From Dehalococcoidia bacterium (lineage in GTDB: Bacteria > Chloroflexota > Dehalococcoidia > SM23-28-2 > WHTN01): a DNA stretch of 64,000 nt. The translations under genes were made by a program, and so were the position numbers. The notes under the pieces are model-generated. The model was not told the DNA's origin. It searched no databases and worked only from the letters and a program-made list of their open reading frames with translations. The stretch is from contig WHTN01000004.1 of NCBI GenBank assembly GCA_009377715.1, forward strand, positions 4,753 to 68,752. Reading direction: 5' to 3'. Each line of letters starts with the position of its first letter. Positions within the stretch are counted from its first letter, which is position 1. Positions 1-64,000 of this stretch are shown piece by piece.

Positions 1-34
1 CGATACGAAGGCGCCGCTGGGCGCCTTCTTCGCG

Positions 35-1348
35 CTAGCCGATCTTCTCGGCGCCGCCCATATACGGACGCAGCGCTTCCGGCACGACGACAGAGCCATC
101 GCGCTGCTGGTAGTTCTCCAGCACGGCGATGACCGTGCGAGGCAGCGCTACACCTGAGCCGTTCAGCGTGTGGACGAACTCCGGCCGCGCGCCCTTCTCC
201 CGCCGAAAGCGCACATTCGCCCGCCGCGCCTGAAAGTCGGCGCAGTTGGAGATGCTGCTGACCTCCAACCACTCCTCGCAGCCGGCGGCCCACACCTCGA
301 GATCGTAGGTCATCGCCGCGGCGAAGCCGAGGTCGCCGGTGCAGAGCTGGACGACGCGGTACGGCAGGCCCAGCAGGCGCAGGACTTCCTCGGCGTCGGC
401 AAGCATAGTATCGAGTTCGGCGTCGGACTCCTCCGGCAGGCAGAACTTGTACATCTCCACCTTATCGAACTGATGTCCACGCTTGATGCCGCGCACGTCG
501 CGGCCGGCGCTCATCTTCTCGCGGCGGAAGCACGGCGTATAGGCAGCGTACCGTAGCGGCAACGCGTCGCCCTCGAGGATCTCGTCGCGATGGAGGTTAG
601 TGATCGGCACTTCGGCCGTCGGCACGAGCCAGATGTCGTCTTCGACGTCGTGATAGAGGTTATCGGCGAACTTCGGGAGCTGGCCGGAGCCCACCAGCGT
701 CTCTTCTTTCACGACGAACGGCGGATCGACCTCGGTGTAGCCGTGCTTGGTGACGTGCAGGTCCAGCATCCAGTTGATTAGCGCCCGCTCCAGCCGAGCG
801 CCTGCGCCCTTCAGCACGTAGAAGCGAGAGCCAGATAGTTTTACGCCGCGCTCAAAATCGATTATGTCAAGCGCTTCGCCGATCTCCCAGTGCGGCCGCG
901 GCGCGAAGTCGAAGGTCGGCCTTACGCCCTCGGTGCGGACGACGACGTTCTCCGTCTCGTCCCGCCCGATAGTGACGCGCTCGTTGGGGATATTCGGTAG
1001 CTGCATCGCCAGGCCTTGCAACTGGTCCTCGGTCTGTTTTACGTCCACCTCAAGCTCGTTGATGCGCTCGCTTACATCCCGCATACGCGCCATCAACTCG
1101 TCGCGCTTTGTCGTTGCGGCGGCGGCTTCGCCTTCGTCTTTCGCGCGCTGGACGGCCTGGTTCAGCCCGCCGATCTCTTTGCCGGCGACGTTGCGTTCGG
1201 CTCGCAGCGCCTCGTACTCCTGCAAGAGCGTGCGCCGTCTTCCATCGAGCGCGATGATGTCATCGACCGGCGCCGCGTCGGCCTGACGGTCATGCAACGC
1301 CTTGCGGACGGCGTCCGGGTTATCGCGCACGAACTGAATGCTCAGCAT
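35..1348 (-). CDS. serS: seryl-tRNA synthetase
   Basis: 437-aa ORF; N-terminal coiled-coil tRNA-binding arm plus class II aaRS catalytic core; full length. Confidence 0.95.
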   Translation of the reverse strand: MLSIQFVRDNPDAVRKALHDRQADAAPVDDIIALDGRRRTLLQEYEALRAERNVAGKEIGGLNQAVQRAKDEGEAAAATTKRDELMARMRDVSERINELEVDVKQTEDQLQGLAMQLPNIPNERVTIGRDETENVVVRTEGVRPTFDFAPRPHWEIGEALDIIDFERGVKLSGSRFYVLKGAGARLERALINWMLDLHVTKHGYTEVDPPFVVKEETLVGSGQLPKFADNLYHDVEDDIWLVPTAEVPITNLHRDEILEGDALPLRYAAYTPCFRREKMSAGRDVRGIKRGHQFDKVEMYKFCLPEESDAELDTMLADAEEVLRLLGLPYRVVQLCTGDLGFAAAMTYDLEVWAAGCEEWLEVSSISNCADFQARRANVRFRREKGARPEFVHTLNGSGVALPRTVIAVLENYQQRDGSVVVPEALRPYMGGAEKIG

Positions 1349-1364
1349 ATTGTTCCATTAACCT

Positions 1365-1425
1365 CGTAGCTGCAGACCTTTAGGTCTGCTAAAGCCTTTG
1401 CAGGTCTAAAGACCTGCAGCTACGT
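1365..1425. repeat. compound palindrome: two hairpins (GCAGACC-TTTA-GGTCTGC and GCAGGTC-TAAA-GACCTGC) nested inside an 11-bp outer stem CGTAGCTGCAG...CTGCAGCTACG
   Basis: read directly; lies between NUDIX 3' end and serS 5' end; 16-mer core CAGACCTTTAGGTCTG recurs at ~32438. Confidence 0.6.
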
Positions 1426-1447
1426 ATCATGGCTACGTTTGTTTTAA

Positions 1448-1491
1448 CCGCTCATGGTTCGACACGTTCACCATGAGCCTGTCGAAGGGCC
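1448..1491. repeat. REP-like palindromic repeat, family 1 (CCGCTCATGG...CCATGAGC hairpin followed by CTGTCGAAGGGCC)
   Basis: hairpin arms GCTCATGGT/ACCATGAGC read directly; related copies at ~33269, ~42492-42583, ~43944. Confidence 0.6.
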
Positions 1492-1995
1492 AACAACATT
1501 TTCTGTGTGGCTCGTCGATCTCGCCATTTCTATCGCCTTCAAGGCGAGCAGGCACACGTCCTCGGAAACTGGTACGGAGATGCCGCAGCCGGCCAGCTCA
1601 AGAGCGCAGTCGCCCCGCAAATCGGCTTCGTCGACCCATACGCTTATCGCATCGGCATCCGGCGACATGGCCGGGACACCATCGAGCGGGCGGCAGAAGA
1701 AGATGAAGTCGACGTGCTTGTGGGGCTCTCCGCGGTCGAAGCTGTTCTCCAGCAGTATGGCGACGGGCGTCGGAAGTTGCTCCGGATAGGCGAAAGCCAG
1801 GGGTTCCCGGCCAGGTAGCACTTCCACAGCCAGCCCGGTCTCCTCGAGCACCTCGCGCAGAAGCCCCGTAACCGGATCTTCGTCGGGCAGAAGATGGCCG
1901 CCGGGCGGCAGCCACATCTGCGCCTTGCGGTGCCACTGAAGCAGGACCTTGCCGTCGTTGACGACGAAGCCAGTAGCCGTGAAGTGCCTCTCCAT
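1468..1995 (-). CDS. NUDIX hydrolase
   Basis: Nudix box GGHLLPDEDPVTGLLREVLEETG in 175-aa ORF. Confidence 0.85.
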   Translation of the reverse strand: MERHFTATGFVVNDGKVLLQWHRKAQMWLPPGGHLLPDEDPVTGLLREVLEETGLAVEVLPGREPLAFAYPEQLPTPVAILLENSFDRGEPHKHVDFIFFCRPLDGVPAMSPDADAISVWVDEADLRGDCALELAGCGISVPVSEDVCLLALKAIEMARSTSHTENVVGPSTGSW

Positions 1996-2000
1996 GTGCC

Positions 2001-2648
2001 TTAGTCTAACAGCGAGAGGTCGAAATGGGCCAGATCGTCGAGTACTACGTCCGCGAGACTTAGGTCGAGTCCCGTCGTGCTGAGCGTTCGCACAGCTACG
2101 ACGAACATTTCGGCCGCGTTGGCCGACCGTATGCCGGACGGCGAGTCCTCGATCGCCAGGCAGCGCTTAGGCCCTACGCCGAGCCGTTCCGCTGCGAGAA
2201 GATAGCAGTCAGGCGCCGGCTTGTGGCGCTCGACCATCTCGCCGGAGACGATGATTTCGAACGCGTCGCCGAGGCCGATGCCTTCGAGCAGCGCATCAAC
2301 CCACGCGCCCAACGATGACGACGCCAGCCCCAGTCGAAGGCCGCGATCGTGCGCGGCCGATATCAGTTCGCGGACGCCGGTGTTGGGCTCGGCGGGCTTG
2401 CGCAGTTCGGCGAGGACGGCGGGGTCGTAGAGGCGCACATACTCGGCCAGCGGCCGCCTGAGGCCGTAGCGGCGGATGTACTCCTCCCAGGCCGCTTCGA
2501 CGCTGAGACCGATGATCTCGGCGTAGTCGCGTTCTGGGACGAGGACGCCCTCTTCGGCAAGGATCGTGTTGACGGCTGCGTAGTAGCGCGGCTCGCTGTC
2601 GGCGAGCACGCCGTCCATATCGAAGATAATGGCGTCGAAGCGCGGCAT
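2001..2648 (-). CDS. HAD-superfamily hydrolase (subfamily IA, beta-phosphoglucomutase-like)
   Basis: motifs FDMDGVL, HKPAPD, EDSPSGI. Confidence 0.85.
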   Translation of the reverse strand: MPRFDAIIFDMDGVLADSEPRYYAAVNTILAEEGVLVPERDYAEIIGLSVEAAWEEYIRRYGLRRPLAEYVRLYDPAVLAELRKPAEPNTGVRELISAAHDRGLRLGLASSSLGAWVDALLEGIGLGDAFEIIVSGEMVERHKPAPDCYLLAAERLGVGPKRCLAIEDSPSGIRSANAAEMFVVAVRTLSTTGLDLSLADVVLDDLAHFDLSLLD

Positions 2649-2651
2649 CGG

Positions 2652-3317
2652 CTACTGTTGCTCCCAGACGACGTTATCCGACGCGTGGACGATGAGAATA
2701 TCGCCGGAGCAGATTTCGCTTAGCGTATTTAGTTCTTGTGGGGCGCTAGGATCGTAGCTCCGCCAGCTTTGATCGCTTGCTTCATATTGCCACGCCACGT
2801 CTAGGACATCCAGGGTCGCGAACGCATCTTCGACCGGCTTACAGCCATCCGGGTGCCACTCGACGAAGTTCCACCCCTGCCAGAGGTCGACCGTATGCGT
2901 TTGCGGCGTCTCACAGGTCAGGTCCAGCCGGTGCTGCTTGGTGGGATCCCAAACTCCCGTCTGAGCGCAAGGGAGGAACACGGGTTCAGGGAACGGGTCT
3001 ACCCAATCGAAGGTAATCGTATCGCCGTAGCCAGCGCAGCCCCGCTCGACGGTAGTCGCCTTCACGTCTACGGTATAGCCAATGCCAAGCTCCTCGATGT
3101 CCTGGACTTCCGCCAGGCCGCAAATCTTATCGCGGATCTTCGCCCGCACCAGCGTTCCTACTTCAGGAGGCGCCCCTTCGACGGTGACGGTGCCATAGAA
3201 CGTGACGTAACTGAACGTAGGCTGAGCATCGACTTTAGAAGCGTCCGGAGAGACGGTTAGAACTACAAGAGCCACGATACCCGCAAGCGCCAGAATGAGA
3301 GCAACCGATTTCCTCAC
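2652..3317 (-). CDS. secreted/membrane-anchored hypothetical protein (domain A + domain B, paralogous to both ends of the upstream beta-helix protein)
   Basis: hydrophobic signal/anchor (VALILALAGIVALVVL); start moved to GTG ~3317 because the ORF-track start overlaps the upstream gene by ~210 nt; domain similarity seen by eye. Confidence 0.55.
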   Translation of the reverse strand: MRKSVALILALAGIVALVVLTVSPDASKVDAQPTFSYVTFYGTVTVEGAPPEVGTLVRAKIRDKICGLAEVQDIEELGIGYTVDVKATTVERGCAGYGDTITFDWVDPFPEPVFLPCAQTGVWDPTKQHRLDLTCETPQTHTVDLWQGWNFVEWHPDGCKPVEDAFATLDVLDVAWQYEASDQSWRSYDPSAPQELNTLSEICSGDILIVHASDNVVWEQQ

Positions 3318-3328
3318 GATGTTGACCT

Positions 3329-5232
3329 TTAGTCCTGGAGCCAAACGACGCCTTCCAACATATAGATGCTTAGGATGCCACAGACCTCTTGCAGCGTATT
3401 CACACTCGCGGGCGCGTTCGGATCGTAGCCAAGCCACGTTTGCGTCTCGCCGACGAACGCCCACGCAGTGCCCAGAATGCCCGCTTCTGTGAGTTGACGG
3501 AACGCCCAGTCCGCCGGACGGCAGCTTGAGGGCTGCCACTCAACTAAGTTCCAGTCGCCGAATAACGGCACCAGCGCAGCATCGCGCGCTCCAAATTCGT
3601 AAGCGCCGATATCGCAAATAACGCTGCCGCCGGTATTGTCATCGAAGGGTCTCGGGCGGCTGCGCTGATCTCTATCTGGGCATGCGCTGTTATCGCCAGC
3701 GTCTATGGCAGGGCTGCCGAACAGCAAGGCGTGCGTAAGCTTAGCACCACCGTCGTCGCCAAGCTCACTGAGCAAAGCATCATCCACAACGCGATCACCA
3801 CTGGCGTCAGCCAGACCGCAAGTGTCGTCGTCCGCGATACTGTGGTTGGTGGATATCGGCTCCGGGCCGCCGCAGTTGGTTTGAATGTTACGAGCGACGA
3901 TGGTGTTCGTCATCGTCGCGTCGCCGGAATTGTATATCCCGCCGCTACCGCCAGCCGCTAAGCTCGCATTGTCAGCAATCGTGACGTTAGTGAGGGTCAG
4001 CGTCCCGCTATTGCTTATGCCTGTGCCTTCGGTAGCCGACTGATTGCCGCTGATCGTGCTGTTCGTCAGGGTCGCGGTGCCCGTATTACTGAGGCCACCC
4101 CCTAAGTCTCCGTAGTTGTCGCTTATCGTACTCAGGGTGACGGTGAGTGCACCGTGGTTATCAATACCGCCTACGCCCAGATCGCTAATGTTTGTGCTTA
4201 TGGTACTTTCGGATATTTCGAGAGTGCCGGAGTTATGAATGCCTGCGGTACCGTCGACGCTGCTGTTTCCGCTTACGACACTCGTGTCAATAATAAGCGA
4301 GCCGTCATTGAGTATGCCGCTACCCTGAGCTGCAATATTTCGGCCGATCTCACTATCACGTACTAAGGCGGAGGCCCCGTTGTGCAAAGCGCCACCGGCG
4401 CTACTGCTATTTGCGTTGATAGTGATTCTTCTAACTGCAAGAGCACCTTCCAGATTATGAATGGCGCTACCAGCCTCGCTGTTGCCATTTCGGATAGTTA
4501 GATTCGCTGCGCTGAACTTGGTAGCGCCGACGACGTGGAACACCCTATCGAGGGCACCACCGTCTAGAGTACTTGTAGCCGTGCCGGATCCGACAATTGT
4601 AAGGTCGTCCGTGATATCTAAGTCACCCGTCTCGGCCTCATCTTCGGCTGCAGCGCCATTAGCGATGGTCAAAGAATAAGTGCCAGGCGGGACCGATATT
4701 GCGTCCAGGCCAGATACAAAGTTCGCTTCTTGGACGGCCGCCCGCAACGTGCATTCGCCCAGGAACGTTGCGCAGGCGTTATCACCTAACACCTCATCGC
4801 CAGCGTCGCGCTCGCTAGTGACGACAAACGTACGTAAGGCTTCGGAACAGACCAAGTCTAGTTCTTGAAAGCCCCCGTCCCAACTGCCGACGGTAGGCAG
4901 CCCAGAAACTCACCTTGAATGGTCTCCACCTCGAACAGGATTACCTTGCCCGTAGTGCCGCAATTTAACTCGTGACCTATCCAAAGTACATCTATGACAT
5001 ACCCTATGCCGATATCTTCAACCTCTCGAACGGTAGTCTGGCCACATAGATGGCCATCGATCCTGGCGCGGATTTCAGTGCCAATGGGAGGTATGGATCC
5101 ATCTACCAAAACCGTACCGGATATTCTGGTGGGTGGCCCTATTTGAGCTCGCGCGGAATCGTTGTCGGCGGAACTGACCGCTATCAAACTTGTGAGCAGA
5201 ACAGCCGCTGCTAAAAGTATTAGCTTTCTCAT
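3329..5232 (-). pseudogene. secreted CSLREA-type right-handed parallel beta-helix repeat protein, frame-disrupted (ORF-track pieces 4858..5232 and 3329..4855 are one gene)
   Basis: signal peptide MRKLILLAAAVLLTSLIAVSSA; domain A continues across the ORF boundary in the -1 frame (..WDGGFQELDLVC.. matches ..VWDPTKQHRLDLTC.. of the paralog); CTLRAAVQEAN (CSLREA-like) motif; many NxGxLTLTNSTISGN beta-helix repeats; shift around 4885-4900. Confidence 0.6.
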
Positions 5233-5244
5233 TGCTCTAGCCTC

Positions 5245-6732
5245 CTACCCCCTACTCCTGAGTTGCGGGAAGAGTATGACCTCACGTATAGACGTCTGAC
5301 CCGTGAGGATCATCGTCAGGCGGTCGATGCCCATGCCGAGGCCGCCGGTGGGCGGCATGCCATGCTCAAGCGCCGTGAGGAAGTCCTCGTCTACGACCTC
5401 CGCTTCGTCGTCACCGGCAGCGCGGAGGCGGGCCTGCTGTTCGAAACGCAGGCGTTGCTCGATGGGGTCGTTTAGCTCCGAGAAGGCGTTCGCCACCTCG
5501 AAACCGCCGATGAACCCTTCGAAGCGCTCGACGTAGCGCGGGTCGTCCGGCCTTTGCTTCGCGAGCGGCGAAAGCTCGATGGGGTAGTCCAGCAGAAAGG
5601 TCGGCTGGATCAGGTGCGGCTCTACGAACGTCGAAAGCAGTTCGTCGATAAGCTTGCCGCGACCCTTGCTGGCGAGGTCACCCGGCGGCAAGCCAAGCGC
5701 CAGCATCGCCTCGCGCAACGAGCCGGCCTCCGGATACTCTTCGAAGTCGAGGCCAGAGCGCTCTTTGATCGCTTCACGCAGCGTCATCTGCCGCCAGGGC
5801 GGCGTAAGGTCTATCTCGTGGTCGCCGCGGGCGACCTTGGGCGTGCCGAGCACCGATATCGCGACGTTATATACAAGCTCTTCGACCATCCGGAGAACGT
5901 CGCGGTAATCGGCATAGGCCTCATACGACTCCATCGTCGTGAACTCGGGGTTGTGTTTGGTGGACAGGCCTTCGTTACGAAAGATACGGCCGACCTCGTA
6001 CACCTTGTCGATGCCGCCGACGATAAGCCGCTTGAGGTGCAGTTCGGTCGCTATGCGCATATAGAAATCGCTATCCAGCGCGTTGTAGTGCGTGACGAAC
6101 GGCCGCGCCGCTGCTCCTCCGGCGCTTGCCTGCAGGATCGGCGTCTCGACCTCAAGGAAGCCGCGGTCGTTCATGAAGCGGCGCACTGCCGCGACCACGC
6201 GGCTGCGCGTTAGCGCTATGCTGAGCGACTCCTCGTTGGCGATGAGGTCGAGATAACGCTGGCGATAGCGGGCTTCGATGTCCTGAAGGCCGTGCCACTT
6301 CTCTGGCAGCGGCCGGATGGATTTCGAGAGGAGCGCGTACTCTTTAGCTTCGACAGTGATCTCGCCGGCGCGAGTGCGGAATAGCGGCCCCACGACGCCG
6401 AGGAAGTCGCCTAAATCGAGGTCCTCCAGTCCAGCGTAAGCTTCGCCGATAAGGTCGCGGCGGAACTGCGCCTGGATCTTGCCGGAGCCATCTCGCAGGT
6501 CTAAGAACGCTACTTTGCCCATGACCCGCATAGCGGTGATGCGCCCCGCGACGCGCGCCTCGACATCGGTGCGCTCCGCTCTGCTGCTTTCGGCCTCCTC
6601 GAAGATGGCCGTCGCTTGGCCCGCAGTATGGGTACGTTGCCAGCGCGCAGGGTAAGGATCGACGCCCTGCTCTCGAAGCCTATCGAGCTTCGCCAGGCGC
6701 TGGTTGATTACTTCTTCGCCTCTATCCGGCAC
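5245..6732 (-). CDS. lysS: lysyl-tRNA synthetase (class II)
   Basis: 495-aa ORF with OB-fold anticodon-binding N-terminus and class II core; greA-lysS arrangement conserved. Confidence 0.95.
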   Translation of the reverse strand: MPDRGEEVINQRLAKLDRLREQGVDPYPARWQRTHTAGQATAIFEEAESSRAERTDVEARVAGRITAMRVMGKVAFLDLRDGSGKIQAQFRRDLIGEAYAGLEDLDLGDFLGVVGPLFRTRAGEITVEAKEYALLSKSIRPLPEKWHGLQDIEARYRQRYLDLIANEESLSIALTRSRVVAAVRRFMNDRGFLEVETPILQASAGGAAARPFVTHYNALDSDFYMRIATELHLKRLIVGGIDKVYEVGRIFRNEGLSTKHNPEFTTMESYEAYADYRDVLRMVEELVYNVAISVLGTPKVARGDHEIDLTPPWRQMTLREAIKERSGLDFEEYPEAGSLREAMLALGLPPGDLASKGRGKLIDELLSTFVEPHLIQPTFLLDYPIELSPLAKQRPDDPRYVERFEGFIGGFEVANAFSELNDPIEQRLRFEQQARLRAAGDDEAEVVDEDFLTALEHGMPPTGGLGMGIDRLTMILTGQTSIREVILFPQLRSRG

Positions 6733-6763
6733 TTCTTACCTCATCTGAAGATGTCTTACTCAT

Positions 6764-6796
6764 AATAGCAAAAGGGCGGTGGATGACCCACCGCCC
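6764..6796 (-). terminator. rho-independent terminator of greA
   Basis: hairpin AAGGGCGGTGG-ATGAC-CCACCGCCCTT followed on the minus strand by TTTTGCTATT. Confidence 0.5.
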
Positions 6797-6821
6797 TTCA
6801 GTTAAGTGCATCGCCGATAAG

Positions 6822-7295
6822 TTAACCGATGTTTGCGATGGTAAAGCGTAGGGTGCCTGCGGGCACCTTAACCGAAACTTCTTGCCCCACACGCTTGCCG
6901 AGCAGCGCCTGACCGACGGGCGACTCGTTGCTGATACGGCCGTCCTTGGGATCAGCCTCCGCACTGCCGACGATCGTGTACTGCTCCTCTTCGCCTTTTT
7001 CGTTATGCACGGTCACCGTCGACCCTAGTTGTACGTTGTTGGAGTGATGGGCTTCTTCCTCATCTATAAGTACGGCGTTCTGGACAAGCTGCTCTAAGAT
7101 CAGTATGCGTCCTTCTACAAACGCCTGCTCGTTCTTCGCATCCTCGTATTCGGGGTTGTTTTGCGGGCTGGCCAGCTCTTTGGCCTCTTGTATTCGCTTA
7201 GCAACCTGCGGCCGTCGCACGGTTCGGAGGTGCTCGAGCTCCTCTCCGAGCTTCGCTAACCCGTCTTTCGTTAGCGGGATCTGTTTTAGGGTCAT
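6822..7295 (-). CDS. greA: transcription elongation factor GreA
   Basis: 157-aa ORF; N-terminal coiled coil and C-terminal FKBP-like domain signature. Confidence 0.95.
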   Translation of the reverse strand: MTLKQIPLTKDGLAKLGEELEHLRTVRRPQVAKRIQEAKELASPQNNPEYEDAKNEQAFVEGRILILEQLVQNAVLIDEEEAHHSNNVQLGSTVTVHNEKGEEEQYTIVGSAEADPKDGRISNESPVGQALLGKRVGQEVSVKVPAGTLRFTIANIG

Positions 7296-7681
7296 TTCAC
7301 GCTCCTAAGAGTCTTAGAAAAAAGCAGACTGAGAGATTTGGCCCCCAGTCTACTTACAATAAATCCGCTCCATATTATAGCATAGCTTTTGCCTGTCAAC
7401 GGATGGATAACGGATTAATGGATACGCGGACGATATTGAATGGTAGGAGATGTTCGCCGAACCACTCTCACTTCAAGGAATAAATCTCTGCCGATTTTAA
7501 TCGGCAGCTTCAAGGTAGCTGCGGGTTGGGTCATTGCGAGCGAAAGCGAAGCAATCTCAGCCCGTTCTATTACGTTGGACTACGTAGCTGAACTTTGGTG
7601 TTATGGCTGCTGGCTGTCTCCACCCTGTTTCGCATGGTACAATGCGCGTAATTGACAATAAGGTTGTGAGGCGGAGGGCGA

Positions 7682-8764
7682 TTGAGTAAGCTGGCGTGGG
7701 TGGCGGTCATACCTCTGTTCCTAAGCGCTGCCGTAGGTGGCGCCGCCGGAGCGCTTATAGCTTATTTCATCGTCGGGAACGATGATAATAATAACGCCTC
7801 AGCAATCGTAAGCCAGGTGGTCCTCGAAGAAGAATCCGCCCTCATAAGCGCGGTGCAAAAAGCAGCGCCCTCCGTAGTAGCCGTAGTGAGCCAAAACACA
7901 TCGAACCAGGGCGGCGCCACCACTGAACGGCTTTCGCTCGGCTCCGGCGTAATAATCGACGCTCGCGGATACATCGTCACGAACGAGCACGTGATTCACG
8001 AAGCGGCGCGCCCCACAGTAATCCTCGCGAACGGAGAGGAACGCCCAGCCGAGGTGATAGGGCACGACGCTCCCTTCACGGACTTGGCAGTCTTGAAGGT
8101 AGCGGAGGGTGGACTGCAGGCGATCGAACTGGGAGATTCGAGCGCTCTCCAATTGGGCCAGCGGGTGATAGCGCTGGGCAACTCGCTGCACGACTTTAAG
8201 AACAGCGTCACTCTTGGAGTCGTAAGTGGGACCGAACGCCGCTTCCCAAGAGAGAACATCTTTATGGAGGACCTGATCCAGACCGATGCCGCAGTGAACC
8301 CCGGCAACAGCGGCGGCGCGCTTGTCAATGCCGCCGGTCAGCTCGTCGGCGTCCCAACAACGGTCGTGCGGTCGGATACCGGACAGGAGGTCGAAGGTAT
8401 CGCCTTCGCTATAGCAAGTCGGACCGTAGGCGAAATAACGAACGAAATAGTAAGAAACGGCCGCATAGCCCGACCGTATCTCGGGGTGGTACACCAAGAC
8501 CTCTTCACGCCGGACGCAGGCCGCCAGTTAGGCCTAACCGCTACGCGTGGCGCGGTCGTGACCGAAGTCACGCCCAACAGCCCGGCGGCGGCCGCTGGCA
8601 TCCGGCGCGGAGACGTCATCTTGCGCATCGGCCAGCAAGACGTCACGCCAGAGATGCCGTTTCTCAACATCCTGCGCAGCCTTCGCCCCAATCAGCAGGT
8701 AGACATCGTCATTGACCGCCGTGGGGAGAGAGTGATTCTCTCCGATGTCACTCTCGGCAGCTAG
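7682..8764 (+). CDS. trypsin-like serine protease with PDZ domain (HtrA/DegP family), TTG start, N-terminal TM anchor
   Basis: catalytic motifs TNEHVI, GNSGGALVN; PDZ-like C-terminus; GGAGG RBS upstream. Confidence 0.9.
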   Translation: MSKLAWVAVIPLFLSAAVGGAAGALIAYFIVGNDDNNNASAIVSQVVLEEESALISAVQKAAPSVVAVVSQNTSNQGGATTERLSLGSGVIIDARGYIVTNEHVIHEAARPTVILANGEERPAEVIGHDAPFTDLAVLKVAEGGLQAIELGDSSALQLGQRVIALGNSLHDFKNSVTLGVVSGTERRFPRENIFMEDLIQTDAAVNPGNSGGALVNAAGQLVGVPTTVVRSDTGQEVEGIAFAIASRTVGEITNEIVRNGRIARPYLGVVHQDLFTPDAGRQLGLTATRGAVVTEVTPNSPAAAAGIRRGDVILRIGQQDVTPEMPFLNILRSLRPNQQVDIVIDRRGERVILSDVTLGS

Positions 8765-8819
8765 TCTCTAGAGTGGAAAAATCGCCAGAGAGAAGCTATA
8801 CTTTTAGCCACCGTAAACT

Positions 8820-10664
8820 ATGAGTCGCATACCTCCTCCTCGCCGTCCCCGCCCCTCGCTTGCAAGGGGGGGAGCAGTCGAACGCCGCCACGAAAGTGGA
8901 GATCCGGTCCCTTTTATAATCGGCGGCGTAATAGTTTTTCTGGCTATCTTGATCTTAGTCCTGTTTCTGCCGCCGTTCTCACTACTCGGGGATGGCGGAG
9001 ACGACGATGGCGACCAGGTATCGACCTCTTCCGGTCTTACATTCAACACCAGCGAGCAACTGCCTGCGTTACCGGATAACCTTGTTGCCGTCAGCCCGCA
9101 CTTATCGGATATCAGGGTGCCCTCCAATCTAACTGATGGGCAGGTCCTCATCAGGATCCGGCTAACCCGTCCCGTCCAGGACGCTTCCAACATCGGCTTC
9201 TATACGTTCGAAGATAACCAGTGGAGCCGTATAGGCGGGGCGTCCCTATCCGAGGACAGACGTGAGGCGCTAGCAGAGTTCGACGAAGTCCCGTCAAACC
9301 TCGCCGTGTTGCAGCTTTCCGGCGCGGCTTTGCAAGTTACTGCCTGGCTGCCCCAGGGCGCAACAGTTAAACAAGAGGCGCAAAGCGTAATAAACGTATT
9401 AAACCCTCTTGGCCTCACTCCAAGAAGCGATGGCAGCGTCTCCGGCAACCTCGGCCAGTTACCCGCTGGATCTTTCCAAGTCCAGCCGGCCCTCCGAGCC
9501 ATCGATGGTGAGGCGGCAAGCGCCGTAACTGCAATACTATCGAATTCAGGGGCGACCCAGCAGCATATCGAGGCGATAGCGAATATCGCCCGACAAGGCG
9601 ACTATAGCGGCATCGATATCGATTACCGCTCTCTCGAAGTAGTGGAGAGACAACAGTTCACCGACTTCATAACGCGACTAGCGCAGCGACTCCACGACGA
9701 TGGCCGCTCCCTAAGCGTGACGCTGCCGCTGCCACAACGGCAAGGCGATATGTGGCGGACCGGCGCCTACGACTGGCCAGCGATAGGCCAAGCCGCGGAT
9801 GTCGTCAAAATCGTGTCCGAACAAGACCAGTCGATCTACAGATCGGTCATGACGGATGTTCTGACCTTCGCTACGGGCGAAGTCCCTGCGAGCAAACTGT
9901 TCCTGATACTGAGCCCCTTCAGCCACGAACGCACCCCCAACGGGATACGTTCGCTTTCGTTCGTCGAAGCTCTCGGCACGGCAACCGTAATGAGCGTAAG
10001 AAGCCCGATGGGCCCGATAAGCACCGGCACGCGCGTTACCGTAACCGGCGATAACATCTATCGCCCAGACGGTGCAACTGGCATCCGTTGGGACGAGGAC
10101 GCCTCTATAGTAAGCTTCTCTTTCCGCTCAAATAACGAGGAGCACACCATCTGGGTCGAGAACTCGTTCAGCATCGCGTTTAAACTCGATCTAGTCCGCT
10201 CCTTCGGGCTGGGCGGGGTAGCGATCGAAGATGCTTCCGACAGTGCAGGAGGCGCCGATATATGGTCGACCGTGGCTAATTCGGTAGCGGGCAGTCTAAC
10301 TCTCGCCAGGCCACACCCGGACAACCTGAGGGCAACGTGGGAAGCCGAACAGGGCGCTATAGAGGCAGGGACCAGCGGGCAAGCAGCAACATGGACTGCC
10401 CCGGACCGTGCCGGAACATATCAGGTCGCCCTTATCGTCGGCGACGGCGTTGCCAGGGTCGGGCGAAGGCTCGATCTTCAGGTGGGCGGTGGCGCGAGCA
10501 CGCCCGCTCCCACAACGGCCGCTACGCCCGTATCGACCGTAGCACCGACTACAATCGCGACGGCTACTCCCGTGCCCACCGCCGAGCTAACGATCGAACC
10601 TACAGCGACGCCTGAACCGACGCCAGAGCCTACCCCTTCACCAACGCCAACCCCTACACCGTAA
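8820..10664 (+). CDS. membrane-anchored GH18-like (chitinase-fold) domain protein with Ig-like segment and Pro/Thr-rich C-terminal tail
   Basis: TM helix IIGGVIVFLAILILVLFL; GH18-like ..YSGIDIDYRSLE.. with Arg where the DxxDxDxE catalytic Glu sits; GLGGV motif; PT-rich tail at ~10490-10661. Confidence 0.7.
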   Translation: MSRIPPPRRPRPSLARGGAVERRHESGDPVPFIIGGVIVFLAILILVLFLPPFSLLGDGGDDDGDQVSTSSGLTFNTSEQLPALPDNLVAVSPHLSDIRVPSNLTDGQVLIRIRLTRPVQDASNIGFYTFEDNQWSRIGGASLSEDRREALAEFDEVPSNLAVLQLSGAALQVTAWLPQGATVKQEAQSVINVLNPLGLTPRSDGSVSGNLGQLPAGSFQVQPALRAIDGEAASAVTAILSNSGATQQHIEAIANIARQGDYSGIDIDYRSLEVVERQQFTDFITRLAQRLHDDGRSLSVTLPLPQRQGDMWRTGAYDWPAIGQAADVVKIVSEQDQSIYRSVMTDVLTFATGEVPASKLFLILSPFSHERTPNGIRSLSFVEALGTATVMSVRSPMGPISTGTRVTVTGDNIYRPDGATGIRWDEDASIVSFSFRSNNEEHTIWVENSFSIAFKLDLVRSFGLGGVAIEDASDSAGGADIWSTVANSVAGSLTLARPHPDNLRATWEAEQGAIEAGTSGQAATWTAPDRAGTYQVALIVGDGVARVGRRLDLQVGGGASTPAPTTAATPVSTVAPTTIATATPVPTAELTIEPTATPEPTPEPTPSPTPTPTP

Positions 10665-10676
10665 CGAATCTTCGAC

Positions 10677-11234
10677 ATGCGGGTTATTGCTGGCACTGCG
10701 AAGGGCCTCCCCCTCAAGGCCCCAAAGGGCAGCGGTCTGCGGCCAACGTCGGACAAGGTCCGCGGCGCTCTCTTCTCTATCCTAACGTCAGCCGGTGTCG
10801 ATCTCGATAGGATACTAGATCTATACGCTGGAACCGGCGCCTTGGGCATTGAAGCTTTAAGCCGCGGCGCCGAACATTGCGATTTTGTCGAGCCGAATAC
10901 GGCTGCTTGCGCTGCGATTCGCGACAACCTTAGTCGCACTGGTTTCGCTGATAAGGCAAGCGTTCATTGCAATTCCATGCAAGTCGCCCAGAGGCGGCTG
11001 TTAGGGCCGTACACGCTCATTATGGCTGACCCACCTTACGATGATATGATGGCTGTTGATACGGTGTTAGGACTGGCATCATCGCTCTTGCGTGACGGCG
11101 GTTCGATGCTCGTGCTGGAGCACTCATCGCGGCATGAGCCACCCGAACTTGTGGAACGGCTCATGCAAACACTCAGCCGTCGCTACGGCGATACAGCGGT
11201 CTCTATATACAAACCGGCAGGAGGCGAAGATTGA
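10677..11234 (+). CDS. rsmD: 16S rRNA (guanine966-N2)-methyltransferase RsmD
   Basis: SAM motif LDLYAGTGALGIEALSRGA and DPPY motif; rsmD-coaD synteny. Confidence 0.9.
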   Translation: MRVIAGTAKGLPLKAPKGSGLRPTSDKVRGALFSILTSAGVDLDRILDLYAGTGALGIEALSRGAEHCDFVEPNTAACAAIRDNLSRTGFADKASVHCNSMQVAQRRLLGPYTLIMADPPYDDMMAVDTVLGLASSLLRDGGSMLVLEHSSRHEPPELVERLMQTLSRRYGDTAVSIYKPAGGED

Positions 11235-11719
11235 CCACGGCGATCTATCCGGGTCGTTTTGATCCCGTAACCAACGGTCACTTGGACATCGTCCAACGTG
11301 CGACAGCGCTATTCGACAAAATCATCGTGGCTGTTTATGAACTCCCCGCGGAGGTCGGCCTATTTTCCACGGAAGAGCGCGTCGCCTTATTCCAACAAGC
11401 AGTCGCTGATTTGGATAATGTCGAGGTAGCATCGTTTAGCGGTCTCGTGGTAGAATTCGCTCGCCGCCAGCAGGCTAAAGTAATGGTTCGAGGCATTCGC
11501 GCCGTAACAGACTTCGAAAATGAGTTCAGTATGGCGATGATGAACCATAAAATGGCTCCAGAGGTAGAGTCTGTGTACCTGATGACTCGTTCGGAGCACC
11601 TTTTTATCAGCGGTAGCCGTATTCGCGAAGTGGCGATGCTGGGCTATGACGTTCATGGAATGGTGCCAGAGCATGTAACCGAAGCGTTGCGTAAGAAGTT
11701 CGAGCGCGGACGGTCCTAG
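11231..11719 (+). CDS. coaD: phosphopantetheine adenylyltransferase
   Basis: MTTAIYPGRFDPVTNGHLD nucleotidyltransferase motif; 4-nt overlap with rsmD. Confidence 0.95.
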   Translation: MTTAIYPGRFDPVTNGHLDIVQRATALFDKIIVAVYELPAEVGLFSTEERVALFQQAVADLDNVEVASFSGLVVEFARRQQAKVMVRGIRAVTDFENEFSMAMMNHKMAPEVESVYLMTRSEHLFISGSRIREVAMLGYDVHGMVPEHVTEALRKKFERGRS

Positions 11720-11809
11720 GAGTATCCGGCAATCGACATACTGCACCTCATTGATAGGCTTGAAGAGTTAGTAGCGGAAGGCCGTAAGCTACCGCTTCGC
11801 GGTGGACTC

Positions 11810-12247
11810 ATGGTAGACCGCCAGCGCCTGCTTGATCTGATCGATCAACTACGAATATCCGTCCCCGCCGATATTCACGAAGCGCAGAAAATCATGCATT
11901 CACAGGACCAGATACTGGCACAGGCCCGCAAAGACTCGGAGGAGATACTCAGCCGTACAGACAGCGAACGAAACCGACAGCTCCAGGAGCACGAGCTGAC
12001 CCGACAAGCGGAGGACAACGCTCAGAGGATCATCGACGAAGCGAACGAACGGGCCAGAGAGCTAGTGAAAGATGCGGAGACTCAGGCGCGTGCCCGGCTC
12101 GACGAATCGATGACGACTGCACAGCAGCAGATGAGCGAGGCCGACCTCTACGCTTTGCAATCGCTCCGCCGGCTGGAAGGCCAGATCGAGAACTTTCTCA
12201 CTACCATCCGCCGCGGCATCGACACCTTCGAAGGCAAGCGGCGATAG
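11810..12247 (+). CDS. hypothetical coiled-coil protein (ATP-synthase-b-like charged helix)
   Basis: 145-aa highly charged, Q/E/R-rich helical ORF; no specific family recognised. Confidence 0.55.
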   Translation: MVDRQRLLDLIDQLRISVPADIHEAQKIMHSQDQILAQARKDSEEILSRTDSERNRQLQEHELTRQAEDNAQRIIDEANERARELVKDAETQARARLDESMTTAQQQMSEADLYALQSLRRLEGQIENFLTTIRRGIDTFEGKRR

Positions 12248-12254
12248 CCTTACG

Positions 12255-13200
12255 TCAATTTAAGAAGTTTATAGCTCTTTGAGCTAGACACCCCTCATCG
12301 CATCCACATGTCGAAGTTCTGCGTTGCTCTAAGCGACACTGGCCTAAAAACGGCGATAACTCTAGTACTTCTCCCAGAGACTTACGAAACACGTTATCGT
12401 AATCAGACTCAGAAGGCCTCGGCTCAACGTTGTGACAAGGACTAATCCAACCGTCCCATCGCACCACAAGCTCTTTAGCGATCGCCACGCATTTGTTCGG
12501 CTCACGATAGCGAGCAAGTGTCGCCTCTCCAAGTCGAACGCGAACATGAGCTTTATCACCGATCATATCGATATGCTCTCTGAGTAGCTCGAAAGGCACA
12601 AAAAAGGCTGTCTCCCTTGGTAGCTGCTCTGCCTTGCGGCACACTCGTCAATATGCGTAGTTCATGAATTCCCAATTCATCGCAAAGAGTTGCTGCTTGG
12701 AGTAGATCAGTCAAGTTGCCGGGGTATGCGAAGAAGGTACACGTAACATTGATTCCAGCCTTGACCATATTTTTAACTGCGAGACATGTCGCTTCAAAAC
12801 TCCCTTGTATCCGAGTTAATGCATCGTGACGAGCAGCCAGCCCAGAATGAAGAGATACACGGCACAGATCGACCCAATTCTTCATCTCAAGCGCTCTTGA
12901 GGAGTCAATCGGAACCAGCCGATATGACGAGTCGAAAAGGACACCCATTGAGAACAATATGGTATTTAACCCGCAGACCTTTGAGCACTCTAGAATTGAG
13001 TGTAGTGATTCATGAAGCAACGGTTCGCCACCTGTAACGATTAGGCTTTGCCCACCTTGGTCTTTAAATTCCTTAATGAGTTTGCAGGCAACGGTATGAT
13101 CCATTTTCTGAGTTCTGCGTAACCCGGCTGATACAGAGCAGTGCCCGCACGCTAATGGACACTGCTGCGTAATCTCCAACCGTAAAGTATCAATTGTGTA
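12255..13200 (-). pseudogene. radical SAM / SPASM-domain enzyme, frame-disrupted (ORF-track pieces 12556..13257 and 12255..12644)
   Basis: CPLACGHC (CxxxCxxC) and TGGEPLL in N-terminal piece; Cys-rich twitch/SPASM-like C-terminus (WDGWISPCHNVEP...CGCDEGC) in another frame; shift within ~12600-12645 next to an A6 run at ~12600-12605; start trimmed to the internal Met. Confidence 0.7.
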
Positions 13201-13777
13201 CATCTGCGGTACTCGATAATAATTGGCGTATGGCAGTGATTGCTTCAAGCCTTGCATCTGTCGAAACTACGACCAATTCGCCAACTTGAAGATCGCACTC
13301 GCGTGCTACCAACCGCTGCAGTCTTGCGAGTCCCACGAAATTGCTATATGCCTTACTGTGGTAATGTTGACTGCGGTACGTTGCTGTCATTATGAGTTCA
13401 CCATCGCGCTGGTGAAATTGAATCGATGAGAGACATGGAAACCCTCTGTTCGCCGCAGCTGAAGTTGATGGCCTACCGAAAAGAATTGGCCGTGGATCGA
13501 CTCCACTTCGGCGCAACGAACGAATGATTCTTACAATTTGATTGACCTTGCCACTCCCGTCATAGTCAACCATTCGCACAAAATAATTGCGGCTATCCAT
13601 TTTCCTTATAAGGCGCTGCGCAGCCTTTTCCCAATTGCTTGCCTCGATCACGGAAATCGGCATTATAGTACGGGCTACGGCACGCATACTGTGTGAGGCG
13701 TCTAGCGATAAAGCCCGATCTATAAGGACACCGCGCTCATCCTCAAAAGACGAAGGTCTTTCTATGCTTACTACCAA
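13190..13777 (-). CDS. thymidylate-synthase-fold protein, 3' portion of a gene interrupted by the IS1595-family insertion
   Basis: alignable by eye to ThyA core: ..GFPCLSSIQFHQRDGELIMTATYRSQHY..SNF..ARECDLQVGELVVVSTD.. vs E. coli ..[46 protein letters not shown]..; begins at TTG 4 nt from the IS left end. Confidence 0.6.
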   Translation of the reverse strand: MVVSIERPSSFEDERGVLIDRALSLDASHSMRAVARTIMPISVIEASNWEKAAQRLIRKMDSRNYFVRMVDYDGSGKVNQIVRIIRSLRRSGVDPRPILFGRPSTSAAANRGFPCLSSIQFHQRDGELIMTATYRSQHYHSKAYSNFVGLARLQRLVARECDLQVGELVVVSTDARLEAITAIRQLLSSTADVHN

Positions 13778-13854
13778 ATTAGGGTAATAATCTAGTTGAC
13801 TCAGTAGAAAAGTCGCTCTATGATTGCTTTAATCTTATTAGCCTGTGGGAGATT

Positions 13855-14610
13855 ATGCAGTCATTTAGCGGTTTTGATTTGTTCGGTTTGGGGCAATTCA
13901 TCACCGCGCTAACGGAAGGGGAAGGGCAGCGCATAATCCCAGAAGACACGCGCCATCAGATGGAGCAGGCTGCGCGGCAGGCCCGGCGGACATGCATTCT
14001 TTGTGGTTTTCCCGCAACGGCTGCTGGACTCGCAAGACTAATTGCCGACCTGCAAGCTCCAATAACTGAGGAGCAGGTCACGATAGGAGGGAGGTATTGC
14101 TTCCAGGCTCTAACGGATGAAGCAGGCGCTAGATTATTTCTTTACATGGGCGAGAGTCGTAGGTATTACTATGAGTCCCCATCAGAAGGATGGAACGATG
14201 TGTTAGAGAAGTTTCCGTCAGCGCGGCTCGACATAGAGGAAGCCAGCAAATGTTACGCATTAGCCCGGTATACAGCTTCTGTGTTCCATTCGATGCGGAT
14301 ACTAGAGCCAGCGTTGAATGCGCTTGCTGGCGAGTTTGCTGTGTCTACGGATAGGGCAAACTGGCATAACATCCTAGATCAGGTCGTTGCCGCTATTGAA
14401 CAAAAGAGTAAGGCGCAAGGGGCTGGGTGGACAGACCAACAGTTCTATTCGGAGGCGGCTGTAGACCTACGTTTCTTCAAGGACGCGTGGCGCAATCACG
14501 TAATGCACGTACGAAAGACCTTTGATGAAGAAAGAGCGTTAGGTATTTACCAGCGGGTCCGCGACTTAATGAGGCACTTATCTACCAAACTAAGCGAGCC
14601 ACCCCTATGA
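13855..14610 (+). CDS. passenger gene of the IS: hypothetical protein with a possible HEPN-like R-x4-H motif (WRNHVMH)
   Basis: 251-aa ORF between IR-L and transposase; the single R-N-x3-H motif near the C-terminus is the only HEPN evidence. Confidence 0.5.
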   Translation: MQSFSGFDLFGLGQFITALTEGEGQRIIPEDTRHQMEQAARQARRTCILCGFPATAAGLARLIADLQAPITEEQVTIGGRYCFQALTDEAGARLFLYMGESRRYYYESPSEGWNDVLEKFPSARLDIEEASKCYALARYTASVFHSMRILEPALNALAGEFAVSTDRANWHNILDQVVAAIEQKSKAQGAGWTDQQFYSEAAVDLRFFKDAWRNHVMHVRKTFDEERALGIYQRVRDLMRHLSTKLSEPPL

Positions 14611-14759
14611 CTTGTCCCGCACCTCATCCTTCGGCTCTCGTATTGCTTCCTTCGGCACGCGGACTATCTTGCGCGTCAACCGCTCAAATCGTTCCCATGC
14701 CGTCTCCGGCGTGCCCTTCGGTTTCTTGGGGTCATTTGCCATGTTTCCCCCTTCCCTGT

Positions 14760-15719
14760 CTACGTTGGCGTCGTAGCGTCTCCTATAAGCTCTGCGTAGG
14801 TCAATCGCTTGCCTGTAATCCTCTTAGCGAGCCGCAGGAAGCGCTCGCCGTCGGTTGCCCTTCGACTGTTGAATCGAAAGGCTTCTTCATCAAGATAACG
14901 GAAAAGGTGGAACGGCTCTACGCTTACATAGGTGCCTTTGATAGCACGTTTCAAGAGGCTCCAGAAATTCTCAATGCCGTTGACGTGAATCCTGCCTTCG
15001 ACGTACTTCTCCGCGTGGTCAATAACACCATGAATATAATCCATCTTCAAGTCATCATAAGAGCGAAACGCGTCTGTAAAGACCTCAGCGCCTTCCTTAG
15101 CCTGACTGCGGACTTGCCCGCTCAGGGCATGGCGGCGACGATTCGCTACGATGGTAGTCCTGACGGTGCTGTGTCCGTCTGGCCCGTGACGCTCCAAAAG
15201 GCCCATGACTGCAACTTTGCCAGTGGCCCAGGTACCAGTAATCTTCTCCGCTCGCTTGTCCTTGTGCATGAAGCGGGCCTTGCCACCGATAAAGGTTTCA
15301 TCGACTTCGATGATGCCGTCCATCTTAGTGTAGTCATCGGACTGCATAGCGAGCCGTATGCGATGGAGCATAAACCAAGCGGTTGTTTGAGTCACGCCGA
15401 GAGCACGGGCCAATTCATAGGAGCTAATACCGTTCTTGTCGTTGGCAATAAGCCACAAGGAAGGAAGCCACCTGTCCAGACCGATAGGGCTGTCCTCAAA
15501 GATAGTCCCTACCTTGACCGAGAACTGCCGTTTGGCGTGCTTGTCCTTGCACTCCCACAGTTGGCGAGTAGAGATGTAACGCGCATCGGTTCGGCCACAA
15601 TTAGGGCACGCGATAACGCCATCGGGCCATCGCATCGCGAGCATAAACTTTTGACAAGTCTCAGGGTCAGAAAAGAACTTAATCGCTTCGAGAAGGGTTG
15701 CGGGCTGGCTGTTATTCAT
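14760..15719 (-). CDS. IS1595-family transposase (ISXO2-like, N-terminal zinc ribbon + DDE domain)
   Basis: 319-aa ORF; ..MRWPDGVIACPNCG.. zinc-ribbon and ISXO2-like DDE region. Confidence 0.9.
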   Translation of the reverse strand: MNNSQPATLLEAIKFFSDPETCQKFMLAMRWPDGVIACPNCGRTDARYISTRQLWECKDKHAKRQFSVKVGTIFEDSPIGLDRWLPSLWLIANDKNGISSYELARALGVTQTTAWFMLHRIRLAMQSDDYTKMDGIIEVDETFIGGKARFMHKDKRAEKITGTWATGKVAVMGLLERHGPDGHSTVRTTIVANRRRHALSGQVRSQAKEGAEVFTDAFRSYDDLKMDYIHGVIDHAEKYVEGRIHVNGIENFWSLLKRAIKGTYVSVEPFHLFRYLDEEAFRFNSRRATDGERFLRLAKRITGKRLTYAELIGDATTPT

Positions 15720-15784
15720 GGCTTTTACTCCTTACAGCCACATTATAACCCAGATAGCTTACTGAGTCAACTAGGTTATTACCC

Positions 15785-15945
15785 AAATTAGATACTCGAT
15801 GATCCTTGGTTTCGAGAAGACAGCTTATAGCTGTTTGCCACGCAGGCCATATATCTGTTTCCGGAATATACAAAGACTGTTCATGGTACAACCTCTTTAT
15901 CTGGTATAGCTTTGAAGGCGAGGCTATCTTGAAGGGCTGATTCAT
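15785..15945 (-). other. displaced 5' fragment of the ThyA-fold gene (in frame with 13777 once the IS and one AAATTA copy are removed)
   Basis: ORF 15712..15945 runs from ATG into IR-R; its frame is continuous with the TTG at 13777 across the insertion point; reconstructed product ~248 aa (ThyA is 264 aa). Confidence 0.45.
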
Positions 15946-16933
15946 CCATTCTTAGTCGTTTGGCCATCGACTGTGAAAGCACTCTGTAATAATTCAGTGG
16001 TGTCGTCTCCCCTTTGGGTGGCGTCATTTTTTTTAGGACTCTAACTGTTGAGTCATTAACTATACCCAGAGCACGCAGCCGGGCGAGTGCTGCTGCGTGG
16101 CTAATTCCATAAGAAGTTTCCATTTCAGCCAGGCTATCCAATATGAAACCTGATGCTAGATATGCTTGAATAGTTTGTCGGGGCAATAGAAGGGCTGAAG
16201 CGAAGACATCTGCTCGATATTCCATGTGCGAACGTGGGCCAGGGCGTTCCCAGCCCGCATCACAAACCGTTGTCCGTAATTCACGATCCATCAGGTAATG
16301 AGCTAATTCATGGGCAAGTGTAAAGCGCTGACGGGAACGCGGCTGGTTATAGTTGACGATTATTGAGGCAAACCTCTTCTCGTCTACGACCATACACCCT
16401 GCAACCCTGGACTTACTCGGAAAACGGGCCCCGAAGACGGCTAGGCCTAGGCGGGTTAAAAGGCCTGAAAAACCGCTTATTGGTTCATTTGGTGGGATAC
16501 CCAAATGTTTACGAATCCTGCGCGCTAGCAACTCACCGGCTTCTGTATCTGCACGAAGTGCTAAATTACGGGTTACATTCGGCGTCTCGCAGGAATCGGA
16601 GACTTGCGAAAGAGAATCATGCAAGGTAAGAAACCAAGATAAGACAGCTTGATCCTCGGGGCTAACAGGTCCAGACCGAAACCGGAAAAGATTGCTACGA
16701 CTGGCCTTTACCGATACAGTTGGTCGGGGCTTAAGTAACTCTACGACAGGACAATTTAATAGTTTGGAAATTACTGAAAGCTCGGAGGCAGTAACGCTAC
16801 GCGATCCTTGCTCAATTCGACTTATCGCAGATCTATCGACACCAAGCAACTCGGCGAGTTGTGCCTGGCTCAGGCTTTGACGATAGCGTGCTTCTTGGAT
16901 ATTGTATCCAATATCCTTATCCGAAACTCTCAT
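15881..16933 (-). CDS. fused XRE-family HTH + ImmA/IrrE-family zinc metallopeptidase (COG2856-like) regulator
   Basis: HTH ..LSQAQLAELLGVDRSAISRIEQG..; HEXXH as FTLAHELAHYLMD; start placed at internal Met (MRVSDKD) because upstream is AT-rich promoter-like DNA abutting the leuS stop. Confidence 0.8.
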   Translation of the reverse strand: MRVSDKDIGYNIQEARYRQSLSQAQLAELLGVDRSAISRIEQGSRSVTASELSVISKLLNCPVVELLKPRPTVSVKASRSNLFRFRSGPVSPEDQAVLSWFLTLHDSLSQVSDSCETPNVTRNLALRADTEAGELLARRIRKHLGIPPNEPISGFSGLLTRLGLAVFGARFPSKSRVAGCMVVDEKRFASIIVNYNQPRSRQRFTLAHELAHYLMDRELRTTVCDAGWERPGPRSHMEYRADVFASALLLPRQTIQAYLASGFILDSLAEMETSYGISHAAALARLRALGIVNDSTVRVLKKMTPPKGETTPLNYYRVLSQSMAKRLRMDESALQDSLAFKAIPDKEVVP

Positions 16934-16940
16934 TTCGGAT

Positions 16941-16970
16941 ATTATAGGCCGGTTATGATCATGGATGCAA
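16941..16970 (-). promoter_or_regulatory. candidate sigma70-type promoter for the XRE-ImmA gene (leaderless transcript)
   Basis: minus strand TTGCAT (16970-16965), 18-nt spacer, TATAAT (16946-16941), ATG 7 nt downstream. Confidence 0.35.
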
Positions 16971-17010
16971 TATTTATTTAAGAGTTTATGTGCGCATTCC
17001 ACACAGGAAA

Positions 17011-19461
17011 TTACCTCAGCACCACGTTGACCAATCGCCCCGGCACGTAGACAATCCGCTCGATGGAAGCACCACCGACGTGCGGCTGCACCTTCTCGCT
17101 GGTGAGAGCGAGCTGCTTCGCTTGCTCCTCACCGATGTCGACCGGCACGGTCAGGCGGTCGCGCAGACGGCCGTTCACCTGTACCACTAGTGTTACCTCT
17201 TCCTCGCGTGCGAGTTCGGCATCATATTCCGGCCAGGCCTGGGTATGTATCGAATACGGATGTCCGGTGTGTGCCCAAAGCTCTTCCGCGATGTGAGGCG
17301 TCAGCGGCGCGGTGAGCAGCAAGAGCGCATCGGTCGCTTCGTGCCATGCCTCAGTGTCTACAGGGCCGGCGTCGGTCGCCCTGTAGAGATGGTTCGTAAA
17401 TTCCATAAGGGCAGCGAGCGCTGTATTAAAGCGGAACCGTTCGATGTCGTTCGTGACGCGCTTGATCGTCTTGTGCGTGAAGCGCCGTAAATCTCTGGTC
17501 GCAGATTCGTCCGCGCTCGTTATGGACTCGATATGATCCTGTGTTATGTTCCAGACGCGATTCAGCCAGCGCCATATACCGCTAATGCCGTCTAGATTAA
17601 ACGGCCCGCCATCTTCCCAAGGACCGAGGAACATTAGATACGCCCGGAAGGTATCGGCGCCGTACGCGGCCACCTGTTCGTCAGGCGCGACAACGTTGCC
17701 GCGGGACTTGCTCATCCGCTGCCCGTCCGGGCCGAGGATCTGGCCCTGGTTGAATAGCCGTATGAACGGCTCATCGCCGGAAACGAGCCCTAAATCGCGC
17801 ACGACCTTCCAGAAGAAGCGGGCGTAAAGGAGGTGCATAACCGCATGCTCTGCACCGCCGGTGTACTGGTCGACGGGCAGCCACTTCGCCGCTGCGACTG
17901 ATTCGACCGGCCCATTATTGTAATGCGGGCTGGCGTAGCGGATAAAGTACCAGTTCGAGTCCAAGAAGGTGTCGATCGTATCGGTCTCGCGCTTGGCGGG
18001 CTTGCCGCACTGTGGACATATCGTATTGACGAAGCCTCCGTGGCGGGCCAGCGGCGATTCGCCGGTCGGCTTGAATTCTGCATCTTCGGGCAGCAGGACC
18101 GGCAGCTGGTCCTCCGGCACGGCGACGACGCCACAGTCCGGGCAATAGACTATCGGTATCGGACAGCCCCAGTAACGCTGGCGGGAGATGAGCCAGTCCC
18201 GTAAACGGTAGATCGTCGTTCGCCGACCCCAGCCTTGCCGCTCGATGTACTCGGAAACAGCCTGCTTCCCTTCCTCGCTCGGCGTACCGTCGAACTGGCC
18301 GGAGTTGATCATGATCCCGAGATCGACGAACGCCTCGGTGAACTCTTCGCGCTGCCAGTCGGGCGGAGAGATGACCACTTTAATGGGAAGGCCATACTTT
18401 TTGGCGAACTCGAAGTCCCGCTGGTCGTGGGCAGGCACGGCCATGACGCAGCCCGTGCCGTAAGAAAGCAGTACGTAGTCGGCGATGAAGACCGGCACGT
18501 CTTCACCGGACAGCAGGTTCTTGCAGTATGCGCCCGTGAAAACGCCGGTCTTCTCGCGCTCGGTCGAAAGCCGCTCGATCTCAGTAGCGCGCCGACTCTG
18601 TTCTACGTAAGCCTCAACCTCGGACCGGCGGTCAGGTGTAGTCAGCAACGGTACGAGCGGGTGTTCCGGCGCCAGCACCATAAACGTCACGCCGTAGACG
18701 GTGTCCGGGCGCGTCGTGAAGACGCGTATCTCCTTCTCGGAGACGCCAGGTGCATCAATGCCAAACGCTATCTCAGTCCCATAACTCTTGCCGATCCAGT
18801 TGCGTTGCATCGCCATCACGGCGTCCGGCCATTGAAGACCGCTGAAATCGAGTAGTTCGTCGGCGTAACCAGTGATCTTGCCTAGCCACTGCTCGATGTC
18901 ACGCTTGGTCACCACTGTACTGCAGCGCTCGCAAGTGCCGTCCGGCAATACCTGCTCGTTGGCCAGCACGGTCTGGTCTACAGGACACCAGTTTGCTGGA
19001 GCTTTCGCGCGGTAAACGAGGCCTTTCTCGAACATCTTTGTAAAAAACCATTGCGTCCATTTGTAATAATCGGGGAGGCAGGTTATTACCTCGCGACTCC
19101 AATCGAAGCCGGCGCCCATGGTCTTGAGCTGTCCGCGCATCCGCTCGATGTTTTCCATTGTCCAGGTGTAAGGATGGATGCCCCTCTTGATGGCCGCGTT
19201 CTCGGCCGGTAAACCGAACGCATCGAACCCCATGGGCAGCATGACGTTGTGGCCTTTCATCCTCTTGTAGCGGGCATACGTATCGGATGGGGCCATCGCG
19301 TACCAGTGGCCTACGTGCAGGTCGCCGGAGGTGTACGGGAACATCGTGAGGGCGTAGAACTCGGCCCGCGGGTCGTCGTCGCGAGCCCTGTAAATCTCAT
19401 CTTGCTCCCACTGCTGCTGCCACTTTTTTTCGATGGCAGTGGGGTTGTATCTCTCTACCAA
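17011..19461 (-). CDS. leuS: leucyl-tRNA synthetase
   Basis: class I aaRS with HIGH-type (HVGHWY) region; start moved to TTG ~19461 (GAGAGG SD 8 nt upstream, ..ERYNPTAIEKKWQ.. typical N-terminus); ORF-track start 19590 adds a 43-aa AT-rich extension. Confidence 0.9.
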   Translation of the reverse strand: MVERYNPTAIEKKWQQQWEQDEIYRARDDDPRAEFYALTMFPYTSGDLHVGHWYAMAPSDTYARYKRMKGHNVMLPMGFDAFGLPAENAAIKRGIHPYTWTMENIERMRGQLKTMGAGFDWSREVITCLPDYYKWTQWFFTKMFEKGLVYRAKAPANWCPVDQTVLANEQVLPDGTCERCSTVVTKRDIEQWLGKITGYADELLDFSGLQWPDAVMAMQRNWIGKSYGTEIAFGIDAPGVSEKEIRVFTTRPDTVYGVTFMVLAPEHPLVPLLTTPDRRSEVEAYVEQSRRATEIERLSTEREKTGVFTGAYCKNLLSGEDVPVFIADYVLLSYGTGCVMAVPAHDQRDFEFAKKYGLPIKVVISPPDWQREEFTEAFVDLGIMINSGQFDGTPSEEGKQAVSEYIERQGWGRRTTIYRLRDWLISRQRYWGCPIPIVYCPDCGVVAVPEDQLPVLLPEDAEFKPTGESPLARHGGFVNTICPQCGKPAKRETDTIDTFLDSNWYFIRYASPHYNNGPVESVAAAKWLPVDQYTGGAEHAVMHLLYARFFWKVVRDLGLVSGDEPFIRLFNQGQILGPDGQRMSKSRGNVVAPDEQVAAYGADTFRAYLMFLGPWEDGGPFNLDGISGIWRWLNRVWNITQDHIESITSADESATRDLRRFTHKTIKRVTNDIERFRFNTALAALMEFTNHLYRATDAGPVDTEAWHEATDALLLLTAPLTPHIAEELWAHTGHPYSIHTQAWPEYDAELAREEEVTLVVQVNGRLRDRLTVPVDIGEEQAKQLALTSEKVQPHVGGASIERIVYVPGRLVNVVLR

Positions 19462-19504
19462 CCTATTTACCTCTCGCTTCTTTTGCCTACGGCCTCGTTC
19501 GCCT

Positions 19505-19969
19505 TTAGCGAAGTCGATTCTGCATATATCGTACCACTGGCGCCAATCTTTCGTATGCAAAATTATACCGATTATTATCCTCTGCGCCACTGTTACCGAA
19601 TTGAGTTACGTCGTTATGCAATTCGAAAAGTTCGTCGAGAAGAGCTACGAATGCTCCGTCCAAATCGAAGTCATCGATATCGCGAGATTGGGCATTAGCA
19701 TCGTTCAAGGCGTCTCGCTTGACAGCCTCTGGCAGGATGGTGACAACCGCCCTTCGCATGGCGAAGCGGTCGATCTCTGAGCCGGTTGCGCCGACGCGGA
19801 AGCGTTCCTCTAGAATTACGAGCGAGAAGCGGTCGAAGGAGCGCCACAGTTCGAGGAACGCCCGCGGCCAGTCTCCCTGAGCAGCAGAGCTTTGAGCCGC
19901 CTGAAGCATCGTCTGCGCATCGGCCCGCATAAGACTATCTCTTGGGTTCAACACTGATTGTGAGGCCAT
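19505..19969 (-). CDS. hypothetical protein
   Basis: 154-aa ORF upstream of leuS; 3' end runs into AT-rich leader-like DNA so boundaries uncertain. Confidence 0.35.
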   Translation of the reverse strand: MASQSVLNPRDSLMRADAQTMLQAAQSSAAQGDWPRAFLELWRSFDRFSLVILEERFRVGATGSEIDRFAMRRAVVTILPEAVKRDALNDANAQSRDIDDFDLDGAFVALLDELFELHNDVTQFGNSGAEDNNRYNFAYERLAPVVRYMQNRLR

Positions 19970-20038
19970 AAGGCTCCGACATTTTAATGCGCGTCTTCTT
20001 AAGCTTATACCATTGCTATTTAAGAGACCATTTTAAAG

Positions 20039-20069
20039 TTTGACAGTCGGTACAAAGGCCACTTAAAAT
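20039..20069 (+). promoter_or_regulatory. candidate promoter of tRNA-Asp
   Basis: TTGACA (20039-20044), 19-nt spacer, TAAAAT (20064-20069), ~12 nt before the tRNA. Confidence 0.3.
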
Positions 20070-20081
20070 TAGGAACGAAGC

Positions 20082-20158
20082 GGCCCCGTGGTGTAGTGGC
20101 CTAACATATCTCCCTGTCACGGAGAAGATCGTGGGTTCGAATCCCATCGGGGTCGCCA
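20082..20158 (+). tRNA. tRNA-Asp (anticodon GTC)
   Basis: cloverleaf folded by hand: acceptor GGCCCCG/CGGGGTC, U8, D stem GTGT/ACAT, anticodon stem TCTCC/GGAGA with loop CTGTCAC, T stem GTGGG/CCCAT with TTCGAAT loop, G73, encoded CCA; followed by T-run. Confidence 0.85.
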
Positions 20159-20280
20159 CTCTTTTTGTATTTAGATATTCCAAAGAAGCTACTCTAAGTT
20201 TGACGGACCAAGCGATGGCCAGGTCGGGCCAAAGTCTGAGCTTGATGGTTCGTCGGTCCTTCCGATTAAACCACCACGGC

Positions 20281-20913
20281 AGGCCGAGCCTATAAGCGAT
20301 ATCGCCGTGATCGGCGCCGGCTACGTGGGACTGGCGACAGCCGTGATGATGAGCGCCTGGGGGCACAGAGTACAGTGCTTCGATAGGGATCAGGCGAAAG
20401 TGAACCTACTCGACGCCGGCTTCTGCCCGATCGTTGAGCCTCGACTGCCTGATTTTGCTACGCGATCAGCTCGATACGGGGCGCTTGACTTTTAGCTCTA
20501 GAATCGACGTGAGCAACGCCCAGGTGGTCTTCGTATGCGTCGGTACACCCCCAAACGATGAGGGTGGTGCACACCTCGCTGACCTATTCGAAGCGGTTGA
20601 AGCGATCGGCAAGACGATGCAGCCCGGCCTGACTGTCGTTGTAAAAAGCACGGTCCCCGCTGGGACGTGCGATCGCGTGGAGGGGCTGCTGGCGCAGTAC
20701 GCTACGCCGGACTCATTCTCCGTCCTCTCGAATCCAGAGTCCCTGCGTCAGGGCAGCATCATCGACGACACCGAGCAGCCCGACCGCATCGTGATCGGTG
20801 CGCGGGACCGAGAGGATGCGGAAGTGTTGGCGCGCATATACGAGCCTGCTCGATCGGATCGGCGCGAGCTGCGGCGATCCTTCAACCATCCCTATTCGTA
20901 TCTAGGTCTGTAG
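20281..20913 (+). pseudogene. UDP-glucose/GDP-mannose 6-dehydrogenase family, N-terminal NAD-binding fragment only, frameshifted and truncated
   Basis: ..DIAVIGAGYVGLATAVMMSAWGHRVQCFDRDQAKVNLLD.. Rossmann region with no ATG; split into two overlapping ORFs; central and C-terminal domains absent. Confidence 0.7.
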
Positions 20914-21042
20914 TCACTCGCGGTTTTGTTTGTCCGCTTTAACTTCCTCAATAAACATGCCCGGTTCTCTTGCTTTCTAACGGCCAGCCGTTAGTATCAA
21001 TAATAAGAGTGATCTCAATCAAAGCTTAGCAGGAGTAGAGGG

Positions 21043-21258
21043 ATGTGTCGCAGTATTAAGAGACTACGCAATAGCAGTGGACGGGCGAATGAGGAAGAGA
21101 TCGAAGCCGCAGCCCTCCAATTCGTGCGGAAGGTGAGCGGCTACTCAAAGCCATCGAAAGCCAACGAGGAAGCCTTCAATCTCGCCGTGAACAAGATCGC
21201 GGCGGAATCGCGGCAGCTCCTGGACTCGCTGGAGACGCGTACGGCGCCTCACGAGTGA
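21043..21258 (+). CDS. small conserved hypothetical protein (DUF2277-like)
   Basis: 71-aa ORF MCRSIKRLRN...AALQFVRKVSGYSKPSKANEEAFN..; family assignment from memory. Confidence 0.45.
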   Translation: MCRSIKRLRNSSGRANEEEIEAAALQFVRKVSGYSKPSKANEEAFNLAVNKIAAESRQLLDSLETRTAPHE

Positions 21259-21321
21259 TTATTGATAACCAAAAAAGCTAAGCGCGATGACTAGGAACGT
21301 GCGCGTTCGGAAAGCACCATG

Positions 21322-21666
21322 TCATTTCCTGGTATGGTCGCCTTCCCTCATGATCGTATCTGCATGCTGCCCGCAAAATGACACGATAGTGCCGTCATCC
21401 ATCTCGATTACGATATCTTGTGAGTAAGGCCGACTACATACCACACGCCGAGCGGAAACGATCCGCTTGCTAATGATGCTCTCGACCAGACGCGAGGTCT
21501 CGGTGTCAGCTTTCCATCGTTCCGCTGTAGTAGGCGTGTGGGAACCGGATTCGCCCACGTTACGGTTGCAAACGGTACAAAACACCCGGTTGCTTGGCCC
21601 TTTCCACTCTTTGCGTACTGGCTGCTCTTTGCCACAATGGGCACAAAACCAGATTTCTCCAGCCAT
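21322..21666 (-). CDS. hypothetical zinc-ribbon protein
   Basis: CAHCG...CTVCN motifs; competes with overlapping ORF 21408..21731. Confidence 0.35.
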   Translation of the reverse strand: MAGEIWFCAHCGKEQPVRKEWKGPSNRVFCTVCNRNVGESGSHTPTTAERWKADTETSRLVESIISKRIVSARRVVCSRPYSQDIVIEMDDGTIVSFCGQHADTIMREGDHTRK

Positions 21667-22049
21667 TGCTTACTCCTTCTGAGTTCCGTCTGTCGAACGT
21701 GGCTCCCGACCCGTGCCATGCGGGGTATCACTTCGGGCGCTTGATGAACATGATCTGCTTCTTGTACTTTTCTGGTAAATGTTCACTGCAATAGTAATGT
21801 CTGCTGGTCGCCAGGCGTATCGAATATTTCGGCGACGTGGTACATGCGGGGCTGCGAGTTTCTCCGCCCTCGCAACGATTCTTACCCGGCAAGGCACTAT
21901 CGTCGATCGCACATGTGCCTAGGCTCGGATAATCGGCGTCTACAAGAACCTCATACACAGCCATGGGTTACGTGTTACAACGGAATCGCCCAGCGCCAGA
22001 GGCAGCGGAGGGAGAGTTTAACCGTTTGGTAACTGGCACACCACCCACC

Positions 22050-22298
22050 TTAAGCTTTGCTGTTGATTAGTGAAACAGCTTCTGCGGCACCAACTTGTCC
22101 ATCGCCAGGTGAAGTGTCATCTTTGTACCAGCCAGCAATGGCCGTATGCAAAAAGTGGCCCACTTCAGCGTTGTCCTTTTTAACGATTAGCGCCTGATAG
22201 GACGGTAACCCGTAAGAGTCGCTCTTTGCGACTCCCCAGTAAGCGTCGTCTGCGTCGATTCTGATTTGGAAACCATCACTAAGGTATATATTGATCAT
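22050..22298 (-). CDS. hypothetical protein
   Basis: 82-aa ORF, no recognisable motif. Confidence 0.3.
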   Translation of the reverse strand: MINIYLSDGFQIRIDADDAYWGVAKSDSYGLPSYQALIVKKDNAEVGHFLHTAIAGWYKDDTSPGDGQVGAAEAVSLINSKA

Positions 22299-22342
22299 CC
22301 TCTACTCCTCCCGAGCTTCTAAACGGCTTTGCATCTCCAATG

Positions 22343-23014
22343 CTATAGCATTTCGTGAGACGAAATCTCCTTCACTCCGGGCCGGCCGGCGGCGATACTT
22401 CGAGCCACAGCCATTTGCTGTTCGCTTGCCTCCAGCCCTCTGAGGCGGACCGCGCCGTTGAACGATCGTACATGTATTCGCGCCCCATGCATGCCCGGAT
22501 CTTTGCCGATAGCGACGGCCACATCGCTTTCGATCTCCGTATCGCTTAGCATCTCATTGCGAACATCCATGACGCCTTTAACGCGTCGAGTAACAGCTTC
22601 GGCCATCCACTTATGCGACGAAGAAGCCATACTGCCTTGTAAGCGAACAACGCCATCCGTAACTTCAACCCTCATCTTGTCAACTTGGCCGAGAGCACGT
22701 AACTGTTCGACCCCTCTCAGCGCCCCGCGAACGTCCGACTTAATCTCTTCGTCAGTCCTGTATGCTGGCAACTTTTTGAGTTCTTTCATGTTGATGTTTA
22801 ATAGGACCACGCGGTCCGCTACACGGTTAATGAGACTTATGGGAAGCCTGATGTACTTAGAAAAAGGCAGGCCCCTGCGGATGATGATCCCGCTAATATC
22901 CGGGCTACCCTGAGCCCGCACAAAACCGCTTACAACGCCCGCGTAAGCATCGCGGCATTCTACACGCGTACCGACATTTATGTCGGTCTTCAATGCCGTA
23001 TCCATAATAGTCAT
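22343..23014 (-). CDS. PRC-barrel + tandem BON-domain protein (osmotic/envelope-stress type)
   Basis: two BON-like segments ..VRLQGSMASSSHKWMAEAV.. and ..VRLRGLEASEQQMAVARSIA..; start at internal Met assumed. Confidence 0.55.
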   Translation of the reverse strand: MTIMDTALKTDINVGTRVECRDAYAGVVSGFVRAQGSPDISGIIIRRGLPFSKYIRLPISLINRVADRVVLLNINMKELKKLPAYRTDEEIKSDVRGALRGVEQLRALGQVDKMRVEVTDGVVRLQGSMASSSHKWMAEAVTRRVKGVMDVRNEMLSDTEIESDVAVAIGKDPGMHGARIHVRSFNGAVRLRGLEASEQQMAVARSIAAGRPGVKEISSHEML

Positions 23015-23526
23015 AGGTTCTACCTCCAAGATAAGCACCCTAGCGTTGGGCCAGGCGATCTAAAATACATAATTGCAAGATGATCCGGGCTAATCGCCCG
23101 GCCCCTGCTGGTATAACGTCTTCTTTAATTCAGGAATCTGAAGATTGCTTGTCGGCCTCGTCAACTCCGGTTTGCCTCAGCAAAATCGCAATCAGAACTT
23201 CAAGAGTCCCTCGAACATTCAACGAAAACGTATCTTTGGCACAAGTGATTTTGTCCGAGTACCTGCGTGGTGAATGCCATGCTCGACGGAACGATGAAGT
23301 CCTGGTGTTACACACGTGTAATACACGCTTACCGCCATGAGCCCTCCTTTCCGAGCAGCAAAGGCGGCATCTCGATCCCGAGGGGAATTGGGGTGAGGCC
23401 TCTGCAAGGGTGCGTTTCCAGCATACCATTTCCTTGGTCTTAATTCTACAGACGGATGAGGCCGCCCTAATCGCACCGGCTTCCATCTTAGGCGTCGATT
23501 TACAGACCCATGCGATGCTGTCACTT

Positions 23527-23576
23527 GTAAAGCAAGGGTGGGGAGACGAATCGTCTCCCCACCCTTGCTTTACAGC
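23527..23576. repeat. long perfect hairpin (23-bp stem TGTAAAGCAAGGGTGGGGAGACG, 2-nt loop) followed by T-rich tract
   Basis: read directly; just downstream (minus strand) of the RRM / zinc-finger gene pair. Confidence 0.6.
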
Positions 23577-23596
23577 GTTTTCCTTAGGCTAGGTGA

Positions 23597-23785
23597 CTAC
23601 GACTGCGTACGCCGTTTACTAGCCACCGTCCAAGCTTCGTAGGTGTTGCTGTTGTGGAACTCTTTAATCGCTCCACAGTATCGACAGGTGCCCTCGCTCA
23701 CATAGCCCTTAGGGGGCTGAATGTCCCAGTAATGCCGGCATGCGGCTTCATCAGAACAGGCGGGGCTACTGTCGTTTTCTACCAT
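23597..23785 (-). CDS. small Cys-rich (zinc-finger-like) hypothetical protein
   Basis: 62-aa ORF with C..C...CRYC pattern. Confidence 0.3.
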   Translation of the reverse strand: MVENDSSPACSDEAACRHYWDIQPPKGYVSEGTCRYCGAIKEFHNSNTYEAWTVASKRRTQS

Positions 23786-24129
23786 CTACGACTTCCGCCG
23801 CCGGAGCGACCTCCACCATAACCATCGCCCCCGCCGCCATAGCTGCGCTGACCGGAAGAAGCACGGTTCTCCTGCGGACGGGCTTCTTGCACCGTAATAG
23901 TCCGACTTCCGAATGACTTGCCGTTCAGTTCTTGAATGGCTTTATCAGCCTGGTCCTGGCTCGCCATTTCGACGAAGCCGAAGCCCTTCGATCTGCCGCT
24001 ATACTTATCGTTTATTACGCTCGCCGATACTACCTCACCAGCCGACGCGAACCAATCGCGAAGGTCGCCGTCTGAGGTTTCGTAGGACAAATTGCCTACA
24101 TAGAGTTTGGTTGCCAATGGTGCCTCCAA
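23779..24129 (-). CDS. RRM-type RNA-binding protein with Gly-rich tail (cold-shock Rbp-like)
   Basis: RNP2 LYVGNL and RNP1 KGFGFVEM; C-terminal GGGDGYGGGRSGGG. Confidence 0.8.
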   Translation of the reverse strand: MEAPLATKLYVGNLSYETSDGDLRDWFASAGEVVSASVINDKYSGRSKGFGFVEMASQDQADKAIQELNGKSFGSRTITVQEARPQENRASSGQRSYGGGGDGYGGGRSGGGSRRW

Positions 24130-24311
24130 ATATATCGCCCATTATGTGGGGATAGCTACCCTTCCCGTTTTATGCTGCCTACGAAGGGGGAAAGGGGTCG
24201 CCTAAGGAGACAGTGCGTACGCTACGCTTATAGTATAGCACATGTACGCTACAAAAGCGTCGCTTAGACAGCCAAACCGTAAGAAAACTTCGTAAGTATA
24301 CTGATACAACG

Positions 24312-24959
24312 ATGGAGAAAATCGCTGATGTCCACTTGCGGCCACAACTAGGGGGCTTATCCCATCTCGGCGCGGCTATTGCGGTGACCGCCGGGACGCC
24401 CATATTGTTCATTGCAGCGGAATCTCCCCAAGAGTATGTCAGTGCAACGGTATTTGGAGCGAGCCTAGTACTTGTTTACTGGACGAGCGCGGCCTATCAT
24501 CTCGTGGCCGGCACGCCGTTCCTCCGAAGAACCCTTGATCGGCTGGACGACTCGATGGTGCTAGTGTTAATAGGCGGCACTTATACTCCCTTCTGTCTCC
24601 TCGTGCTCAATATGGCCTGGGGTATAAGCTTGCTGGCGCTCATCTGGACTGCCGTAGGTATCGGCGTCGTGATCAATCTTATCTATCCCGTGCGCCCGAA
24701 CTGGTTCCGTCTGGCGTTTTACGTCCTGTTGGGCTGGCTGGCTTTGGTGCCGGCAAACGAACTCGCGAATGCACTCTCAGCAGTCCCTTTGGTAATGTTA
24801 GTCTGGGGCGGAGTGGCGTATACGCTCGGCGGTGTTATATATGCCGTCGGAAAGCCCAACCCGTGGCCACAGACGTTCGGCTATTTGGAGATCTTCCACA
24901 TCTTTGTGATAGCCGGAAGCGCTTTGCATCACTCATTAGCAGCCCTCTATGTGCTTTAG
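24312..24959 (+). CDS. hemolysin III / PAQR-family membrane protein
   Basis: 7-TM pattern with conserved His-rich ends (..HLGAA.. / ..HIFVIAGSALHH..). Confidence 0.8.
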   Translation: MEKIADVHLRPQLGGLSHLGAAIAVTAGTPILFIAAESPQEYVSATVFGASLVLVYWTSAAYHLVAGTPFLRRTLDRLDDSMVLVLIGGTYTPFCLLVLNMAWGISLLALIWTAVGIGVVINLIYPVRPNWFRLAFYVLLGWLALVPANELANALSAVPLVMLVWGGVAYTLGGVIYAVGKPNPWPQTFGYLEIFHIFVIAGSALHHSLAALYVL

Positions 24960-25045
24960 CCCTTCGATACGACACTACGTTAAGCGAGAGTTTTATGCGC
25001 TGACATAGGGCAGTATGTTAGACGCAAATTACGGTGACCGTAAAT

Positions 25046-25700
25046 TTATGCCTCTTGCTGTGTCAAAGCGACCAACTGCTCGAACTGTTCGTGATTGGGG
25101 CCGACAAACGGCTCGGCGGCGGGGACAGAAGCAAGCACCTTCAAAAACTGCTCCGTGACACCTCTCGCTGGAGGCAAATGCGAAGAAAGGATGATCTTGG
25201 GATCGATCTGCCTTACACGCTCCAGCCCTACCGCAAACTTGGCCTCATCGGTTAAGGGGCCCAAGGCGAATCGGAAGTCGCCCAGCCGAGCATGCCACCA
25301 GCCAGCGCAGCTTCGGGGATTTCCGTCGCATCTTCCGCTGGCTCGCGCAATAAAGCGCCGAAGGCATCTGCAGAAAACAACGCGCCGGATTTCTCATCGT
25401 AAAGGGCCGCAGTTAGCAGGTTATCGAAGAGGGGTGGCCTGAGCGCCGAAAGTTTGCGGTCTCCTACATCGACCGTATCCCCAGGATTAATGGCGTACAC
25501 CCTATCCATCGGCAAAGGCCACCACGTCGCCATTCTTAAGGCGCAGAAGGCATTCGTAATGAGTCGGGCCTGCGGAGCGATCTCCATAACCGCCTGGATG
25601 TTCCCCGTGTGGTCAGCATCGTCATGAATCCCTCATGGGGGATCTCCAAATAGCCAGGGATGACCGTGATTTCATCAGTTGCCTTGAAAGGCTTTTCCAT
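25046..25700 (-). pseudogene. MBL-fold metallo-hydrolase (possibly flavodiiron-type, H-x-D-x-D-H motif), split into three frames
   Basis: MEKPFKATDEITVIPGYLEIP.. then FHDDADHTGN in another frame after a C5 run; further shift at ~25252-25264 (GGGGCCC). Confidence 0.5.
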
Positions 25701-25798
25701 TTATATTGCTCTTTTCCAGTCTCTTAGTCTTTAAGGATTATCACTAAGAATATAGCTCTATTGCTCAACCATACAGGGCCTGGTGACAAATTTACCCC

Positions 25799-26299
25799 CT
25801 ATAGAACGAACGGGATCCATCGTTTTACTCTCCGGCGATACTCATCATAATCGCGTCCGAATTGCTTGCGCAGCCGCTCTTCGTCCTCTAGCACCCGCTG
25901 ATGCAGCATCGCCGCATTTACTAAAAGCAGCAGCCACGGCAGCTTAGAACGCAAAGTCAACGCCAATCCGGCGGTAAATATGAGATCGCCGAGATACATC
26001 GGATTACGCGTGAAAGCGTACGGCCCCTCTTGGACTAACTTATCCGGTAGGTTTTCGAAGCTACCGCCTCCGCCACCCTGACGCGTCCGGTACCTACCTA
26101 TAAGTCGGTGCTGGTAGTAACCCAAGGCGAGCAGCGGCGCAAAGCGCACGTCAATAGTGAGAACCCCGTTCCGCCGAAGCGTTTCGTAGGCAAAGGCCAG
26201 GCCAGGGAATATCTTGAATGTCCTGGTATGGGTATTTTGAAAGTCGTCCCAACTATGCCTCACGATCGAGTGTAGTTTTACGTTCTCAGGCCATTTCAT
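25799..26299 (-). CDS. isoprenylcysteine carboxyl methyltransferase / phospholipid methyltransferase family membrane protein
   Basis: ..YAFTRNPMYLGDLIF.. and ..EERLRKQFGRDYDEYRRRV.. Confidence 0.75.
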   Translation of the reverse strand: MKWPENVKLHSIVRHSWDDFQNTHTRTFKIFPGLAFAYETLRRNGVLTIDVRFAPLLALGYYQHRLIGRYRTRQGGGGGSFENLPDKLVQEGPYAFTRNPMYLGDLIFTAGLALTLRSKLPWLLLLVNAAMLHQRVLEDEERLRKQFGRDYDEYRRRVKRWIPFVL

Positions 26300-26361
26300 C
26301 CGCTTTCTCCATTTACTAACGACAGCCTTTTGAAACCCTTCTTATCGGAACGAAACTAAGT

Positions 26362-26727
26362 TTAATCGCGAGCGTCGAGTTCGGTAGGCAGGCGCTTCGG
26401 GGCGATCATACGATAAGCATCGGTCACGAGATCGGCGATTTCGGCCCAGTCGACCGGGACGTCGAGCCACACGCCGAGCCAGTCGCGATGGCCCACGTAA
26501 GGCGGGACGAAGAACCGCTCCGGTGCCGACATAACAAGAACGTCCTGTGCTCCTGGAGCGGCAGCGCACCAGAAAGCCAAGCGGTCGTCGTGGTGGTGGT
26601 CAGAGTACGTCACGAACGTCTTCTTGCCGCCGATAAACCAGGTTGGCTCGCCGTGACTAAGCCGTTCGGTGGTGTCGGGCAGAGTAAGGCACAGTTGCCT
26701 TAGCTTTTCGAGAGGATCGTCCGCCAT
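26362..26727 (-). CDS. MmcQ/YjbR-family protein (putative)
   Basis: 121-aa ORF with the family's L..C..LP/..W..GGK.F..../..HW..V.LD pattern. Confidence 0.5.
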   Translation of the reverse strand: MADDPLEKLRQLCLTLPDTTERLSHGEPTWFIGGKKTFVTYSDHHHDDRLAFWCAAAPGAQDVLVMSAPERFFVPPYVGHRDWLGVWLDVPVDWAEIADLVTDAYRMIAPKRLPTELDARD

Positions 26728-26854
26728 GCTAGAAGTTTAGCTTAGAATTACGATTCAACAAAACTTTCGTTGCGATTTTTTGTTGTTAATCTGGCCGCCT
26801 CAGCAAAGTGGGCCAAGCTAAAGCTTGGCCCACTTATTTCGCGGCCGCGTTAAA

Positions 26855-29017
26855 CTAGGCCTGCGGCTCTTGTTGGAGCGGCGCAGGCCGCTCCACCGAG
26901 TCCACACGGATAGTGGGCAGGACTCGTACCAGCCAGCTAGGCGCCCACCAGTTGGCTTTGCCCATTAACTCCATCGCCGCAGGCACCAAGACCAGCCGCA
27001 CGACAGTAGCATCGATCAGGACAGCGAAAGCGAGCCCGAAGCCTATCAGCTTGAGGGCGCGTTCGTCGCCCAGGATGAAGCTACCGAACACACAGACCAT
27101 GATCGCCGCGGCGGCCGAGATAACACGGCCGGTCGCCGCAAGGCCATCAGCTACGGCACGGCGGTTATCGCCACTTCGGTCGTACTCTTCGCGAACGCGA
27201 GTGAGCAGGAAGACCTCGTAGTCCATGGAGAGGCCGAAAACGATGGGGAACAGCATCATCGGCGCCCAGGCTTCTATCGGTCCTTCTTTACCAAGACCGA
27301 AAACGCTACCCAAAAAGCCCCACTGGAAGACCGCTATCATAGCGCCGAACGAGGCGCCGATCGAAAGCATGTTCATTACCACAGCTTTAAGCGGCACTAC
27401 CACGCTATGGAAAACGGTCAGTAGCAGGAGGAACGAAAGCAGCAGCACAGCGCCGAAGAAGAGCGGTAGACGGTCGCTCATGTAATCGGAGAAGTCTACT
27501 ACAGCAGGCGGCAGTCCAGTTAGGAAGATCTGCGGCGATGTCCCATTTATAACGGGAGGGATAACATCGTTGCGCAGGCGATGCACCAGGTCCGTTGTCT
27601 CTTCGTCCTGTGGCGCATAGTCTGGATATATCTGGAATAGATGGACCGAGCCATCGGCGACAGCGTTAGGCTCCGTTACGGACTCTACGCCCGGCGTAGA
27701 CTCCATAGCGCTCTTCAGGCGTTCGAGCGTGGCGAGGTCCGACTGTCCGTTCGGCGTGTCGGCGACGACCAGGAACGAGCCGTTGAAGCCCGGCCCGAAG
27801 CCCTCGGAGAGCAGGTCATAAGCGCGTCGCGTAGTATCGCCCGTGCCCCGGTTGCCAGCATCCGCGAAACCAAGCCGCATAGAGAAAACCGGGATCGCAA
27901 GCACGAGCAGCAGCGCCGTGCTCGCGATGAGTGCAGGCCAAGGGTGGGCTTGAATGACGCGACTCCAGCGGTACCAGAAGGAGCGACCTGTATTGCCCTC
28001 CCCTCTAGTGAGATGGGGCAATGCCAGCTTGTCTATGTTGTGTCCCACAAAACCGAGCAACGCTGGAAGCAAGGTTATGGATGCGAACATCGTCATGAAG
28101 ACGGCCAATATTGCTCCAGTGGCTACGCTACGCATGAAGTCCAGGTTCATCATAAACATGCCGAGGAGCGAGATGACGACCGTCAAGCCCGCAAACACCA
28201 CAGCGCGTCCCGAAGTGTCGATGGCCAGAGTCACGGCTTCAGGCGGCTCTAGGCCGTCGTGTAGGGCCTGCCGGTAGCGGGTCACGATGAAGAGGGCGTA
28301 ATCTATGCCGACGCCGATGCCAATCATGGCCGCGATTTGCGTAGTGAACTCAGGCACACTCAACACGCGGGTCACTAAACCGATAAGAGCAACGCCGCAG
28401 CCAATCCCGAAGAGAGCTGTTATGATCGGCAGACCCATCGCCAACAGAGAGCCGAAGGCTACTAACAGAATGACGATGGCCGCTACGATACCAATTAATT
28501 CACTAGAGAATCCAGGCACGTCCGCGAAGATATCGCCACCAAGTTCCACCTGGAGCCCTGGAACGCTGATCTGTTCGTGCAGTGCCTGGACTTCGTCTGC
28601 ATCTTCGATGTACTGCTCCTCGTCGCGGTCGGAGAAGTTGACTTCGGCGAAGGCGATATTGCCGCCATCGGATATCTGATGCGAGTTATCTGGCTCATAT
28701 GGGCTGACAACCTCTACGCCCTCGACATTGCTCGCGATATCCGCAAAAAATGTCTCCATGGTCTGCCGGACCGCCGGGTCGTCAACCCCCTGCTCAGCCT
28801 CGAATACAACTTGGCCAGTGAAGCCAGTACGTTCGCTGACTCCCCGGGCCTCCAGAAGGTCGAAGGCATCCTGGCTTTCCGATCCCGGCAGTTCGAATTC
28901 AGTCTTGTATTCGCCAGCCAGGCCGGTGGAGATAGCGAATAGCCCGACTATCAGGCCGATCCAACCCAACAAGACCAGACGGCGTTTGCTGTAACAAATT
29001 TGTGCGAGTTGCTTCAT
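26855..29017 (-). CDS. MMPL-family (RND superfamily) membrane transporter
   Basis: 720-aa ORF; two 6-TM bundles separated by soluble loops. Confidence 0.85.
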   Translation of the reverse strand: MKQLAQICYSKRRLVLLGWIGLIVGLFAISTGLAGEYKTEFELPGSESQDAFDLLEARGVSERTGFTGQVVFEAEQGVDDPAVRQTMETFFADIASNVEGVEVVSPYEPDNSHQISDGGNIAFAEVNFSDRDEEQYIEDADEVQALHEQISVPGLQVELGGDIFADVPGFSSELIGIVAAIVILLVAFGSLLAMGLPIITALFGIGCGVALIGLVTRVLSVPEFTTQIAAMIGIGVGIDYALFIVTRYRQALHDGLEPPEAVTLAIDTSGRAVVFAGLTVVISLLGMFMMNLDFMRSVATGAILAVFMTMFASITLLPALLGFVGHNIDKLALPHLTRGEGNTGRSFWYRWSRVIQAHPWPALIASTALLLVLAIPVFSMRLGFADAGNRGTGDTTRRAYDLLSEGFGPGFNGSFLVVADTPNGQSDLATLERLKSAMESTPGVESVTEPNAVADGSVHLFQIYPDYAPQDEETTDLVHRLRNDVIPPVINGTSPQIFLTGLPPAVVDFSDYMSDRLPLFFGAVLLLSFLLLLTVFHSVVVPLKAVVMNMLSIGASFGAMIAVFQWGFLGSVFGLGKEGPIEAWAPMMLFPIVFGLSMDYEVFLLTRVREEYDRSGDNRRAVADGLAATGRVISAAAAIMVCVFGSFILGDERALKLIGFGLAFAVLIDATVVRLVLVPAAMELMGKANWWAPSWLVRVLPTIRVDSVERPAPLQQEPQA

Positions 29018-29081
29018 GCTGTTTACTCCTAAAAATAATTACTTCTTGGACCAGATGTATCAGCCATATGGGCCCACACTA

Positions 29082-29883
29082 CTACTGAATGCGACTCCGC
29101 AAAGAGAGAAACGCCAGTGTGATTGTAACCACGCCCAAAGCTGCAACCGTGAGAAACGTTATCCCAATATCAGCAGCGTCCCAACCAGTCAGCGAGAGCG
29201 CCCGCATGCCTTCCAATATGTAAGTCATCGGGTTGAACGTAGCAGCAGTCTCCAACCAGCCCGAGAGAGCTTCCTTCGGCGCGAACATCGTGGTGGTGAA
29301 GATCAGTGGCATAAAGAGGAACCACATGCTCTGCGTCGCCTGAGCATTACCCGTCTTGAGAGCGATAGCGAAGCCGATCCCGGAATAGGCCAGTCCGAAC
29401 AGGCTGCTCATAAACACTAACACCACAGCACCTGGCAAGCCAGTCTCAAAGTGAAGCCCTGTTGCGACGGCGACGAGCAGAACGATGACCGCTTGGATCG
29501 TGATGCGAATGAAGTCAGCGCCCATGGCGCCGATCAGTATAGAAATGCGATTGGCCGGCGTGAGCAACAGTTTATCGAAGTAGCCGCTTTCGATGTCGGC
29601 GACCATGTTCAGGCCAGCCCTGTACCGCAAACAGGATCCCAACCGGTAGCTGAAAAGCCTTCCAATTCGTGATACCGAAAGTATCGGCGAACGCGTCCAA
29701 CGACCCTACCATGATGAAGTAGAAGAATATCGGGACAAGCATGTTAGGAATCAGGTAGGCCGGCGTCCGCCATGCTAAGCGAGCCTCCCTAGCCGCTAAA
29801 AGTAGTGTGGCGCGGACCCCCTGCTGCCAGGAAGACCAAGGCGTAAGCCTAGAAGCTTGGGGAAAAGAAAGTTCCGTCATCAT
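29082..29883 (-). pseudogene. ABC-2-type transporter permease, frameshifted (pieces 29572..29883 and 29082..29642)
   Basis: N-terminal piece ends ..VGILFAVQ then continues ..AGLNMVADIESGYFDKLLLTP.. in another frame; shift at ~29605-29625 (GGG run). Confidence 0.7.
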
Positions 29884-30854
29884 AGCGTTTTACCTCCGTC
29901 TTGCGTAGCCTCAGCGCCCTCGAGTCGGGAACCCGTCGCACGCAAGAACACTTCGTCGAGCGTCGGCTGTGAGATCGCGACCGAACCCACCGGAACACCG
30001 GCCGAGTCGAGCATACGGATCACGTCGGCGACTACCCCTGTGCCGTCGTTCACGAACAGCGTCAGGCTGGCCTCTTCCGATCTCAACTCTTTAATGCCCT
30101 CCAGTTGGCTGAGGATCGATCCTGCATGGTCACGTCGTTCAGGACTTACCGCTACTGTTACTACGTCGCCGCTGATAGAGGCCTTAAGGCCGCTTGGCGT
30201 ACCTTCAGCTACGATTCTGCCACGGTCGATAATCGCTAGCCTGTTCGCCAGCCGGTCTGCTTCTTCCAGGTAGTGCGTGGTGAGGAAGACTGTTACGCCG
30301 AACTGGCTGTTGAGTTTGCTAATCTCCTGCCAGATGGTCTGTCGGCTGGCAGGGTCCAGTCCCTCAGTAGGCTCGTCGAGAAAGAGGATGGCGGGACTGT
30401 GGACGAGGGCGCTGGCTAGATCGAGCCGGCGCTTCATGCCGCCTGAATAGGTCTTGACGTGACGATCGGCGGCGTCCACGAGGCCTACCAACTCTAGTAG
30501 TTCTGCCGCCCGATTATTCGCCTGCGAAGTGCTTACGCCGAAAAGTTTCGCTTGCATGGCCAATAGCTCTCGGCCAGTGGCCATCGCATCGAGGCCAGCC
30601 TCCTGGAGGGCTACGCCGATCGAGCGGCGGATCTCATGCTGATGGCTATAGATATCGTATCCGGCAACCGTCGCGCGGCCGGCCGTCGGCCGAAGGAGTG
30701 TCGTCAACATTCTGACGGTCGTCGTCTTGCCAGCGCCGTTCGGACCAAGAAACCCGAATATCTCACCTTCTCGTATCTCGAGATCGATGCCCGCCACGGC
30801 GACTACGCCGCTCGAAAATTCTTTACGAAGACCTTCCGCTTCGATAGCTTTCAT
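29880..30854 (-). CDS. ABC transporter ATP-binding protein (DrrA-like)
   Basis: Walker A GPNGAGKTT, signature LSGGMKRRL, Walker B LFLDEPT; start at MKAIEAEGL. Confidence 0.9.
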   Translation of the reverse strand: MKAIEAEGLRKEFSSGVVAVAGIDLEIREGEIFGFLGPNGAGKTTTVRMLTTLLRPTAGRATVAGYDIYSHQHEIRRSIGVALQEAGLDAMATGRELLAMQAKLFGVSTSQANNRAAELLELVGLVDAADRHVKTYSGGMKRRLDLASALVHSPAILFLDEPTEGLDPASRQTIWQEISKLNSQFGVTVFLTTHYLEEADRLANRLAIIDRGRIVAEGTPSGLKASISGDVVTVAVSPERRDHAGSILSQLEGIKELRSEEASLTLFVNDGTGVVADVIRMLDSAGVPVGSVAISQPTLDEVFLRATGSRLEGAEATQDGGKTL

Positions 30855-31208
30855 ATTCTGACTCCGTCCAACATCTCTGAAGTAGCTGATGTTCAATGCG
30901 CTCACGTTTTGCCATATCATTAGTACCTCAATTCACACTGGAAGTCTAGCTGTTCTATATCCTGAAATGGATTGGATAAGATCACTTCTTCTGCCAGTTC
31001 TCCGAGCTACGCAATAAAGGGTTTTCTGCGGGGTCCGCCGGGTGAAGTTCATTCCATCCGGCCGACCATCCGCATTTCAGATCATAGAGGTAGGGCGCGG
31101 GACCGCTCTTCCGTTGAAATGCGTATTTTTCGGCGCCGTTCGAGGTACAGCCAGACCTAAAGCATGCGGAGGACATCAGGCCGATGGCGGAGAGTACGCA
31201 GATCGCGT

Positions 31209-32240
31209 CTACAGTACTGCAGCGATCCGATGACGGAAGGCGTACGCGGTCGCCTCGGCGCGGTTGTGTGCGCCGATCTTCTGGTAGATGTTGCTGATGT
31301 GCCGCTCGACAGTACGGTTACTGATCGTGAGAGTTCGCGCCATCTGATCGTTGCTGCTGCCACTAGCCAGGAGGGCAAGGATCTCCAACTCACGTTCAGT
31401 CAGGCCATCGGGGCGTGGCCGCTCGCTAGCATCCTCGAGAAACTGATCGATGGCGGCGAATATACCTTCCGTATCGCCGACGAAAGGGAAGACAGTGGAG
31501 CCTCCGAGGATGACCAAGCGCGCTCGCGGCGTAGCGGCGGCAAACTTCCTTACCAACTCAAGCGTTGGGTATGCCGCCTCCCGCCGGTGGAGGATGAGCG
31601 CCGGCATCGTCAATTCTCCCAGCTTAGGCATCAGGTCAAAGTCTTGAAAGCGCGCCATAGCCCCCAAATAGTAGTCCGAGGTCGCGCAATCGCGCATGTA
31701 TGCCGCGTAACGACGGCCCTGTTGCATGTCCGCCCACGCCAACCCAAGCTGAGAAATGATCTCGGTAAACGTAGGCCAGTCCATCCCTGCCGTTGCACGG
31801 GCTGCTTGAACTGGCGGCGAAGACTCTACGAACTCTCGGTTACTCGCAAACGGGGACCAGAACACCAAATGCGATACCGACTCCAGGTGCTGGCAAGCAT
31901 AAAGAACAGCAGTAGCCGAAGAGTGCAATTGCGCTAAAAGCGCAAATCGCTTCAACCCTTCTTTGCGCGCTACCGCTTCGATATCGTGCACAGCGAGTGC
32001 TAGATCGAAGTCTCGATGCCGGTCCGAGAGACCTATACCCCGGTGGTCGAGGCGGATGAGACGATAGTTCGCTGCCAAGCGCTCAAGCCAGGCCCGCTGC
32101 TCGGGGTACTGCCATTCGCGCGTGAGGTGGCTTAGGCCGCCACCACCTGTAAGACACACGAGAGGCGCGCCTTCGCCCCTGCTGTAGTACGCGATGTTAA
32201 CGCCATCGTTTGTTCTGGCGTACTGGATGTACGGCTCCAT
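31209..32240 (-). CDS. alpha/beta-hydrolase-fold protein fused to C-terminal LuxR-type HTH
   Basis: C-terminus ..LTERELEILALLASGSSNDQMARTLTISNRTVERHISNIYQKIG..; N-terminal alpha/beta hydrolase-like. Confidence 0.75.
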   Translation of the reverse strand: MEPYIQYARTNDGVNIAYYSRGEGAPLVCLTGGGGLSHLTREWQYPEQRAWLERLAANYRLIRLDHRGIGLSDRHRDFDLALAVHDIEAVARKEGLKRFALLAQLHSSATAVLYACQHLESVSHLVFWSPFASNREFVESSPPVQAARATAGMDWPTFTEIISQLGLAWADMQQGRRYAAYMRDCATSDYYLGAMARFQDFDLMPKLGELTMPALILHRREAAYPTLELVRKFAAATPRARLVILGGSTVFPFVGDTEGIFAAIDQFLEDASERPRPDGLTERELEILALLASGSSNDQMARTLTISNRTVERHISNIYQKIGAHNRAEATAYAFRHRIAAVL

Positions 32241-32435
32241 GGTGTCATTATAGCGCCTGCGTGGAAGTACGAGGCCGTCTCCTTTTAATCATACGTAGCG
32301 ACGTGCGCCACTATAGCCAGCCCGGCGTTGTAACGAGTCCACCTATGGTTCTGTACTGCTCTTAAACGCTGCTTTAATTAACTCTAAATGTATGGGTAGG
32401 CTTAAGCTGTCCGTCCTGAATCGCAAAATCAACCT

Positions 32436-32516
32436 CGGACAGACCTTTAGGTCTGTCCCTACGAAGCAAAATCGATCTAACGATACTGTAGGGGCGGCTC
32501 GCGAGCCGCCCCTACT
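32436..32516. repeat. two intergenic hairpins: GGACAGACC-TTT-AGGTCTGTCC (shares the 16-mer core with 1376-1393) and GTAGGGGCGGCT-CGCG-AGCCGCCCCTAC
   Basis: read directly; between divergent genes. Confidence 0.5.
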
Positions 32517-32631
32517 TAACTTCATTGTTGTGAGTAAGCCTGTAAGATATCTCCGCCCATCGGCATGCATAGGTGAGCGAAACCCATAAGTAGCAGGATA
32601 TGTACGCCACTTCTAACAGGATTTTTATTGA

Positions 32632-33180
32632 ATGGCTAACGCTCTGGCTCCAAGATTGAACTACGTATTGGAGGAGCAAGTGATTCCAGAACAGCCCGAC
32701 TTCGATAATCTACCACAGCCACTCGATGGTCTGTCCGAAATGAGCAAGCCGCAGATGGAGCGGTTCAGAGCTTCGATGCGCGTTCTGTGGCGCAACCGTC
32801 CAAAGGCATTGCTAAAGAGCGAACTATACGACTACTCGCTGAAGCTTTGGAGGGAGATGGAGCATTGGCAAGTCTTTAACTACGGCCAGGGCGATATGCG
32901 GTATTGGTCGCTTGGTGGCCGCGGGGGCGAATTACTAGCCTGGTGGGCAGCATTTCAAACCGCTCTCTTCATGGCTCGGAGCGGCGTTTTGGAAGCCGTT
33001 GAGTCCGAGAAAAAGCTGGCCTGGCCAATGCAACTGTTGTACTGGCATGGCTTCCTTCACGGGCTGCAGGCTCAGAGCCGCGGCTGGGGTCAGAACGAGG
33101 CAGGAGCTGAGTTACAGACGTCACCCTGGATGGAAGAAATTAAAGAGATCATCGATTCCTTAAGCGACACTCCAACATAG
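32632..33180 (+). CDS. hypothetical protein
   Basis: 182-aa Trp-rich ORF, no recognisable family. Confidence 0.45.
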   Translation: MANALAPRLNYVLEEQVIPEQPDFDNLPQPLDGLSEMSKPQMERFRASMRVLWRNRPKALLKSELYDYSLKLWREMEHWQVFNYGQGDMRYWSLGGRGGELLAWWAAFQTALFMARSGVLEAVESEKKLAWPMQLLYWHGFLHGLQAQSRGWGQNEAGAELQTSPWMEEIKEIIDSLSDTPT

Positions 33181-33268
33181 TGACCTTTACTGGAGTCGAC
33201 AGCGTTATGCTGACGACGGCTCTTCGACAAATTACATCCTGACTTGCCAAAGGGCCAAGGTAGTGCAA

Positions 33269-33304
33269 CCCGCTCATGGTTCGGCATGCTCACCACGAGC
33301 GGGG
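33269..33304. repeat. REP-like hairpin, family 1 (CCCGCTCATGGT...CACCACGAGCGGG)
   Basis: read directly; immediately 3' of ku. Confidence 0.55.
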
Positions 33305-33309
33305 CGATG

Positions 33310-34161
33310 CTAACCCGCCTTTCGGCGGCTACCCCGCCCACCAGCAGCCGTCTTTTCTCCTGAACCATCTGTCTCTGTAACGGAAGACCTGCCCTTTTGC
33401 GCTTCTTCTAGACTCGCGCGAAGAGCAGTCATAAGGTCGACAACCTTGCCTCTGGTGGGGGGCGGTTCCGCGATCTTCGCGCCCGTGACTTTCTCTTCCA
33501 CCACGCTCAAAAGGGCGTCGCGATATTCGTCCTTGTACTTCGTCGGATCGAAGTTCGTGCTGAGCATATCCACCAGCGATCGGGCCATTTGCAGCTCGCG
33601 CTCCGAAATGCCTAGATCGTCGGCCGGCAGGCTGAGTTCAGCCGCCGATTTCACTTCGTCCGGGTAGTACATCGTCTCCATGCCGATGACTTCATCCTGC
33701 GGTCGCAGCAGGCATAGCTGCTCCTTCTGCCGCAACGCGATCTTCGCCAGCGCGACCCGGCCTGTCTCTTGCAAAGTCTTACGCAGCAACGCGTAGGGCT
33801 TAACGCCGGTCTCTTCCGGTTCGAGGTAGAAGCTGCGCTCGTAGTAGATCGGGTCGACTTCGTCGATGTTCACGAAGTCGGTAATGTCAATGGTATGCGT
33901 GCTGCGAACAGGCACTCGCTGGAAGTCTTCGTCTTCGAGCACCACGTACTGGTCTTTAGCAAACTCATACCCTCTGACTACGTCGCCCCACTCGATTACC
34001 TCTTCGTCGAACGGGCAGTACCTTTGCTGGCGGATCCTGGTAAGGCATTTCTTATGTAAAAGATTGAACGAAATGTCCTTGCTGTCTGTAGCTGTATAAA
34101 GCCTCACTGGGATCACCACCATGCCGAAGCTGATTGCCCCTCGCCACATAGATCTAGGCAT
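33310..34161 (-). CDS. ku: Ku protein (NHEJ)
   Basis: MPRSMWRGAISFGMVVIPVRLY.. canonical bacterial Ku N-terminus. Confidence 0.9.
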   Translation of the reverse strand: MPRSMWRGAISFGMVVIPVRLYTATDSKDISFNLLHKKCLTRIRQQRYCPFDEEVIEWGDVVRGYEFAKDQYVVLEDEDFQRVPVRSTHTIDITDFVNIDEVDPIYYERSFYLEPEETGVKPYALLRKTLQETGRVALAKIALRQKEQLCLLRPQDEVIGMETMYYPDEVKSAAELSLPADDLGISERELQMARSLVDMLSTNFDPTKYKDEYRDALLSVVEEKVTGAKIAEPPPTRGKVVDLMTALRASLEEAQKGRSSVTETDGSGEKTAAGGRGSRRKAG

Positions 34162-36883
34162 CTTTGTCCTCCAAATTCTGATTTATGAGCGACTGAAGGT
34201 CGTGTCGATAGTTTAGGATGTCCCGCCATGGATCGCCGTTTTTTTGAAGGCGGGCCGGTACAGTAGCGATAGTAAAATCGGTGGGATACACCGACATCAA
34301 TTCGTCCCAGGCTATCGGCGTAGATACGCTGGCGAAAGTGCTAGGTCGGAGCGAATAAGGCGCGGCCAGGGTCTTACCTCGCGAGTTCTGATTGTGGTCG
34401 AAGAATATCTTCCCTGTCCGCTTTCCCACAGTCCATTCCATAGTGATCTCGGTAGGCAACAGTGACTGTAGGAATTTGCCTATCGTAGCGCACAACTGCC
34501 GTATGACGTCATAGTCGTATTGCCGGACTACCGGTACATATATATGAAGGCCTGTCTTGCCAGACGTCTTTACGAACGGCACGAGGCCGAGATCCTCTAA
34601 AACTGATTTAAGGGTCAGCGCGGCTTGGCGAACGCGCTGATAAGCACTTTTGTTTAGTTCCGGTTCTTCGCCCGTCTTCTCTTTCCCGGAGTAAATGTAC
34701 GGGTCGAGGTCGAAGATGATGAAGTCTGGGTAGTTCAGAGTGCTAGCGTCGATGTTTGCCTCTGACCCTTCAAAGGTCGTAGGCAGGTGCAAGGCGTCAG
34801 GCTCGGGGTTGACGCGCGATAACCACGGATGCAGTTCGATGACACCTAACTGCGCTAACCAGGCCAAGGTAGGCACGTTCTGAACGATGATGTATTCGCT
34901 ATCGGTATCGAGATGGGACGAATACAGCTTTACCTTGCTTACGAAGTCCGGTACGGGGTCCGGCACGTGCTTCTGGTAGAAGGACTGCCCGTTTATGCCG
35001 TTCGGATAGCGGGTGAGGTTCATCGGCCGCTCTTGTAAATGCGGTAGCACGTACTCCGACACAGAGACGTAGTATCGGATCAGGTCTCGTTTCGTGAAGG
35101 CCGGCCGCTTACCAACCGCAGGCCAGAGTTCCTTATTTAGATTGGTCAGCTTGATTTCGTAACCTTCGGCCGTAACGGTCATCGAATCGCGCGCGTTCTC
35201 CAACTGTTCCAACAAGCCTGAACTCGTTTGGTCTGCTGAATACATCGTTGGTATATCTGTCGTACTGGGCGCCGCTTCCACCGACTCGCGGGTGACGGTG
35301 GACGGATCTATATCATCGCGCAAACCAACGTAAACTGGGGCGCGCAGGTAATTTTCGTTAGTCCAGGAGCTAAACTTTACGCGCACGACTAGCGAAGGTT
35401 TCACCCAGAGCGGCGCCTCTTTCTGGCGGGGTATCGGTTCGTCGAAGGGATTCACATCGGTTTCGATCGCCTCCAACTTGTCCAGCAGCATTGCGAGTTC
35501 CTTATCGGTGAACCCGGAGCCGACCGAACTAGCGAAGTGCAGTTGCCCATCTTCGTAGTAGCCGAGCAGCAATGCGCCGAACGTGCGCTGGCGATGCCCC
35601 TGGCCGGGCAAGTAGCCGCAGACGACAAATTCCTGCTCCAGGACGGACTTAATTTTCAGCCAACTACTGCTACGCTGCCCAGGCTCATAGATGCCGTCAC
35701 GGCGCTTTGCCACCATGCCTTCCAGGCCGAGAGACGTCGCGATCTTGTACAGCGTCTGGCCATCGGAAGGCACGGAGTCGACGACGAGGACGTTGTCCGA
35801 GGGTGGGCAGACGGCACGCAATTGGCGCTGTCTGTCCTCCAAAGGGACCCTCGTTAGGTCGTAGCCGTCGGAGTACAGGAGGTCGAACACGTAATAGAGG
35901 ATGGGTATCGCTTGCCGGGTGCCGTTGGCGGTCGAGCCGTTCAGATAGAGGCGATTCTGCAGTAGCTGGAAGTCTGGCACGCCGCTCTCGTTTATAGCGA
36001 CGATCTCGCCGTCCAACACCAGTCCGCCATTCGCTAGGCCGGCGAGTTCGGAGACGATCTCAGGATATTGGCTGGTAATATCCAAGCCACGACGGCTTCG
36101 GAGGACGGTCTTGCCGTCTCTGATGTATGCGATCGCCCTTACCCCGTCTAGCTTGGGCTCGAAAAGCCAGGCTGGATCGGAGAAGGGCTTAGCCACAGAC
36201 TTGGCAAACATCGGCGATACAGCCTTGGGAAATGGCTTCTGCACCGCCTTACTGCTGGTCCCCGCCATCGATTGTGGCGCTTGCACGCCGCGGATGACCT
36301 GCTCGATGGTACGGCGACTGATCACGGACGCTTCATCGGATATATCCACGCCGGCATACGCATCTTTGTGCTTGATAAGCAGCCATTGCGCATCGCTGTT
36401 GCCATCCTTGCCGCGCGTCTTCACCAATGTCCAGGAGCCGCGCAGCTTAGCGCCTTTCAGCCAGATCGATATTTTGCCGTCCTCGATCTGCTTCCGCATA
36501 CGGTCCGCCGCTTCTTCTGGGTCGCCGAATGACAGTTGGTTGTTATCGTCAGGCGAATAAGTACCATAGTCCCACACGATCACCGGGCCGGCACCGTAGT
36601 TGCGTTCCGGAATAACGCCCTCGAACGTGGCGTAATCAAGCGGATGATCTTCGACCTGAACTGCGAGTCGCTTCTCGTTAGGATCGGGGGAGGGCCCTTT
36701 CGGCACAGCCCACGACTTCAGCACGCCATCGACCTCTAGGCGAAAGTCATAATGTAGGCGGCGGGCGGCGTGCTTCTGTACGACGAATATTGGGTCGGGC
36801 TGGGCGGTGTGATTCGACGCCTCCGGCTCGGGCGTACGCTGGAAGTCACGCTTTCGTTTGTATTCGACGAGGTTTTTGTTCAA
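34154..36883 (-). CDS. ligD: multidomain ATP-dependent DNA ligase LigD (phosphoesterase - ligase - polymerase/primase)
   Basis: PE domain FVVQKHAARRLHYDFRLE; ligase KxDG as EPKLDGVRA; C-terminal primase-polymerase domain; 8-nt overlap with ku. Confidence 0.9.
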   Translation of the reverse strand: MNKNLVEYKRKRDFQRTPEPEASNHTAQPDPIFVVQKHAARRLHYDFRLEVDGVLKSWAVPKGPSPDPNEKRLAVQVEDHPLDYATFEGVIPERNYGAGPVIVWDYGTYSPDDNNQLSFGDPEEAADRMRKQIEDGKISIWLKGAKLRGSWTLVKTRGKDGNSDAQWLLIKHKDAYAGVDISDEASVISRRTIEQVIRGVQAPQSMAGTSSKAVQKPFPKAVSPMFAKSVAKPFSDPAWLFEPKLDGVRAIAYIRDGKTVLRSRRGLDITSQYPEIVSELAGLANGGLVLDGEIVAINESGVPDFQLLQNRLYLNGSTANGTRQAIPILYYVFDLLYSDGYDLTRVPLEDRQRQLRAVCPPSDNVLVVDSVPSDGQTLYKIATSLGLEGMVAKRRDGIYEPGQRSSSWLKIKSVLEQEFVVCGYLPGQGHRQRTFGALLLGYYEDGQLHFASSVGSGFTDKELAMLLDKLEAIETDVNPFDEPIPRQKEAPLWVKPSLVVRVKFSSWTNENYLRAPVYVGLRDDIDPSTVTRESVEAAPSTTDIPTMYSADQTSSGLLEQLENARDSMTVTAEGYEIKLTNLNKELWPAVGKRPAFTKRDLIRYYVSVSEYVLPHLQERPMNLTRYPNGINGQSFYQKHVPDPVPDFVSKVKLYSSHLDTDSEYIIVQNVPTLAWLAQLGVIELHPWLSRVNPEPDALHLPTTFEGSEANIDASTLNYPDFIIFDLDPYIYSGKEKTGEEPELNKSAYQRVRQAALTLKSVLEDLGLVPFVKTSGKTGLHIYVPVVRQYDYDVIRQLCATIGKFLQSLLPTEITMEWTVGKRTGKIFFDHNQNSRGKTLAAPYSLRPSTFASVSTPIAWDELMSVYPTDFTIATVPARLQKNGDPWRDILNYRHDLQSLINQNLEDKDA

Positions 36884-37290
36884 CTCGCTGCCTTGAGGAA
36901 AAGCTTCAGACGAGGATAGCGGCTATTGCCCCTTATAACATGAGATTACTCAGAAGACGATTTCAATGGCGTTGAAGATCGACTACCACGAATTACAGTT
37001 CCCTAACAGCACAGCGCTGAACATAACGTGCCGCTCTATGCAATCCCCATTTCCTGTATGCCGTAGTGTGCATATGCATCAGGGTCTGCACAGTAACATA
37101 AATTAAAACGCTCGGTCAAGGTTACAGGTTACCCAGAAGCAATGCCCGTTACTTTCAATTGCTCGACTAGGCGTCTAAAGGAGCACATCCGCTTACCAAT
37201 CGAAAAATTGCAGCTTGTGCCGTGCCGTAAACCTTATTGACATCGAACGGCACAAGCATTACGCTGGTACAGACTCAGTAATGTCGTGCC

Positions 37291-38037
37291 TTGGTCAGTT
37301 TTATGGCCGATAGCCGCAAAGTTGCCGTCTACGTTTCACTGCGAACCCTCCTCAAAGCCATTGAGACGCTGGAGGATGGGCTACCTCCACGCATCGATAC
37401 CTCTGTCTTCAACAGCTTCTCCGTGCCGGTAAGAAGTCACCTCCTATCGGCCTTTAAATTCCTCGGCCTTATCGACGATGACGGGCATATACAAGAAGCC
37501 CTCGCCCAGCTCATACGCGACAAGGAAAGTCGCGCTATCACTTTCAGTGAAGTCTGCGAACGAAGCTATAAAGAGATCGTTAAGCTAGCCGAAGAGACCG
37601 CGTCGCAACGAGACCTCGATGACGCCATGCGCGTCCACGGCGTACAAGGCGCTACACTGGAAAAGGCGGTGCGTTTTTATCTGCAAGCAGCCGAATACGC
37701 CGGGCTTCCCGTCTCGCCATTATGGCGAAACATGAGGGGCCGCTCTAGGCCAACCGACCGCGCAAGACGGGCGACCTCGCAAAGAGCCACGCGAGCTTCG
37801 CAAGCAGCAAGGTCCGCCATGCCGGAAAACGGCTATGGAGGCTCCCAAGCAGAGCGCAAAGGCGACGAGGATATATTGACCGCAGAGTTCTCTAGCGAAG
37901 GAAGCGTTATCTTACACCTGAAGTCAGAGGCAGCTTTCCATCCCGATTTCGTCTTTTCAATAATCGACAAGGTGATGGAAAGAGTCGCTCAGTACGAAAC
38001 GAAAGCAGCGCCGTCGCAAGGGCAGGACTTCGAATAG
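37291..38037 (+). CDS. hypothetical protein with R/S-rich low-complexity linker
   Basis: 248-aa ORF after a ~400-bp AT-rich intergenic region. Confidence 0.5.
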   Translation: MVSFMADSRKVAVYVSLRTLLKAIETLEDGLPPRIDTSVFNSFSVPVRSHLLSAFKFLGLIDDDGHIQEALAQLIRDKESRAITFSEVCERSYKEIVKLAEETASQRDLDDAMRVHGVQGATLEKAVRFYLQAAEYAGLPVSPLWRNMRGRSRPTDRARRATSQRATRASQAARSAMPENGYGGSQAERKGDEDILTAEFSSEGSVILHLKSEAAFHPDFVFSIIDKVMERVAQYETKAAPSQGQDFE

Positions 38038-38110
38038 TGCGTCAAATTTTAGCAGTCGCAAGCCAAGCCGCTGGAATTCGCTTACCCGGTCCGGACTACA
38101 ACCAGCTTGT

Positions 38111-39181
38111 CTACGCCAGACTCTGCTCCCCACACCTCGCCCGGGCGACCCAGGATCTGGCGCACGTTAGCCGGCGAACTTGGCAGGGTAAAGACCTGGA
38201 AGGCCTCCTGCACCGGATCGAAGCGCACCATAGCGTTCGCCCGAAATCGCTCAGCCAGACGATATCTTCATCGTCGACGTAGACCGCGTACGCCTGCGGG
38301 CGATCGCCGGGCAACCGCCACTCGCTCCAAGAGTTCGTAGCGGGATCGTACATGCCAAGCTGTCCCGCGTTCCACTCGCTTACCCAGACGCGACCCTGCG
38401 AGTCCGGCCATACCCGGGCGCGCTCCTTGACCGGCAGTCGGCGGTTCGATGACCGCGGCATCTCCAGTTTCCAAATCGATGCGAGTGATGTGACTGCCAG
38501 CCAGCGAGGCGTAATACACGTCGCCAGCTGGCGTAGTGCTGATCCCGTACGGCCCGCGGCCACGCGGGGCGTCGAAGACCTCGATCTCTCCAGTTTCGGG
38601 ATCGAGGCGGCCGTAGATGCCGTTCTGCCCCGTGAACCAGAGGATGCCCCGATTATCGAAGGTAGCTGTGTTCAGATTGGCCGAGCCTACCGGCAAAGGG
38701 TACACCACCTGCACTTCCTCCATCGCCGGGTCAACCCTTACGATAGAGTTCAGGCCGCCATCCGTGATCCAGGGCGCACCATCCGGCCCAATGATGACGC
38801 CGTGCGGGCCGAGCCACTACCTAGATCGATATGATGCGTCTGGCCGGTGGCTGGATCGAGGCGGCCGAGCTCGCCACTACCCTGCGCCGTGTACCAAACG
38901 CTTCCGTCCGGCGCGGGCGCTACGTCGTGCGGACGCGAGCCGGCCGGCACCGCGTACTCTTGGATCTGAGGCTCGATCACCTCGGGACGTGGTGTCGCAA
39001 CCGGTGAAACGGACGTTGTGGGGGTAGCAGTGGACGATGGCGTCACTACAGGCTCGCTCGGCGACGGTCCGCCGGACGCTGTCTGATCGCCGTCGCCTCC
39101 ACAAGCGCTAACTATGATGGCTACGGATATCAGCCACGCGAAGGCAGCGAAGAATCCTACCAGCCGTTTGCGTACAATCAT
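38111..39181 (-). pseudogene. Vgb-like (streptogramin-lyase-type) beta-propeller lipoprotein, broken into at least 3 frames
   Basis: lipobox ..VSACGG..; PT-rich linker; repeats ..GSVWYTAQGSGELGRLDPATGQ.. / ..GILWFTGQNGIYGRLDPETGE.. / ..GRVWVSEWNAGQLGMYDPATN.. in three different frames. Confidence 0.6.
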
Positions 39182-39329
39182 ACCTTTGCTCTATCAAATT
39201 ATACGGCCCGCTCTGGCCAAGCGATGCATGGATCGAAAGCCAAAGCGCCTCCCTGTCCTCGCCAAATACCCAATCTGGTAAAGTCGTGATATTGTAGCAT
39301 TGCTCACACACCTATCAGGGGGACGTTGA

Positions 39330-40271
39330 ATGTATACGAAGATTTTAGCACCGCTGGACGGCTCAAAACTTGCAGAGCAGGTACTGCCTTACGCAGGCGC
39401 GCTGGCAGCGGGACTTAACATCAGCCTTAAGCTTTTTCACGCCGTAGACTTAAGGCCGCTCTCCATAGCCGATCCCATGACGGCGCGCTACTTCGATTAC
39501 GAAGGTCTGCGTACCGAATCAGAGAACTACTTGCAGGAACTCGGAGCGCCGCTGAGGAGCGAAGGTGTGCACGTCTCCATCGAAGTAGCAGAGGGGACCC
39601 CGGAACAAGCCATACTAAGCGAACTTGAACAGGACCCCAACGCACTGATCGCAGTAACAACGCATGGACGGTCCGGCCTTAGCCGCTGGGTGCTGGGCAG
39701 TACCGCAGAAAAGATCCTTCATGCGACTACCAACCCGATGTTAGTGATCCGTTCTTACGAAGAAGATTCGGCACCACACAACGTCAAGTTGGAGAAGCTG
39801 ATCGTTCCCCTGGACGGCTCTCGGGTGGCGGAACAGATCTTACCTCACGCGATCGCGGTAGCTAAAGCGCTCCGGCTGGACGTGTATCTCATCCGCTCTA
39901 TCCCATCCAGCGGAGAGTACCATCGATATATGGAAGAGTATGTCGAAGCCGGCCCTGATCCGACGGTAGGCAGCAGGTCTAGCGGCCTTTACGAAGAGTT
40001 CTCCAACACCGCGAGCGCCCAGATTCAGGAATATCTTCGCAAGGTGGGCGACCGGTTCAGAGCTGAGGACGTGTTCTCCGTGCATGAGAAGATCCTCGAA
40101 GGGTCAGCTGCCGATGCGATAATTGAACTCGCGCACGAGACGCCCAACAACCTCATCGCGATGACCTCGCACGGCCGTTCCGGTATAGGCCGCTGGATAA
40201 TGGGCAGCGTAAGCGATCGCATAGTGCGGTATTCCCACGATCCGGTTCTGATGGTGCGGGCGACCGAATAA
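39330..40271 (+). CDS. tandem universal stress protein (two UspA domains)
   Basis: two ..HGRSG.. ATP-binding-type motifs. Confidence 0.85.
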   Translation: MYTKILAPLDGSKLAEQVLPYAGALAAGLNISLKLFHAVDLRPLSIADPMTARYFDYEGLRTESENYLQELGAPLRSEGVHVSIEVAEGTPEQAILSELEQDPNALIAVTTHGRSGLSRWVLGSTAEKILHATTNPMLVIRSYEEDSAPHNVKLEKLIVPLDGSRVAEQILPHAIAVAKALRLDVYLIRSIPSSGEYHRYMEEYVEAGPDPTVGSRSSGLYEEFSNTASAQIQEYLRKVGDRFRAEDVFSVHEKILEGSAADAIIELAHETPNNLIAMTSHGRSGIGRWIMGSVSDRIVRYSHDPVLMVRATE

Positions 40272-40293
40272 CAACGCCGAAAGGAGGCGAACG

Positions 40294-40569
40294 ATGGCGA
40301 TCTTCGTAACTATAGTGATTCGTCCGCCAGATCCTGAGCGCTTCGAAGCCGCGATACGTGAATTCGGGTGGCCCGGAGAAGCCGACGGCGCATGGGACCA
40401 GTTCTTCGGAAAGCGTGAGGGCGATCCTAGTCTATATGTCATAGCCGGAAAATGGGACTCACACGAAGCGATGCACCGCTATACGGACAGGATCGGCGGA
40501 GCGTTCAACGCGCGTGCGGGGACAGAGGACGCCGAGTGGCAGACTCTTACCTGGGAGATAATCGAGTAG
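40294..40569 (+). CDS. small ABM-like (antibiotic-biosynthesis-monooxygenase fold) protein, putative
   Basis: 91-aa ORF ..WDSHEAMHRYTD.. pattern. Confidence 0.4.
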   Translation: MAIFVTIVIRPPDPERFEAAIREFGWPGEADGAWDQFFGKREGDPSLYVIAGKWDSHEAMHRYTDRIGGAFNARAGTEDAEWQTLTWEIIE

Positions 40570-41189
40570 CCTAAAATAGGTGATGCACGTAGGTTCATGC
40601 ACGTGGAAAACGGAATGAGCACGGCGATCAGCATATGTTCCGACCAGCATCGACGTCAGCGCTCATCGGCGTGATCGACCTGCTGCTGTTGCTGGTCTTA
40701 GCGGGGTGTGGATGGGGTTTGTAGGCTTGGGCCGCGAGCCAGACCGACGCAGAAGCCTGGGATCACGAATCCTTTTGGTCGATAGTCCTTCCAGCTATGC
40801 TTCTATTGAGTGGCGCCGCTGGCTGGCTTTGTCCCGGTGTGGCCAGGCTGGTGGGTGTGGCGCTGATTGTGCCGCAGGCGATTACGCTATTCGCGACATC
40901 GGGAAGTGGCCCGCTGGCGATCGTCGGCCTTTTTGTTCTTTATCATATTCGCCGTGTTTTCAGCACCGTTGCGCTGATCGCGGCAAGCTTGCGAAAGCCA
41001 CCGTCGGCTGCAAGGCGTCCGTAGACACGAGAGAACAATGCAGTGTTCAACGCCCATGCGCGGGCAGAAGATGTCAAAATGGCAAACTCTCGGGAATACT
41101 CGCGTACTAACACATACGGCACCTGGAAAAGTGAAATATACCGATGTATGCTATATGTAAAGTCCAGAAGTGAATTCATCTAAGCGTAT

Positions 41190-42341
41190 ATGAACCAGCA
41201 AAAACCCTTAAACACAGGACAGGCAACTCTCCAGCGCTACGCCGATAACCTAAGAGATGAGGCCGAAGGCATTCATCTTTATCGGATGCTCGCCGCGCAC
41301 GAGAAGAATGACCAGCGTAAGCAAATTTTGCTTGGGCTGGCCGCCGTCGAGGAGCGTCATGCGGAGATCTGGCGCGAGAGATTACGCTCCTCCGGTATTG
41401 AAACGTCTGACTATGGGCCCAGCCTACGCGTAAAAATCCTCGGTTTCTTAGCCAAACGTTTCGGCGTGCAGACGGTGTTGCCGGTGGTGCGCATAATGGA
41501 GGCCGAAGGCTACAGCAAGTACATGGGCCAGGGATCCTTAGGCGCGTCTCTCGCCTCCGACGAGTTGGAGCATGGCCGCACACTCGCTCGCCTGGAGAAG
41601 GGAGGCTCCGAGAAGACCGGGGACATCACAAAGTATGAGACGTGGCACCGCCGTGGGGCGGGTGGCGCTCTGCGCGCTAGCATCTTCGGCGTGAGCGACG
41701 GCTTAGTATCTAACGCGTCGCTGATCATGGGCTTCGCTGGGGCACGAGTAGACGAGGAGTTTATCGTCCTGGCGGGCGTAGCTGGCCTGCTTGCCGGATC
41801 GTTCTCTATGGCGGTAGGTGAATACGCCTCCATGCGCGCTCAGCGAGAGCTCTTCGAACGGCAGATAGCGCTGGAGAGGATGGAGCTCGAAATCGCCCCT
41901 GAAGAGGAGCGTGACGAACTGCTGCGTATCTATCAGGCCAAAGGGTTGCCAGAAGATGAAGCCGTGACCGTGGTAGACCGCCTGATGGAGGATCCGGAGG
42001 TCGCCCTCGATAGCCTCATACGGGAAGAGCTGGGCCTCGACCCGGAAGAGCTCGGGTCGCCCTGGGCCGCGGCCATAGGGTCTTTCGTATCGTTCGCTTT
42101 CGGCGCCCTTGTGCCAGTAGCGCCCTTCTTCTTCGGCTTTGCGACCGGCAGCATAACGCCTCTCATTATCATAAGCATCATATTGAGCGCGCTGGCCCTG
42201 TTCGCTCTCGGCGGTTCGCTGTCGCTTTTCACCGGCCGTAACGTTATGGCAAGTGGCGGCCGGCAAGTAGCGCTCGGTGTTATCGCAGCGGCCTTGACCT
42301 TCGGTATCGGCCGTATAATCGGCGTCTCGGCTGGACTATAG
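41190..42341 (+). CDS. MbfA-like protein: N-terminal ferritin-like/erythrin domain fused to VIT1/CCC1-family Fe/Mn transporter
   Basis: ferritin-like ..GIHLYRMLAAHE..EERHAEIWRE..; C-terminal VIT-type TM domain. Confidence 0.75.
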   Translation: MNQQKPLNTGQATLQRYADNLRDEAEGIHLYRMLAAHEKNDQRKQILLGLAAVEERHAEIWRERLRSSGIETSDYGPSLRVKILGFLAKRFGVQTVLPVVRIMEAEGYSKYMGQGSLGASLASDELEHGRTLARLEKGGSEKTGDITKYETWHRRGAGGALRASIFGVSDGLVSNASLIMGFAGARVDEEFIVLAGVAGLLAGSFSMAVGEYASMRAQRELFERQIALERMELEIAPEEERDELLRIYQAKGLPEDEAVTVVDRLMEDPEVALDSLIREELGLDPEELGSPWAAAIGSFVSFAFGALVPVAPFFFGFATGSITPLIIISIILSALALFALGGSLSLFTGRNVMASGGRQVALGVIAAALTFGIGRIIGVSAGL

Positions 42342-42491
42342 CCTCTCCTCTAAGTCATTGCGAAGCGCCCATGGCGCTGAAGCAATCTCCGCCAGTTCCA
42401 TTACGTTTGCTCAATGCCACTGAGCTACCGTTGTATCGCAGTTGAGGGATTGCCACGGCCGCCTTATGGCGGCCTAGCAATAACATTAGTT

Positions 42492-42583
42492 CCGCTCATG
42501 GATTCGACAGGCTCACCATGAGCGGTTCCTTCGCTCCACCCCTGGGCGGTTCTTCCCGCTCACCCTGAGCTTGTCGAAGGGCC
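42492..42583. repeat. REP-like repeat, family 1, two-unit copy (CCGCTCATGG...CCATGAGCGG hairpin, then CCCGCTCACCCTGAGCTTGTCGAAGGGCC)
   Basis: read directly; between convergent MbfA-like and aminotransferase genes. Confidence 0.6.
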
Positions 42584-42630
42584 ATTCCTATCGCTACAGC
42601 GGCTCGCTAAGGCGAAAGCCATTGGAAGGC

Positions 42631-43884
42631 TTAATCTCGGACGGCTTCCTTCTGCGCGCCGATGGCGGCGGCGAACCCGGGCAACGCTCGCTCGATCATC
42701 TCATCGCTGGCGGTGAGCGATATGCGGAAGTAGCCGGGCATTTCGAATACCGCGCCCGGCAGGCAGAAGACATCGTGCTTCGCCAGAAGATCGCAGAAGG
42801 CCATATCGACGGCAAGCGGGGACTTCACGAGCAGGTAAAACGTCCCTTCCGGCGTCTGTAGATCGTAGCCCATCTTCCGCGACTCCGGCACCATCCGGTC
42901 GCGTTTCGCCTGCAGATGCGCTATGTCTATCGACAAGACGTCGATATCGGGCAGCGCGTGCTGCAGCAGAGCGTTCGGAAACGCGAAGCCGTTCACGAGC
43001 TGCGAGGCGAAGATCGCCGGACGCAGATCATCTCGACCCTGCATCACTGGCGGCAGAGCGATATACCCGATCCGCTGACCCGGCGTAAGCAGAGTCTTGC
43101 CGTAGGTGTACAGCAGAAGCGAATTGGGATAATACCCTGTCGGACTGGGATAATGGTTGCCATCGTAAAGGATGTGGCTATATGCCTCGTCGGAAAGGAT
43201 ATAGATCGCCCGGCCGTTACGTTGACTGGCAGCTTCGAGCAAGCTCGCCAGCCGTTCTAGCGTTTCGGGAGGATATATCCTGCCGGTAGGGTTGTTCGGA
43301 GAGCTGATGATAATGGCACGCGTGCGAGGCGTGATCACCGCTTCGATCGCCTTTAAGTCGAGGTCGAACGTTTCCCGATTGCACCTGACTCTAACCGGCA
43401 CGTCGCCCGCCGCAGCTATGATCGCTTCGTAGAAGAACCAGGGAGGACTGACGAAGATTACCTCATCGCCGGGGTCGGTAACGGCCGCGATGCTCACCGA
43501 CAACGCCGAGAAGAGGCAGGTGGTCATAAAAATGTCGTTTGGCTCGAAGGCGACGCCGCGCTGTCGTTGCAACGATTCGGCGATGATCGCCCGGGAAGCG
43601 GGCTCGTTCTCTTTGTAGGCGAACCAGTCTTTGTTCTGCGGTTCGGCCCACTTCTTCAAAGCGGCTGTGAACTCCGGCAGCGGCCATTCTTGGGGATTGC
43701 CGACCATGAAATCGCTGAGGCCGGGCTCACCCAGCCGGCGCGACCATTCAGAGTTGGTGATGAAGTCCACTACGGGCGCCATTATTTGCAGGATATCGCT
43801 CATCCGTTTAGAAGGACCATTCATACTCATTCTAGACCTCCAAATACGTGAATAGGACGCTTCGCCTAAGAGCTGCCTGCCCAA
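42631..43884 (-). CDS. PLP-dependent aminotransferase, class I/II
   Basis: 417-aa ORF with fold-type I aminotransferase features; true start may be the internal MSMNG (~43830). Confidence 0.8.
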   Translation of the reverse strand: MGRQLLGEASYSRIWRSRMSMNGPSKRMSDILQIMAPVVDFITNSEWSRRLGEPGLSDFMVGNPQEWPLPEFTAALKKWAEPQNKDWFAYKENEPASRAIIAESLQRQRGVAFEPNDIFMTTCLFSALSVSIAAVTDPGDEVIFVSPPWFFYEAIIAAAGDVPVRVRCNRETFDLDLKAIEAVITPRTRAIIISSPNNPTGRIYPPETLERLASLLEAASQRNGRAIYILSDEAYSHILYDGNHYPSPTGYYPNSLLLYTYGKTLLTPGQRIGYIALPPVMQGRDDLRPAIFASQLVNGFAFPNALLQHALPDIDVLSIDIAHLQAKRDRMVPESRKMGYDLQTPEGTFYLLVKSPLAVDMAFCDLLAKHDVFCLPGAVFEMPGYFRISLTASDEMIERALPGFAAAIGAQKEAVRD

Positions 43885-43943
43885 TTATGTCACTCTGAGT
43901 GCAACGGAGAGTCTTACGTAAATATGAATCAAGCGTAAGATTC

Positions 43944-43981
43944 TTCGCTCCCCGGAGTTTACCCTGAGTTTATCGAAGGGG
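43944..43981. repeat. REP-like repeat, family 1, degenerate copy (..TTTACCCTGAGTTTATCGAAGGGG..)
   Basis: read directly. Confidence 0.4.
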
Positions 43982-44106
43982 TCGCTCAAGAATGACAGTA
44001 ATAACTTGCTGGATTAGCGCAGACCCTAGAACAGATCGCTCTCTTTCGTGCGTCCGCCGTTCACTAGGCTGAACGCCCGGTAGTAGCCCATCGAACTCCA
44101 AAGCTC

Positions 44107-44826
44107 TCAATGGAAAGACTCGGGTAGCTTCAAGAGAGAGTTGTAGCCGGGCAATTGCGAACGGTGACAGCGAACCGCTTCCCAGACCTGCTGCCAGTAC
44201 GCAGACGTGTCGATCCGAGCGGTGATCGGCCACTCTTCCCAGGGATGCACCCGCCGCTCCTCGCCATCGATGTGCATGACGAGGTCGCCAAATGCGGACT
44301 CGTACATGTCCAGGGTCTTCTTGGTCTCTGCCATATAGTACAACTTGGAAACGCTGTGTGAAGGGCGCCCTTGTCTATCTTCATAACTCGAATCAGTGGC
44401 AGCCACAATGGCGGCAGTAGCGAACTGGCAGATCGCGATGTGGTCCGGATGGCCATATGCGCCATTAGGGTCGAAGGTGATGACTACCTGTGGACGGACC
44501 TGGCGTAAGTGGTGGACAAGCTGCGCGATCACGCCCGACGGGTCCGCTTGATCGAACTCGCCATCGCGGTAATCGAGGAAAGCTACGTCGCGAACGCCGA
44601 GCATTTTAGCGGCCGCATGAAGCTCTGCTTCCCTGATGCGACCCAACTCGTCTGGCCCCGGATACTCGCTCTCCGGCCCAAACCAGCCGCGCTCGCCGCG
44701 AGTAGCCGTGATCACGTACGTACCAATGCCGTCAGCGGCGTACCGGGCTAGCGTGCCGCCATTGCCCAGCGTCTCATCGTCTGGGTGAGCGAGTATGCAC
44801 ATGAGTTTTAATGCTTCCTGCGCCAT
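44107..44826 (-). CDS. PIG-L/LmbE-family N-acetylglucosaminyl deacetylase
   Basis: AHPDDE motif near N-terminus. Confidence 0.8.
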   Translation of the reverse strand: MAQEALKLMCILAHPDDETLGNGGTLARYAADGIGTYVITATRGERGWFGPESEYPGPDELGRIREAELHAAAKMLGVRDVAFLDYRDGEFDQADPSGVIAQLVHHLRQVRPQVVITFDPNGAYGHPDHIAICQFATAAIVAATDSSYEDRQGRPSHSVSKLYYMAETKKTLDMYESAFGDLVMHIDGEERRVHPWEEWPITARIDTSAYWQQVWEAVRCHRSQLPGYNSLLKLPESFH

Positions 44827-44845
44827 TCATGCCTCCAAGGCACTT

Positions 44846-45175
44846 TTACATTTCCACGAAGCCTTTATCCATGTGGCCGGGCTGAATCTTAAGGTGCAAC
44901 TCCGACCTTAGAGCCATTGCGTGCATGGTTGTGACCCCTTTATTAGCGTGATCTGCACTCTCCCACTCCGACACACGACATACATATCCGGAGCTATCTG
45001 AGGCCTTGAGCGCGTGAGCGCTTAAGCAACCTTCCAAGCTTTTGGCGTAGTCCATAAGCTCTTTATTTATTTTTTCTACTTCCGCTTCCTGACCGGATAT
45101 TGGGACCATCATAGAGATCGCTACATAAGCCATGTCGTCCTCCGCTGAAGGTTTAAAGCGCGTTAATTCTATCAT
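44846..45175 (-). CDS. ABM-like small protein, putative
   Basis: ..VSEWESADHANKG.. pattern; start at internal MIELTRF assumed. Confidence 0.35.
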   Translation of the reverse strand: MIELTRFKPSAEDDMAYVAISMMVPISGQEAEVEKINKELMDYAKSLEGCLSAHALKASDSSGYVCRVSEWESADHANKGVTTMHAMALRSELHLKIQPGHMDKGFVEM

Positions 45176-45269
45176 ATGTATGGTGCTTCTCAGATGCTTG
45201 ACATTACTATCTAGGAAAGCTTTAAATAAACGCAAATTACGATCGGCTTACAGAATTGAGGGTTACGAC

Positions 45270-46544
45270 ATGCTGGACGTCAACAACCTCGTGGATGGCA
45301 ATCAGGGACTGGTCAACCGCCGTATTTACGTCGACAGGGAGATATACGAGCAAGAGCTAGAGCAGATTTTTGCGCGCGTATGGTGTTTTCTAGGCCACGA
45401 ACCGCAGATCCCCAACCCGGGCGACTTCGTCGCATCGTACATAGGCGAAGACCCTGTCCTCTTGGTACGCGACTCGCGAGGCAAGATCGGCGCTTTCCTG
45501 AACACCTGCCGCCATCGTGGAATGCGCGTGTGCCGTGCGGACGCCGGCAACGCGGCCGCCTTCACCTGTACGTACCACGGTTGGACTTACGGCAACGATG
45601 GAAAGCTGGTAGGCGTGCCGGGGTACAAGGAGTACTACTACGAAGAACTCGATATGGAGCAGTGGGGGCTGGTGCCGGTGGCGCAGGTGGACTCCTATCA
45701 GGGTATGATCTTGGGCACCTTCGATCCTTCGGCTCCGCCGTTGCTCGAATACTTAGGCGACATAGCCTGGTATCTCGACTTTCTAATCCACCGTCGCGAA
45801 GAAGGTATCGAGGTTGTGGGAGGCGTGTCCAAATGGATCATGCCCTGTAACTGGAAGTTCGCCGCAGACAACTTCATCGGCGACAACTATCACATACCGG
45901 TGACCCACATATCGGCGACGAAGCTCGGCTTCTCCGGCACGTTACGCCGTCGGGCGTTTCAGGTCAATCCAATGGACGGCCACGGCATCATCAGCAGGCT
46001 GATCGACGCGGAGGAACCGGGTTCTTTTATGAGCACCTTATTTCCGGAAATGGCCGCTTACCAGGAAGAAGTCCAGGTGGCCATGGAGAAGCACCTAGGC
46101 GACCGTGCGAAGCAGATCATTCCTATAGTCGGCACGGTCTTCCCGAACCTGTCCTTCGAAGCGTTCACGTTCCGCGTGTGGCACCGCGCGGCCCGGACAA
46201 GACCGAAGTATGGGTCGTGGTGCTACATCGATAAGGCCGCACCGCCAGAGATAAAGAAACAGATGCACCTCTTCCACCAGCGCCGCTTCGGCCCGGCGGG
46301 TACCTTCGAGCAAGACGACGGCGAGAACTGGAATATGACGACGGCTTCGAGCATGGGGCGGGTGAGCAGGCGCTACGAGTTCAATTATCAACTGGCCCTC
46401 GGTCACGAGGGTACGCACGAAGACTTCCCGGGCGTCGTCGCCGATGGGCCGAGCGAGCATAGCGCTCGGGGCTTTTACCGGCGCTGGGCATCTCTGATGA
46501 AAGCAGAAAACTGGACGGAGAGAATTAACGCTCTGCAGCAGTAG
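45270..46544 (+). CDS. Rieske [2Fe-2S] aromatic-ring-hydroxylating oxygenase, alpha subunit
   Basis: Rieske CRHRG...CTYHGW; mononuclear Fe ..DNYHIPVTH..; start at MLDVNNLV with GAGGG RBS. Confidence 0.85.
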   Translation: MLDVNNLVDGNQGLVNRRIYVDREIYEQELEQIFARVWCFLGHEPQIPNPGDFVASYIGEDPVLLVRDSRGKIGAFLNTCRHRGMRVCRADAGNAAAFTCTYHGWTYGNDGKLVGVPGYKEYYYEELDMEQWGLVPVAQVDSYQGMILGTFDPSAPPLLEYLGDIAWYLDFLIHRREEGIEVVGGVSKWIMPCNWKFAADNFIGDNYHIPVTHISATKLGFSGTLRRRAFQVNPMDGHGIISRLIDAEEPGSFMSTLFPEMAAYQEEVQVAMEKHLGDRAKQIIPIVGTVFPNLSFEAFTFRVWHRAARTRPKYGSWCYIDKAAPPEIKKQMHLFHQRRFGPAGTFEQDDGENWNMTTASSMGRVSRRYEFNYQLALGHEGTHEDFPGVVADGPSEHSARGFYRRWASLMKAENWTERINALQQ

Positions 46545-46583
46545 GTTGTAAAATAAAGAACAGATTTGGAAGCGAGGTAAAGA

Positions 46584-47651
46584 ATGCCCAAAGTTACAGT
46601 AGACCAGTTCAAAGACCTTTCGATAACTCTTTACAAAGCGGCGGGCGCCACCGACGAAGAAGCTAACGTGGTGACCGATTGCCTGCTGTACGCGACGCTG
46701 CGCGGGCACGACAGCCATGGGGCCGGTCACCTGGCTCAGTACATGCGCGGCTTCATGGGTGGGCGAGGTTTCACCGTCAACCGTGATGCCAACATCCGTG
46801 TGCTGAACGAGACGCCCTGCACCATCGCCGTCGATGGCGACTTCTACATGGGCCAAAAGGTGACGATGGACGCTACGCAAAAGGTCATCTCCAAGGCGAA
46901 GGAGATGGGCATCGCCGCCGCCACGGTGACGAACTGTATTCACAACGGCTCGCTCGGCTTCTACGCTAACACCATCGCCGAACAGCACATGATCGGCATA
47001 GCAACCACCTGCTCGCAGAACGCTGCGCCTCCGTGGGGAGGGGTCGAGCCGTTCCTCGGCACGAACCCGATCGCCTTCGGTATCCCCGCCAAAGACGAAT
47101 GGCCCATCATCATCGACCTAGCAACATCGTCCACCACATGGCGCGGACTTAATCCGTTGCTACAGTCCGACCGCGAGATCCCTTGGGGCTGGCTGTTGGA
47201 TGAGACCGGTGAGGTAACAACCGACCGTGAGAAGTTTGCTCCTCGTCAGGGACGCGGCGCCATGGCTAACATGGCAAATAACCATAAGGGTTATGCCCTA
47301 CAGCTAGCGGTAGAGATGCTAGGCGGCGTACTGCCTGGGCTGCTCACCGGTCACACGGTGGCCGTAGACGGCAGACTCAACAGCCCCTCGCTCATCATGG
47401 CGATCAACGTCAGCTTCTTCCAAGACGTGGATGCCTTCGAAGAGAAGGTAGCCGAGAGGACCCGCGAGATCAGAAACTCGAAGAAGAAGCCCGGCGTCGA
47501 TGCCATCTACATGCCCGGCGAAAGGGGCATGCACATAATGGAGGAGCGCTTGCGGGAGGGCTTCGACATCAACGAAGGCTATTGGAACGAGATCAAGGAA
47601 GTCGCCGAACAGCTCAACGTACCGATGCCCGAAGTAGCCGCCGCTGCCTAA
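46584..47651 (+). CDS. Ldh2-family (malate/L-lactate/sulfolactate dehydrogenase type 2) oxidoreductase
   Basis: 355-aa ORF with family pattern ..RGHDSHG.. Confidence 0.8.
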   Translation: MPKVTVDQFKDLSITLYKAAGATDEEANVVTDCLLYATLRGHDSHGAGHLAQYMRGFMGGRGFTVNRDANIRVLNETPCTIAVDGDFYMGQKVTMDATQKVISKAKEMGIAAATVTNCIHNGSLGFYANTIAEQHMIGIATTCSQNAAPPWGGVEPFLGTNPIAFGIPAKDEWPIIIDLATSSTTWRGLNPLLQSDREIPWGWLLDETGEVTTDREKFAPRQGRGAMANMANNHKGYALQLAVEMLGGVLPGLLTGHTVAVDGRLNSPSLIMAINVSFFQDVDAFEEKVAERTREIRNSKKKPGVDAIYMPGERGMHIMEERLREGFDINEGYWNEIKEVAEQLNVPMPEVAAAA

Positions 47652-47662
47652 CAGGGATAGGC

Positions 47663-47697
47663 AATCTTAAATAGGGCGACCCAAATGGGTCGCCTTA
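47663..47697. terminator. bidirectional rho-independent terminator
   Basis: GGGCGACCC-AAAT-GGGTCGCC hairpin with T-rich tracts on both strands, between convergent genes. Confidence 0.5.
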
Positions 47698-47702
47698 TTT
47701 AG

Positions 47703-48877
47703 TTACCCGGCCTCTTTGACAGGCACTGGAGCAGGACCCGCCTCGAACTGCGCCGTCTCCGACTCTGGCTCTTTCACATAGAGCCAGAAAACGACGACTG
47801 AGGCTAAGGCTATGATTCCGGCCACCGGCCCCAGGTAAGTGTAACCGCCCCATGAGTCCACTATCTGCCCGCCCACGACCGAACCGGTGACGAAGCCAAA
47901 CTGCAAGCTTGAGGTGAACAGGGCCATAACGGAGCCTCGCAGACGCGGGATCATCTCCGTCATCATCGTTTGCGCGCTCATATGGTGGGCGCTGTTTGGG
48001 GCAGCCAAGAAGAACAGCGCAACCAGAGCCGCGAGCCTCCAGTCGATAATAGTGGTAAACGCTATCATGATCGCGGCGTCGATTAAACGGCCGACGATGA
48101 CTATCTGGCGCCTACCGCGACGGTCGCCCAACCGCCCGCCGACGTTCGTGCCGATCAGCGAGCCTACGCTCATGACCATGTTAGGTATTGCCAGCAGCGC
48201 GACCGGCAGGCCGAAAACGTCGTGGAAATAAGCGCCCAAAAAGGTAATGAGGATAGCCCAATGAGCGACATTGAGATAGTTAGCCAGCAGCCCCAGGCAG
48301 TCGGCCGGTGCCGCACGACGGCCAAAAGCGTGTCGATATACCCTTCTGATGCGCCGTCTTTACTCTCTTTCCGCTCCTCTATAGGCAGCTTTTTCAAAAT
48401 GATTATCACGGAGATAATGCTCACAACTGCAAGGAAGGCGAAATTTATCCGCCAGGATACGAAATCAGCGAGGACAGCGCTGATCGGGAGGGCCACAATT
48501 GGAGCCGTTGTGTTGGCGGTGAACACCCACGCCATCGCCTTACCACGCTCGTTATAGGGGAAGTAGTCGGCTACGGCTGCGAAGACAGCCGACATAAGCC
48601 CAGCTGCGCCAACACCTTGGAGTGCTCTGGACGCCACGAGGACCCAGAATGTAGGAGCAACCGCTGACATCGCGCTGGCAAAAGCGAAGATAACGAGACA
48701 GACGAGGATAACAGGCCGGCGGCCGATACGATCTATGGTTGGCCCAACAAGAAGTGAGCCGATGGCAGCTACCAATGCGTAGACCGAAGCCAGCAGACCG
48801 CTGGTGCCCCTACTGACGCCGAAATCATCGGAGATCTCAGATAGTATTGGGATTACGACCAGATTACTGAAGAGCAC
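47703..48877 (-). pseudogene. MFS transporter, frameshifted (pieces 48170..48877 and 47703..48239)
   Basis: N-terminal 6 TM and C-terminal 6 TM in different frames, overlapping 48170-48239. Confidence 0.65.
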
Positions 48878-49041
48878 TACGAACGAAGCCGTACAAAGGA
48901 CGGCTAGGATGAAATAACGGTTGGTAGGCGAGACGTTCGTACTCGCAGAATCTGCAGAGCCAAAAATCAGGCACGCACTTTATAACAATGATGGTTAAGT
49001 GTACATGATCTATTGTACGAAAGGATACTCTGAAACTGAAC

Positions 49042-51219
49042 TCAATCGATCATCACGATCTCTACATCTTCTTCTTTACGCAGTATGCTAAAGCCTATAT
49101 GCTGCGCTGTACGCTCCAGCAGGAGATCGACAGAGCTATCGCCAACCTTAAGATTCCTTATCTCAACCTCTTGCAGAAAGTCCGGCAATCTAGGGTGCAT
49201 TAGGTACACCCGTCTTTCAACAGCGTTAACAGACAGTCCCAGGCATGCCTGAAGTAGCATAAATACGGCGCCGGCGGACCAGGACTGCGGGGAGCAGGCC
49301 ACCGGATAGAGCGTCGGCCCCTCGCCGGGTCTGCGCTCGAAGCCGCAAATGAGCTCAGGGAGGCGATGGCGCTCCATGAGTAGCGAACTCTCGAATACTC
49401 CCGTTAGTACCTTAATGACCTTATCTTTGAATCCGTAACGGGCCAGACCGTACGCTATCAACGCATTATCGTGGGGCCAGACCGAACCGTTGTGGTACGA
49501 CATGGGGTTATAACGCGCCTCGGACGTGGGGATAGTCCTCACGCCCCAACCAGAGAAGAAGTCGGGCTGCACCAGCCCGTCCGCTATCTTTTCAGCGGCT
49601 TCCGGACTAGCGATCCCCGTGAATAGGCAGTGCCCGGCGTTGGAAGAACGCACGCGGCAAAGCTGATTATTGCCGTCGAGCGCGATAGCATAAGTCGAGA
49701 GGTCATCGCACCAAAACGTCTCCTCGAACCGCTTCTTAAGAATGTCCGCTTCCATTAGAAGCGCCCGCGACTTACCCTCCAGCCCAAGGGCATGGGCCAG
49801 ATTTGCAGCGCCGCGCTTTGCCGCGTACACGTAACTCTGCACCTCGCATAGAGCGATTGAGCCTTCAGCGAGCGACCCATCCGCATGGAAGATGGCGTCA
49901 TAAGAGTCCTTCCAACCCTGATCCGACAATCCCTTAGGCGAACGCTTGATATACTCGATGAAACCATCGCCATCGAGGTCGCCGTATCTGTCGATCCAGT
50001 CGAGGGCTAAGGTGATATTGTCCCAAATCGCCTGTAAAAAGCTCCGGTCCCCCGTGCGCTCGTAATAGGCGTTGGCCAGAATTATAAAAAGAGGCGTGGC
50101 GTCAACGCTGCCGTAGTAGCGGCGAAACGGGACTTCCCCTAGCCTCGCCATTTCGCTATTGCGTACCTCGTGGAGTATCTTCCCGGGCTCAGCGTCCTCT
50201 TCCGGAACGATCTTTTGCGCCTGCGTGGCGGCCAAATACGCGAGGACGCCCCTGGCTATTTCTGGATCGAAGCAGAGAGTCTCCAAGGCAGTGATGATCC
50301 CATCGCGGCCGAAAATAGTGTTAAACCAAGGAACGCCCGCGTAAGGGTAAAGACCATACGGTGTCGTGCTGAGCATCATGTGCAGGTCCTCACGCGAATG
50401 ATCGAGCCACTTGTTGAAAAGATCGTTCGAGCTGGAGATCTGGCAGTCATTGGCGTTCGCCGTGACTCTTGTTTCTTTAGCCTTTTTAAGTCCATCGCCA
50501 TGGGACATCATCTCGAAAGCTTCTTCATCGCTTAAGTCACATGCTACGGTGAGGTAAAAATACGCCTCTTCCTTTGGAGTAAGGTAAGCGTGGAAACCAA
50601 GGCCTCCTGATGAGGCGTTCGTGGTTTCGATTGACCCCGTAGCCAGGTATTCTATCCGCGTACTCCTTCGGACGTCGTCCAACCCGTAGTAGGGAAGGAC
50701 GATCCTGCCCTCATCAAGCTCGTCCTCCAACCGTCTGCCCCGCCTCTCACGCTTCAAGCCTCTCACCTCGAAGATATCGGCGAAGTCAGAGGCGAAATTT
50801 ATGGAGAAGTCTAATTCTAACGGCTCCAGGCCGTAGTTCTGGATCTTGATCGTCTCGTAGCAGGCGCCCTCCCAGAGAAACTTGGTGCGCAGTATATGTA
50901 GAGTTCCGCGCGGCACGGCCTGATCGTCCATATTCATGTCCGGATTGGTGAGGTCGATGGCGAGAACAGTGTTGTCCTCGCGTACGGTGGAGCTGAGCAT
51001 CAATGGGCGGCTATTGCCAAGGATAAACTCCAGCCTGGAGAGAAATCGCGTGCCCCGATGGTAGAGGCCCTGCTCCCCCAAGCCTATAGGATGGATATCT
51101 CCGTACCCATCGAAAACAGCGAAGGTATGCTCGTGCTTTAGTACGCGTGTATGCTGATCGGCGAGAGGGGACGTGGCAAGGATGTAAAATTTCCCCTCGA
51201 TGTTAACGATATCCTCCAA
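49042..51219 (-). CDS. glycogen debranching enzyme / amylo-alpha-1,6-glucosidase family (GDE N- and C-domains)
   Basis: 725-aa ORF with (alpha/alpha)6-barrel glucosidase features. Confidence 0.8.
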   Translation of the reverse strand: MEDIVNIEGKFYILATSPLADQHTRVLKHEHTFAVFDGYGDIHPIGLGEQGLYHRGTRFLSRLEFILGNSRPLMLSSTVREDNTVLAIDLTNPDMNMDDQAVPRGTLHILRTKFLWEGACYETIKIQNYGLEPLELDFSINFASDFADIFEVRGLKRERRGRRLEDELDEGRIVLPYYGLDDVRRSTRIEYLATGSIETTNASSGGLGFHAYLTPKEEAYFYLTVACDLSDEEAFEMMSHGDGLKKAKETRVTANANDCQISSSNDLFNKWLDHSREDLHMMLSTTPYGLYPYAGVPWFNTIFGRDGIITALETLCFDPEIARGVLAYLAATQAQKIVPEEDAEPGKILHEVRNSEMARLGEVPFRRYYGSVDATPLFIILANAYYERTGDRSFLQAIWDNITLALDWIDRYGDLDGDGFIEYIKRSPKGLSDQGWKDSYDAIFHADGSLAEGSIALCEVQSYVYAAKRGAANLAHALGLEGKSRALLMEADILKKRFEETFWCDDLSTYAIALDGNNQLCRVRSSNAGHCLFTGIASPEAAEKIADGLVQPDFFSGWGVRTIPTSEARYNPMSYHNGSVWPHDNALIAYGLARYGFKDKVIKVLTGVFESSLLMERHRLPELICGFERRPGEGPTLYPVACSPQSWSAGAVFMLLQACLGLSVNAVERRVYLMHPRLPDFLQEVEIRNLKVGDSSVDLLLERTAQHIGFSILRKEEDVEIVMID

Positions 51220-51378
51220 ACGATCGCCTCCTTGGCTCTCCTACAATCGTGTTCCTGGGTCCCGCACAACGTCAAGAAGCCTTTCACCTACATCATTCCG
51301 TGCCCGGGCCGAGTCGTAAGAGCAAATTACTCATTCCCTTAATTATAGATTACGAATGGCCCTGAAGGAGCGGGGTAA

Positions 51379-52155
51379 CTATTTGATCAGGTGGTGGCGC
51401 ATACCGACAGGGCTAGATAGAAGAAGATCGGCAGAGACAACGATGATCCAAAGCAGATGTCCGAGGTCGCTCCATTGCGGCGAGCCTTCCACACGACCTC
51501 TATACACGACGACTACGTGGGTAGCCGGAACGAACCATGACACCACCTCCATCGCGGCAGGCAGCCGCTCGATGGGAAAGAATGTCCCGCCGCCCAGCCA
51601 GAACATCGGCGTTATGTAAATGGCGAAGAAGTAATTGAGCGAGCTCACCGACTTTGCGATGGACGTGTAGGCGAGTCCGGTCGACGCAAGCATGATCCCT
51701 GGCAAGAAGCCTAACGGTATGATCAGGATAGCTAGCGGCGATGAAATAGCTCCGAACGCCGCCGCCACAATAAGTATATAAACGCTCGATATAACGGCGC
51801 GCGTCGCGCCCCAGCACCTTCCCAGCGATCACGTCCTCTATCCCAACCGGCGTAGTGATGATAGCGTTGTACGTGCGCTGGCTCTCCGTACGGAAGTATG
51901 CTCCCCAGGTGCATTCGCCTACGGCCGCCCACATCGGATAGATCGTAAGAAGGCTATAAACTCGATGTAACGCTGATCGCTGCCAAGATCGATCAGACCG
52001 CCAAGCCCCACACCCAGCGCTAGCAACGAAACGACCGGCTCGACGAGCGGCCAAACGGCCTCCGACCGCCACAGGCGCAGATAGACGTCGCAGTTGCGTT
52101 GCCACACCCTAAAACTACGAAACGATAGGCCGTTCGTTATCGTTGCTATGCTCAT
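51379..52155 (-). pseudogene. ABC-2-type transporter permease, fragmented over at least 3 frames
   Basis: N-terminus ..VWQRNCDVYLRLWRSEAVWPLVEPVV.. and C-terminal TM pieces in different frames. Confidence 0.6.
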
Positions 52156-52167
52156 ACGTCTGTCCGT

Positions 52168-52930
52168 CTATTCGATTAAGCCGCGGCCGGTCAGCCGAAG
52201 GAATACGTCTTCGAGGTTAGCGGGACGGTAAACTACCTTCGTCCCTTCGGGTATGGCCTCTGAAAGGTCGAAGCGGTCGGTGGAGTCGTTTTGAAAATGC
52301 GTAGATAATGTCCTCGGCCGCTTCCCTCGTACTTCTTCCGTTATGTGAAGCTCCATCGCCGCTTTACCAACATACCGTTCTACAAGCTCGTCAGGCTCGC
52401 CTTCGGCGAGGATCTTCCCCTGGTTGATTATCACAAGCCGGTCGCATAAGTGCGCGGCTTCCTCCATATTGTGCGTACTTAGAAGCATGGTGACGCCCTG
52501 CGCTTTAAGATGCCGCATCTTCTGCCACAGCAGGTGCTTGGCCTGCGGGTCCAGTCCCGTGGTCGGCGAGTTGCATAAACTCGATCGCTTCGCTGGCTGC
52601 AGCAACCGCTTTAGCCTTCGGAATGCCGAAGTAACGAGCGTATACCAATAAATTCTGACGGACGGTCAGGTCGGGGTCCAGGCTATCGTCCTGAGGCACG
52701 ACGCCGAGGATAGACTTTATTCGCCGCGATTCGCGGCTTACGTCCATGCCGGCTACTCGCAATTCGCCTCCGCTGAGCGGAGATACGCACGAGATCATGC
52801 GCATCGTTGTACTCTTACCAGCGCCGTTCGAGCCAAGCAAACCGAAGCATTCGCCAGCGGCCACTTCAAACGAGATGCCATCGACCGCTGCTAGATCATC
52901 GTAGTGTTTGACGATGTTGCGGGCACTTAT
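52168..52930 (-). pseudogene. ABC transporter ATP-binding protein, at least 2 frameshifts
   Basis: ..ISARNIVKHYDD.. , GSNGAGKSTT, and ..SPTTGLDPQ..LLSTHNMEEA.. lie in three frames. Confidence 0.65.
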
Positions 52931-52998
52931 GATCGACCATTTGAGTTCGCCATACTAATAGCTATTCTAATTGATCCACGGCTACGGAACGACGAGAT

Positions 52999-53208
52999 GT
53001 AAGGGCGCACGGCCGTGTGCCTTACGCGAATGACTTCGATGACTGGGCTACGGTAGATCGTCTAAAATGCGCGGCTATGGGACATATTGTAGGGGGCGCA
53101 TGGCCATACGCCCCTACGCGTGATTAGAGTCAGACGCTGGCTATCTCTGATGGGTTTGACGCCTAGCCAGAACAATAGTAAGGGCGCACGGCCGTGCGCC
53201 CTTACGCG
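52999..53208. repeat. array of three ~30-bp palindromic REP-like repeats, family 2 (GTAAGGGCGCACGGCCGTGCGCCCTTACGCG), ~90-bp spacing
   Basis: copies at 52999-53028, 53089-53120 (divergent), 53178-53208; fourth copy at 57476-57501. Confidence 0.6.
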
Positions 53209-53228
53209 GTTTGATTAGAAGGCAGACG

Positions 53229-54227
53229 CTAGCTTTCGCCGCCTCCGATGGCCTCAACCTTCATGCCGGCGTATTTCTTCTCTAGCTCTGCCCAACGCTC
53301 TCCCGCAGCCCAGCAACCATCGTAGTACTCCTTGGGCATCGTCTCATAGATGTACGGCGGGCGGACGGGGCCAGGCTTACAGTAACCGGTCGCCTCCATG
53401 AAAACGCGGTTGAACTGAATATTGAAGGAGGCGAAGATCTCCGGGCTATTGATCGCTCTCTGCGGCTCATGCGCCCATTCCATGTCCTCAGCGATCTTGT
53501 CAGCGCGCTCCATATCCTTCGAAAGGATGGCGTCCATCAACGCTTTCGCGGGAGCAAGTCCCTCCGCCAGCCACCAACCGGTGGTGATGTTCTCAGGGCA
53601 GACCTTTGCCAGACGGTAAGCGCCCTGTCCACCGGAGCAGAAGTTAACGCGGCCTTTGGTAACCTCAACGGCCTCTTTGATTATCTGCGATTGGCTAAAC
53701 TTCGCCGCCATCACGGTCGGCGCCTTCTGGGCTATCCCCTGCCAGAAATCCAGCCCGAACGGAAAGCGAAACGCTCGTGCGTTGCAGTAGACCATAATGC
53801 CGAAGTCAGGGAACGCCGCCGATATGCCAGCGTAGTGCTGGACAGCCATATCTAGCGTCGCCGGCTGCCACATCGGTATGCCGAGCAGCATCGCACTGGC
53901 GCCCTGCTCCTTGACGAAACGGATGCGTTTCGCCATCTCATGTGTGCCAAGCGCAGTGGCGCCCATGAAGGTGGGGATGCGACCGTTCACTGTAGTGAGG
54001 ACGCAGTCAACAAACTTGCGGTAGTCTTCGTCGGAGAGCGTAGCGCACTCGCCGGTGGTGCCTAGCGCCATAAGGGCGTCCGCGCCATCGCGAATGAGGT
54101 TCTGTATCATGCTAGCCGTTTCATCCAGATCAACGGTATCGGTAGCTAGTACGCTTTCTGAGCCAGGCTTGGCGGGAGTCGGTATTACCGCAACCACTCC
54201 CCGGACTTCATCAGCTGTTAGCATCTC
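53229..54227 (-). CDS. DapA/NAL-family class I aldolase (dihydrodipicolinate-synthase-like)
   Basis: GTTGE motif (ALMALGTTGECATL); start at MLTADEV. Confidence 0.8.
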   Translation of the reverse strand, partial: EMLTADEVRGVVAVIPTPAKPGSESVLATDTVDLDETASMIQNLIRDGADALMALGTTGECATLSDEDYRKFVDCVLTTVNGRIPTFMGATALGTHEMAKRIRFVKEQGASAMLLGIPMWQPATLDMAVQHYAGISAAFPDFGIMVYCNARAFRFPFGLDFWQGIAQKAPTVMAAKFSQSQIIKEAVEVTKGRVNFCSGGQGAYRLAKVCPENITTGWWLAEGLAPAKALMDAILSKDMERADKIAEDMEWAHEPQRAINSPEIFASFNIQFNRVFMEATGYCKPGPVRPPYIYETMPKEYYDGCWAAGERWAELEKKYAGMKVEAIGGGES

Positions 54228-54282
54228 ATATCCTCCTTTTCTTTGTAGCATTATGTAATTTGTGAGCCCTTGGTTAGCAAAG

Positions 54283-54314
54283 AATAAGGGCGGCTTGTAA
54301 GCCGCCCTTATTCT
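54283..54314 (-). terminator. rho-independent terminator after the solute-binding-protein gene
   Basis: AAGGGCGGC-TTGTAA-GCCGCCCTT hairpin followed on minus strand by TTCTTTGC. Confidence 0.5.
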
Positions 54315-54326
54315 TTGGGGCTTTTT

Positions 54327-56024
54327 TTAGGCCTTCACCCAGGCTTGGGCGAAGCGATGCGACTCGATGGGCAGCTGCTTGTAGCCGCCGATCTTAGGCG
54401 CCACGGCTACGTCACCGTTGCTGGTGAATGCAGCCATGCCGGCCGCGTCATCGATGATGCGCTTCTGTATCTCCTTGAGGATCGCCTTCCGCTCCTCTGG
54501 GTTGTTCAGTATAGTCGACTGACGGTCGATCAGATCGTCCAGTTCCCTATCGCCGAGCTGCTTGAAAGCCGCCGCGTCGGTGCCGCTGGAGTGGAAGAAC
54601 AACCGCAAATGCCCGTTGGTACCGCCACCGCTTGTCCTGTGGCTACCGAGGTAAAGTTCGGAATCGCCGCGGATGTAAGCGCGCTCGGTGATTTCGGTCT
54701 TGTCCAAGAACCGGATAGTAGGCTCGACACCGATCTCCTTTAGGTTTCCGACGAATAGTTCGCCGGCCACCCTGGTCTCTGTGCCAGCTACCCCGACATC
54801 CAAAACCGGCTTCCAGCTGCCGAGATCAACGCCCGCAGCAGAAAGAAGCTGGCGCGCTTGCTGGACGTCCCTGCCCATGAGGCTCTTAAGCTCAGCCTCC
54901 GATAGATGCCAATCGACGCCGGGCAAATAGACGCCTGCGTTTAGCCAGGCGCTGCCGAAGTACACGTCACGGATGATCGCCTCACGGTCGATCAGGCGGT
55001 TAATCGCCTGACGCACCCTCTGGTCGCCATTCAGGCCTTGAGCTGGCATGGCGATCAACGAGATAAAGCTCCCGGCCTGCCACAACTTAGAATCAACAAC
55101 CTGGAGGTCAGGTAAGCTCTGCTGCAACAGCCTCGTTACCTGACCGTTGGTTGGGATGGTGTGTCCTTGCCCCGATCTGAAAGCTGCCTGGGCAGTGTTG
55201 GCATCAGCTATGATGATCCTGTTGTAGGAATCGGCGTAAGGCTGACCCTGGATAAAGTAGTCAGGGTTGCGCCTTAGCTCTAGGACCTGCTCGGGTATCC
55301 ATTCGTCGAAGATCCACGGGCCGCTACCGATGGCCGGGCCGTTCTTAAGGTCGCCATTTACTTCGACCGCTTCCCTAGCCACAATCTTTTGGCGGGAGTC
55401 AGCTACGGCGTACATGAAGTCGGCATCGGGGGTTTTCAGCGTCATCCGGATCGTGCTGTCGTCGGGAGCCTCGACCTTCTCAATCACTGAAATAATCCCC
55501 GCGTTCGTCTTCTCAGATACGATCCGCTGGTAACTGTAAACGATGTCCTGCGCGTTGAGCACACGACCGCTCACTGGAGCGATGTTCTGCCATTTGACGT
55601 TCGGTCGCAGCTTGAACGTAAACGTCTGGGGGTCCGGGTTCTCGAAGCTCTCAGCTAGATCGCCGGTAAAAGCTATCTGCTCTGGGTACTTATCGAGATC
55701 GAACTTCATCAGACGGCTGTAAACCATGGCCGGGCCGGTCTCGTGGAGGACCGCGAACGAGTTACCGTGCGGGTCCATGTGAGGCAGGGCTTCTGTGCCT
55801 TCATTAATGAACACAAACGTTCCGCCACTCGTCGGCTGCTCTGCCGCCCCAGGGGAACTACCGCCCGTCGCCGTCCCTGTCGGTCCGCCGGCTTCCTCTT
55901 CCTCGCCGCAGCCGATAACGGCCGCTGCTGCTAGGCCTGCGCTGCCCAGGGCTGTCCCTTGCAGAACGCGCCTGCGGCTCAGCCGCCGCTGCCAAAACTT
56001 CTGCCAGTAAACTGTCTCAGACAA
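54327..56024 (-). CDS. ABC transporter substrate-binding protein, family 5 (peptide/opine/nickel type), Tat signal lipoprotein
   Basis: twin-arginine SRRRVLQG followed by ..AVIGCG.. lipobox; 565 aa. Confidence 0.85.
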   Translation of the reverse strand: MSETVYWQKFWQRRLSRRRVLQGTALGSAGLAAAAVIGCGEEEEAGGPTGTATGGSSPGAAEQPTSGGTFVFINEGTEALPHMDPHGNSFAVLHETGPAMVYSRLMKFDLDKYPEQIAFTGDLAESFENPDPQTFTFKLRPNVKWQNIAPVSGRVLNAQDIVYSYQRIVSEKTNAGIISVIEKVEAPDDSTIRMTLKTPDADFMYAVADSRQKIVAREAVEVNGDLKNGPAIGSGPWIFDEWIPEQVLELRRNPDYFIQGQPYADSYNRIIIADANTAQAAFRSGQGHTIPTNGQVTRLLQQSLPDLQVVDSKLWQAGSFISLIAMPAQGLNGDQRVRQAINRLIDREAIIRDVYFGSAWLNAGVYLPGVDWHLSEAELKSLMGRDVQQARQLLSAAGVDLGSWKPVLDVGVAGTETRVAGELFVGNLKEIGVEPTIRFLDKTEITERAYIRGDSELYLGSHRTSGGGTNGHLRLFFHSSGTDAAAFKQLGDRELDDLIDRQSTILNNPEERKAILKEIQKRIIDDAAGMAAFTSNGDVAVAPKIGGYKQLPIESHRFAQAWVKA

Positions 56025-56183
56025 ATAGAGCCTCCTTCGATACTTTCCGGTTTTTACCGTATGTTTTGGTTATACAGGAACCGAAACTTACGATCAACTT
56101 GACTGTTTCTATTATAGCATCGGTGGACAAGCGCGAATTGAGATAATAGCTAAAGCAACGAGGGCTACCGCGGATAGCGTTCG

Positions 56184-57434
56184 TTACGATTGCATCGTCG
56201 CGGGCGCCATTCGCCTGCTTAACCCCAGGACGCCCAAGCCGGAGACTGTCAGTGCAGTACAGGTCAGATATAAAGCGTTGTAGCCGGCCGCAGAAATTAT
56301 GAAACCGCTCAACAAGCCGCCCACCATAAAAGCTAGCTGAAAGGAAGCCGAGAACGTCGCCCAAGCTGCCCCTTGCCTTCCTGCAGGGGTCCGGTCCATC
56401 ACCATAGCCATAGCGGCGGGCGTGATTGCCGCACCACCAACTCTATATATCAGCGAAGCCAGTAGCAGCGTTACGAAGGTAGTCGCTTGCGTAAACAAGA
56501 AGATGCCGACCGCAGAAATGACAAACCCAACGAACAGAGAGGCGTCCCTACCGATCCTATCCGACGCACGGCCGAGCGTTAACTGGGCTACCACGGCAAC
56601 TACGCCACCGATAAGGAAAATAGCAGCGACATTGTCGATGCCACGGTCGCGGGCGAGCAGTGGCAGAAACGAAGTGGTAGCGGGGCCGGTAGAGATGCTA
56701 AGTAAAACGAAACTGGAGGGTAGCAGCGCCTCTTTTTCGAAAAGCGCCGAAAGAAAGCTCTGCGATCTTTGGGCGGGTCTAACCGGCCGCGGCTGGCTCT
56801 CGATACCTACGACGGCGAAGGCGCCGAAGAAGCCCAGTAAACCAGCGAGCAAAAAGACTATTGCAAACCCATTGGCGTCGAGAAGCCATAAGCCCAGCGC
56901 CGGTAGGGCTGCCGGCCCGGCGGTCAAGGCAACTTGGTAGTAGCCCGCCGCTTCACCGCGGCGCGTTGCCGGTGTCAGAATCCCGACCATCGATTGCCCG
57001 CCAGGCCCAACTCCTGACCAGCCGACGCCCGTAGCGATTTGAGCGAAGTACGGGGTAACGCCGCTTGGGACGAGCCAGCTCAGGCTGCCCAGACCTACTA
57101 GGACCGAACCGTAGGCGAACACACCCGTGGCCTTCCAGGCGTCGATTAATCGCCCTGCAAGTGGTCTTAGGATAAAGCCGATAGCGCCGAAGATGGCTAT
57201 GACGATCCCTGCGGTTGCGCTAGATCCGCCTAGATCGACAACTCGTAGAGGAATAATGGGCCCTAGTATCGATGTGCTGCTGTAAGCGAAACAAGCAGCC
57301 AGGCAGACCAAGGCAAACGAACGAGTCCATAACTTACCACTCGGGCTAAAGGCGTCGGAAGCTTCAGTGCTTACCGTAGTGACATCTCGCCGCCTTCGCC
57401 AAGGTAAGGGGAACCCCTTCTCGGCCATTACCAC
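56184..57434 (-). CDS. MFS transporter
   Basis: 12-TM ORF, 416 aa. Confidence 0.8.
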   Translation of the reverse strand: MVMAEKGFPLPWRRRRDVTTVSTEASDAFSPSGKLWTRSFALVCLAACFAYSSTSILGPIIPLRVVDLGGSSATAGIVIAIFGAIGFILRPLAGRLIDAWKATGVFAYGSVLVGLGSLSWLVPSGVTPYFAQIATGVGWSGVGPGGQSMVGILTPATRRGEAAGYYQVALTAGPAALPALGLWLLDANGFAIVFLLAGLLGFFGAFAVVGIESQPRPVRPAQRSQSFLSALFEKEALLPSSFVLLSISTGPATTSFLPLLARDRGIDNVAAIFLIGGVVAVVAQLTLGRASDRIGRDASLFVGFVISAVGIFLFTQATTFVTLLLASLIYRVGGAAITPAAMAMVMDRTPAGRQGAAWATFSASFQLAFMVGGLLSGFIISAAGYNALYLTCTALTVSGLGVLGLSRRMAPATMQS

Positions 57435-57475
57435 CCGACCCTAACACAGAGACTATCCTTTAACAACTAAAAAAT

Positions 57476-57501
57476 CAGGGGCGCACAGCCGTGCGCCCCT
57501 G
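57476..57501. repeat. palindromic repeat, family 2 copy (CAGGGGCGCACAGCCGTGCGCCCCTG)
   Basis: read directly; intergenic. Confidence 0.5.
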
Positions 57502-57525
57502 CATATGTACGTTTCTGGCGACTAC

Positions 57526-59886
57526 CTAATCATCATCGTCGTCGTCATCGTTGCCGCGGTTGTTCCCACGTTCGTTATCATTATTTTGGCTTCCGTTGTT
57601 ATTGTTACCCTGGTTGGAATTCGAGTTTTGCTGGCCCCGGTCGTTGTTCGACTGAGAGGGGCCAGGTGTAGTAATCGAAGGCGCGTCGCCGCTCCGAGCC
57701 ACATCGGCAGGCACTTGTCCCGGATTATACCTACTAAGGCCGGCTACTGCAAGGTCGGATGAGCATCTGCCGCTTACACAAGCGGTTAGGTTAGTCAGAC
57801 CGGGCGGTCTTTCGAAGTTCTTCACTGATACGCCTTCATGAGCCGCAGCCATGAATGCTTTCCAGATCGGGCCGGCCGTTCCGGAAGCAAATGAGTCAGT
57901 CCTCATAAACGTGCCGTCCGAGTTTCCTACCCAGATCGCAACCGCGATATCGGGAGTGTAGCCTGCTATCGTCGCATCGCGGAATTTTTCGCTGGTGCCG
58001 GTCTTGACCGCAGCAGGGCGCCCGACAGTGAGACCGCTCCAGGTGATCACTTCCTTTGAAAGGATATCGGTGATGATGTAGGAGGCAGCCGCCGGTACTA
58101 CTTCTTTCTCTTCGGGCTGATCGAATTCGTAAAGCACCTTGCCCTCAGAGTCCTCGACGTGGAGGACGGCAACCGGGTCGAGTTCCCTGTAGCCATCGGG
58201 GAACTCCTCACCGCTTTCCAAATCGCCGACCGAGGGCATGCCGCTCATCACGCCATTGTTCGCGAGCACCGAGTAGGCGTACGCCAGATCCAACAGATGC
58301 AACTCGCCTCCACCTATTGTTAGCGAAGGCCCGTAGAGGCTCCTATCCTGCAAGCCTGTGATACCCATCTTATGGAGCGTGTCGATGACGTTGTCCACAC
58401 CAACGTCGATCATCGACCGTACGGCTGGCACATTCATGGACTCGGATAGCGCTTTACGCATGGTTACCGGCCCCAGATACCGGTCGTTCCAGTTCTGTAC
58501 CGTGCCGCGATCGGCATTGCAAATCGGAGGGCACGGGATCGGCCGGTCCCAAAGTATGGTGCCGGCGCTCCACCCCTGAAGAAGCGCTGTCAGATAAGTA
58601 AACGGCTTCATAGTGGAACCAGGAGAGCGATCGCGAGTGGCAACGTTAACTTCGCCATCAACATCGCTTCGCCAGTAGTCCCGGCTACCTACCATTACTA
58701 GTATCTCCCCCGTCTCAGGATCGATGGCGACCAGCGAGCCATTGTGCGCGTTATAAGTATTCTCAACTGAACTAATATGATCTTGGACTATAGTTTGCGC
58801 TCTGTTCTGCAGTTGTAGATTGAGGCTAGTGGTGATCTTCAGACCACCTGTTGATATGAGAGTCTCGCAGTCTGTCCCTTGCGGCACATCCAGATATCCC
58901 CGTTCGCACATTCGCTTCAACGAGTCCCTTACGTAGAAAACGAAGTGGGGCGCATTTAGCGGAAAGTCGGATGCGATGAAAGTTAACTCCTGCTCCTTTG
59001 CCGCTTGTGCTTCCTCAGCGCTGATATGTCCGTGCTGGACCATAAGGTCTAACACCTGGTGCTGGCGATTTATAGCTGCCTCGTAGTTCTCTGATAGCGT
59101 CGGAGTGTAGTAGCCAGGCGCTTGAGGTATACCGGCCAACAGTGCTGATTCAGCTAAGTTCAAATCCATGGCAGATTTGTCGAAGTACCTTTTAGCGGCT
59201 GCCTCGATCCCGTAGGCGAAGTTCCCGTAGTACAGCTGATTAAGGTACCACTCCAGTATTTGGTCCTTCTCGTACCGCTTAGTAAGCTCTAGCGCTAAAA
59301 CCACTTCCTTGAGCTTACGCGATAAAGTACGTTCAAACCTCTCTTCCTCAGGTATATATACGTTCTTCACTAACTGCTGTGTGATAGAGCTTCCACCTGT
59401 GCCATCGAAGAAATTTTCGTTCACGCCTGGGAAAAGGTTCTCATACGCCGCCCTGGTCAACCCTTTTATGTTGATGCCCGGGTTGTTGTAGAAGCTCGCA
59501 TCTTCGGTCGATATCGTGGCTTTGATCATCCACGGCGATATCTCTTCCAGCTTCACTGGATTCCGCAATCCCCCAAGGGGGTCCAAGAACTGATACAGGA
59601 ATTCACCATTACGATCGTATATCTGGCTTGGGCCTATGCTTACGTTCTCGATTACATTTTCCGCGGGGTCCAGTTCATCAGTGTAGCTCTGGTACAGTGC
59701 CGTGGCGCCAGCAACGGCTACACCCGATGCGACCACGAAGAAAAGACCGATAAACGCTATCGCCCATAGCCAGCGCTGAGCTTTGGACGTCTGGTGGCTA
59801 TGAAGCAGCCGTATTGCGCTCAGGCGCTGAAAACGCCTATGTTTGCGGCCGTTCCCGTTATGGTTATAGCTATGCCTAGTGGCCAT
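57526..59886 (-). CDS. class A penicillin-binding protein (transglycosylase + transpeptidase) with Asn/Asp-rich C-terminal tail
   Basis: GT51 motif ..GGSSITQQLVKN..; SxxK as STMKPF; tail ..QGNNNNGSQNNDNERGNNRGNDDDDDDD. Confidence 0.9.
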   Translation of the reverse strand: MATRHSYNHNGNGRKHRRFQRLSAIRLLHSHQTSKAQRWLWAIAFIGLFFVVASGVAVAGATALYQSYTDELDPAENVIENVSIGPSQIYDRNGEFLYQFLDPLGGLRNPVKLEEISPWMIKATISTEDASFYNNPGINIKGLTRAAYENLFPGVNENFFDGTGGSSITQQLVKNVYIPEEERFERTLSRKLKEVVLALELTKRYEKDQILEWYLNQLYYGNFAYGIEAAAKRYFDKSAMDLNLAESALLAGIPQAPGYYTPTLSENYEAAINRQHQVLDLMVQHGHISAEEAQAAKEQELTFIASDFPLNAPHFVFYVRDSLKRMCERGYLDVPQGTDCETLISTGGLKITTSLNLQLQNRAQTIVQDHISSVENTYNAHNGSLVAIDPETGEILVMVGSRDYWRSDVDGEVNVATRDRSPGSTMKPFTYLTALLQGWSAGTILWDRPIPCPPICNADRGTVQNWNDRYLGPVTMRKALSESMNVPAVRSMIDVGVDNVIDTLHKMGITGLQDRSLYGPSLTIGGGELHLLDLAYAYSVLANNGVMSGMPSVGDLESGEEFPDGYRELDPVAVLHVEDSEGKVLYEFDQPEEKEVVPAAASYIITDILSKEVITWSGLTVGRPAAVKTGTSEKFRDATIAGYTPDIAVAIWVGNSDGTFMRTDSFASGTAGPIWKAFMAAAHEGVSVKNFERPPGLTNLTACVSGRCSSDLAVAGLSRYNPGQVPADVARSGDAPSITTPGPSQSNNDRGQQNSNSNQGNNNNGSQNNDNERGNNRGNDDDDDDD

Positions 59887-60138
59887 TTACACCTCAATTC
59901 TGTGAGCTCGCAAAACGGCAATAACGTCCGCAGAAGAGGAGCGGAAGGAGCAACCCAAATATCCGACTTTACACATTACAAATTCGTAAAACCAGTTCGT
60001 CACAAATCTAGCCTTCATTACATAAGGCACTCATAAGTAAAAACGAACGAAGGCAGCAAACGGAGCACTCCCGGCACAGGCGATGAAGCGCAGCGTGAAG
60101 TGATGGACTAAATGCTTGCTCTGAGGCGCGGACTTGGG

Positions 60139-61467
60139 CTAGCGGTCTTGGGAGACAGGCTCCGCTCGCGTAGACATATTGTGATGAGCGAAGTAGTTCA
60201 TCCCCGGTAACGTCTCTAATCGCCGGTACTTAGGGTTTAACAGAGCAACTATAAGAACACAGATTGAAATTATCACGCCTGCCGTGGCAAGAGTCGCTTG
60301 GGGACCGATCTCCTCTGCCGCAATAGTCATGGGCAAAGAAGCGATGGGCATGAACGACCAGGTCATCATATAGACACTCATTACGCGCCCATGGTACTCC
60401 GGTTCGGCGTACATCATTACTAACGTATTGTTGATAGACATGAAGATAGTGCCGCAGAAGCCCATCAGCATTAAGCCCACAAGCGCAAATTCGAAGCTCA
60501 TAGCCGAAGCGAAGGTAAGTAGAAAGAGGCCGAAGCCTATACCAGCCACAAGCTGCATTTGTGACTTGCGAGGGTTGGCCGACATGGTGCTAATAACCAG
60601 CGATCCCACAAGCGCTCCCAGGCCAGCAAAGGTTGACATCATGCCCAGACCCTCAGCTCCGACGTGATGGACTGTCCGAGAGAAAAGCGGCAGTAGCGTC
60701 ATGTAAGGCATACCCAGCATCGTAACGACGAATGCCAATCCGATGAGGGTCGTGAGGACGGAACTGGCGCGGATGTACCGCAGTCCCTCGCCGATCTCTT
60801 CGGTCATCGCCCTAGGTACGCGGTCCTTAGGTACGGCACTGTGCGGCAGCCTAAACAAGGTCAGGACCACTATTAAATAAAAGAAGGCTATCAGGTAGAA
60901 AACGCCGGTTAAGCCGAAAAAGGCGAGGGCTATCAGCACGCCAGCGATCGAGGGCGCGGCGATACGAGTGAGATTCATGGCAGCGTTGCTGAGGGCTATG
61001 CCGTTCATCAGGTCTCGCTCGCTTAGGATCTCTGCCAGAAGCGCCTGGCGAGCAGGCATGTTGAAAGCAAAGATTGCGCCTTGAAATAGGCCAAGAGCGA
61101 AGAGATGCCACACCTCGATAACATCGATGTGCACCAAAATAGCGTTCGTTAAAGCCAAAACGCCCATCAGCACCTGAGAAGCGATAAGGATGCCCCGCTT
61201 CTCAAGGCGGTCAGCGACCGCGCCACCCACTAGTCCGAAGACCATCTGGGGTATACCCCAGGCCAACGCAACCAGGCCTAAGGCAATAGCTGAATCGCCG
61301 GTGATCTCCGCAGTCAGCCAACCGCGAGCGATCTGCTGCATCTGCATAGCGGAGAACGATGCGAGCATGGAGAACCAAAGTATGCGGTAATCCAGGTTGC
61401 TAAAAGCGGAAAAGGTCTTTCGCCACCCGTGTAGCTGGCTTTCCGTCTCAGCGTGCGCTACGTCCAT
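60139..61467 (-). CDS. MFS transporter
   Basis: 12-TM ORF, 442 aa. Confidence 0.8.
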   Translation of the reverse strand: MDVAHAETESQLHGWRKTFSAFSNLDYRILWFSMLASFSAMQMQQIARGWLTAEITGDSAIALGLVALAWGIPQMVFGLVGGAVADRLEKRGILIASQVLMGVLALTNAILVHIDVIEVWHLFALGLFQGAIFAFNMPARQALLAEILSERDLMNGIALSNAAMNLTRIAAPSIAGVLIALAFFGLTGVFYLIAFFYLIVVLTLFRLPHSAVPKDRVPRAMTEEIGEGLRYIRASSVLTTLIGLAFVVTMLGMPYMTLLPLFSRTVHHVGAEGLGMMSTFAGLGALVGSLVISTMSANPRKSQMQLVAGIGFGLFLLTFASAMSFEFALVGLMLMGFCGTIFMSINNTLVMMYAEPEYHGRVMSVYMMTWSFMPIASLPMTIAAEEIGPQATLATAGVIISICVLIVALLNPKYRRLETLPGMNYFAHHNMSTRAEPVSQDR

Positions 61468-61671
61468 ATCACCCTTCGCAGTCCCACATCAACTCCGCTC
61501 GCAGCATAAATATACTAAATAACAATAAGGCTTCCAGGAGATTTAGTCTATAAGCTCAACCAGGATTCATGTCTAAATACGAATAATTCTAACACACTAA
61601 ACAAATCTCCGGCTAAAATATTAGCGTAATAAGTGATAGAGCAGGAAATTTAAGAATTCCATAGCTTTATA

Positions 61672-61700
61672 TTGACAGTTACCGATCCATACTATATAAA
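61672..61700 (+). promoter_or_regulatory. candidate sigma70-type promoter in a 450-bp AT-rich divergent intergenic region
   Basis: TTGACA (61672-61677), 17-nt spacer, TATAAA (61695-61700). Confidence 0.3.
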
Positions 61701-61917
61701 GACTACATCAATGCATTAGGGCCGATCCCATTAGTACGGCTGTTTACTTACTGATAAGTTAAAACTATACTTTGCTTAGGAGTTGTAAATAGCACCCAGT
61801 GCGAGATCCTAAATATTTTTGCCGTACTTATTGTCTGATGCGGCATTTGCCTTTATACTATGGCGCAAAATTAGAAAGTGGTCCCAGAAAAAGTAAATAG
61901 TAGGGGGTAAGTGAGCC

Positions 61918-62865
61918 ATGCAACAATATATCGCCCGTAGAGCGCTCCTCATTATACCCACCATGCTTTTGGTGAGTATTTTCGTCTTCGGTATGGTGCG
62001 GGTCCTGCCCGGCGATGTGGTACTGGCGCAACTCTTTGATGCTCCCCAATTCAGGCCTGAGGACGAAGCACGGCTACGCGAAGAGCTTGGTTTGAATACC
62101 CCCGCGCCCGTCCAATACGTCGAATGGATAGGCGGAGTAGTACGAGGCGACCTTGGGGATTCCCTGTGGACGGGACGGGACGTTGCGAGCGAGATCTGGA
62201 AGCGCATGCCCGTTACCTTTGAGCTGGCTATAATGACGTTCATGATCTCCCAAATTATCGCCCTTACCGTGGGGGTGATTTCAGCGATTAGACAGGACTC
62301 TGCGATCGACTACATCTTACGAGTGTTTGCTATTGGAGGACTCTCGATACCTTTCTTCTGGATTGCTACATTAGTAATAGTTTTGGGCGCTAGATATTTC
62401 GGATATTTACCTCCACTTGTTTATCAGTCCTTTGTGGATGATCCTCTAGGGAACCTTCAACAATTTATAGTCCCTGCTGCTATCCTAGCCTTCGGTGGTT
62501 CGGCAACGACCATGCGCATGATGCGATCGTCGATGCTCGAGATCCTACGTCAGGACTACATTCGCACCGCCTGGTCGAAGGGTCTTCGTGAGCGACAAGT
62601 AATCTACCGCCACACACTCCGCAACGCGTTCCTTCCAGTAGTAACGTTACAAGGCGCCCAGATAAGCTTCCTCCTAACGGGAAGCTTGATAGCCGAGATC
62701 ATCTTCAACCTCCCCGGCACTGGTCGCTTGGCTTATGACGCCGTGATTAACCGTGACTACACGATGATCCAAGGCATCGTTTTAGTCTTTGGAACATTGT
62801 TTGTAGTGATCAACTTGGTCGTCGACCTGATTTATGCGTGGCTCGATCCTCGCATCCGCTATTAG
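61918..62865 (+). CDS. ABC transporter permease (DppB/OppB-like)
   Basis: 6-TM ORF with EAA-type loop. Confidence 0.85.
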   Translation: MQQYIARRALLIIPTMLLVSIFVFGMVRVLPGDVVLAQLFDAPQFRPEDEARLREELGLNTPAPVQYVEWIGGVVRGDLGDSLWTGRDVASEIWKRMPVTFELAIMTFMISQIIALTVGVISAIRQDSAIDYILRVFAIGGLSIPFFWIATLVIVLGARYFGYLPPLVYQSFVDDPLGNLQQFIVPAAILAFGGSATTMRMMRSSMLEILRQDYIRTAWSKGLRERQVIYRHTLRNAFLPVVTLQGAQISFLLTGSLIAEIIFNLPGTGRLAYDAVINRDYTMIQGIVLVFGTLFVVINLVVDLIYAWLDPRIRY

Positions 62866-62895
62866 AAGCAGAAACCGTTAAAGAGGAGGTCAACA

Positions 62896-63900
62896 ATGGC
62901 TGAAGAGACACGTAATGTACAGGGAAGCGGTGAAGCCGCTGTAACGACGCTAGGCCGTTATGCGGAACGATCATCGCCTATTACCAGCTTTGGCCGCGTC
63001 GTCTGGAAGTTCGCGCGTCACAAGCCCCTCGCTTTTGTGGGTGCTGTTATACTTGTGGCATTACTAGTGATCGCGATAGGGGCCGACCAGTTCGCTCCGT
63101 ACGATCCAGTCCTCACGTCTTCGGACACGCTGGAGGGGCCAAGCGTCGACCACTTGATGGGCACCGACCAATTAGGGCGAGACGTTTTCAGCCGTATCAT
63201 TTGGGGATCCCGGCCCTCGCTCTTTACCGGCTTCATGGTCGTCTCTGTTGTGGCCGTGTTCAGTCTATTGCTAGGTCTCACTTCCGCCTATCTGGGCGGT
63301 CTTTTCGACCTCACCATTCAGCGCGTCGTTGACGCTTTCATTGCCTTCCCGTCAGTGCTATTCGCTCTCACTTTCTTAACGATTTTCAAGGGCGGTATTC
63401 CGTTAGGGCCAATAGATATAGAACCCGTCAGATGGAGTACGCCTTTGATGATCGTGGTGGGGCTGATCATCATTCAGACGCCCCTTAGCTCCCGTATCAT
63501 TAGAGGCGCCACGTTCGGAATTATCAACACGCCGTACGTGGAAGCGGCAAAGGTCGTCGGCGCCAGCACTCCGCGTATAATCCTACGTCACCTGGCCCCG
63601 AACGTATTCCCTGTTGTGATCGTCATCGCTTCGGTACAGCTAGGCAGTATTATCCTGATCGAAAGCTCGCTCAGCTTCCTTGGCCTTGGGCTGCCCCCTC
63701 CGCATCCAAGCTGGGGCGGCATGCTTCAGGGGAGCGGCCGCGCTTACATGGAGATAGCGCCCGGGCTGGCGATCTTCCCAGGTGTCGCTATCAGCCTTGC
63801 GGTGCTGGCCTTTAACCTCTTCGGCGATGGGCTGCGGGACATCCTAGACCCACGGCTCAGGGGCGCTGCAGGCCGAGCGAATTTCGCTGGAGGCCGTTAG
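62896..63900 (+). CDS. ABC transporter permease (DppC/OppC-like)
   Basis: N-terminal extension then 6-TM core. Confidence 0.85.
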   Translation: MAEETRNVQGSGEAAVTTLGRYAERSSPITSFGRVVWKFARHKPLAFVGAVILVALLVIAIGADQFAPYDPVLTSSDTLEGPSVDHLMGTDQLGRDVFSRIIWGSRPSLFTGFMVVSVVAVFSLLLGLTSAYLGGLFDLTIQRVVDAFIAFPSVLFALTFLTIFKGGIPLGPIDIEPVRWSTPLMIVVGLIIIQTPLSSRIIRGATFGIINTPYVEAAKVVGASTPRIILRHLAPNVFPVVIVIASVQLGSIILIESSLSFLGLGLPPPHPSWGGMLQGSGRAYMEIAPGLAIFPGVAISLAVLAFNLFGDGLRDILDPRLRGAAGRANFAGGR

Positions 63901-64000
63901 GCTACAGAACGCATAGCAGTAATGAAAGACTCCCGCTGTATGGCGGGAGTCTTTCATTTAGAAGCGAACGGCCATTGACATGGTCAGCCATGTCACACTA

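What the first reader, a model, noticed from the sequence alone, without database searches (positions are those of the whole stretch)
13190..15945. ThyA-fold gene split by the IS1595 element; the two halves rejoin in frame
The ORF 13190..13777 begins at a TTG only 4 nt from the left end of the IS. It lacks the N-terminal third of a ThyA fold. On the other side of the IS, ORF 15712..15945 starts at an ATG and reads straight into IR-R. If nt 13782-15784 and one copy of the flanking AAATTA are removed, the 15945 frame joins the 13777 frame with no stop: ..ETKDHRVSN-L-VVSIERPSS... That gives a protein of about 248 aa, close to ThyA at 264 aa. The C-terminal part keeps the Cys nucleophile in a PC context, the RS phosphate-binding pair, the Asn of PFN and the CDLxVG segment. 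It does not keep ThyA's H..Y end or the folate-binding N-terminus. This suggests a different substrate or C1 donor.
Basis: partly seen in the sequence, partly recalled or inferred. Interest (0 to 1): 0.75.

Follow-up and report, generated by a model that had tools for sequence, protein, structure and literature searches.

The report
IS-split thymidylate-synthase-like gene relic
A mobile element has cut in two a gene for an unusual, short thymidylate-synthase-like enzyme; the copy here is dead, but its family is an uncharacterised core part of a widespread gene cassette that looks like an inducible anti-virus system acting on DNA building blocks.

Summary
A 2,003-bp IS1595-family element (13782..15784) with 24/25-matching inverted repeats and flanking AAATTA repeats splits one minus-strand gene. 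Removing it joins the halves in frame. A profile built only from intact orthologs matches the joined product as one ungapped domain (288 bits), and the two fragments abut at the same profile position.

It is not a housekeeping ThyA. The Cys nucleophile, Arg166 and Asn177 equivalents are kept. Arg126/127, Asp169, His207/Tyr209 and the C-terminal folate lid are not.

Intact orthologs (Chloroflexota MAGs and metagenome contigs) always sit in a cassette: fused XRE-HTH/M78 regulator (Rosmer RmrA-like), this gene, MazG-MazG_C or radical SAM/SPASM, and a convergent UDG-like gene. A wider family (about 1,500 clusters) pairs with HTH, M78-chagasin, papain-like protease, MazG_C, HMUDK_hel and carrier protein/PPTase, sometimes beside restriction genes.

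The window copy is a relic: IS insertion, frameshifted radical SAM gene, no UDG-like gene. The defence function is inferred, not shown.

The parts
15791..15884 (-). 5' piece of the thymidylate-synthase-like gene (ThyL). It encodes ...(MRQ)SLYIPETDIWPAWQTAISCLLETKDHRVSN. The native start ATG is at 15884..15882 and overlaps the regulator's TGA (15883..15881), with GAGG at 15895..15892. In the window sequence that ATG is 1 nt out of frame. The in-frame starts are TTG 15873 and the spurious ATG 15945.
   Evidence: ortholog HMM positions 8-33; 1-nt difference from assembly L010.
13190..13781 (-). 3' piece of ThyL (L-VVSIERP...STADVHN*). It carries FPCLS (Cys nucleophile), YRS, the Asn177 equivalent, CDLQVGEL and STDARL.
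   Evidence: PF00303, 32.9 bits; TIGR03283, 57.7 bits; hhalign to E. coli ThyA residues 107-208.
13782..15784 (-). IS1595-family insertion sequence, 2,003 bp. Terminal inverted repeats at 13782..13806 and 15760..15784 match at 24 of 25 positions.
   Evidence: transposase domains.
13776..13781 (.). Left copy of the target-site duplication AAATTA. It can also be read as 8 bp, CCAAATTA, at 13774..13781.
15785..15790 (.). Right copy of the target-site duplication AAATTA. It can also be read as CCAAATTA at 15783..15790, which would put the IS end at 15782.
14760..15719 (-). IS1595-family transposase, 319 aa (zinc ribbon plus DDE domain).
   Evidence: PF12762 at 1e-34, PF12760 at 1.8e-11; NF033547, 179 bits against a cutoff of 75.
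13855..14610 (+). Passenger gene of the IS, 251 aa. It is HEPN-like, with motif WRNHVMH (R-x4-H).
   Evidence: 162 homologs; 47% identical over 135 residues to P0367, which matches Pfam HEPN; a homolog that is not linked to an IS.
15881..17002 (-). Fused XRE-type HTH plus M78 (ImmA/IrrE) metallopeptidase, with HELAH motif. This is the regulator of the cassette, intact here and RmrA-like. The probable start is the ATG at 16933 (350 aa).
   Evidence: PF01381, PF06114; PADLOC RmrA at 4e-29, capP at 4e-25; orthologs.
12255..13203 (-). Radical SAM/SPASM gene (CPLACGHC) downstream of ThyL and overlapping it by 14 nt. It is broken by a frameshift between 12594 and 12621, where a T6 run lies at 12600..12605.
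   Evidence: (tblastn with the intact 310-aa ortholog from L004 switches from frame -3 to frame -1); the same split is present in L010.

Best explanation
ORFs 15712..15945 and 13190..13777 are the two halves of one gene for a short (about 225-228 aa) thymidylate-synthase-fold protein, here called ThyL. A 2,003-bp IS1595-family element that carries a HEPN-like passenger gene inserted into the codons of the conserved Asn-Leu motif and inactivated the gene.

Shown:
- It keeps the catalytic Cys, one phosphate-binding Arg and the uracil-reading Asn.
- It lacks the partner-subunit Arg pair, the folate-contacting Asp169, the C-terminal lid and the 3'-OH-binding His/Tyr.
- Its close orthologs always sit in one cassette: a fused HTH/M78-protease regulator (the Rosmer RmrA type), ThyL, then MazG-MazG_C or a radical SAM/SPASM enzyme, and a convergent UDG-superfamily gene.

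Inferred mechanism:
1. The regulator keeps the cassette silent until a stress or infection signal makes the protease remove the repressor function.
2. ThyL then uses its Cys to attack C6 of a uracil nucleotide and alters C5 without folate.
3. MazG-MazG_C adjusts the phosphorylation state of the substrate or product. In the other cassette type the radical SAM enzyme further modifies it.
4. The UDG-like protein (or the HMUDK_hel protein in the wider family) acts on the resulting base in DNA.
5. The net effect is to poison or mark replicating invader DNA.

In this genome the cassette is a low-GC acquired islet and a relic. ThyL is split, the radical SAM gene is frameshifted, the UDG-like gene is absent, and only the regulator is intact.
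For: Split gene.

Fold:
- AF2 model with pLDDT 83.9 and pTM 0.83.
- Foldseek agrees.
- PF00303 scores 32.9 bits against a gathering score of 24.3. TIGR03283 scores 57.7 bits.

Active-site map: hhalign to E. coli ThyA, with the ThyA sequence verified.

Cassette:
- XRE-M78 then ThyL then MazG_C or radical SAM, plus a UDG-like gene, in L001, L002, L003, L004 and L094.
- The wider family has 1,487 cluster representatives at E<=1e-3.
- A single 9-residue pattern found 526 metagenome loci.
- Neighbours among the 70 of the 80 kept loci where the ThyL ORF was recovered: M78+Inhibitor_I42 in 48, HMUDK_hel in 33, HTH in 31, Peptidase_C1 in 29, MazG_C in 28, a carrier-like protein in 21, ACPS in 20.

Defence flavour:
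- The regulator matches PADLOC RmrA at 4e-29. RmrA is the HTH+ImmA antitoxin of Rosmer defence systems (PMC10440598).
- Neighbours include a Type ISP restriction enzyme (L094), and an HD dGTPase-like gene and Mrr-helicase genes in Rhodococcus (L095).
- A defence unit with TS + HMUDK_hel was validated in E. coli (DS-4), and a MazG/MazG-C/UDG/NMAD system was predicted (PMC13092281).
- The cassette has GC 0.46-0.50 against 0.55-0.62 in the flanks.

Decay.
Against: - No experiment bears on the activity of ThyL or of the cassette. The defence role rests on gene neighbourhood and on analogy.
- In the window the cassette sits among housekeeping genes, not in a defence island.
- PADLOC has no model for ThyL, MazG_C, HMUDK_hel or the UDG-like protein.
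- The association of the wider family with carrier proteins, a phosphopantetheinyl transferase and SPASM radical SAM enzymes would also fit small-molecule biosynthesis.
- The conserved Cys does not prove catalysis.
- N-terminal homology to ThyA is seen only at the level of fold, not sequence.
- The radical SAM frameshift and the 1-nt start-region difference could be assembly errors. Both assemblies may derive from the same reads.
Confidence: 0.6

Rival explanations
1. DNA-damage-inducible repair or pool-sanitising module. An IrrE/DdrO-like HTH/M78 switch turns on a TS-like enzyme, a MazG house-cleaning pyrophosphatase and a uracil-DNA glycosylase to protect the cell's own DNA. It is not an anti-phage system.
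For: All three effector types have classical repair or sanitation relatives, and M78/XRE pairs control damage regulons (established knowledge of IrrE/DdrO and ImmA/ImmR). The components are seen. The window context is housekeeping.
Against: - The distribution is patchy, with only two hits among 185,579 species representatives for the close subfamily.
- The cassette is a low-GC islet and has decayed here.
- Some loci have restriction or dGTPase-like neighbours.
- MazG_C is replaced by a radical SAM/SPASM enzyme in some loci, and the wider family pairs with papain-like protease/chagasin, carrier protein and PPTase.
- The ThyA folate and dUMP-sugar contacts are lost.
Confidence: 0.13
2. Biosynthesis of a modified nucleoside or small molecule, similar to the role of MilA in mildiomycin. 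ThyL makes a C5-modified pyrimidine nucleotide, and radical SAM/SPASM, carrier protein and PPTase enzymes elaborate it into a secreted or signalling metabolite.
Against: - The cassettes are very small (3-4 genes in the close subfamily) and have no transporter, glycosyltransferase or tailoring set.
- They are invariably coupled to an HTH/M78 switch of the toxin-antitoxin or defence type.
- DNA-directed partners (UDG-like, HMUDK_hel) point to DNA rather than to a free metabolite.
Confidence: 0.1
3. Non-catalytic sensor. ThyL binds a pyrimidine nucleotide, for example a phage-made hydroxymethyl-dUMP, and only signals to the other components.
For: Several canonical ThyA ligand contacts are lost. 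Defence systems often reuse enzyme folds as sensors (general knowledge).
Against: Pro-Cys, Tyr-Arg and Asn are invariant or nearly so in 49 diverse members. This is the pattern expected of a working Michael-addition active site.
Confidence: 0.08
4. Ordinary housekeeping thymidylate synthase of the short archaeal type, knocked out by the IS and compensated by ThyX or salvage.
For: The best sequence model is TIGR03283, the methanogen-type thymidylate synthase (E 1e-15). The Pfam TS domain scores above its gathering score.
Against: - All NCBIfam TS equivalogs score far below their cutoffs (57.7 against 174.55; 29.4 against 327).
- Arg126/127, Asp169 and His207/Tyr209 are missing.
- The gene is always in the regulator-effector cassette.
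- The distribution is rare and patchy.
- The gene lies in a low-GC islet.
Confidence: 0.04

Closest known systems
Thymidylate synthase ThyA, especially the short methanogen-type (NCBIfam TIGR03283)
   Different: It scores far below the family cutoffs. It lacks Arg126/127, Asp169, His207/Tyr209 and the C-terminal strands that close over folate. It is never found as a stand-alone housekeeping gene, only inside an HTH/M78-controlled cassette.
Flavin-dependent dCMP 5-hydroxylases of phages (HY126 AfhB, PDB 9iqc/9iqu; RB69 gp48, DLP3 gp80; PMC13326640)
   Different: Those enzymes carry Asp at the Asn177 position (cytosine substrate) and the diagnostic Asp169-to-Asn change. ThyL keeps Asn177 and has His or a variable residue at position 169. 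Sequence identity is about 18%. They are phage enzymes, whereas ThyL is almost absent from viral contigs (2 loci in 2.9 million).
Rosmer (RmrT/RmrA) toxin-antitoxin defence systems
   Same: The upstream gene is a full-length match to the PADLOC RmrA models (HTH plus ImmA/M78 protease). It is followed by variable effector genes, as Rosmer antitoxins are paired with unrelated toxins.
   Different: The effectors here are two or three enzymes of nucleotide or DNA chemistry rather than a single toxin. Neither toxicity nor defence has been tested.
DefensePredictor systems: validated DS-4 (TS + dNMP kinase + HMUDK_hel + TIR + Nmad2) and the predicted MazG/MazG-C/NMAD/UDG system (PMC13092281)
   Same: They use the same toolbox: a TS-fold enzyme, the HMUDK helical domain, MazG-MazG_C and a UDG-like protein in compact cassettes proposed or shown to act against phage.
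   Different: The TS of DS-4 is a 361-aa canonical-type TS that matches Pfam strongly. ThyL is a different, divergent branch. The window cassette has no TIR, Nmad or kinase gene. The MazG/UDG system is only predicted, and its third component is annotated NMAD, not TS.
Phage thymidine-hypermodification pathways (dUMP hydroxymethylase + 5-HMUDK + glycosylase-fold aGPT-Pplase + radical SAM isomerase; PMC5889632, PMC8989533)
   Same: They combine a TS homolog with a DNA-glycosylase-fold protein, an HMUDK-type module and sometimes a radical SAM enzyme, all acting on uracil C5.
   Different: Those are phage counter-defence pathways with their own polymerase and kinase context. The ThyL cassettes are cellular, are repressor-controlled and lack the P-loop kinase domain. 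The radical SAM enzyme here is SPASM-type, not SPL-like.
IS1595-family insertion sequences
   Same: Zinc-ribbon plus DDE_Tnp_IS1595 transposase, short terminal inverted repeats starting with GGG, and a short target duplication.
   Different: This element carries a HEPN-like passenger gene. The duplication reads as 6 bp, or as 8 bp if the right end is moved by two bases.

Membership tests
Thymidylate synthase superfamily (fold level) | ThyA alpha/beta fold with a central sheet and a long helix J | tested here: met
Thymidylate synthase superfamily (fold level) | Catalytic Cys in a Pro-Cys context (E. coli Cys146) | tested here: met
   FPCLS aligns to APCHA. Pro-Cys is invariant in 49 family members.
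ThyA, folate-dependent dUMP methylase (EC 2.1.1.45) | Score above the curated equivalog cutoffs | tested here: not met
   TIGR03283 scores 57.7 against 174.55. NF002497 scores 29.4 against 327. TIGR03284 scores 26.3 against 108.35. Only the broad Pfam domain passes (32.9 against 24.3).
ThyA, folate-dependent dUMP methylase (EC 2.1.1.45) | dUMP phosphate clamp Arg21, Arg126', Arg127', Arg166 | tested here: not met
   The Arg166 equivalent is kept. Position 126 is variable and position 127 is an invariant Pro. The Arg21 equivalent (possibly the Arg of the conserved N-terminal His-Arg motif, HRxxNL) could not be assigned without coordinates.
ThyA, folate-dependent dUMP methylase (EC 2.1.1.45) | Uracil-specifying Asn177 | tested here: met
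   This Asn is invariant in all 49 aligned members.
ThyA, folate-dependent dUMP methylase (EC 2.1.1.45) | Folate contacts: Asp169 and the C-terminal ~55 residues that close the site | tested here: not met
   Asp169 aligns to His or a variable residue. The protein ends about 18 residues after the position of His207.
ThyA, folate-dependent dUMP methylase (EC 2.1.1.45) | His207/Tyr209 binding the deoxyribose 3'-OH | tested here: not met
   GGDTHLY aligns to STDARLE. The wider family has S-T/G-H-A at this position.
Flavin-dependent 5-hydroxy-dCMP synthases (AfhB / RB69 gp48 type) | Asn177-to-Asp (cytosine substrate) and the diagnostic Asp169-to-Asn change (PMC13326640) | tested here: not met
   Asn is retained at position 177, and position 169 is His or variable.
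Flavin-dependent 5-hydroxy-dCMP synthases (AfhB / RB69 gp48 type) | Bound flavin and O2-dependent hydroxylation | not testable with these tools
IS1595 family | DDE_Tnp_IS1595 transposase with an N-terminal zinc ribbon | tested here: met
   PF12762 at 1e-34 and PF12760 at 1.8e-11. NF033547 scores 179 bits against a cutoff of 75.
IS1595 family | Terminal inverted repeats and a target-site duplication (typically 8 bp, from my own knowledge of ISfinder) | tested here: inconclusive
   The inverted repeats match at 24 of 25 positions. The direct repeat is AAATTA (6 bp) with symmetric GGG/CCC ends, or CCAAATTA (8 bp) with the right end at 15782.
Rosmer (RmrTA) defence systems | RmrA: HTH fused to an ImmA/M78 zinc peptidase | tested here: met
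   Seventeen PADLOC RmrA models match. The best is 4e-29, covering residues 33-326 of the protein and positions 25-316 of 395 in the model. Pfam HTH_3 plus Peptidase_M78 also match.
Rosmer (RmrTA) defence systems | An adjacent toxin neutralised by RmrA, and protection against phage | not testable with these tools
   RmrT toxins share no common sequence (PMC10440598). Toxicity and defence need experiments.
DS-4 (NTTI) defence system of E. coli | TS + dNMP kinase + HMUDK_hel + TIR + Nmad2 gene set | tested here: not met
   The window cassette has none of the kinase, HMUDK_hel, TIR or Nmad genes. The wider ThyL family shares only HMUDK_hel.

The most novel reading that the evidence does not exclude
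ThyL is a folate-independent enzyme that makes an unnatural C5-modified uracil nucleotide on demand. It would be the effector of a new, widespread class of Rosmer-like, protease-switched anti-phage systems. In these systems a glycosylase-fold or HMUDK-type partner then recognises the modified base in replicating DNA. This would be the cellular mirror image of phage thymidine hypermodification.
Probability: 0.3. Interest if true: 0.8.

Novelty: new variant of a known kind. Interest (0 to 1): 0.45.

Why it matters
An IS cutting a gene is routine, and this copy is dead. [quoted passage not shown] It has about 1,500 clusters at 50% identity, no dedicated Pfam, NCBIfam or PADLOC model, and members are annotated 'hypothetical' or wrongly 'thymidylate synthase'.

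The branch has shed the folate machinery but kept the nucleophile. It is locked into compact cassettes controlled by a protease-repressor switch, together with MazG-MazG_C, radical SAM, UDG-like and HMUDK_hel partners.

If these cassettes are immune systems, they would add 'making a modified nucleotide' to the known nucleotide-based strategies of depletion and chain terminators. They would also offer new C5-pyrimidine chemistry. The intact orthologs found here (L003, L004, L094, and the Rhodococcus locus L095) make that directly testable.

Tried and rejected
- Housekeeping ThyA: rejected on curated cutoffs, missing ligand contacts and gene context.
- AfhB-type dCMP hydroxylase membership: rejected on the two diagnostic residues.
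- The ATG 15945 start and the 248-aa product: rejected.
- Sequence-level alignment of the N-terminus to ThyA: local hhalign and HMM searches reach only ThyA residues 107-208. A forced global hhalign gave an untrustworthy N-terminal register. N-terminal homology therefore rests on fold and secondary-structure order only.
- UDG-like gene in the window: tblastn at 1e-3 found none.
- Other copies of the IS ends in the window: none.
- Phage origin of the family: only 2 relatives in 2.9 million viral contigs.
- Known defence-system models for ThyL, MazG_C, HMUDK_hel and the UDG-like protein: none in PADLOC.
- The weak pVip hits of the radical SAM gene (6.6e-10) look like generic radical SAM similarity. 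The NCBIfam hits are all SPASM-type families well below their cutoffs.
- Is the passenger gene habitually carried by IS elements? One homolog examined is not.
- The afdb50 fold library was unavailable.
- Burroughs et al. 2015, which probably discusses MazG_C systems, is not in the held library.
- Organism identity was not established beyond the Chloroflexota affiliation of the closest orthologs.

Full report
**1. The observation**

- An element of 2,003 bp (13782..15784) is bounded by inverted repeats GGGTAATAA[T/C]CTAGTTGACTCAGTA. They match at 24 of 25 positions. They occur nowhere else in the window, and none are expected by chance.
- The element encodes an IS1595-family transposase at 14760..15719 on the minus strand. 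PF12762 matches at 1e-34, PF12760 at 1.8e-11, and NF033547 scores 179 bits against a cutoff of 75.
- It also carries a 251-aa passenger ORF on the other strand.
- AAATTA flanks both ends. Because the last two bases of the right repeat are CC, the duplication can also be read as 8 bp (CCAAATTA). The restored target sequence is identical either way.
- Removing the element and one repeat joins 15945..15791 to 13781..13190 on the minus strand into one open frame.

**2. The join is real, not a 1-in-3 accident**

- A search of 5.8 billion proteins found eight relatives. Six are full-length proteins of 224-260 aa that run straight through the junction: HRxxNL|xVxIxxP.
- I built a profile from eight intact orthologs, leaving the window out. 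It matches the joined protein as a single ungapped domain of 288.4 bits.
- The 3' ORF alone begins at profile position 32. The 5' ORF alone covers positions 8-33, with E 3e-7 for that one comparison.
- The IS therefore sits inside the codons of a family-invariant Asn-Leu.

**3. The start codon**

- The 248-aa product from ATG 15945 is too long. Its first 21 residues are disordered in the model and are read from inside the upstream gene. Orthologs start 21-24 codons later.
- In L001, L003 and L004 the start overlaps the stop of the upstream regulator by 4 nt.
- The window has that arrangement too. ATG 15884..15882 overlaps TGA 15883..15881, with GAGG seven bases upstream. However, the ATG is one base out of frame.
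- A second assembly of the same locus (Logan, SRR10173838, L010) is 99.98% identical over 9.4 kb. It carries one extra G just after the stop, which restores the coupled start and gives MRQSLYIPETD....
- Either one assembly is wrong at this base, or the window allele has a further lesion. The intact protein would be about 225-228 aa.

**4. What the protein is**

- The AlphaFold model is confident (pLDDT 83.9, pTM 0.83).
- Foldseek against the PDB and against viral models agrees.
- By sequence the relationship is weak. Pfam Thymidylat_synt scores 32.9 bits (gathering score 24.3). The best model is the short methanogen-type TS, TIGR03283, at 57.7 bits, far below its cutoff of 174.55.
- A profile-profile alignment to E. 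coli ThyA (sequence verified) covers ThyA residues 107-208.
  - Kept: Cys146 (FPCLS), Arg166-Ser167 (YRS), Asn177, Asp/Asn110-Gln111, Asp205.
  - Lost: Arg126 (variable), Arg127 (an invariant Pro), Asp169 (His or variable), His207 (Arg), Tyr209, and the roughly 55 C-terminal residues that close over the folate.
- In 49 diverse members the invariant positions are Pro-Cys, Tyr (followed by a nearly invariant Arg), Asn, Gly and a Tyr-Phe-x-Arg motif.
- Following the specificity rules summarised in PMC13326640, the invariant Asn points to a uracil rather than a cytosine base. The family lacks the Asp169-to-Asn signature of the 5-hydroxy-dCMP synthases.

**5. Context decides the biology**

- Every intact close ortholog lies in the same cassette:
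  1. a fused XRE-HTH/M78 metallopeptidase gene;
  2. ThyL, translationally coupled to it;
  3. either MazG-MazG_C (L001, L002, L003, L094) or a 310-aa radical SAM/SPASM enzyme (L004, and the window);
  4. a convergent gene of the uracil-DNA glycosylase superfamily with GEAPG and HPS motifs.
- The close subfamily is rare and, where the source is known, from Chloroflexota. Two of 185,579 species representatives carry it, a Dehalococcoidia MAG and a Chloroflexi MAG fragment.
- An exhaustive profile search shows it is the tip of a large family: 1,487 cluster representatives at E<=1e-3 and 217 at <=1e-30, mostly 250-300 aa.
- One 9-residue pattern alone retrieved 526 metagenome loci, and the best 80 were kept.
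- Clustering the neighbours in those loci gave the counts below, out of the 70 loci where the ThyL ORF was recovered.

| Neighbour | Loci (of 70) |
|---|---|
| M78 peptidase fused to a chagasin-type inhibitor domain | 48 |
| HTH | 31 |
| Papain-like peptidase (Peptidase_C1) | 29 |
| MazG-MazG_C | 28 |
| Small carrier-like protein | 21 |
| Phosphopantetheinyl transferase (ACPS) | 20 |
| Radical SAM/SPASM | 3 |

- HMUDK_hel occupies the convergent position that the UDG-like gene holds in the close subfamily.
- Cultured Rhodococcus, Actinomadura and Pseudonocardia carry members annotated as hypothetical protein.
- Only 2 of 2.9 million viral contigs carry a relative.
- No dedicated Pfam, NCBIfam or PADLOC model exists. 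23 of 49 members touch PF00303 weakly.

**6. How it most likely works (inference)**

- The regulator is a full-length match to PADLOC RmrA models (4e-29). RmrA is the HTH plus ImmA-protease antitoxin of Rosmer defence systems, which pair one regulator type with many unrelated toxins (PMC10440598).
- Two loci sit next to restriction-type genes: a Type ISP enzyme in L094, and an HD dGTPase-like gene plus Mrr-helicase genes in Rhodococcus L095.
- DefensePredictor validated an E. coli defence unit made of a TS homolog, a dNMP kinase, an HMUDK_hel protein, a TIR protein and Nmad2. It also predicted, without validation, a MazG/MazG-C/NMAD/UDG system (PMC13092281).
- Phage thymidine hypermodification uses the same toolbox: TS homolog, HMUDK, glycosylase-fold enzymes, radical SAM (PMC5889632, PMC8989533).
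- I therefore favour an inducible conflict system.
  1. The protease-repressor switch releases expression.
  2. ThyL performs Cys-dependent C5 chemistry on a uracil nucleotide without folate.
  3. MazG-MazG_C or the radical SAM enzyme processes the substrate or product.
  4. The UDG-like or HMUDK_hel partner deals with the resulting base in DNA.
- None of these steps has been tested. A damage-inducible repair module, a small-molecule pathway and a non-catalytic sensor remain possible.

**7. State of the window copy**

- The cassette is a low-GC islet, 0.46-0.50 against 0.55-0.62 in the flanks.
- It lies between leuS and the rsmD-coaD cluster, among housekeeping genes.
- It is decayed.
  - ThyL is split by the IS.
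  - The radical SAM gene changes frame between 12594 and 12621, where a T6 run lies at 12600..12605. The Logan assembly has the same split.
  - No UDG-like gene is detectable anywhere in the 64 kb.
  - Only the regulator is intact.

**8. Verdict**

- The IS event is ordinary. The gene family and its cassette are an uncharacterised variant of known themes: the TS superfamily, Rosmer-type control and nucleotide-modifying defence candidates.
- I score interest at 0.45, with a more novel reading possible at about 30%.

Noticed in passing
window 13855..14610 (+), inside the IS: The IS1595 element carries a 251-aa passenger gene. Its C-terminal half is 47% identical to a protein that matches Pfam HEPN, and it keeps an R-x4-H motif (WRNHVMH). 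The family has at least 162 homologs, mostly unannotated. One homolog examined lies next to a UvrD helicase gene and not in an IS.
   Followed up: partly
window 12594..12621 (T6 run at 12600..12605): The radical SAM/SPASM gene downstream of ThyL is split into two frames relative to its intact 310-aa ortholog in L004. The same split is in the independent Logan assembly L010. It could be a real frameshift or a homopolymer error shared by the reads.
   Followed up: partly
window 15880/15881, and 17311: The Logan assembly of SRR10173838 (L010, equal to window 8777..18196) differs from the window by one extra G just after the regulator's stop codon. That base restores the ATGA-coupled start of ThyL. 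It also differs by one A/G substitution inside leuS. This is either strain heterogeneity or assembly error.
   Followed up: partly
window 12500..17000: The cassette region has GC 0.46-0.50, about 10 points below the flanking leuS and rsmD/coaD genes (0.55-0.62). This suggests horizontal acquisition. A tRNA gene lies nearby at 20082..20155.
   Followed up: partly
loci L014-L093 (metagenome relatives), L005, L007, L095: In the wider ThyL family the M78 peptidase is fused to a chagasin-type (Inhibitor_I42) domain and is followed by a papain-like peptidase. This looks like a built-in protease/inhibitor switch. Many loci also add a small acyl-carrier-like protein and a 4'-phosphopantetheinyl transferase next to ThyL, which no current explanation accounts for.
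   Followed up: partly
L002/L008 7716..8393 (Dehalococcoidia MAG GCA_040902505.1): The deposited annotation calls only a 144-aa C-terminal piece of ThyL, yet tblastn aligns residues 7-228 of the L004 ortholog without a break. The UDG-like gene (8392..9033, minus strand) and the regulator (6664..7698) are not called at all in that record.
   Followed up: partly
L001 1808..2678: The MazG-MazG_C gene of this ortholog locus is split into two frames. The contig name indicates about 2x coverage, so this may be a sequencing error rather than decay.
   Followed up: no
window 14607..15791 (+): A 394-aa ORF runs antisense across the whole transposase gene. It has no family match and is most likely a shadow ORF.
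   Followed up: no
L012 and L013 (IMG/VR contigs): The only two viral-collection contigs with a ThyL relative also carry MazG_C and an M78/XRE gene. L013 carries a UDG-like gene as well. They may be prophage-borne or misclassified cellular copies of the cassette.
   Followed up: no

What the first reader, a model, noticed from the sequence alone, without database searches (positions are those of the whole stretch)
12255..13257. Radical SAM/SPASM enzyme broken by a frameshift near an A6 homopolymer
The CxxxCxxC plus TGGEPLL core (ORF 12556..13257) and a Cys-rich SPASM/twitch-like C-terminus (ORF 12255..12644) are in different frames, and they overlap over about 12556-12644. The only homopolymer in that overlap is A6 at about 12600-12605, which reads as FF in the downstream frame. 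A single indel there or nearby restores a protein of about 330 aa. This could be genuine pseudogenisation of the partner enzyme or a homopolymer sequencing error. The two explanations have opposite implications for whether the module is alive.
Basis: seen in the sequence. Interest (0 to 1): 0.6.

Follow-up and report, generated by a model that had tools for sequence, protein, structure and literature searches.

The report
Frameshifted radical SAM gene, dead cassette
The radical SAM gene really is broken by one extra base in a run of six T/A, and because its partner gene is also split by a jumping element and a third partner is missing, this is an ordinary dead copy of a rare, uncharacterised gene cassette.

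Summary
On the minus strand a radical SAM core (ORF 12556-13257, true start probably ATG 13202) and a Cys-rich twitch/SPASM-like C-terminus (ORF 12255-12644) lie in frames offset by +1. They overlap around the only homopolymer there, T6 (A6 on +) at 12600-12605. Removing one T gives a 315-aa protein colinear with seven intact homologs (43-50% identity). It also restores their invariant 26-residue linker.

The shift is most likely a genuine mutation, not an assembly error:
- A second assembly, a Logan contig from Illumina run SRR10173838, has the same T6.
- All other long homopolymers inside intact genes keep their frame.
- The rest of the cassette is wrecked. The upstream thymidylate-synthase-like partner is split at codon ~34 by a 2,001-bp IS1595-family element (24-nt inverted repeats, 8-bp target duplication).
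- The UDG-like gene that accompanies every intact homolog is absent from the window.

The whole 4.77-kb low-GC island (12248-17012) is an insertion between leuS and a DivIVA-like gene of a Dehalococcoidia genome.

The frameshift itself is ordinary. The intact cassette (XRE-M78 regulator, ThyA-like, rSAM or MazG, UDG-like) is uncharacterised and probably a nucleotide-centred conflict system. Reads were not inspected.

The parts
12255..13202 (-). Radical SAM / twitch-SPASM-like pseudogene (315 codons once one T is removed)
   Evidence: Repaired translation is colinear with P0002-P0008 and retains all family-invariant residues, including CxxxCxxC, GGEP and the C-terminal Cys. Pfam Radical_SAM E 1.2e-11.
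12600..12605 (-). T6 run (A6 on +): most likely site of the +1-nt insertion (T5 to T6)
   Evidence: Only homopolymer of 5 or more in the interval open in both frames. Homology switches frame here. Removing one base restores the invariant 26-aa linker.
12556..13257 (-). N-terminal reading frame (rSAM core, then a 14-residue missense tail CAFRATQRAYRYDR and stop)
   Evidence: BLASTP vs P0002 E 4e-62
12255..12644 (-). C-terminal reading frame (last barrel strand VRVRLGEA plus Cys-rich twitch/SPASM-like domain)
   Evidence: BLASTP vs P0002 E 5e-37; Pfam SPASM 19.4 bits, below the 21.5 cut-off
13190..13782 (-). 3' fragment (195 codons) of the thymidylate-synthase-like partner gene; its stop overlaps the rSAM start ATG 13202
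   Evidence: Pfam Thymidylat_synt E 5.2e-8. 46-56% identical to the ThyA-like genes next to homologous rSAM or MazG genes. HMM E 1.4e-79.
13783..15783 (.). IS1595-family insertion element (2,001 bp) interrupting the ThyA-like gene
   Evidence: 24-nt terminal inverted repeats GGTAATAA(T/C)CTAGTTGACTCAGTA, 23/24 identical, the only two matches in 64 kb with 0 expected. Contains DDE_Tnp_IS1595 plus Zn-ribbon transposase. In-silico excision restores the ThyA-like ORF.
13775..13782 (.). Target-site duplication CAAATTAG, copy 1
   Evidence: D19
15784..15791 (.). Target-site duplication CAAATTAG, copy 2
   Evidence: D19
14760..15719 (-). IS1595-family transposase (319 aa)
   Evidence: Pfam DDE_Tnp_IS1595 E 1e-34 and Zn_ribbon_IS1595 E 1.8e-11. 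Inward promoter-like site in the IR, 15770-15742.
13855..14610 (+). Passenger gene of the IS (251 aa, unknown function)
   Evidence: Lies inside the IRs. No Pfam, NCBIfam or PADLOC match; weak PHROG of unknown function. Inward promoter-like site 13796-13824.
15784..15884 (-). 5' fragment (about 33 codons) of the ThyA-like gene. Its ATG (15884-15882) overlaps the regulator's stop. In the window it is put out of frame by a 1-nt deletion relative to the Logan contig.
   Evidence: Aligns to the N-termini of intact ThyA-like homologs. HMM E 4e-7.
15881..17002 (-). XRE-HTH + M78 (ImmA/IrrE) peptidase regulator, apparently intact (start more likely ATG 16933)
   Evidence: Pfam HTH_3 and Peptidase_M78. 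PADLOC RmrA E 4e-29 and capP E 4e-25. 38-39% identical to the regulators heading the homologous cassettes L004 and L094.
12248..17012 (.). Low-GC (46-53% vs 58-62%) horizontally acquired island between leuS and a DivIVA-like gene
   Evidence: Composition. In the relative L095, leuS and DivIVA-like-coaD-rsmD are 204 bp apart; homology to the window stops at 17013 and resumes at 12247.

Best explanation
The gene at 12255-13202 (minus strand) is a recently inactivated radical SAM enzyme with a C-terminal twitch/partial-SPASM domain. One extra T in a T5 run (now T6, 12600-12605) shifts the frame in a variable surface linker. Translation ends after 14 missense residues. That loses the last barrel strand (VRVRLGEA) and the whole auxiliary Cys-rich domain. 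The gene belongs to a horizontally acquired cassette, and the copy in this Dehalococcoidia genome is decaying as a unit. In intact form the cassette reads XRE-M78 regulator, then thymidylate-synthase-like enzyme, then rSAM, with a convergent UDG-like gene. Here the ThyA-like gene is split by an IS1595-family element, the UDG-like gene is absent, and the rSAM is frameshifted. Shown: the frame break, its placement, the IS insertion with its target duplication, the absence of the UDG-like gene, the island's foreign origin, and the agreement of two assemblies. Inferred: that the extra base is in the DNA rather than in the reads, and that the event is a T5-to-T6 slippage. More speculative is what the intact cassette does. 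It probably acts on pyrimidine nucleotides or DNA bases in a phage-defence or toxin-like role under the XRE-M78 switch.
For: (1) Frames and homopolymer. (2) Seven intact single-ORF homologs of 282-348 aa. The window's two ORFs align colinearly to them and all family-invariant residues are kept. The QGRA...VRVRLGEA linker is ungapped (26 aa) in all of them, and in the window only after removing one base. (3) The AlphaFold model of homolog P0002 (pLDDT 84.6) puts the shift in a low-confidence loop, ahead of strand 218-221 and the C-terminal beta-hairpin/helix domain. The nearest folds are the twitch/SPASM enzymes SkfB, SuiB, BlsE and PqqE, so the truncated product lacks an integral domain. (4) Logan contig L001 from run SRR10173838 is 99.98% identical over 9,421 bp and has the same T6, while differing from the window by one SNP and one indel elsewhere. 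That run is Illumina HiSeq 2x150. The project's MAGs were made with MEGAHIT plus SPAdes (PMC8067395). (5) 7 runs of 6 or more and 44 runs of 5 or more inside 27 intact ORFs of at least 250 aa keep their frame. (6) No intact allele was returned by the search of about 5.8 billion protein clusters. (7) Independent decay in the same operon: IS1595 element with 23/24 IRs and an 8-bp TSD inside the ThyA-like gene. Excision in silico restores a 228-aa ORF colinear with 227-231-aa homologs. The UDG-like gene is present in L002-L006, L008, L009, L092 and L094 but absent from all 64 kb. (8) The island is an insertion relative to the closest relative's leuS/DivIVA-like junction.
Against: Reads were not examined. 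The two assemblies differ in algorithm but share at least one read set, so they are not fully independent. Apart from this one base the rSAM ORF is pristine (no stops, every invariant residue kept). That is what a sequencing error would also look like, though it is equally expected for a young lesion, and the IS insertion is also young (intact TSD). Only 7 long homopolymers calibrate the error rate. The exact site within about 12590-12627 cannot be proven from 50%-identical homologs. The two assemblies disagree by one indel at 15880, so either indel errors or indel polymorphism exist in this population.
Confidence: 0.85

Rival explanations
1. Assembly or sequencing error: the true sequence has T5 and the rSAM gene is intact.
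For: The break sits exactly in the only homopolymer of the overlap. The ORF is otherwise flawless, with all invariant residues kept. The window and the Logan contig disagree by one indel 3.3 kb away, so indel discrepancies occur in these data.
Against: The same T6 appears in a second assembler's contig. The data are Illumina HiSeq 2x150, which from general knowledge has no systematic length error at 6-nt runs. 7 runs of 6 or more (up to T8) and 44 runs of 5 or more in intact ORFs are in frame. The neighbouring gene is demonstrably destroyed by an IS, so a second lesion is unsurprising.
Confidence: 0.08
2. Functional recoding or phase variation: full-length enzyme is made by +1 ribosomal frameshifting at CUU-U or by slippage on the U6/T6 run, possibly as an on/off switch for a toxic or defence gene.
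For: The site reads GGGAG-ACAGC-CUU-UUU-U. By recollection this loosely resembles the prfB motif (SD-like element, then CUU U). Homopolymers are classic phase-variation sites.
Against: None of the seven homologs is split; all are single ORFs. There is no stop or rare codon in the A site, and the spacer is 5 nt rather than the 3 nt of prfB (sequence; prfB rule from general knowledge). From general knowledge a 6-nt run is short for efficient transcriptional slippage or phase variation. The partner gene is IS-disrupted, so there is nothing to switch.
Confidence: 0.04
3. Split but functional enzyme: the rSAM core (215 aa) and the C-terminal domain are made as two polypeptides that assemble. The C-terminal domain (103 aa) would start at ATG 12566, 8 nt before the upstream stop.
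For: An in-frame ATG (MIGDKAHVRVRLGEA...) sits just upstream of the N-ORF stop, which would allow coupled re-initiation. Gene callers call both pieces.
Against: The split cuts between the barrel's last strand and the rest of the core. No homolog is organised this way. The cassette's other genes are lost or broken.
Confidence: 0.03

Closest known systems
Twitch/SPASM radical SAM enzymes (SkfB, SuiB, PqqE, BlsE, anSME; also MoaA and viperin as fold neighbours)
   Same: CxxxCxxC radical SAM core followed by a Cys-rich C-terminal beta-hairpin/helix domain. Best PDB sequence hits are SkfB (E 5.5e-15), PqqE (1.2e-12) and BlsE (8.8e-9). Best fold hits are SkfB (TM 0.77), SuiB and BlsE, followed by viperin, DesII, PqqE and MoaA.
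   Different: Every NCBIfam rSAM/SPASM model scores far below its cut-off (best is TIGR04053, 69.9 vs 395 bits). Only five conserved C-terminal Cys. No RiPP precursor or RiPP-recognition context. Instead it is always paired with a ThyA-like gene and a UDG-like gene.
Predicted MazG / MazG-C / NMAD / UDG defence-type cassette (DefensePredictor, Science 2026, fig. S12B; by recollection the domains were first flagged by Burroughs et al. 2015, which is not held in the library)
   Same: Loci L094, L092 and L093 carry the same XRE-M78 regulator, ThyA-like gene (45-56% identical to the window's) and convergent UDG gene, with a MazG+MazG_C protein where the rSAM sits here. The paper lists MazG, MazG-C and UDG together in a predicted, unvalidated system.
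   Different: Here the middle enzyme is a radical SAM/twitch protein. I could not see the paper's figure, so identity of its cassette with L094 is not verified. The ThyA-like protein matches Pfam Thymidylat_synt and none of the Nmad families at the E-value limit of 0.1.
RosmerTA / CapH-CapP-type XRE + M78-peptidase regulators of defence systems
   Same: The 373-aa protein at 15881-17002 has the fused HTH_3 + Peptidase_M78 architecture and hits PADLOC RmrA models (E 4e-29) and capP (E 4e-25). It heads the operon with start/stop overlap to the next gene, as in L004 and L094.
   Different: No recognised RmrT toxin or CBASS effector follows. The cargo is ThyA-like + rSAM (+ UDG-like elsewhere). 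No PADLOC system model matches these.
IS1595-family insertion sequences with passenger genes
   Same: DDE_Tnp_IS1595 + Zn-ribbon transposase, terminal inverted repeats, 8-bp target duplication, and an extra ORF inside the element.
   Different: Single copy in the window, and assembled through in the Logan contig. The passenger is of unknown function. Subgroup not assigned.
Thymidylate synthase / dCMP-dUMP hydroxymethylase superfamily, including the TS-containing defence system NTTI (DS-3) validated by DefensePredictor
   Same: Pfam Thymidylat_synt above cut-off (32.8 vs 24.3 bits). The FPCL motif aligns within the TS catalytic-core region; that its Cys is the catalytic nucleophile is my reading of the motif. 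A TS-domain protein has been shown to take part in phage defence.
   Different: Short (about 228 aa). Below every equivalog cut-off (TIGR03283 58 vs 175 bits). Different partners from NTTI, which has a dNMP kinase, a 5hmdU kinase and a TIR protein.

Membership tests
Radical SAM superfamily (PF04055) | CxxxCxxC cluster motif and Pfam score above the gathering cut-off | tested here: met
   CPLACGHC at residues 15-22 of the repaired protein. PF04055 46.4 bits vs 29.5. GGEP motif invariant.
SPASM domain (PF13186) | Seven-Cys motif binding two auxiliary 4Fe-4S clusters; Pfam score above cut-off | tested here: inconclusive
   19.4 bits (C-ORF) or 17.5 bits (repaired) vs cut-off 21.5. Only five Cys are conserved across the family (C238, C256, C289, C301, C305). 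The fold is closest to the twitch enzyme SkfB. Best called twitch or partial SPASM.
Curated rSAM/SPASM maturase families (TIGR04053, StsB, AhbD, NirJ, PqqE, MftC and others) | Score above the NCBIfam curated cut-off | tested here: not met
   Best is TIGR04053 at 69.9 bits vs 395. All others are likewise far below.
Prokaryotic viperin (pVip) | Full-length match to pVip models, including the nucleotide-binding C-terminal extension | tested here: not met
   PADLOC pVip hits (E 6.6e-10) cover only the generic rSAM core, residues 27-166. The C-terminus is a Cys-rich twitch domain. Viperin is only a mid-ranking fold neighbour.
Programmed +1 frameshift gene (prfB-like) | Frameshift site conserved in orthologs; slippery CUU-U followed by a stop or hungry codon; SD-like element 3 nt upstream | tested here: not met
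   All seven homologs are single ORFs. The A-site codon is UUU and the spacer is 5 nt.
IS1595 family insertion sequence | DDE_Tnp_IS1595 transposase with N-terminal Zn ribbon, terminal inverted repeats, 8-bp target-site duplication | tested here: met
   E 1e-34 and 1.8e-11. 24-nt IRs 23/24 identical, 2 matches vs 0 expected. CAAATTAG duplicated at both ends. Excision restores the host ORF.
Thymidylate synthase superfamily (partner gene) | Pfam PF00303 above cut-off; Cys motif aligning with the TS catalytic core | tested here: met
   32.8 bits vs 24.3. FPCL invariant in the four aligned ThyA-like proteins. PDB profile hits only to thymidylate synthases. Not an equivalog of ThyA: TIGR03283 scores 58 vs 175 bits.
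RosmerTA (RmrT/RmrA) | RmrA (XRE-HTH + M78 peptidase) adjacent to a recognised RmrT toxin | tested here: inconclusive
   RmrA-type protein present (PADLOC E 4e-29). No PADLOC RmrT match among the neighbouring genes scanned. Only the regulator architecture is shared.
ThyA-like / (rSAM or MazG) / UDG-like cassette (uncharacterised; defined here from loci) | XRE-M78 regulator, ThyA-like gene, middle enzyme, and UDG-superfamily gene, all intact | tested here: not met
   The window has the regulator (intact), the ThyA-like gene (IS-split) and the rSAM (frameshifted), with no UDG-like gene at E <= 1. Intact examples are L004 and L094. L008 and L009 carry the ThyA-like / rSAM / UDG-Panacea triad, but no regulator was identified there.

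The most novel reading that the evidence does not exclude
The wreck marks a previously undescribed conflict system. In intact form (for example locus L004) an XRE-M78 damage- or infection-responsive switch controls three enzymes: a thymidylate-synthase-like enzyme, a twitch-type radical SAM enzyme and a UDG-superfamily protein. In distant versions the UDG protein is fused to a Panacea antitoxin-type domain. These would together make or remove a modified pyrimidine in nucleotides or DNA. The rSAM gene is interchangeable with a MazG-MazG_C nucleotide pyrophosphatase/kinase. Loss of the UDG-like gene may make the other two harmful, which would explain why both were knocked out here.
Probability: 0.4. 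Interest if true: 0.55.

Novelty: new member of a known kind. Interest (0 to 1): 0.22.

Why it matters
For annotation, the locus should be recorded as a pseudogene inside a decayed, horizontally acquired island. It should not be counted as a live radical SAM/RiPP or defence function of this Dehalococcoidia genome. The wider value is indirect. Tracing intact relatives exposes a rare cassette with no assigned function. It consists of an XRE-M78 regulator, a ThyA-like enzyme, a swappable rSAM or MazG enzyme, and a UDG-like protein. It fits the emerging class of nucleotide-modifying defence systems and could be tested using an intact homolog.

Tried and rejected
- The genome-contig scan with the family alignment found only one distant archaeal rSAM (27% identity) and not the source genome. 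A first attempt failed because the alignment was too gappy.
- The viral-contig scan gave two distant rSAMs only (24% identity).
- Of the 80 metagenome loci, only L008 and L009 carry the ThyA-like and UDG partners. The rest are unrelated rSAM/SPASM genes.
- PADLOC recognises no system for the rSAM or ThyA-like genes. NCBIfam gives no family above cut-off.
- No direct repeats flank the island that could mark an att site.
- Programmed frameshifting was considered and rejected, because it is not conserved and the context is poor.
- Exact-sequence look-ups found the locus in a single Logan run only, so no second population sample was available.
- Cluster look-up gave no accession or organism name. 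Host class was inferred from LeuS relatives instead.
- Burroughs et al. 2015 (PMC4678834) is not held. The DefensePredictor figure showing the MazG/UDG system could not be viewed; only its legend was available.
- Literature searches for a ThyA + rSAM + UDG system returned nothing specific.

Full report
**Observation.** On the minus strand, ORF 12556..13257 (233 aa) carries CPLACGHC and TGGEPLL. It matches Pfam Radical_SAM (E 6.5e-12, above cut-off). ORF 12255..12644 (129 aa) is Cys-rich and gives a sub-threshold SPASM match (19.4 vs 21.5 bits). The second frame is the first frame +1. Both frames are open only between the frame-B stop at 12650-12648 and the frame-A stop at 12558-12556. The only homopolymer of five or more there is T6 (A6 on +) at 12600-12605, read as Phe-Phe downstream.

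**Placing the shift.** Deleting one T gives a 315-aa protein starting at ATG 13202. That start overlaps the stop (13190) of the upstream gene and matches homolog N-termini.
- A search of about 5.8 billion protein clusters found only seven relatives at 43-50% identity. All are single ORFs of 282-348 aa. It also found the truncated 215-aa product of this same locus, and no intact allele.
- The N-ORF aligns to homolog P0002 residues 2-199 (E 4e-62). The C-ORF aligns to residues 189-307 (E 5e-37).
- The stretch between QGRA and VRVRLGEA varies in sequence but is ungapped (26 residues) in all seven homologs. The window reproduces that length only if exactly one base is removed.
- Homology therefore confines the lesion to about 12590-12627, where T6 is the only run. 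T5 to T6 is the parsimonious event but is not proven.
- An AlphaFold model of P0002 (pLDDT 84.6) puts this point in a low-confidence loop, ahead of the last barrel strand and the C-terminal beta-hairpin/helix domain. The nearest solved folds are the twitch/SPASM enzymes SkfB, SuiB, BlsE and PqqE, then viperin, DesII and MoaA.
- The truncated product (14 missense residues, then stop) thus lacks an integral domain.

**Real mutation or error?** Reads were not available, but several lines favour a real mutation.
- The exact 215-aa product occurs on one NCBI contig of 74,832 bp and on a Logan contig from run SRR10173838.
- That Logan contig (L001, 9,421 bp) is 99.98% identical to the window and has the same T6. 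It differs by one SNP (17311) and one indel (15880), so it is not a copy of the same consensus.
- SRR10173838 belongs to the Centrosaurus fossil-bone metagenome: Illumina HiSeq 2500, 2x150. The MAGs were built by MEGAHIT co-assembly and SPAdes re-assembly (PMC8067395). That the window comes from this project is my inference from the shared sequences.
- By general knowledge, Illumina chemistry has no systematic 6-mer length error.
- Within the window, 7 runs of 6 or more (up to T8) and 44 runs of 5 or more inside 27 intact ORFs of at least 250 aa all preserve frame.

Points against:
- The two assemblies share reads.
- The ORF is otherwise flawless.
- The two assemblies do disagree by one indel elsewhere.

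**The rest of the operon is also broken.** The gene upstream (13190..13777) is thymidylate-synthase-like (Pfam E 5.2e-8; invariant FPCL motif).
- Homologs are 227-231 aa, but the window ORF starts at their residue about 30.
- The missing N-terminus lies 2 kb away, immediately after the stop of the XRE-M78 regulator gene.
- Between the two pieces sits a 2,001-bp element (13783-15783). It has 24-nt terminal inverted repeats (23/24 identical; two matches in 64 kb, none expected) and an 8-bp target duplication, CAAATTAG. It carries an IS1595-type transposase and a 251-aa passenger gene.
- Removing the element and one duplication copy restores a 228-aa ORF colinear with the homologs.
- In the window, though not in L001, a further 1-nt deletion uncouples the N-terminal fragment from its ATG.

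**The cassette.** Contexts of intact relatives show a recurrent unit.
- In L004: XRE-M78 regulator, ThyA-like gene, rSAM, and a convergent UDG-like gene (GEAPGYRG...HPSRGG) overlapping the rSAM 3' end. L002, L003, L005 and L006 share the ThyA-like, rSAM and UDG-like genes.
- Two distant loci (L008, L009) keep the order ThyA-like, rSAM, UDG. There the UDG (Pfam E about 1e-26) is fused to a SocA/Panacea domain.
- Loci found through the ThyA-like protein (L094, L092, L093) carry a ThyA-like gene with a MazG+MazG_C protein in place of the rSAM. L094 and L092 also keep the XRE-M78 regulator and the UDG-like gene; L093 keeps only a truncated ThyA-like gene and the MazG protein.
- The window has no UDG-like ORF anywhere at E <= 1.
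- PADLOC recognises only the regulator, as RmrA/capP-like.
- DefensePredictor (Science 2026) lists a predicted, unvalidated MazG/MazG-C/NMAD/UDG system. It also validated a different thymidylate-synthase-containing defence system.
- I found no description of the rSAM version.

**Genomic setting.** The block 12248-17012 has 46-53% GC against 58-62% around it. LeuS relatives place the host in Dehalococcoidia (72-76% identity to Dehalococcoidia MAG proteins). In the closest relative (L095), leuS and the DivIVA-like-coaD-rsmD genes are 204 bp apart. Homology to the window stops at 17013 and resumes at 12247. The island is therefore an insertion, and it ends 7 nt past the rSAM stop, where the UDG-like gene would be expected.

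**Verdict.** The frameshift is real in the sequence. With about 85% confidence it is a genuine, recent inactivating mutation in a cassette that is decaying as a whole.

| Alternative | Probability |
|---|---|
| Assembly or sequencing error | about 8% |
| Recoding or phase variation | about 4% |
| Functional split enzyme | about 3% |

Even if the base were an error, the module would not be alive, because its partner gene is IS-disrupted and the third gene is missing. As a finding it is ordinary. The modest interest lies in the uncharacterised cassette family it points to. Its mechanism (pyrimidine nucleotide or base modification under an XRE-M78 switch) is inference only.

Noticed in passing
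window 13783-15783: Complete single-copy IS1595-family element (2,001 bp) with an 8-bp target duplication. It carries, besides the transposase, an oppositely oriented 251-aa passenger gene of unknown function. Each terminal repeat holds a TTGACT -35 box of an inward-facing promoter-like site.
   Followed up: partly
window 15880/15881 (L001 position 2317): The window lacks a G that is present in the Logan contig (ATGA[G]ACAG). The G-containing version keeps the ATGA stop/start overlap between the regulator and the ThyA-like gene. This is either population polymorphism in a dead gene fragment or an assembly error in one of the two.
   Followed up: partly
window 17311 (leuS): Single C/T difference between the window and the Logan contig inside leuS, suggesting strain heterogeneity in the sample.
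   Followed up: no
window 12248-17012: Low-GC 4.77-kb island inserted between leuS and a DivIVA-like gene. The relative L095 has only 204 bp (a 66-aa ORF) at this site. No flanking direct repeats or integrase were found.
   Followed up: yes
L094:125-3364; L092:1-2678; L093:8001-10046: Sister cassettes in which a MazG+MazG_C protein replaces the radical SAM enzyme next to a ThyA-like gene. L094 and L092 also keep the XRE-M78 and UDG-like genes. In L092 the MazG_C gene is itself split (205 + 97 aa). In L093 (a Dehalococcoidia MAG) the ThyA-like gene is truncated to 144 aa with no UDG-like gene or regulator called. Decayed copies seem common.
   Followed up: partly
L008:2039-3250; L009:5269-6372: In distant versions of the triad, the family-4-like UDG domain is fused to a SocA/Panacea (antitoxin-type) domain. 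This hints that the UDG partner neutralises or regulates the other two enzymes.
   Followed up: no
L002:867-4238; L003:2260-3861: These loci add a second, longer ThyA-like paralog (352 aa; 533 aa with a C-terminal extension). L002 also has a SIR2_2 protein and a Peptidase_C1 gene upstream, which is a defence-island-like context.
   Followed up: no
window 16933-17010: AT-rich leader of the regulator gene with a TTGCAT-18-TATAAT promoter-like site directly after the leuS stop. The regulator appears intact although its cargo genes are dead.
   Followed up: no

Follow-up and report, generated by a model that had tools for sequence, protein, structure and literature searches.

A candidate HEPN ribonuclease family carried by a 2-kb insertion sequence of the IS1595 family

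Introduction

RNases of the HEPN superfamily act as the effectors in abortive infection, in toxin-antitoxin pairs and in type III and VI CRISPR systems, and time and again a new HEPN family has proved to be a functional defence or toxin module. Both the presence of such RNases on mobile elements and the carriage of passenger genes by IS1595 elements are of known kinds. In the 64-kb stretch of bacterial DNA analysed here (the window), a 251-aa protein is encoded beside the transposase of an insertion sequence, which raises the question of what this protein is, whether it travels with such elements in other genomes and what it might do for them. A sequence-only reading had regarded the open reading frame (ORF) as a passenger of the insertion sequence and had tentatively called it HEPN-like on the strength of a single motif, WRNHVMH.

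A complete IS1595-family element encloses the passenger gene

The ORF lies within an IS1595-family element of 2,001 bp, the features of which are listed in Table 1. The inverted repeats are 24 nt long and differ at one position, GGTAATAA[T/C]CTAGTTGACTCAGTA, and no such pair is expected by chance in 64 kb (0 expected). From left to right, the element consists of the left inverted repeat (IRL), the HEPN gene, a small ORF and the transposase gene on the other strand, and the right inverted repeat (IRR), so that the convergent HEPN and transposase genes are both enclosed by the repeats. The transposase matched PF12762 DDE_Tnp_IS1595 (1e-34), PF12760 Zn_ribbon_IS1595 (1.8e-11) and NCBIfam NF033547 (1e-52), and such a transposase with a zinc ribbon, found together with inverted repeats at the ends and a target duplication of 8 bp, is what the IS1595 family shows. 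When positions 13783-15791 (the element and one copy of the duplication) were removed in silico, two minus-strand fragments were joined into an uninterrupted 248-aa ORF with a thymidylate-synthase-like (ThyA-like) domain. Thus, because of the repeats, the 8-bp duplication and the restoration of the host ORF on excision, the 2,001-bp element is a true insertion with exact boundaries. The view of the ORF as a passenger of an insertion sequence is borne out by its position inside the inverted repeats and the 8-bp duplication, next to an IS1595 transposase. No second copy of the element was found within the 64-kb window, and the element contains neither an RNA family detectable in an Rfam scan nor a terminator-like site.

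Table 1. Features of the element and of the passenger protein (positions in the window)
Feature	Position	Strand	Basis or remark
Left target-site duplication, CAAATTAG	13775-13782	.	same 8-mer at 15784-15791
IRL, GGTAATAATCTAGTTGACTCAGTA	13783-13806	+	exact-pattern search: only IRL and IRR in 64 kb
Inward sigma-70-like site, TTGACT, 17 nt, TATGAT	13796-13824	+	consensus scan 10/12; partly inside IRL
Passenger gene	13855-14610	+	ATG start, 251 aa, two-domain helical protein
N-terminal helical domain, variable (residues 1-110)	13855-14184	+	few conserved alignment columns
Predicted HEPN domain (residues 120-245)	14212-14589	+	C-terminal domain of the passenger protein
WRNHVMH (residues 212-218)	14488-14508	+	last fifth of the 251-aa protein
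Predicted catalytic motif R213-N214-H215-V216-M217-H218 (Rx4H)	14491-14508	+	conservation, end of helix 3
Small basic ORF, 45 aa	14605-14742	-	gene call in the public assembly; conserved
Transposase, IS1595-family DDE, 319 aa, N-terminal zinc ribbon	14760-15719	-	Pfam, NCBIfam
Inward sigma-70-like site, TTGACT, 17 nt, TATAAT	15742-15770	-	consensus scan 11/12; partly inside IRR
IRR, GGTAATAACCTAGTTGACTCAGTA	15760-15783	-	inverted-repeat pair with IRL
Right target-site duplication, CAAATTAG	15784-15791	.	directly outside IRR

Within the IS1595 family, the 'ISNwi1' subgroup, which ISfinder and Siguier et al. in 2009 reportedly described, is said to have ends reading ggnnatTAT, 8-bp duplications and a DDEK-type catalytic motif, its passenger-carrying members reportedly measuring about 1.75-4.75 kb. 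The ends of our element, GGTAATAAT, would fit this consensus, with relatives reading GGCAATAATAT or GGCGTTATTAT; the transposase domains, the 8-bp duplication, the size of 2.0 kb and the presence of extra genes beside the transposase would likewise be shared with passenger-carrying IS1595 elements. Across the IS lineage to which the element belongs, the ends read GGnnnTAAT...TTGAC.

Each inverted repeat also contributes to a sigma-70-like site that points into the element, the one in IRL lying 31 nt upstream of the ATG of the HEPN-like gene and the one in IRR upstream of the transposase ATG. The -35 sequence TTGAC of these sites is the conserved repeat core of the IS lineage, and in related elements -10-like hexamers follow about 17 nt further on, both on the cargo side (TAGAAT, TAAAAT, CAGAAT, GATAAT) and on the transposase side (TATACT, TATATT, TATAAT, TATCAT); the layout of the transposase end, with its promoter-like site, was also found in 11 related elements. 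Given that the 2 promoter-like sites in the region compare with a mean of 1.8 in shuffled sequences, they would be notable only for their mirrored position in the repeats and for their recurrence in relatives. We infer that the repeat sites may be used as promoters, the consensus being that of sigma-70, from which that of the host may differ; judging from the genomes that hold the closest relatives, the host may be a Chloroflexi-like organism. If they are working promoters, the cargo would be expressed wherever the element lands, and binding of the transposase to the ends could regulate the cargo.

The passenger protein belongs to a large family without a name

The passenger ORF was present as previously described, with the same start and length. 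Judging from its conservation, it is a real gene rather than a chance frame, because the protein has 162 homologues at E<=1e-3 in a word-indexed search, the best non-self match reaching 50% identity (E=2e-62). For a census of the family, a profile of 60 homologues was compared with 1.84 billion cluster representatives, 8,473 of which matched at E<=1e-3; of these, 7,019 reached E<=1e-10 and 4,897 reached E<=1e-30. The family thus numbers about 7,000 clusters at 50% identity. The 150 best listed matches were mostly 250-310 aa long, and each covered nearly the whole profile in one single stretch.

The sequence-only reading could name no family for the protein, and neither could the profile searches: the query had no match in Pfam (0 at E<=1) and nothing usable in NCBIfam or PADLOC. 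Its sole PHROGs match was phrog_32483, the function of which is unknown and which was matched by 42 of the 60 family members as well. Family members borne on plasmids are labelled 'hypothetical protein' in RefSeq. The N-terminal domain (residues 1-110), which consists of helices 6-19, 30-49, 53-65, 72-91 and 100-107 in the AlphaFold2 model, had no Pfam match either. As none of its members has a name and none of the Pfam, NCBIfam and PADLOC models represents it, the family appears to be new.

Conservation, profiles and predicted structure point to a HEPN fold

In an alignment of 60 sequences (A1), in which the others are 28-48% identical to the query, residues F120, H145, E151, W170, K209, W212, R213, N214 and H218 are invariant and H215 is kept in at least 90% of the 60 homologues; the N-terminal 110 residues are poorly conserved. 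Because W212, R213, N214 and H218 are invariant in all 60 sequences, the alignment indicates that WRNHVMH is not a chance match.

Pfam matches obtained with the other members lead to the same superfamily. The HEPN model PF05168 was matched by 11 of the 60 members at E<=0.1, and P0097, which is 40% identical to the C-terminal domain of the query, was the sole one of the 60 to exceed its gathering threshold (25.2 bits against a cut-off of 22; profile positions 9-113 of 117). The query itself has no match to PF05168, falling below the gathering threshold, and its membership in that family proper was rejected. Other Pfam matches among the 60 members were to NTase_sub_bind (3 members), HEPN_Swt1 (2), HEPN_RiboL-PSP (1) and DUF4145 (1), all of which we take to be HEPN-related families, and no unrelated Pfam family was matched by more than 2 of the 60 members scanned. 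Against PADLOC, the 60 members gave only weak, HEPN-level matches to Csx1 and Csm6, which are HEPN proteins too, and beyond these no known defence family was matched. Two more specific suggestions of the sequence-only reading did not hold: DUF4145 was matched by that one member of 60 with E=0.035, and none of the Abi models of PADLOC gave a match, the Abi-type HEPN families considered here being AbiD/F, AbiJ, AbiU2 and AbiV.

AlphaFold2 models were obtained for the full-length protein with A1 and for the C-terminal domain, with pLDDT values of 95.0 and 94.6, respectively, and depict an all-helical protein of two domains. The C-terminal domain comprises helices H1 (121-135), H2 (139-160, kinked, bearing H145, R148 and E151), an extra helix (170-191), H3 (195-217) and H4 (225-242), with loop 218-224 joining H3 to H4, and the motif R213-N214-H215-V216-M217-H218 closes H3 and runs into the loop that leads to H4. 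The HEPN survey of 2013 places the motif where helix 3 ends, with N, D or H as the usual residue following R, and describes a conserved acidic residue in helix 2 and an insert (a loop, a helix or a hairpin) separating helices 2 and 3 (PMC3710099). All four features recur in the model and the alignment of the passenger C-terminal domain, the core of which is a predicted four-helix up-down bundle: the polar residue after R is the invariant N214, the acidic residue is the invariant E151 in the kinked helix 139-160, and the insert is helix 170-191 with the invariant W170. The published Ex3[KR] form is unmatched in the passenger protein, residue 155 being N.

The predicted model was structurally most similar to LsoA (11.3), RnlA (10.8 and 10.2), AF0298 (10.3), Roquin (9.3 and 8.5), DrrA (8.9), HepT SO_3166 (8.6), sacsin (8.3), SsR10 (8.3) and ST0689 (8.2), with Csx1, TT1696, MtlR-type proteins, Csm6, HEPN toxins and HepS lower in the list. 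A Foldseek search of the full-length model against the PDB returned nothing significant, and PDB sequence searches with the query, the full-length profile, the C-domain profile and P0097 identified no HEPN entry and no solved relative. Weak sequence matches to Dad2 and designed TIM barrels in the PDB were rejected as spurious.

Four independent lines of evidence thus converge on HEPN for the passenger protein, and we consider it very probable that it is a HEPN-fold protein. The earlier HEPN guess is accordingly supported, with the R-N-x3-H motif invariant across 60 homologues and seated in a predicted four-helix HEPN core, so that neither of the two outcomes named beforehand as counting against it (no predicted HEPN fold, a motif that varies among homologues) came about. 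Because the HEPN domain has an intact Rx4H site (R213-N214-x3-H218) and E151 in helix 2, the passenger is most likely, by prediction, a metal-independent endoribonuclease, and the protein is probably an active RNase. An alternative that we consider highly improbable is a catalytically inert helical bundle, such as an adaptor, an HPt-like protein or another four-helix protein, in which Rx4H would be a structural coincidence.

The family differs from the HEPN systems with which it was compared

Examples of canonical HEPN proteins (PF05168) are AF0298 (2hsb), ST0689 (1wol) and TT1696 (1ufb). Compared with these, the query is undetected by the Pfam model, and the passenger adds an N-terminal helical domain of 110 residues and the invariant residues H145, W170, K209 and W212. 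HEPN-MNT (HepT/MntA) toxin-antitoxin pairs differ in their partner gene: no nucleotidyltransferase (MNT) gene accompanies the passenger in its element, which encodes only the HEPN protein, the 45-aa ORF and the transposase and hence no MNT antitoxin, and no nucleotidyltransferase family was found among the called genes of the inspected related loci. With no adjacent nucleotidyltransferase gene, HEPN-MNT identity was rejected.

RnlA and LsoA, the anti-T4 RNase LS toxins of E. coli, are both anti-phage toxins and the best structural matches of the passenger model, yet they share only 12-13% identity with it. Furthermore, the passenger has neither the N-terminal nor the repeated domains of the RnlA type, and no RnlB/LsoB-like antitoxin gene is located downstream. 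RNase LS identity was rejected in view of the absent architecture and downstream antitoxin and the lack of any Pfam or PADLOC match to that family. Overall, the passenger family falls outside PF05168 proper, HEPN-MNT pairs, RNase LS, DUF4145 and the Abi families of PADLOC, and it is best filed as a separate, undescribed family of the HEPN superfamily.

Two further comparisons concern the carrier. HepS, a single HEPN protein of prophage Gifsy-1, mediates abortive infection by sensing a phage tail-tip protein and cleaving tRNA anticodon loops (PMC13043305). It has no detectable sequence similarity to the passenger, and its carrier is a prophage, whereas that of the passenger is an insertion sequence. 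In Tn3-family transposons, toxin-antitoxin pairs, including HEPN/MNT, are reported to be embedded near the transposition genes, and it has been suggested that they form an integral part of the transposition module (PMC7157771). The present locus resembles these pairs in that a mobile element harbours a conflict-type gene in the vicinity of its transposition functions. However, the pairs consist of two genes in large replicative transposons, whereas here one HEPN gene is found in a 2-kb insertion sequence with no recognisable antitoxin. In the literature searched, no paper linked HEPN with IS1595, named an IS1595 passenger as HEPN or described one family as the predominant cargo.

The family is linked to IS1595 transposases across distant phyla

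When 185,579 species, each represented by a single genome, were scanned, 220 loci with relatives of the passenger emerged, the best 80 of which were examined together with their flanks. An IS1595 transposase was encoded within about 2.2 kb of the relative in 46 of these 80 loci, being downstream and convergent in 36 cases, downstream on the same strand in 7 and upstream in 3; among the 34 unlinked loci are 5 that end less than 2.2 kb from the gene, with the downstream side beyond reach. The linked transposases are 31-69% identical to that of the window. The hosts of the relatives belong to Chloroflexota, Acidobacteriota, Alphaproteobacteria, Nitrospirota, Verrucomicrobiota, Gemmatimonadota and Desulfobacterota and include a Woesearchaeota bin. 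The pairing of HEPN and transposase genes also recurs in the metagenomic relatives P0044 (38% identical), P0092 and P0010, the last of which represents the closest full relative of the element, with a transposase 63%, a HEPN protein 44% and a small ORF 47% identical and repeats of the same type. The sequence-only reading had asked whether the passenger travels with this insertion sequence in other genomes, and in the majority of the loci examined it does.

In six loci, the HEPN and transposase genes are enclosed by inverted repeats of the same type and by identical 8-bp duplications, namely L004 (GCATCATT), L015 (ATACCTTG; 3.4 kb), L028 (ACTAAATC), L042 (AAAAGAAA; perfect 25-nt repeats, 2,012 bp), L081 (ATTTCTAA; 4.1 kb) and L112 (ATTATTAT). 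A flanking pair of the repeat core [AT][AT]TATACTTGAC was detected in 11 further loci. In addition, the left repeat core was present upstream of the gene in 5 loci without a transposase, which suggests that these may be elements in decay. Transposase-linked members are spread across the whole family in a neighbour-joining tree of the HEPN domain, which was built from a short alignment and has low resolution.

That the IS lineage is the main genomic home of the family, with linked members throughout the tree, could mean that the HEPN protein is a transposition accessory factor and not a conflict effector. As an RNase, it might then tune transposition by processing or degrading host RNAs or the convergent transcript of the transposase and small ORF, and would be co-regulated through the mirrored promoters of the inverted repeats. 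The mirror-image promoter-like sites in both repeats agree with such a role, as does the usual placement of the HEPN gene near to and convergent with the transposase operon, here with a 6-nt overlap with the small ORF. However, many IS1595 elements lack the gene: related transposases are found in 94 plasmid records, whereas family members are found in only 6, and the three plasmid members inspected (H1-H3) all lack an adjoining IS1595 transposase, the inspected plasmid IS1595 elements having other neighbours, including a PIN-domain gene. Furthermore, L111, a metagenomic sister element with the same inverted repeats as in the window, carries a different cargo of 135 aa. The HEPN gene is not obligatory for the IS1595 family. 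The HEPN gene also differs from locus to locus in its orientation towards the transposase and its distance from it, and an unrelated third gene may intervene; about 16 loci have extra genes between HEPN and transposase, including dCTP-deaminase-like and DUF3800 genes, which were rejected as a conserved partner, there being no similarity among them.

The two proteins also differ in their divergence. The transposases of L112 and of the window are 71% identical and the HEPN proteins 27%, the corresponding values for L072 being 66% and 29%; by these comparisons, divergence is much faster in the HEPN protein than it is in the transposase. HEPN and transposase identities are weakly correlated in a Mantel test (r=0.18; reached by 5 of 2,000 permutations), which would neither prove nor exclude long-term co-inheritance because the HEPN identities, at about 30%, are near saturation. 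Finally, the family also occurs away from insertion sequences. P0002, the closest relative, lies on a phage-like contig with no insertion sequence, flanked by genes for RuvC and terminase, P0014 is in an operon with a DUF3800 gene, P0008 and P0019 stand alone, and the family also occurs beside chromosomal housekeeping genes. Taken together, an accessory role in transposition appears unlikely.

With regard to the phage-like contig, a tblastn search of a phage database gave no match for the passenger protein, although this close metagenomic relative resides in one.

Proposed role of the passenger

Instead, we read the passenger as conflict-type RNase cargo of the IS1595 element, acting in abortive infection or in a toxin-like manner, and we assign this reading a probability of roughly 0.6. 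The other cargo of the IS lineage (dCTP-deaminase-like, DUF3800 and PIN) is of the conflict type as well, and the dCTP-deaminase-like and PIN genes in particular fit this picture.

From HepS, RnlA/LsoA and the Abi-type HEPNs on other mobile elements, we propose the following scheme of inactivation, trigger and cleavage. Each inverted repeat would supply the -35 box of an inward site, one serving the transposase and its mirror image the HEPN gene, so that the cargo could be transcribed from the promoter-like site at the left end wherever the element inserts. Either the variable N-terminal domain or the oligomeric state of the RNase would probably keep it inactive until it is triggered by a signal derived from phage or stress; it would then cut tRNA or mRNA, and growth would stop. 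The element might gain either through defence of its host or through its own retention. One point against the conflict reading is that it entails a constitutively transcribed toxin for which no neutralising partner such as an MNT was found.

A bolder version, which we find rather doubtful, holds that the HEPN family is more than occasional cargo, being an RNase that has co-evolved with one IS lineage and serves the element, expressed from the left-end repeat and controlled by transposase occupancy in the same way as the transposase gene. If so, it might kill or arrest cells when the element is threatened, or act on RNA to promote transposition, and DDE insertion sequences would have an accessory nuclease of wide distribution, with a status loosely like that of TnpB in IS200/IS605.

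The unusual aspect is the context: for the majority of the 80 sampled genomes, the home of the gene is an insertion sequence of the 2-kb kind found here, and this predominance of one lineage of very small insertion sequences as the home of a HEPN family appears to be new. Together with the other conflict-type cargo of the lineage, it suggests that the transfer of single-gene immune or toxin functions across distant phyla may be the work of simple insertion sequences as well as of prophages, plasmids and large transposons, and it raises the idea that cargo expression may be wired to the transposase-binding ends. The family has a defined fold and a clear genomic context, along with a catalytic site that is predicted, so that it is directly testable.

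The small basic ORF is shared with elements that lack the HEPN gene

Between the two larger genes, the 45-aa ORF begins 18 nt beyond the stop codon of the transposase gene and shares 6 nt with the 3' end of the HEPN gene (MANDPKKPKGTPETAWERFERLTRKIVRVPKEAIREPKDEVRDKS). Two sequence types of this ORF recur in the IS lineage, with motifs such as PFERFERL..K.V.VPK and EQSERF...A. In most HEPN-carrying elements, it is placed beside the 3' end of the HEPN gene or downstream of the transposase, in either orientation; it is coupled directly to the HEPN stop codon in L083, L088 and L054, and it accompanies the HEPN gene in the transposase-less loci L070, L051, L026, L019 and L093-L101. This proximity would suit a toxin-antitoxin (addiction) pair in which the HEPN protein and the small basic protein stabilise the insertion sequence in the genome. 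However, the ORF had no match in Pfam or to any antitoxin family, it is set apart from the HEPN gene by other DNA in L015, L044 and L077, and no such neighbour was called beside the HEPN relatives outside insertion sequences (P0002, P0008, P0014 and P0019). We regard an addiction pair as very unlikely. As the main reading, a HEPN-specific antitoxin was rejected on account of the HEPN-less elements: because these keep the small ORF, it seems to belong to the backbone of the IS lineage. Elements of this kind include L111, the remnants L108 and L110, and the plasmid elements L114 and L115, in the latter two of which the small ORF comes after the PIN cargo.

Cargo turnover in the IS1595 lineage

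Within the lineage of the window element, cargo is swapped, or is evolving, far faster than the transposase. Inverted repeats nearly identical to those of the window element were found in two metagenomic elements, in loci L111 (1395-3296) and L112 (315-2419). The transposase of L112 is 71% identical to that of the window, whereas the HEPN protein is only 27% identical, with the motif kept (AWRNKISH); in L111 the transposase is frameshifted, and the cargo is instead a 135-aa membrane-like protein. Additional cargo or neighbouring genes in the lineage encode a dCTP-deaminase-like protein, DUF3800 and a PIN-domain protein. Three independent occurrences of DUF3800 were seen, one of them in an overlapping operon together with a HEPN-family gene, and apart from this recurrence, the third genes located between the HEPN and transposase genes are mutually unrelated.

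A basic small ORF (45-60 aa) is conserved across the lineage, usually directly 3' of the transposase or at the 3' end of the HEPN gene, and its sequences fall into two types (PFERFERL..K.V.VPK and EQSERF...A). Elements devoid of HEPN cargo carry it too, and it is a component of this IS1595 lineage; comparison against Pfam matched no family.

Both inverted repeats contain inward-facing sigma-70-like promoter sites that are mirror images of each other, a layout also present in related elements. In each site, the -35 box (TTGAC) is the conserved core of the inverted repeat, and therefore any cargo adjoining the left end would inherit the predicted promoter, which might respond to transposase binding.

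Features of the IS, its relatives and the interrupted locus
Feature	Position	Strand
ThyA-like gene, two parts	13190-13782 and 15784-15945	-
Small ORF, window	14605-14742	-
Small ORF, other loci	L112 1238-1375; L119 4344-4439; L115 3660-3806; L114 4600-4983	
Sigma-70-like site, left inverted repeat	13796-13824	+
Sigma-70-like site, right inverted repeat	15742-15770	-
dCTP-deaminase-like, DUF3800 and PIN genes	L060 2925-3581; L018 5554-6294; L120/L121 2734-3504; L066 1890-2594, 7728-8459; L114 4236-4811	
SPASM-domain and radical-SAM ORFs	12255-12644 and 12556-13257	-

HEPN-family members in other settings

The closest relative of the window HEPN protein, P0002 (50% identity), has an N-terminal extension of 130 residues and is encoded on a phage-like contig (L002, 643-1821), with a RuvC gene on one side and terminase genes on the other. 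Although 42 of the 60 aligned family members matched phrog_32483, tblastn against GenBank phage records gave no match. Another member, the 286-aa P0092, is found in identical form, together with its 60-aa small ORF, in ten contigs: in L092 the pair is followed by an IS1595 transposase, and in L093-L101 by an unrelated plus-strand 389-aa gene with no Pfam match, which suggests that the transposase was replaced or disrupted in these nine contigs.

The locus interrupted by the IS

The gene broken by the IS is thymidylate-synthase-like (248 aa; Pfam Thymidylat_synt, 5e-8), and its reading frame is exactly restored once the IS and one copy of the duplication are removed. This ThyA-like gene lies in a lower-GC island (12255-17002; GC 0.46-0.50 versus 0.55-0.61 in the flanks) bordered by a CoaD-like gene and leuS. 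The island also encodes a radical-SAM protein with weak similarity to the viperin model (PADLOC pVip, 6.6e-10) and an HTH and M78-peptidase regulator (PADLOC RmrA, 4e-29; CapP, 4e-25), and looks like a nucleotide-modifying defence-type locus inactivated by the IS. The radical-SAM (233 aa) and SPASM-domain (129 aa) ORFs share ~90 nt in different frames, suggesting a single gene with a frameshift, or a sequencing error.
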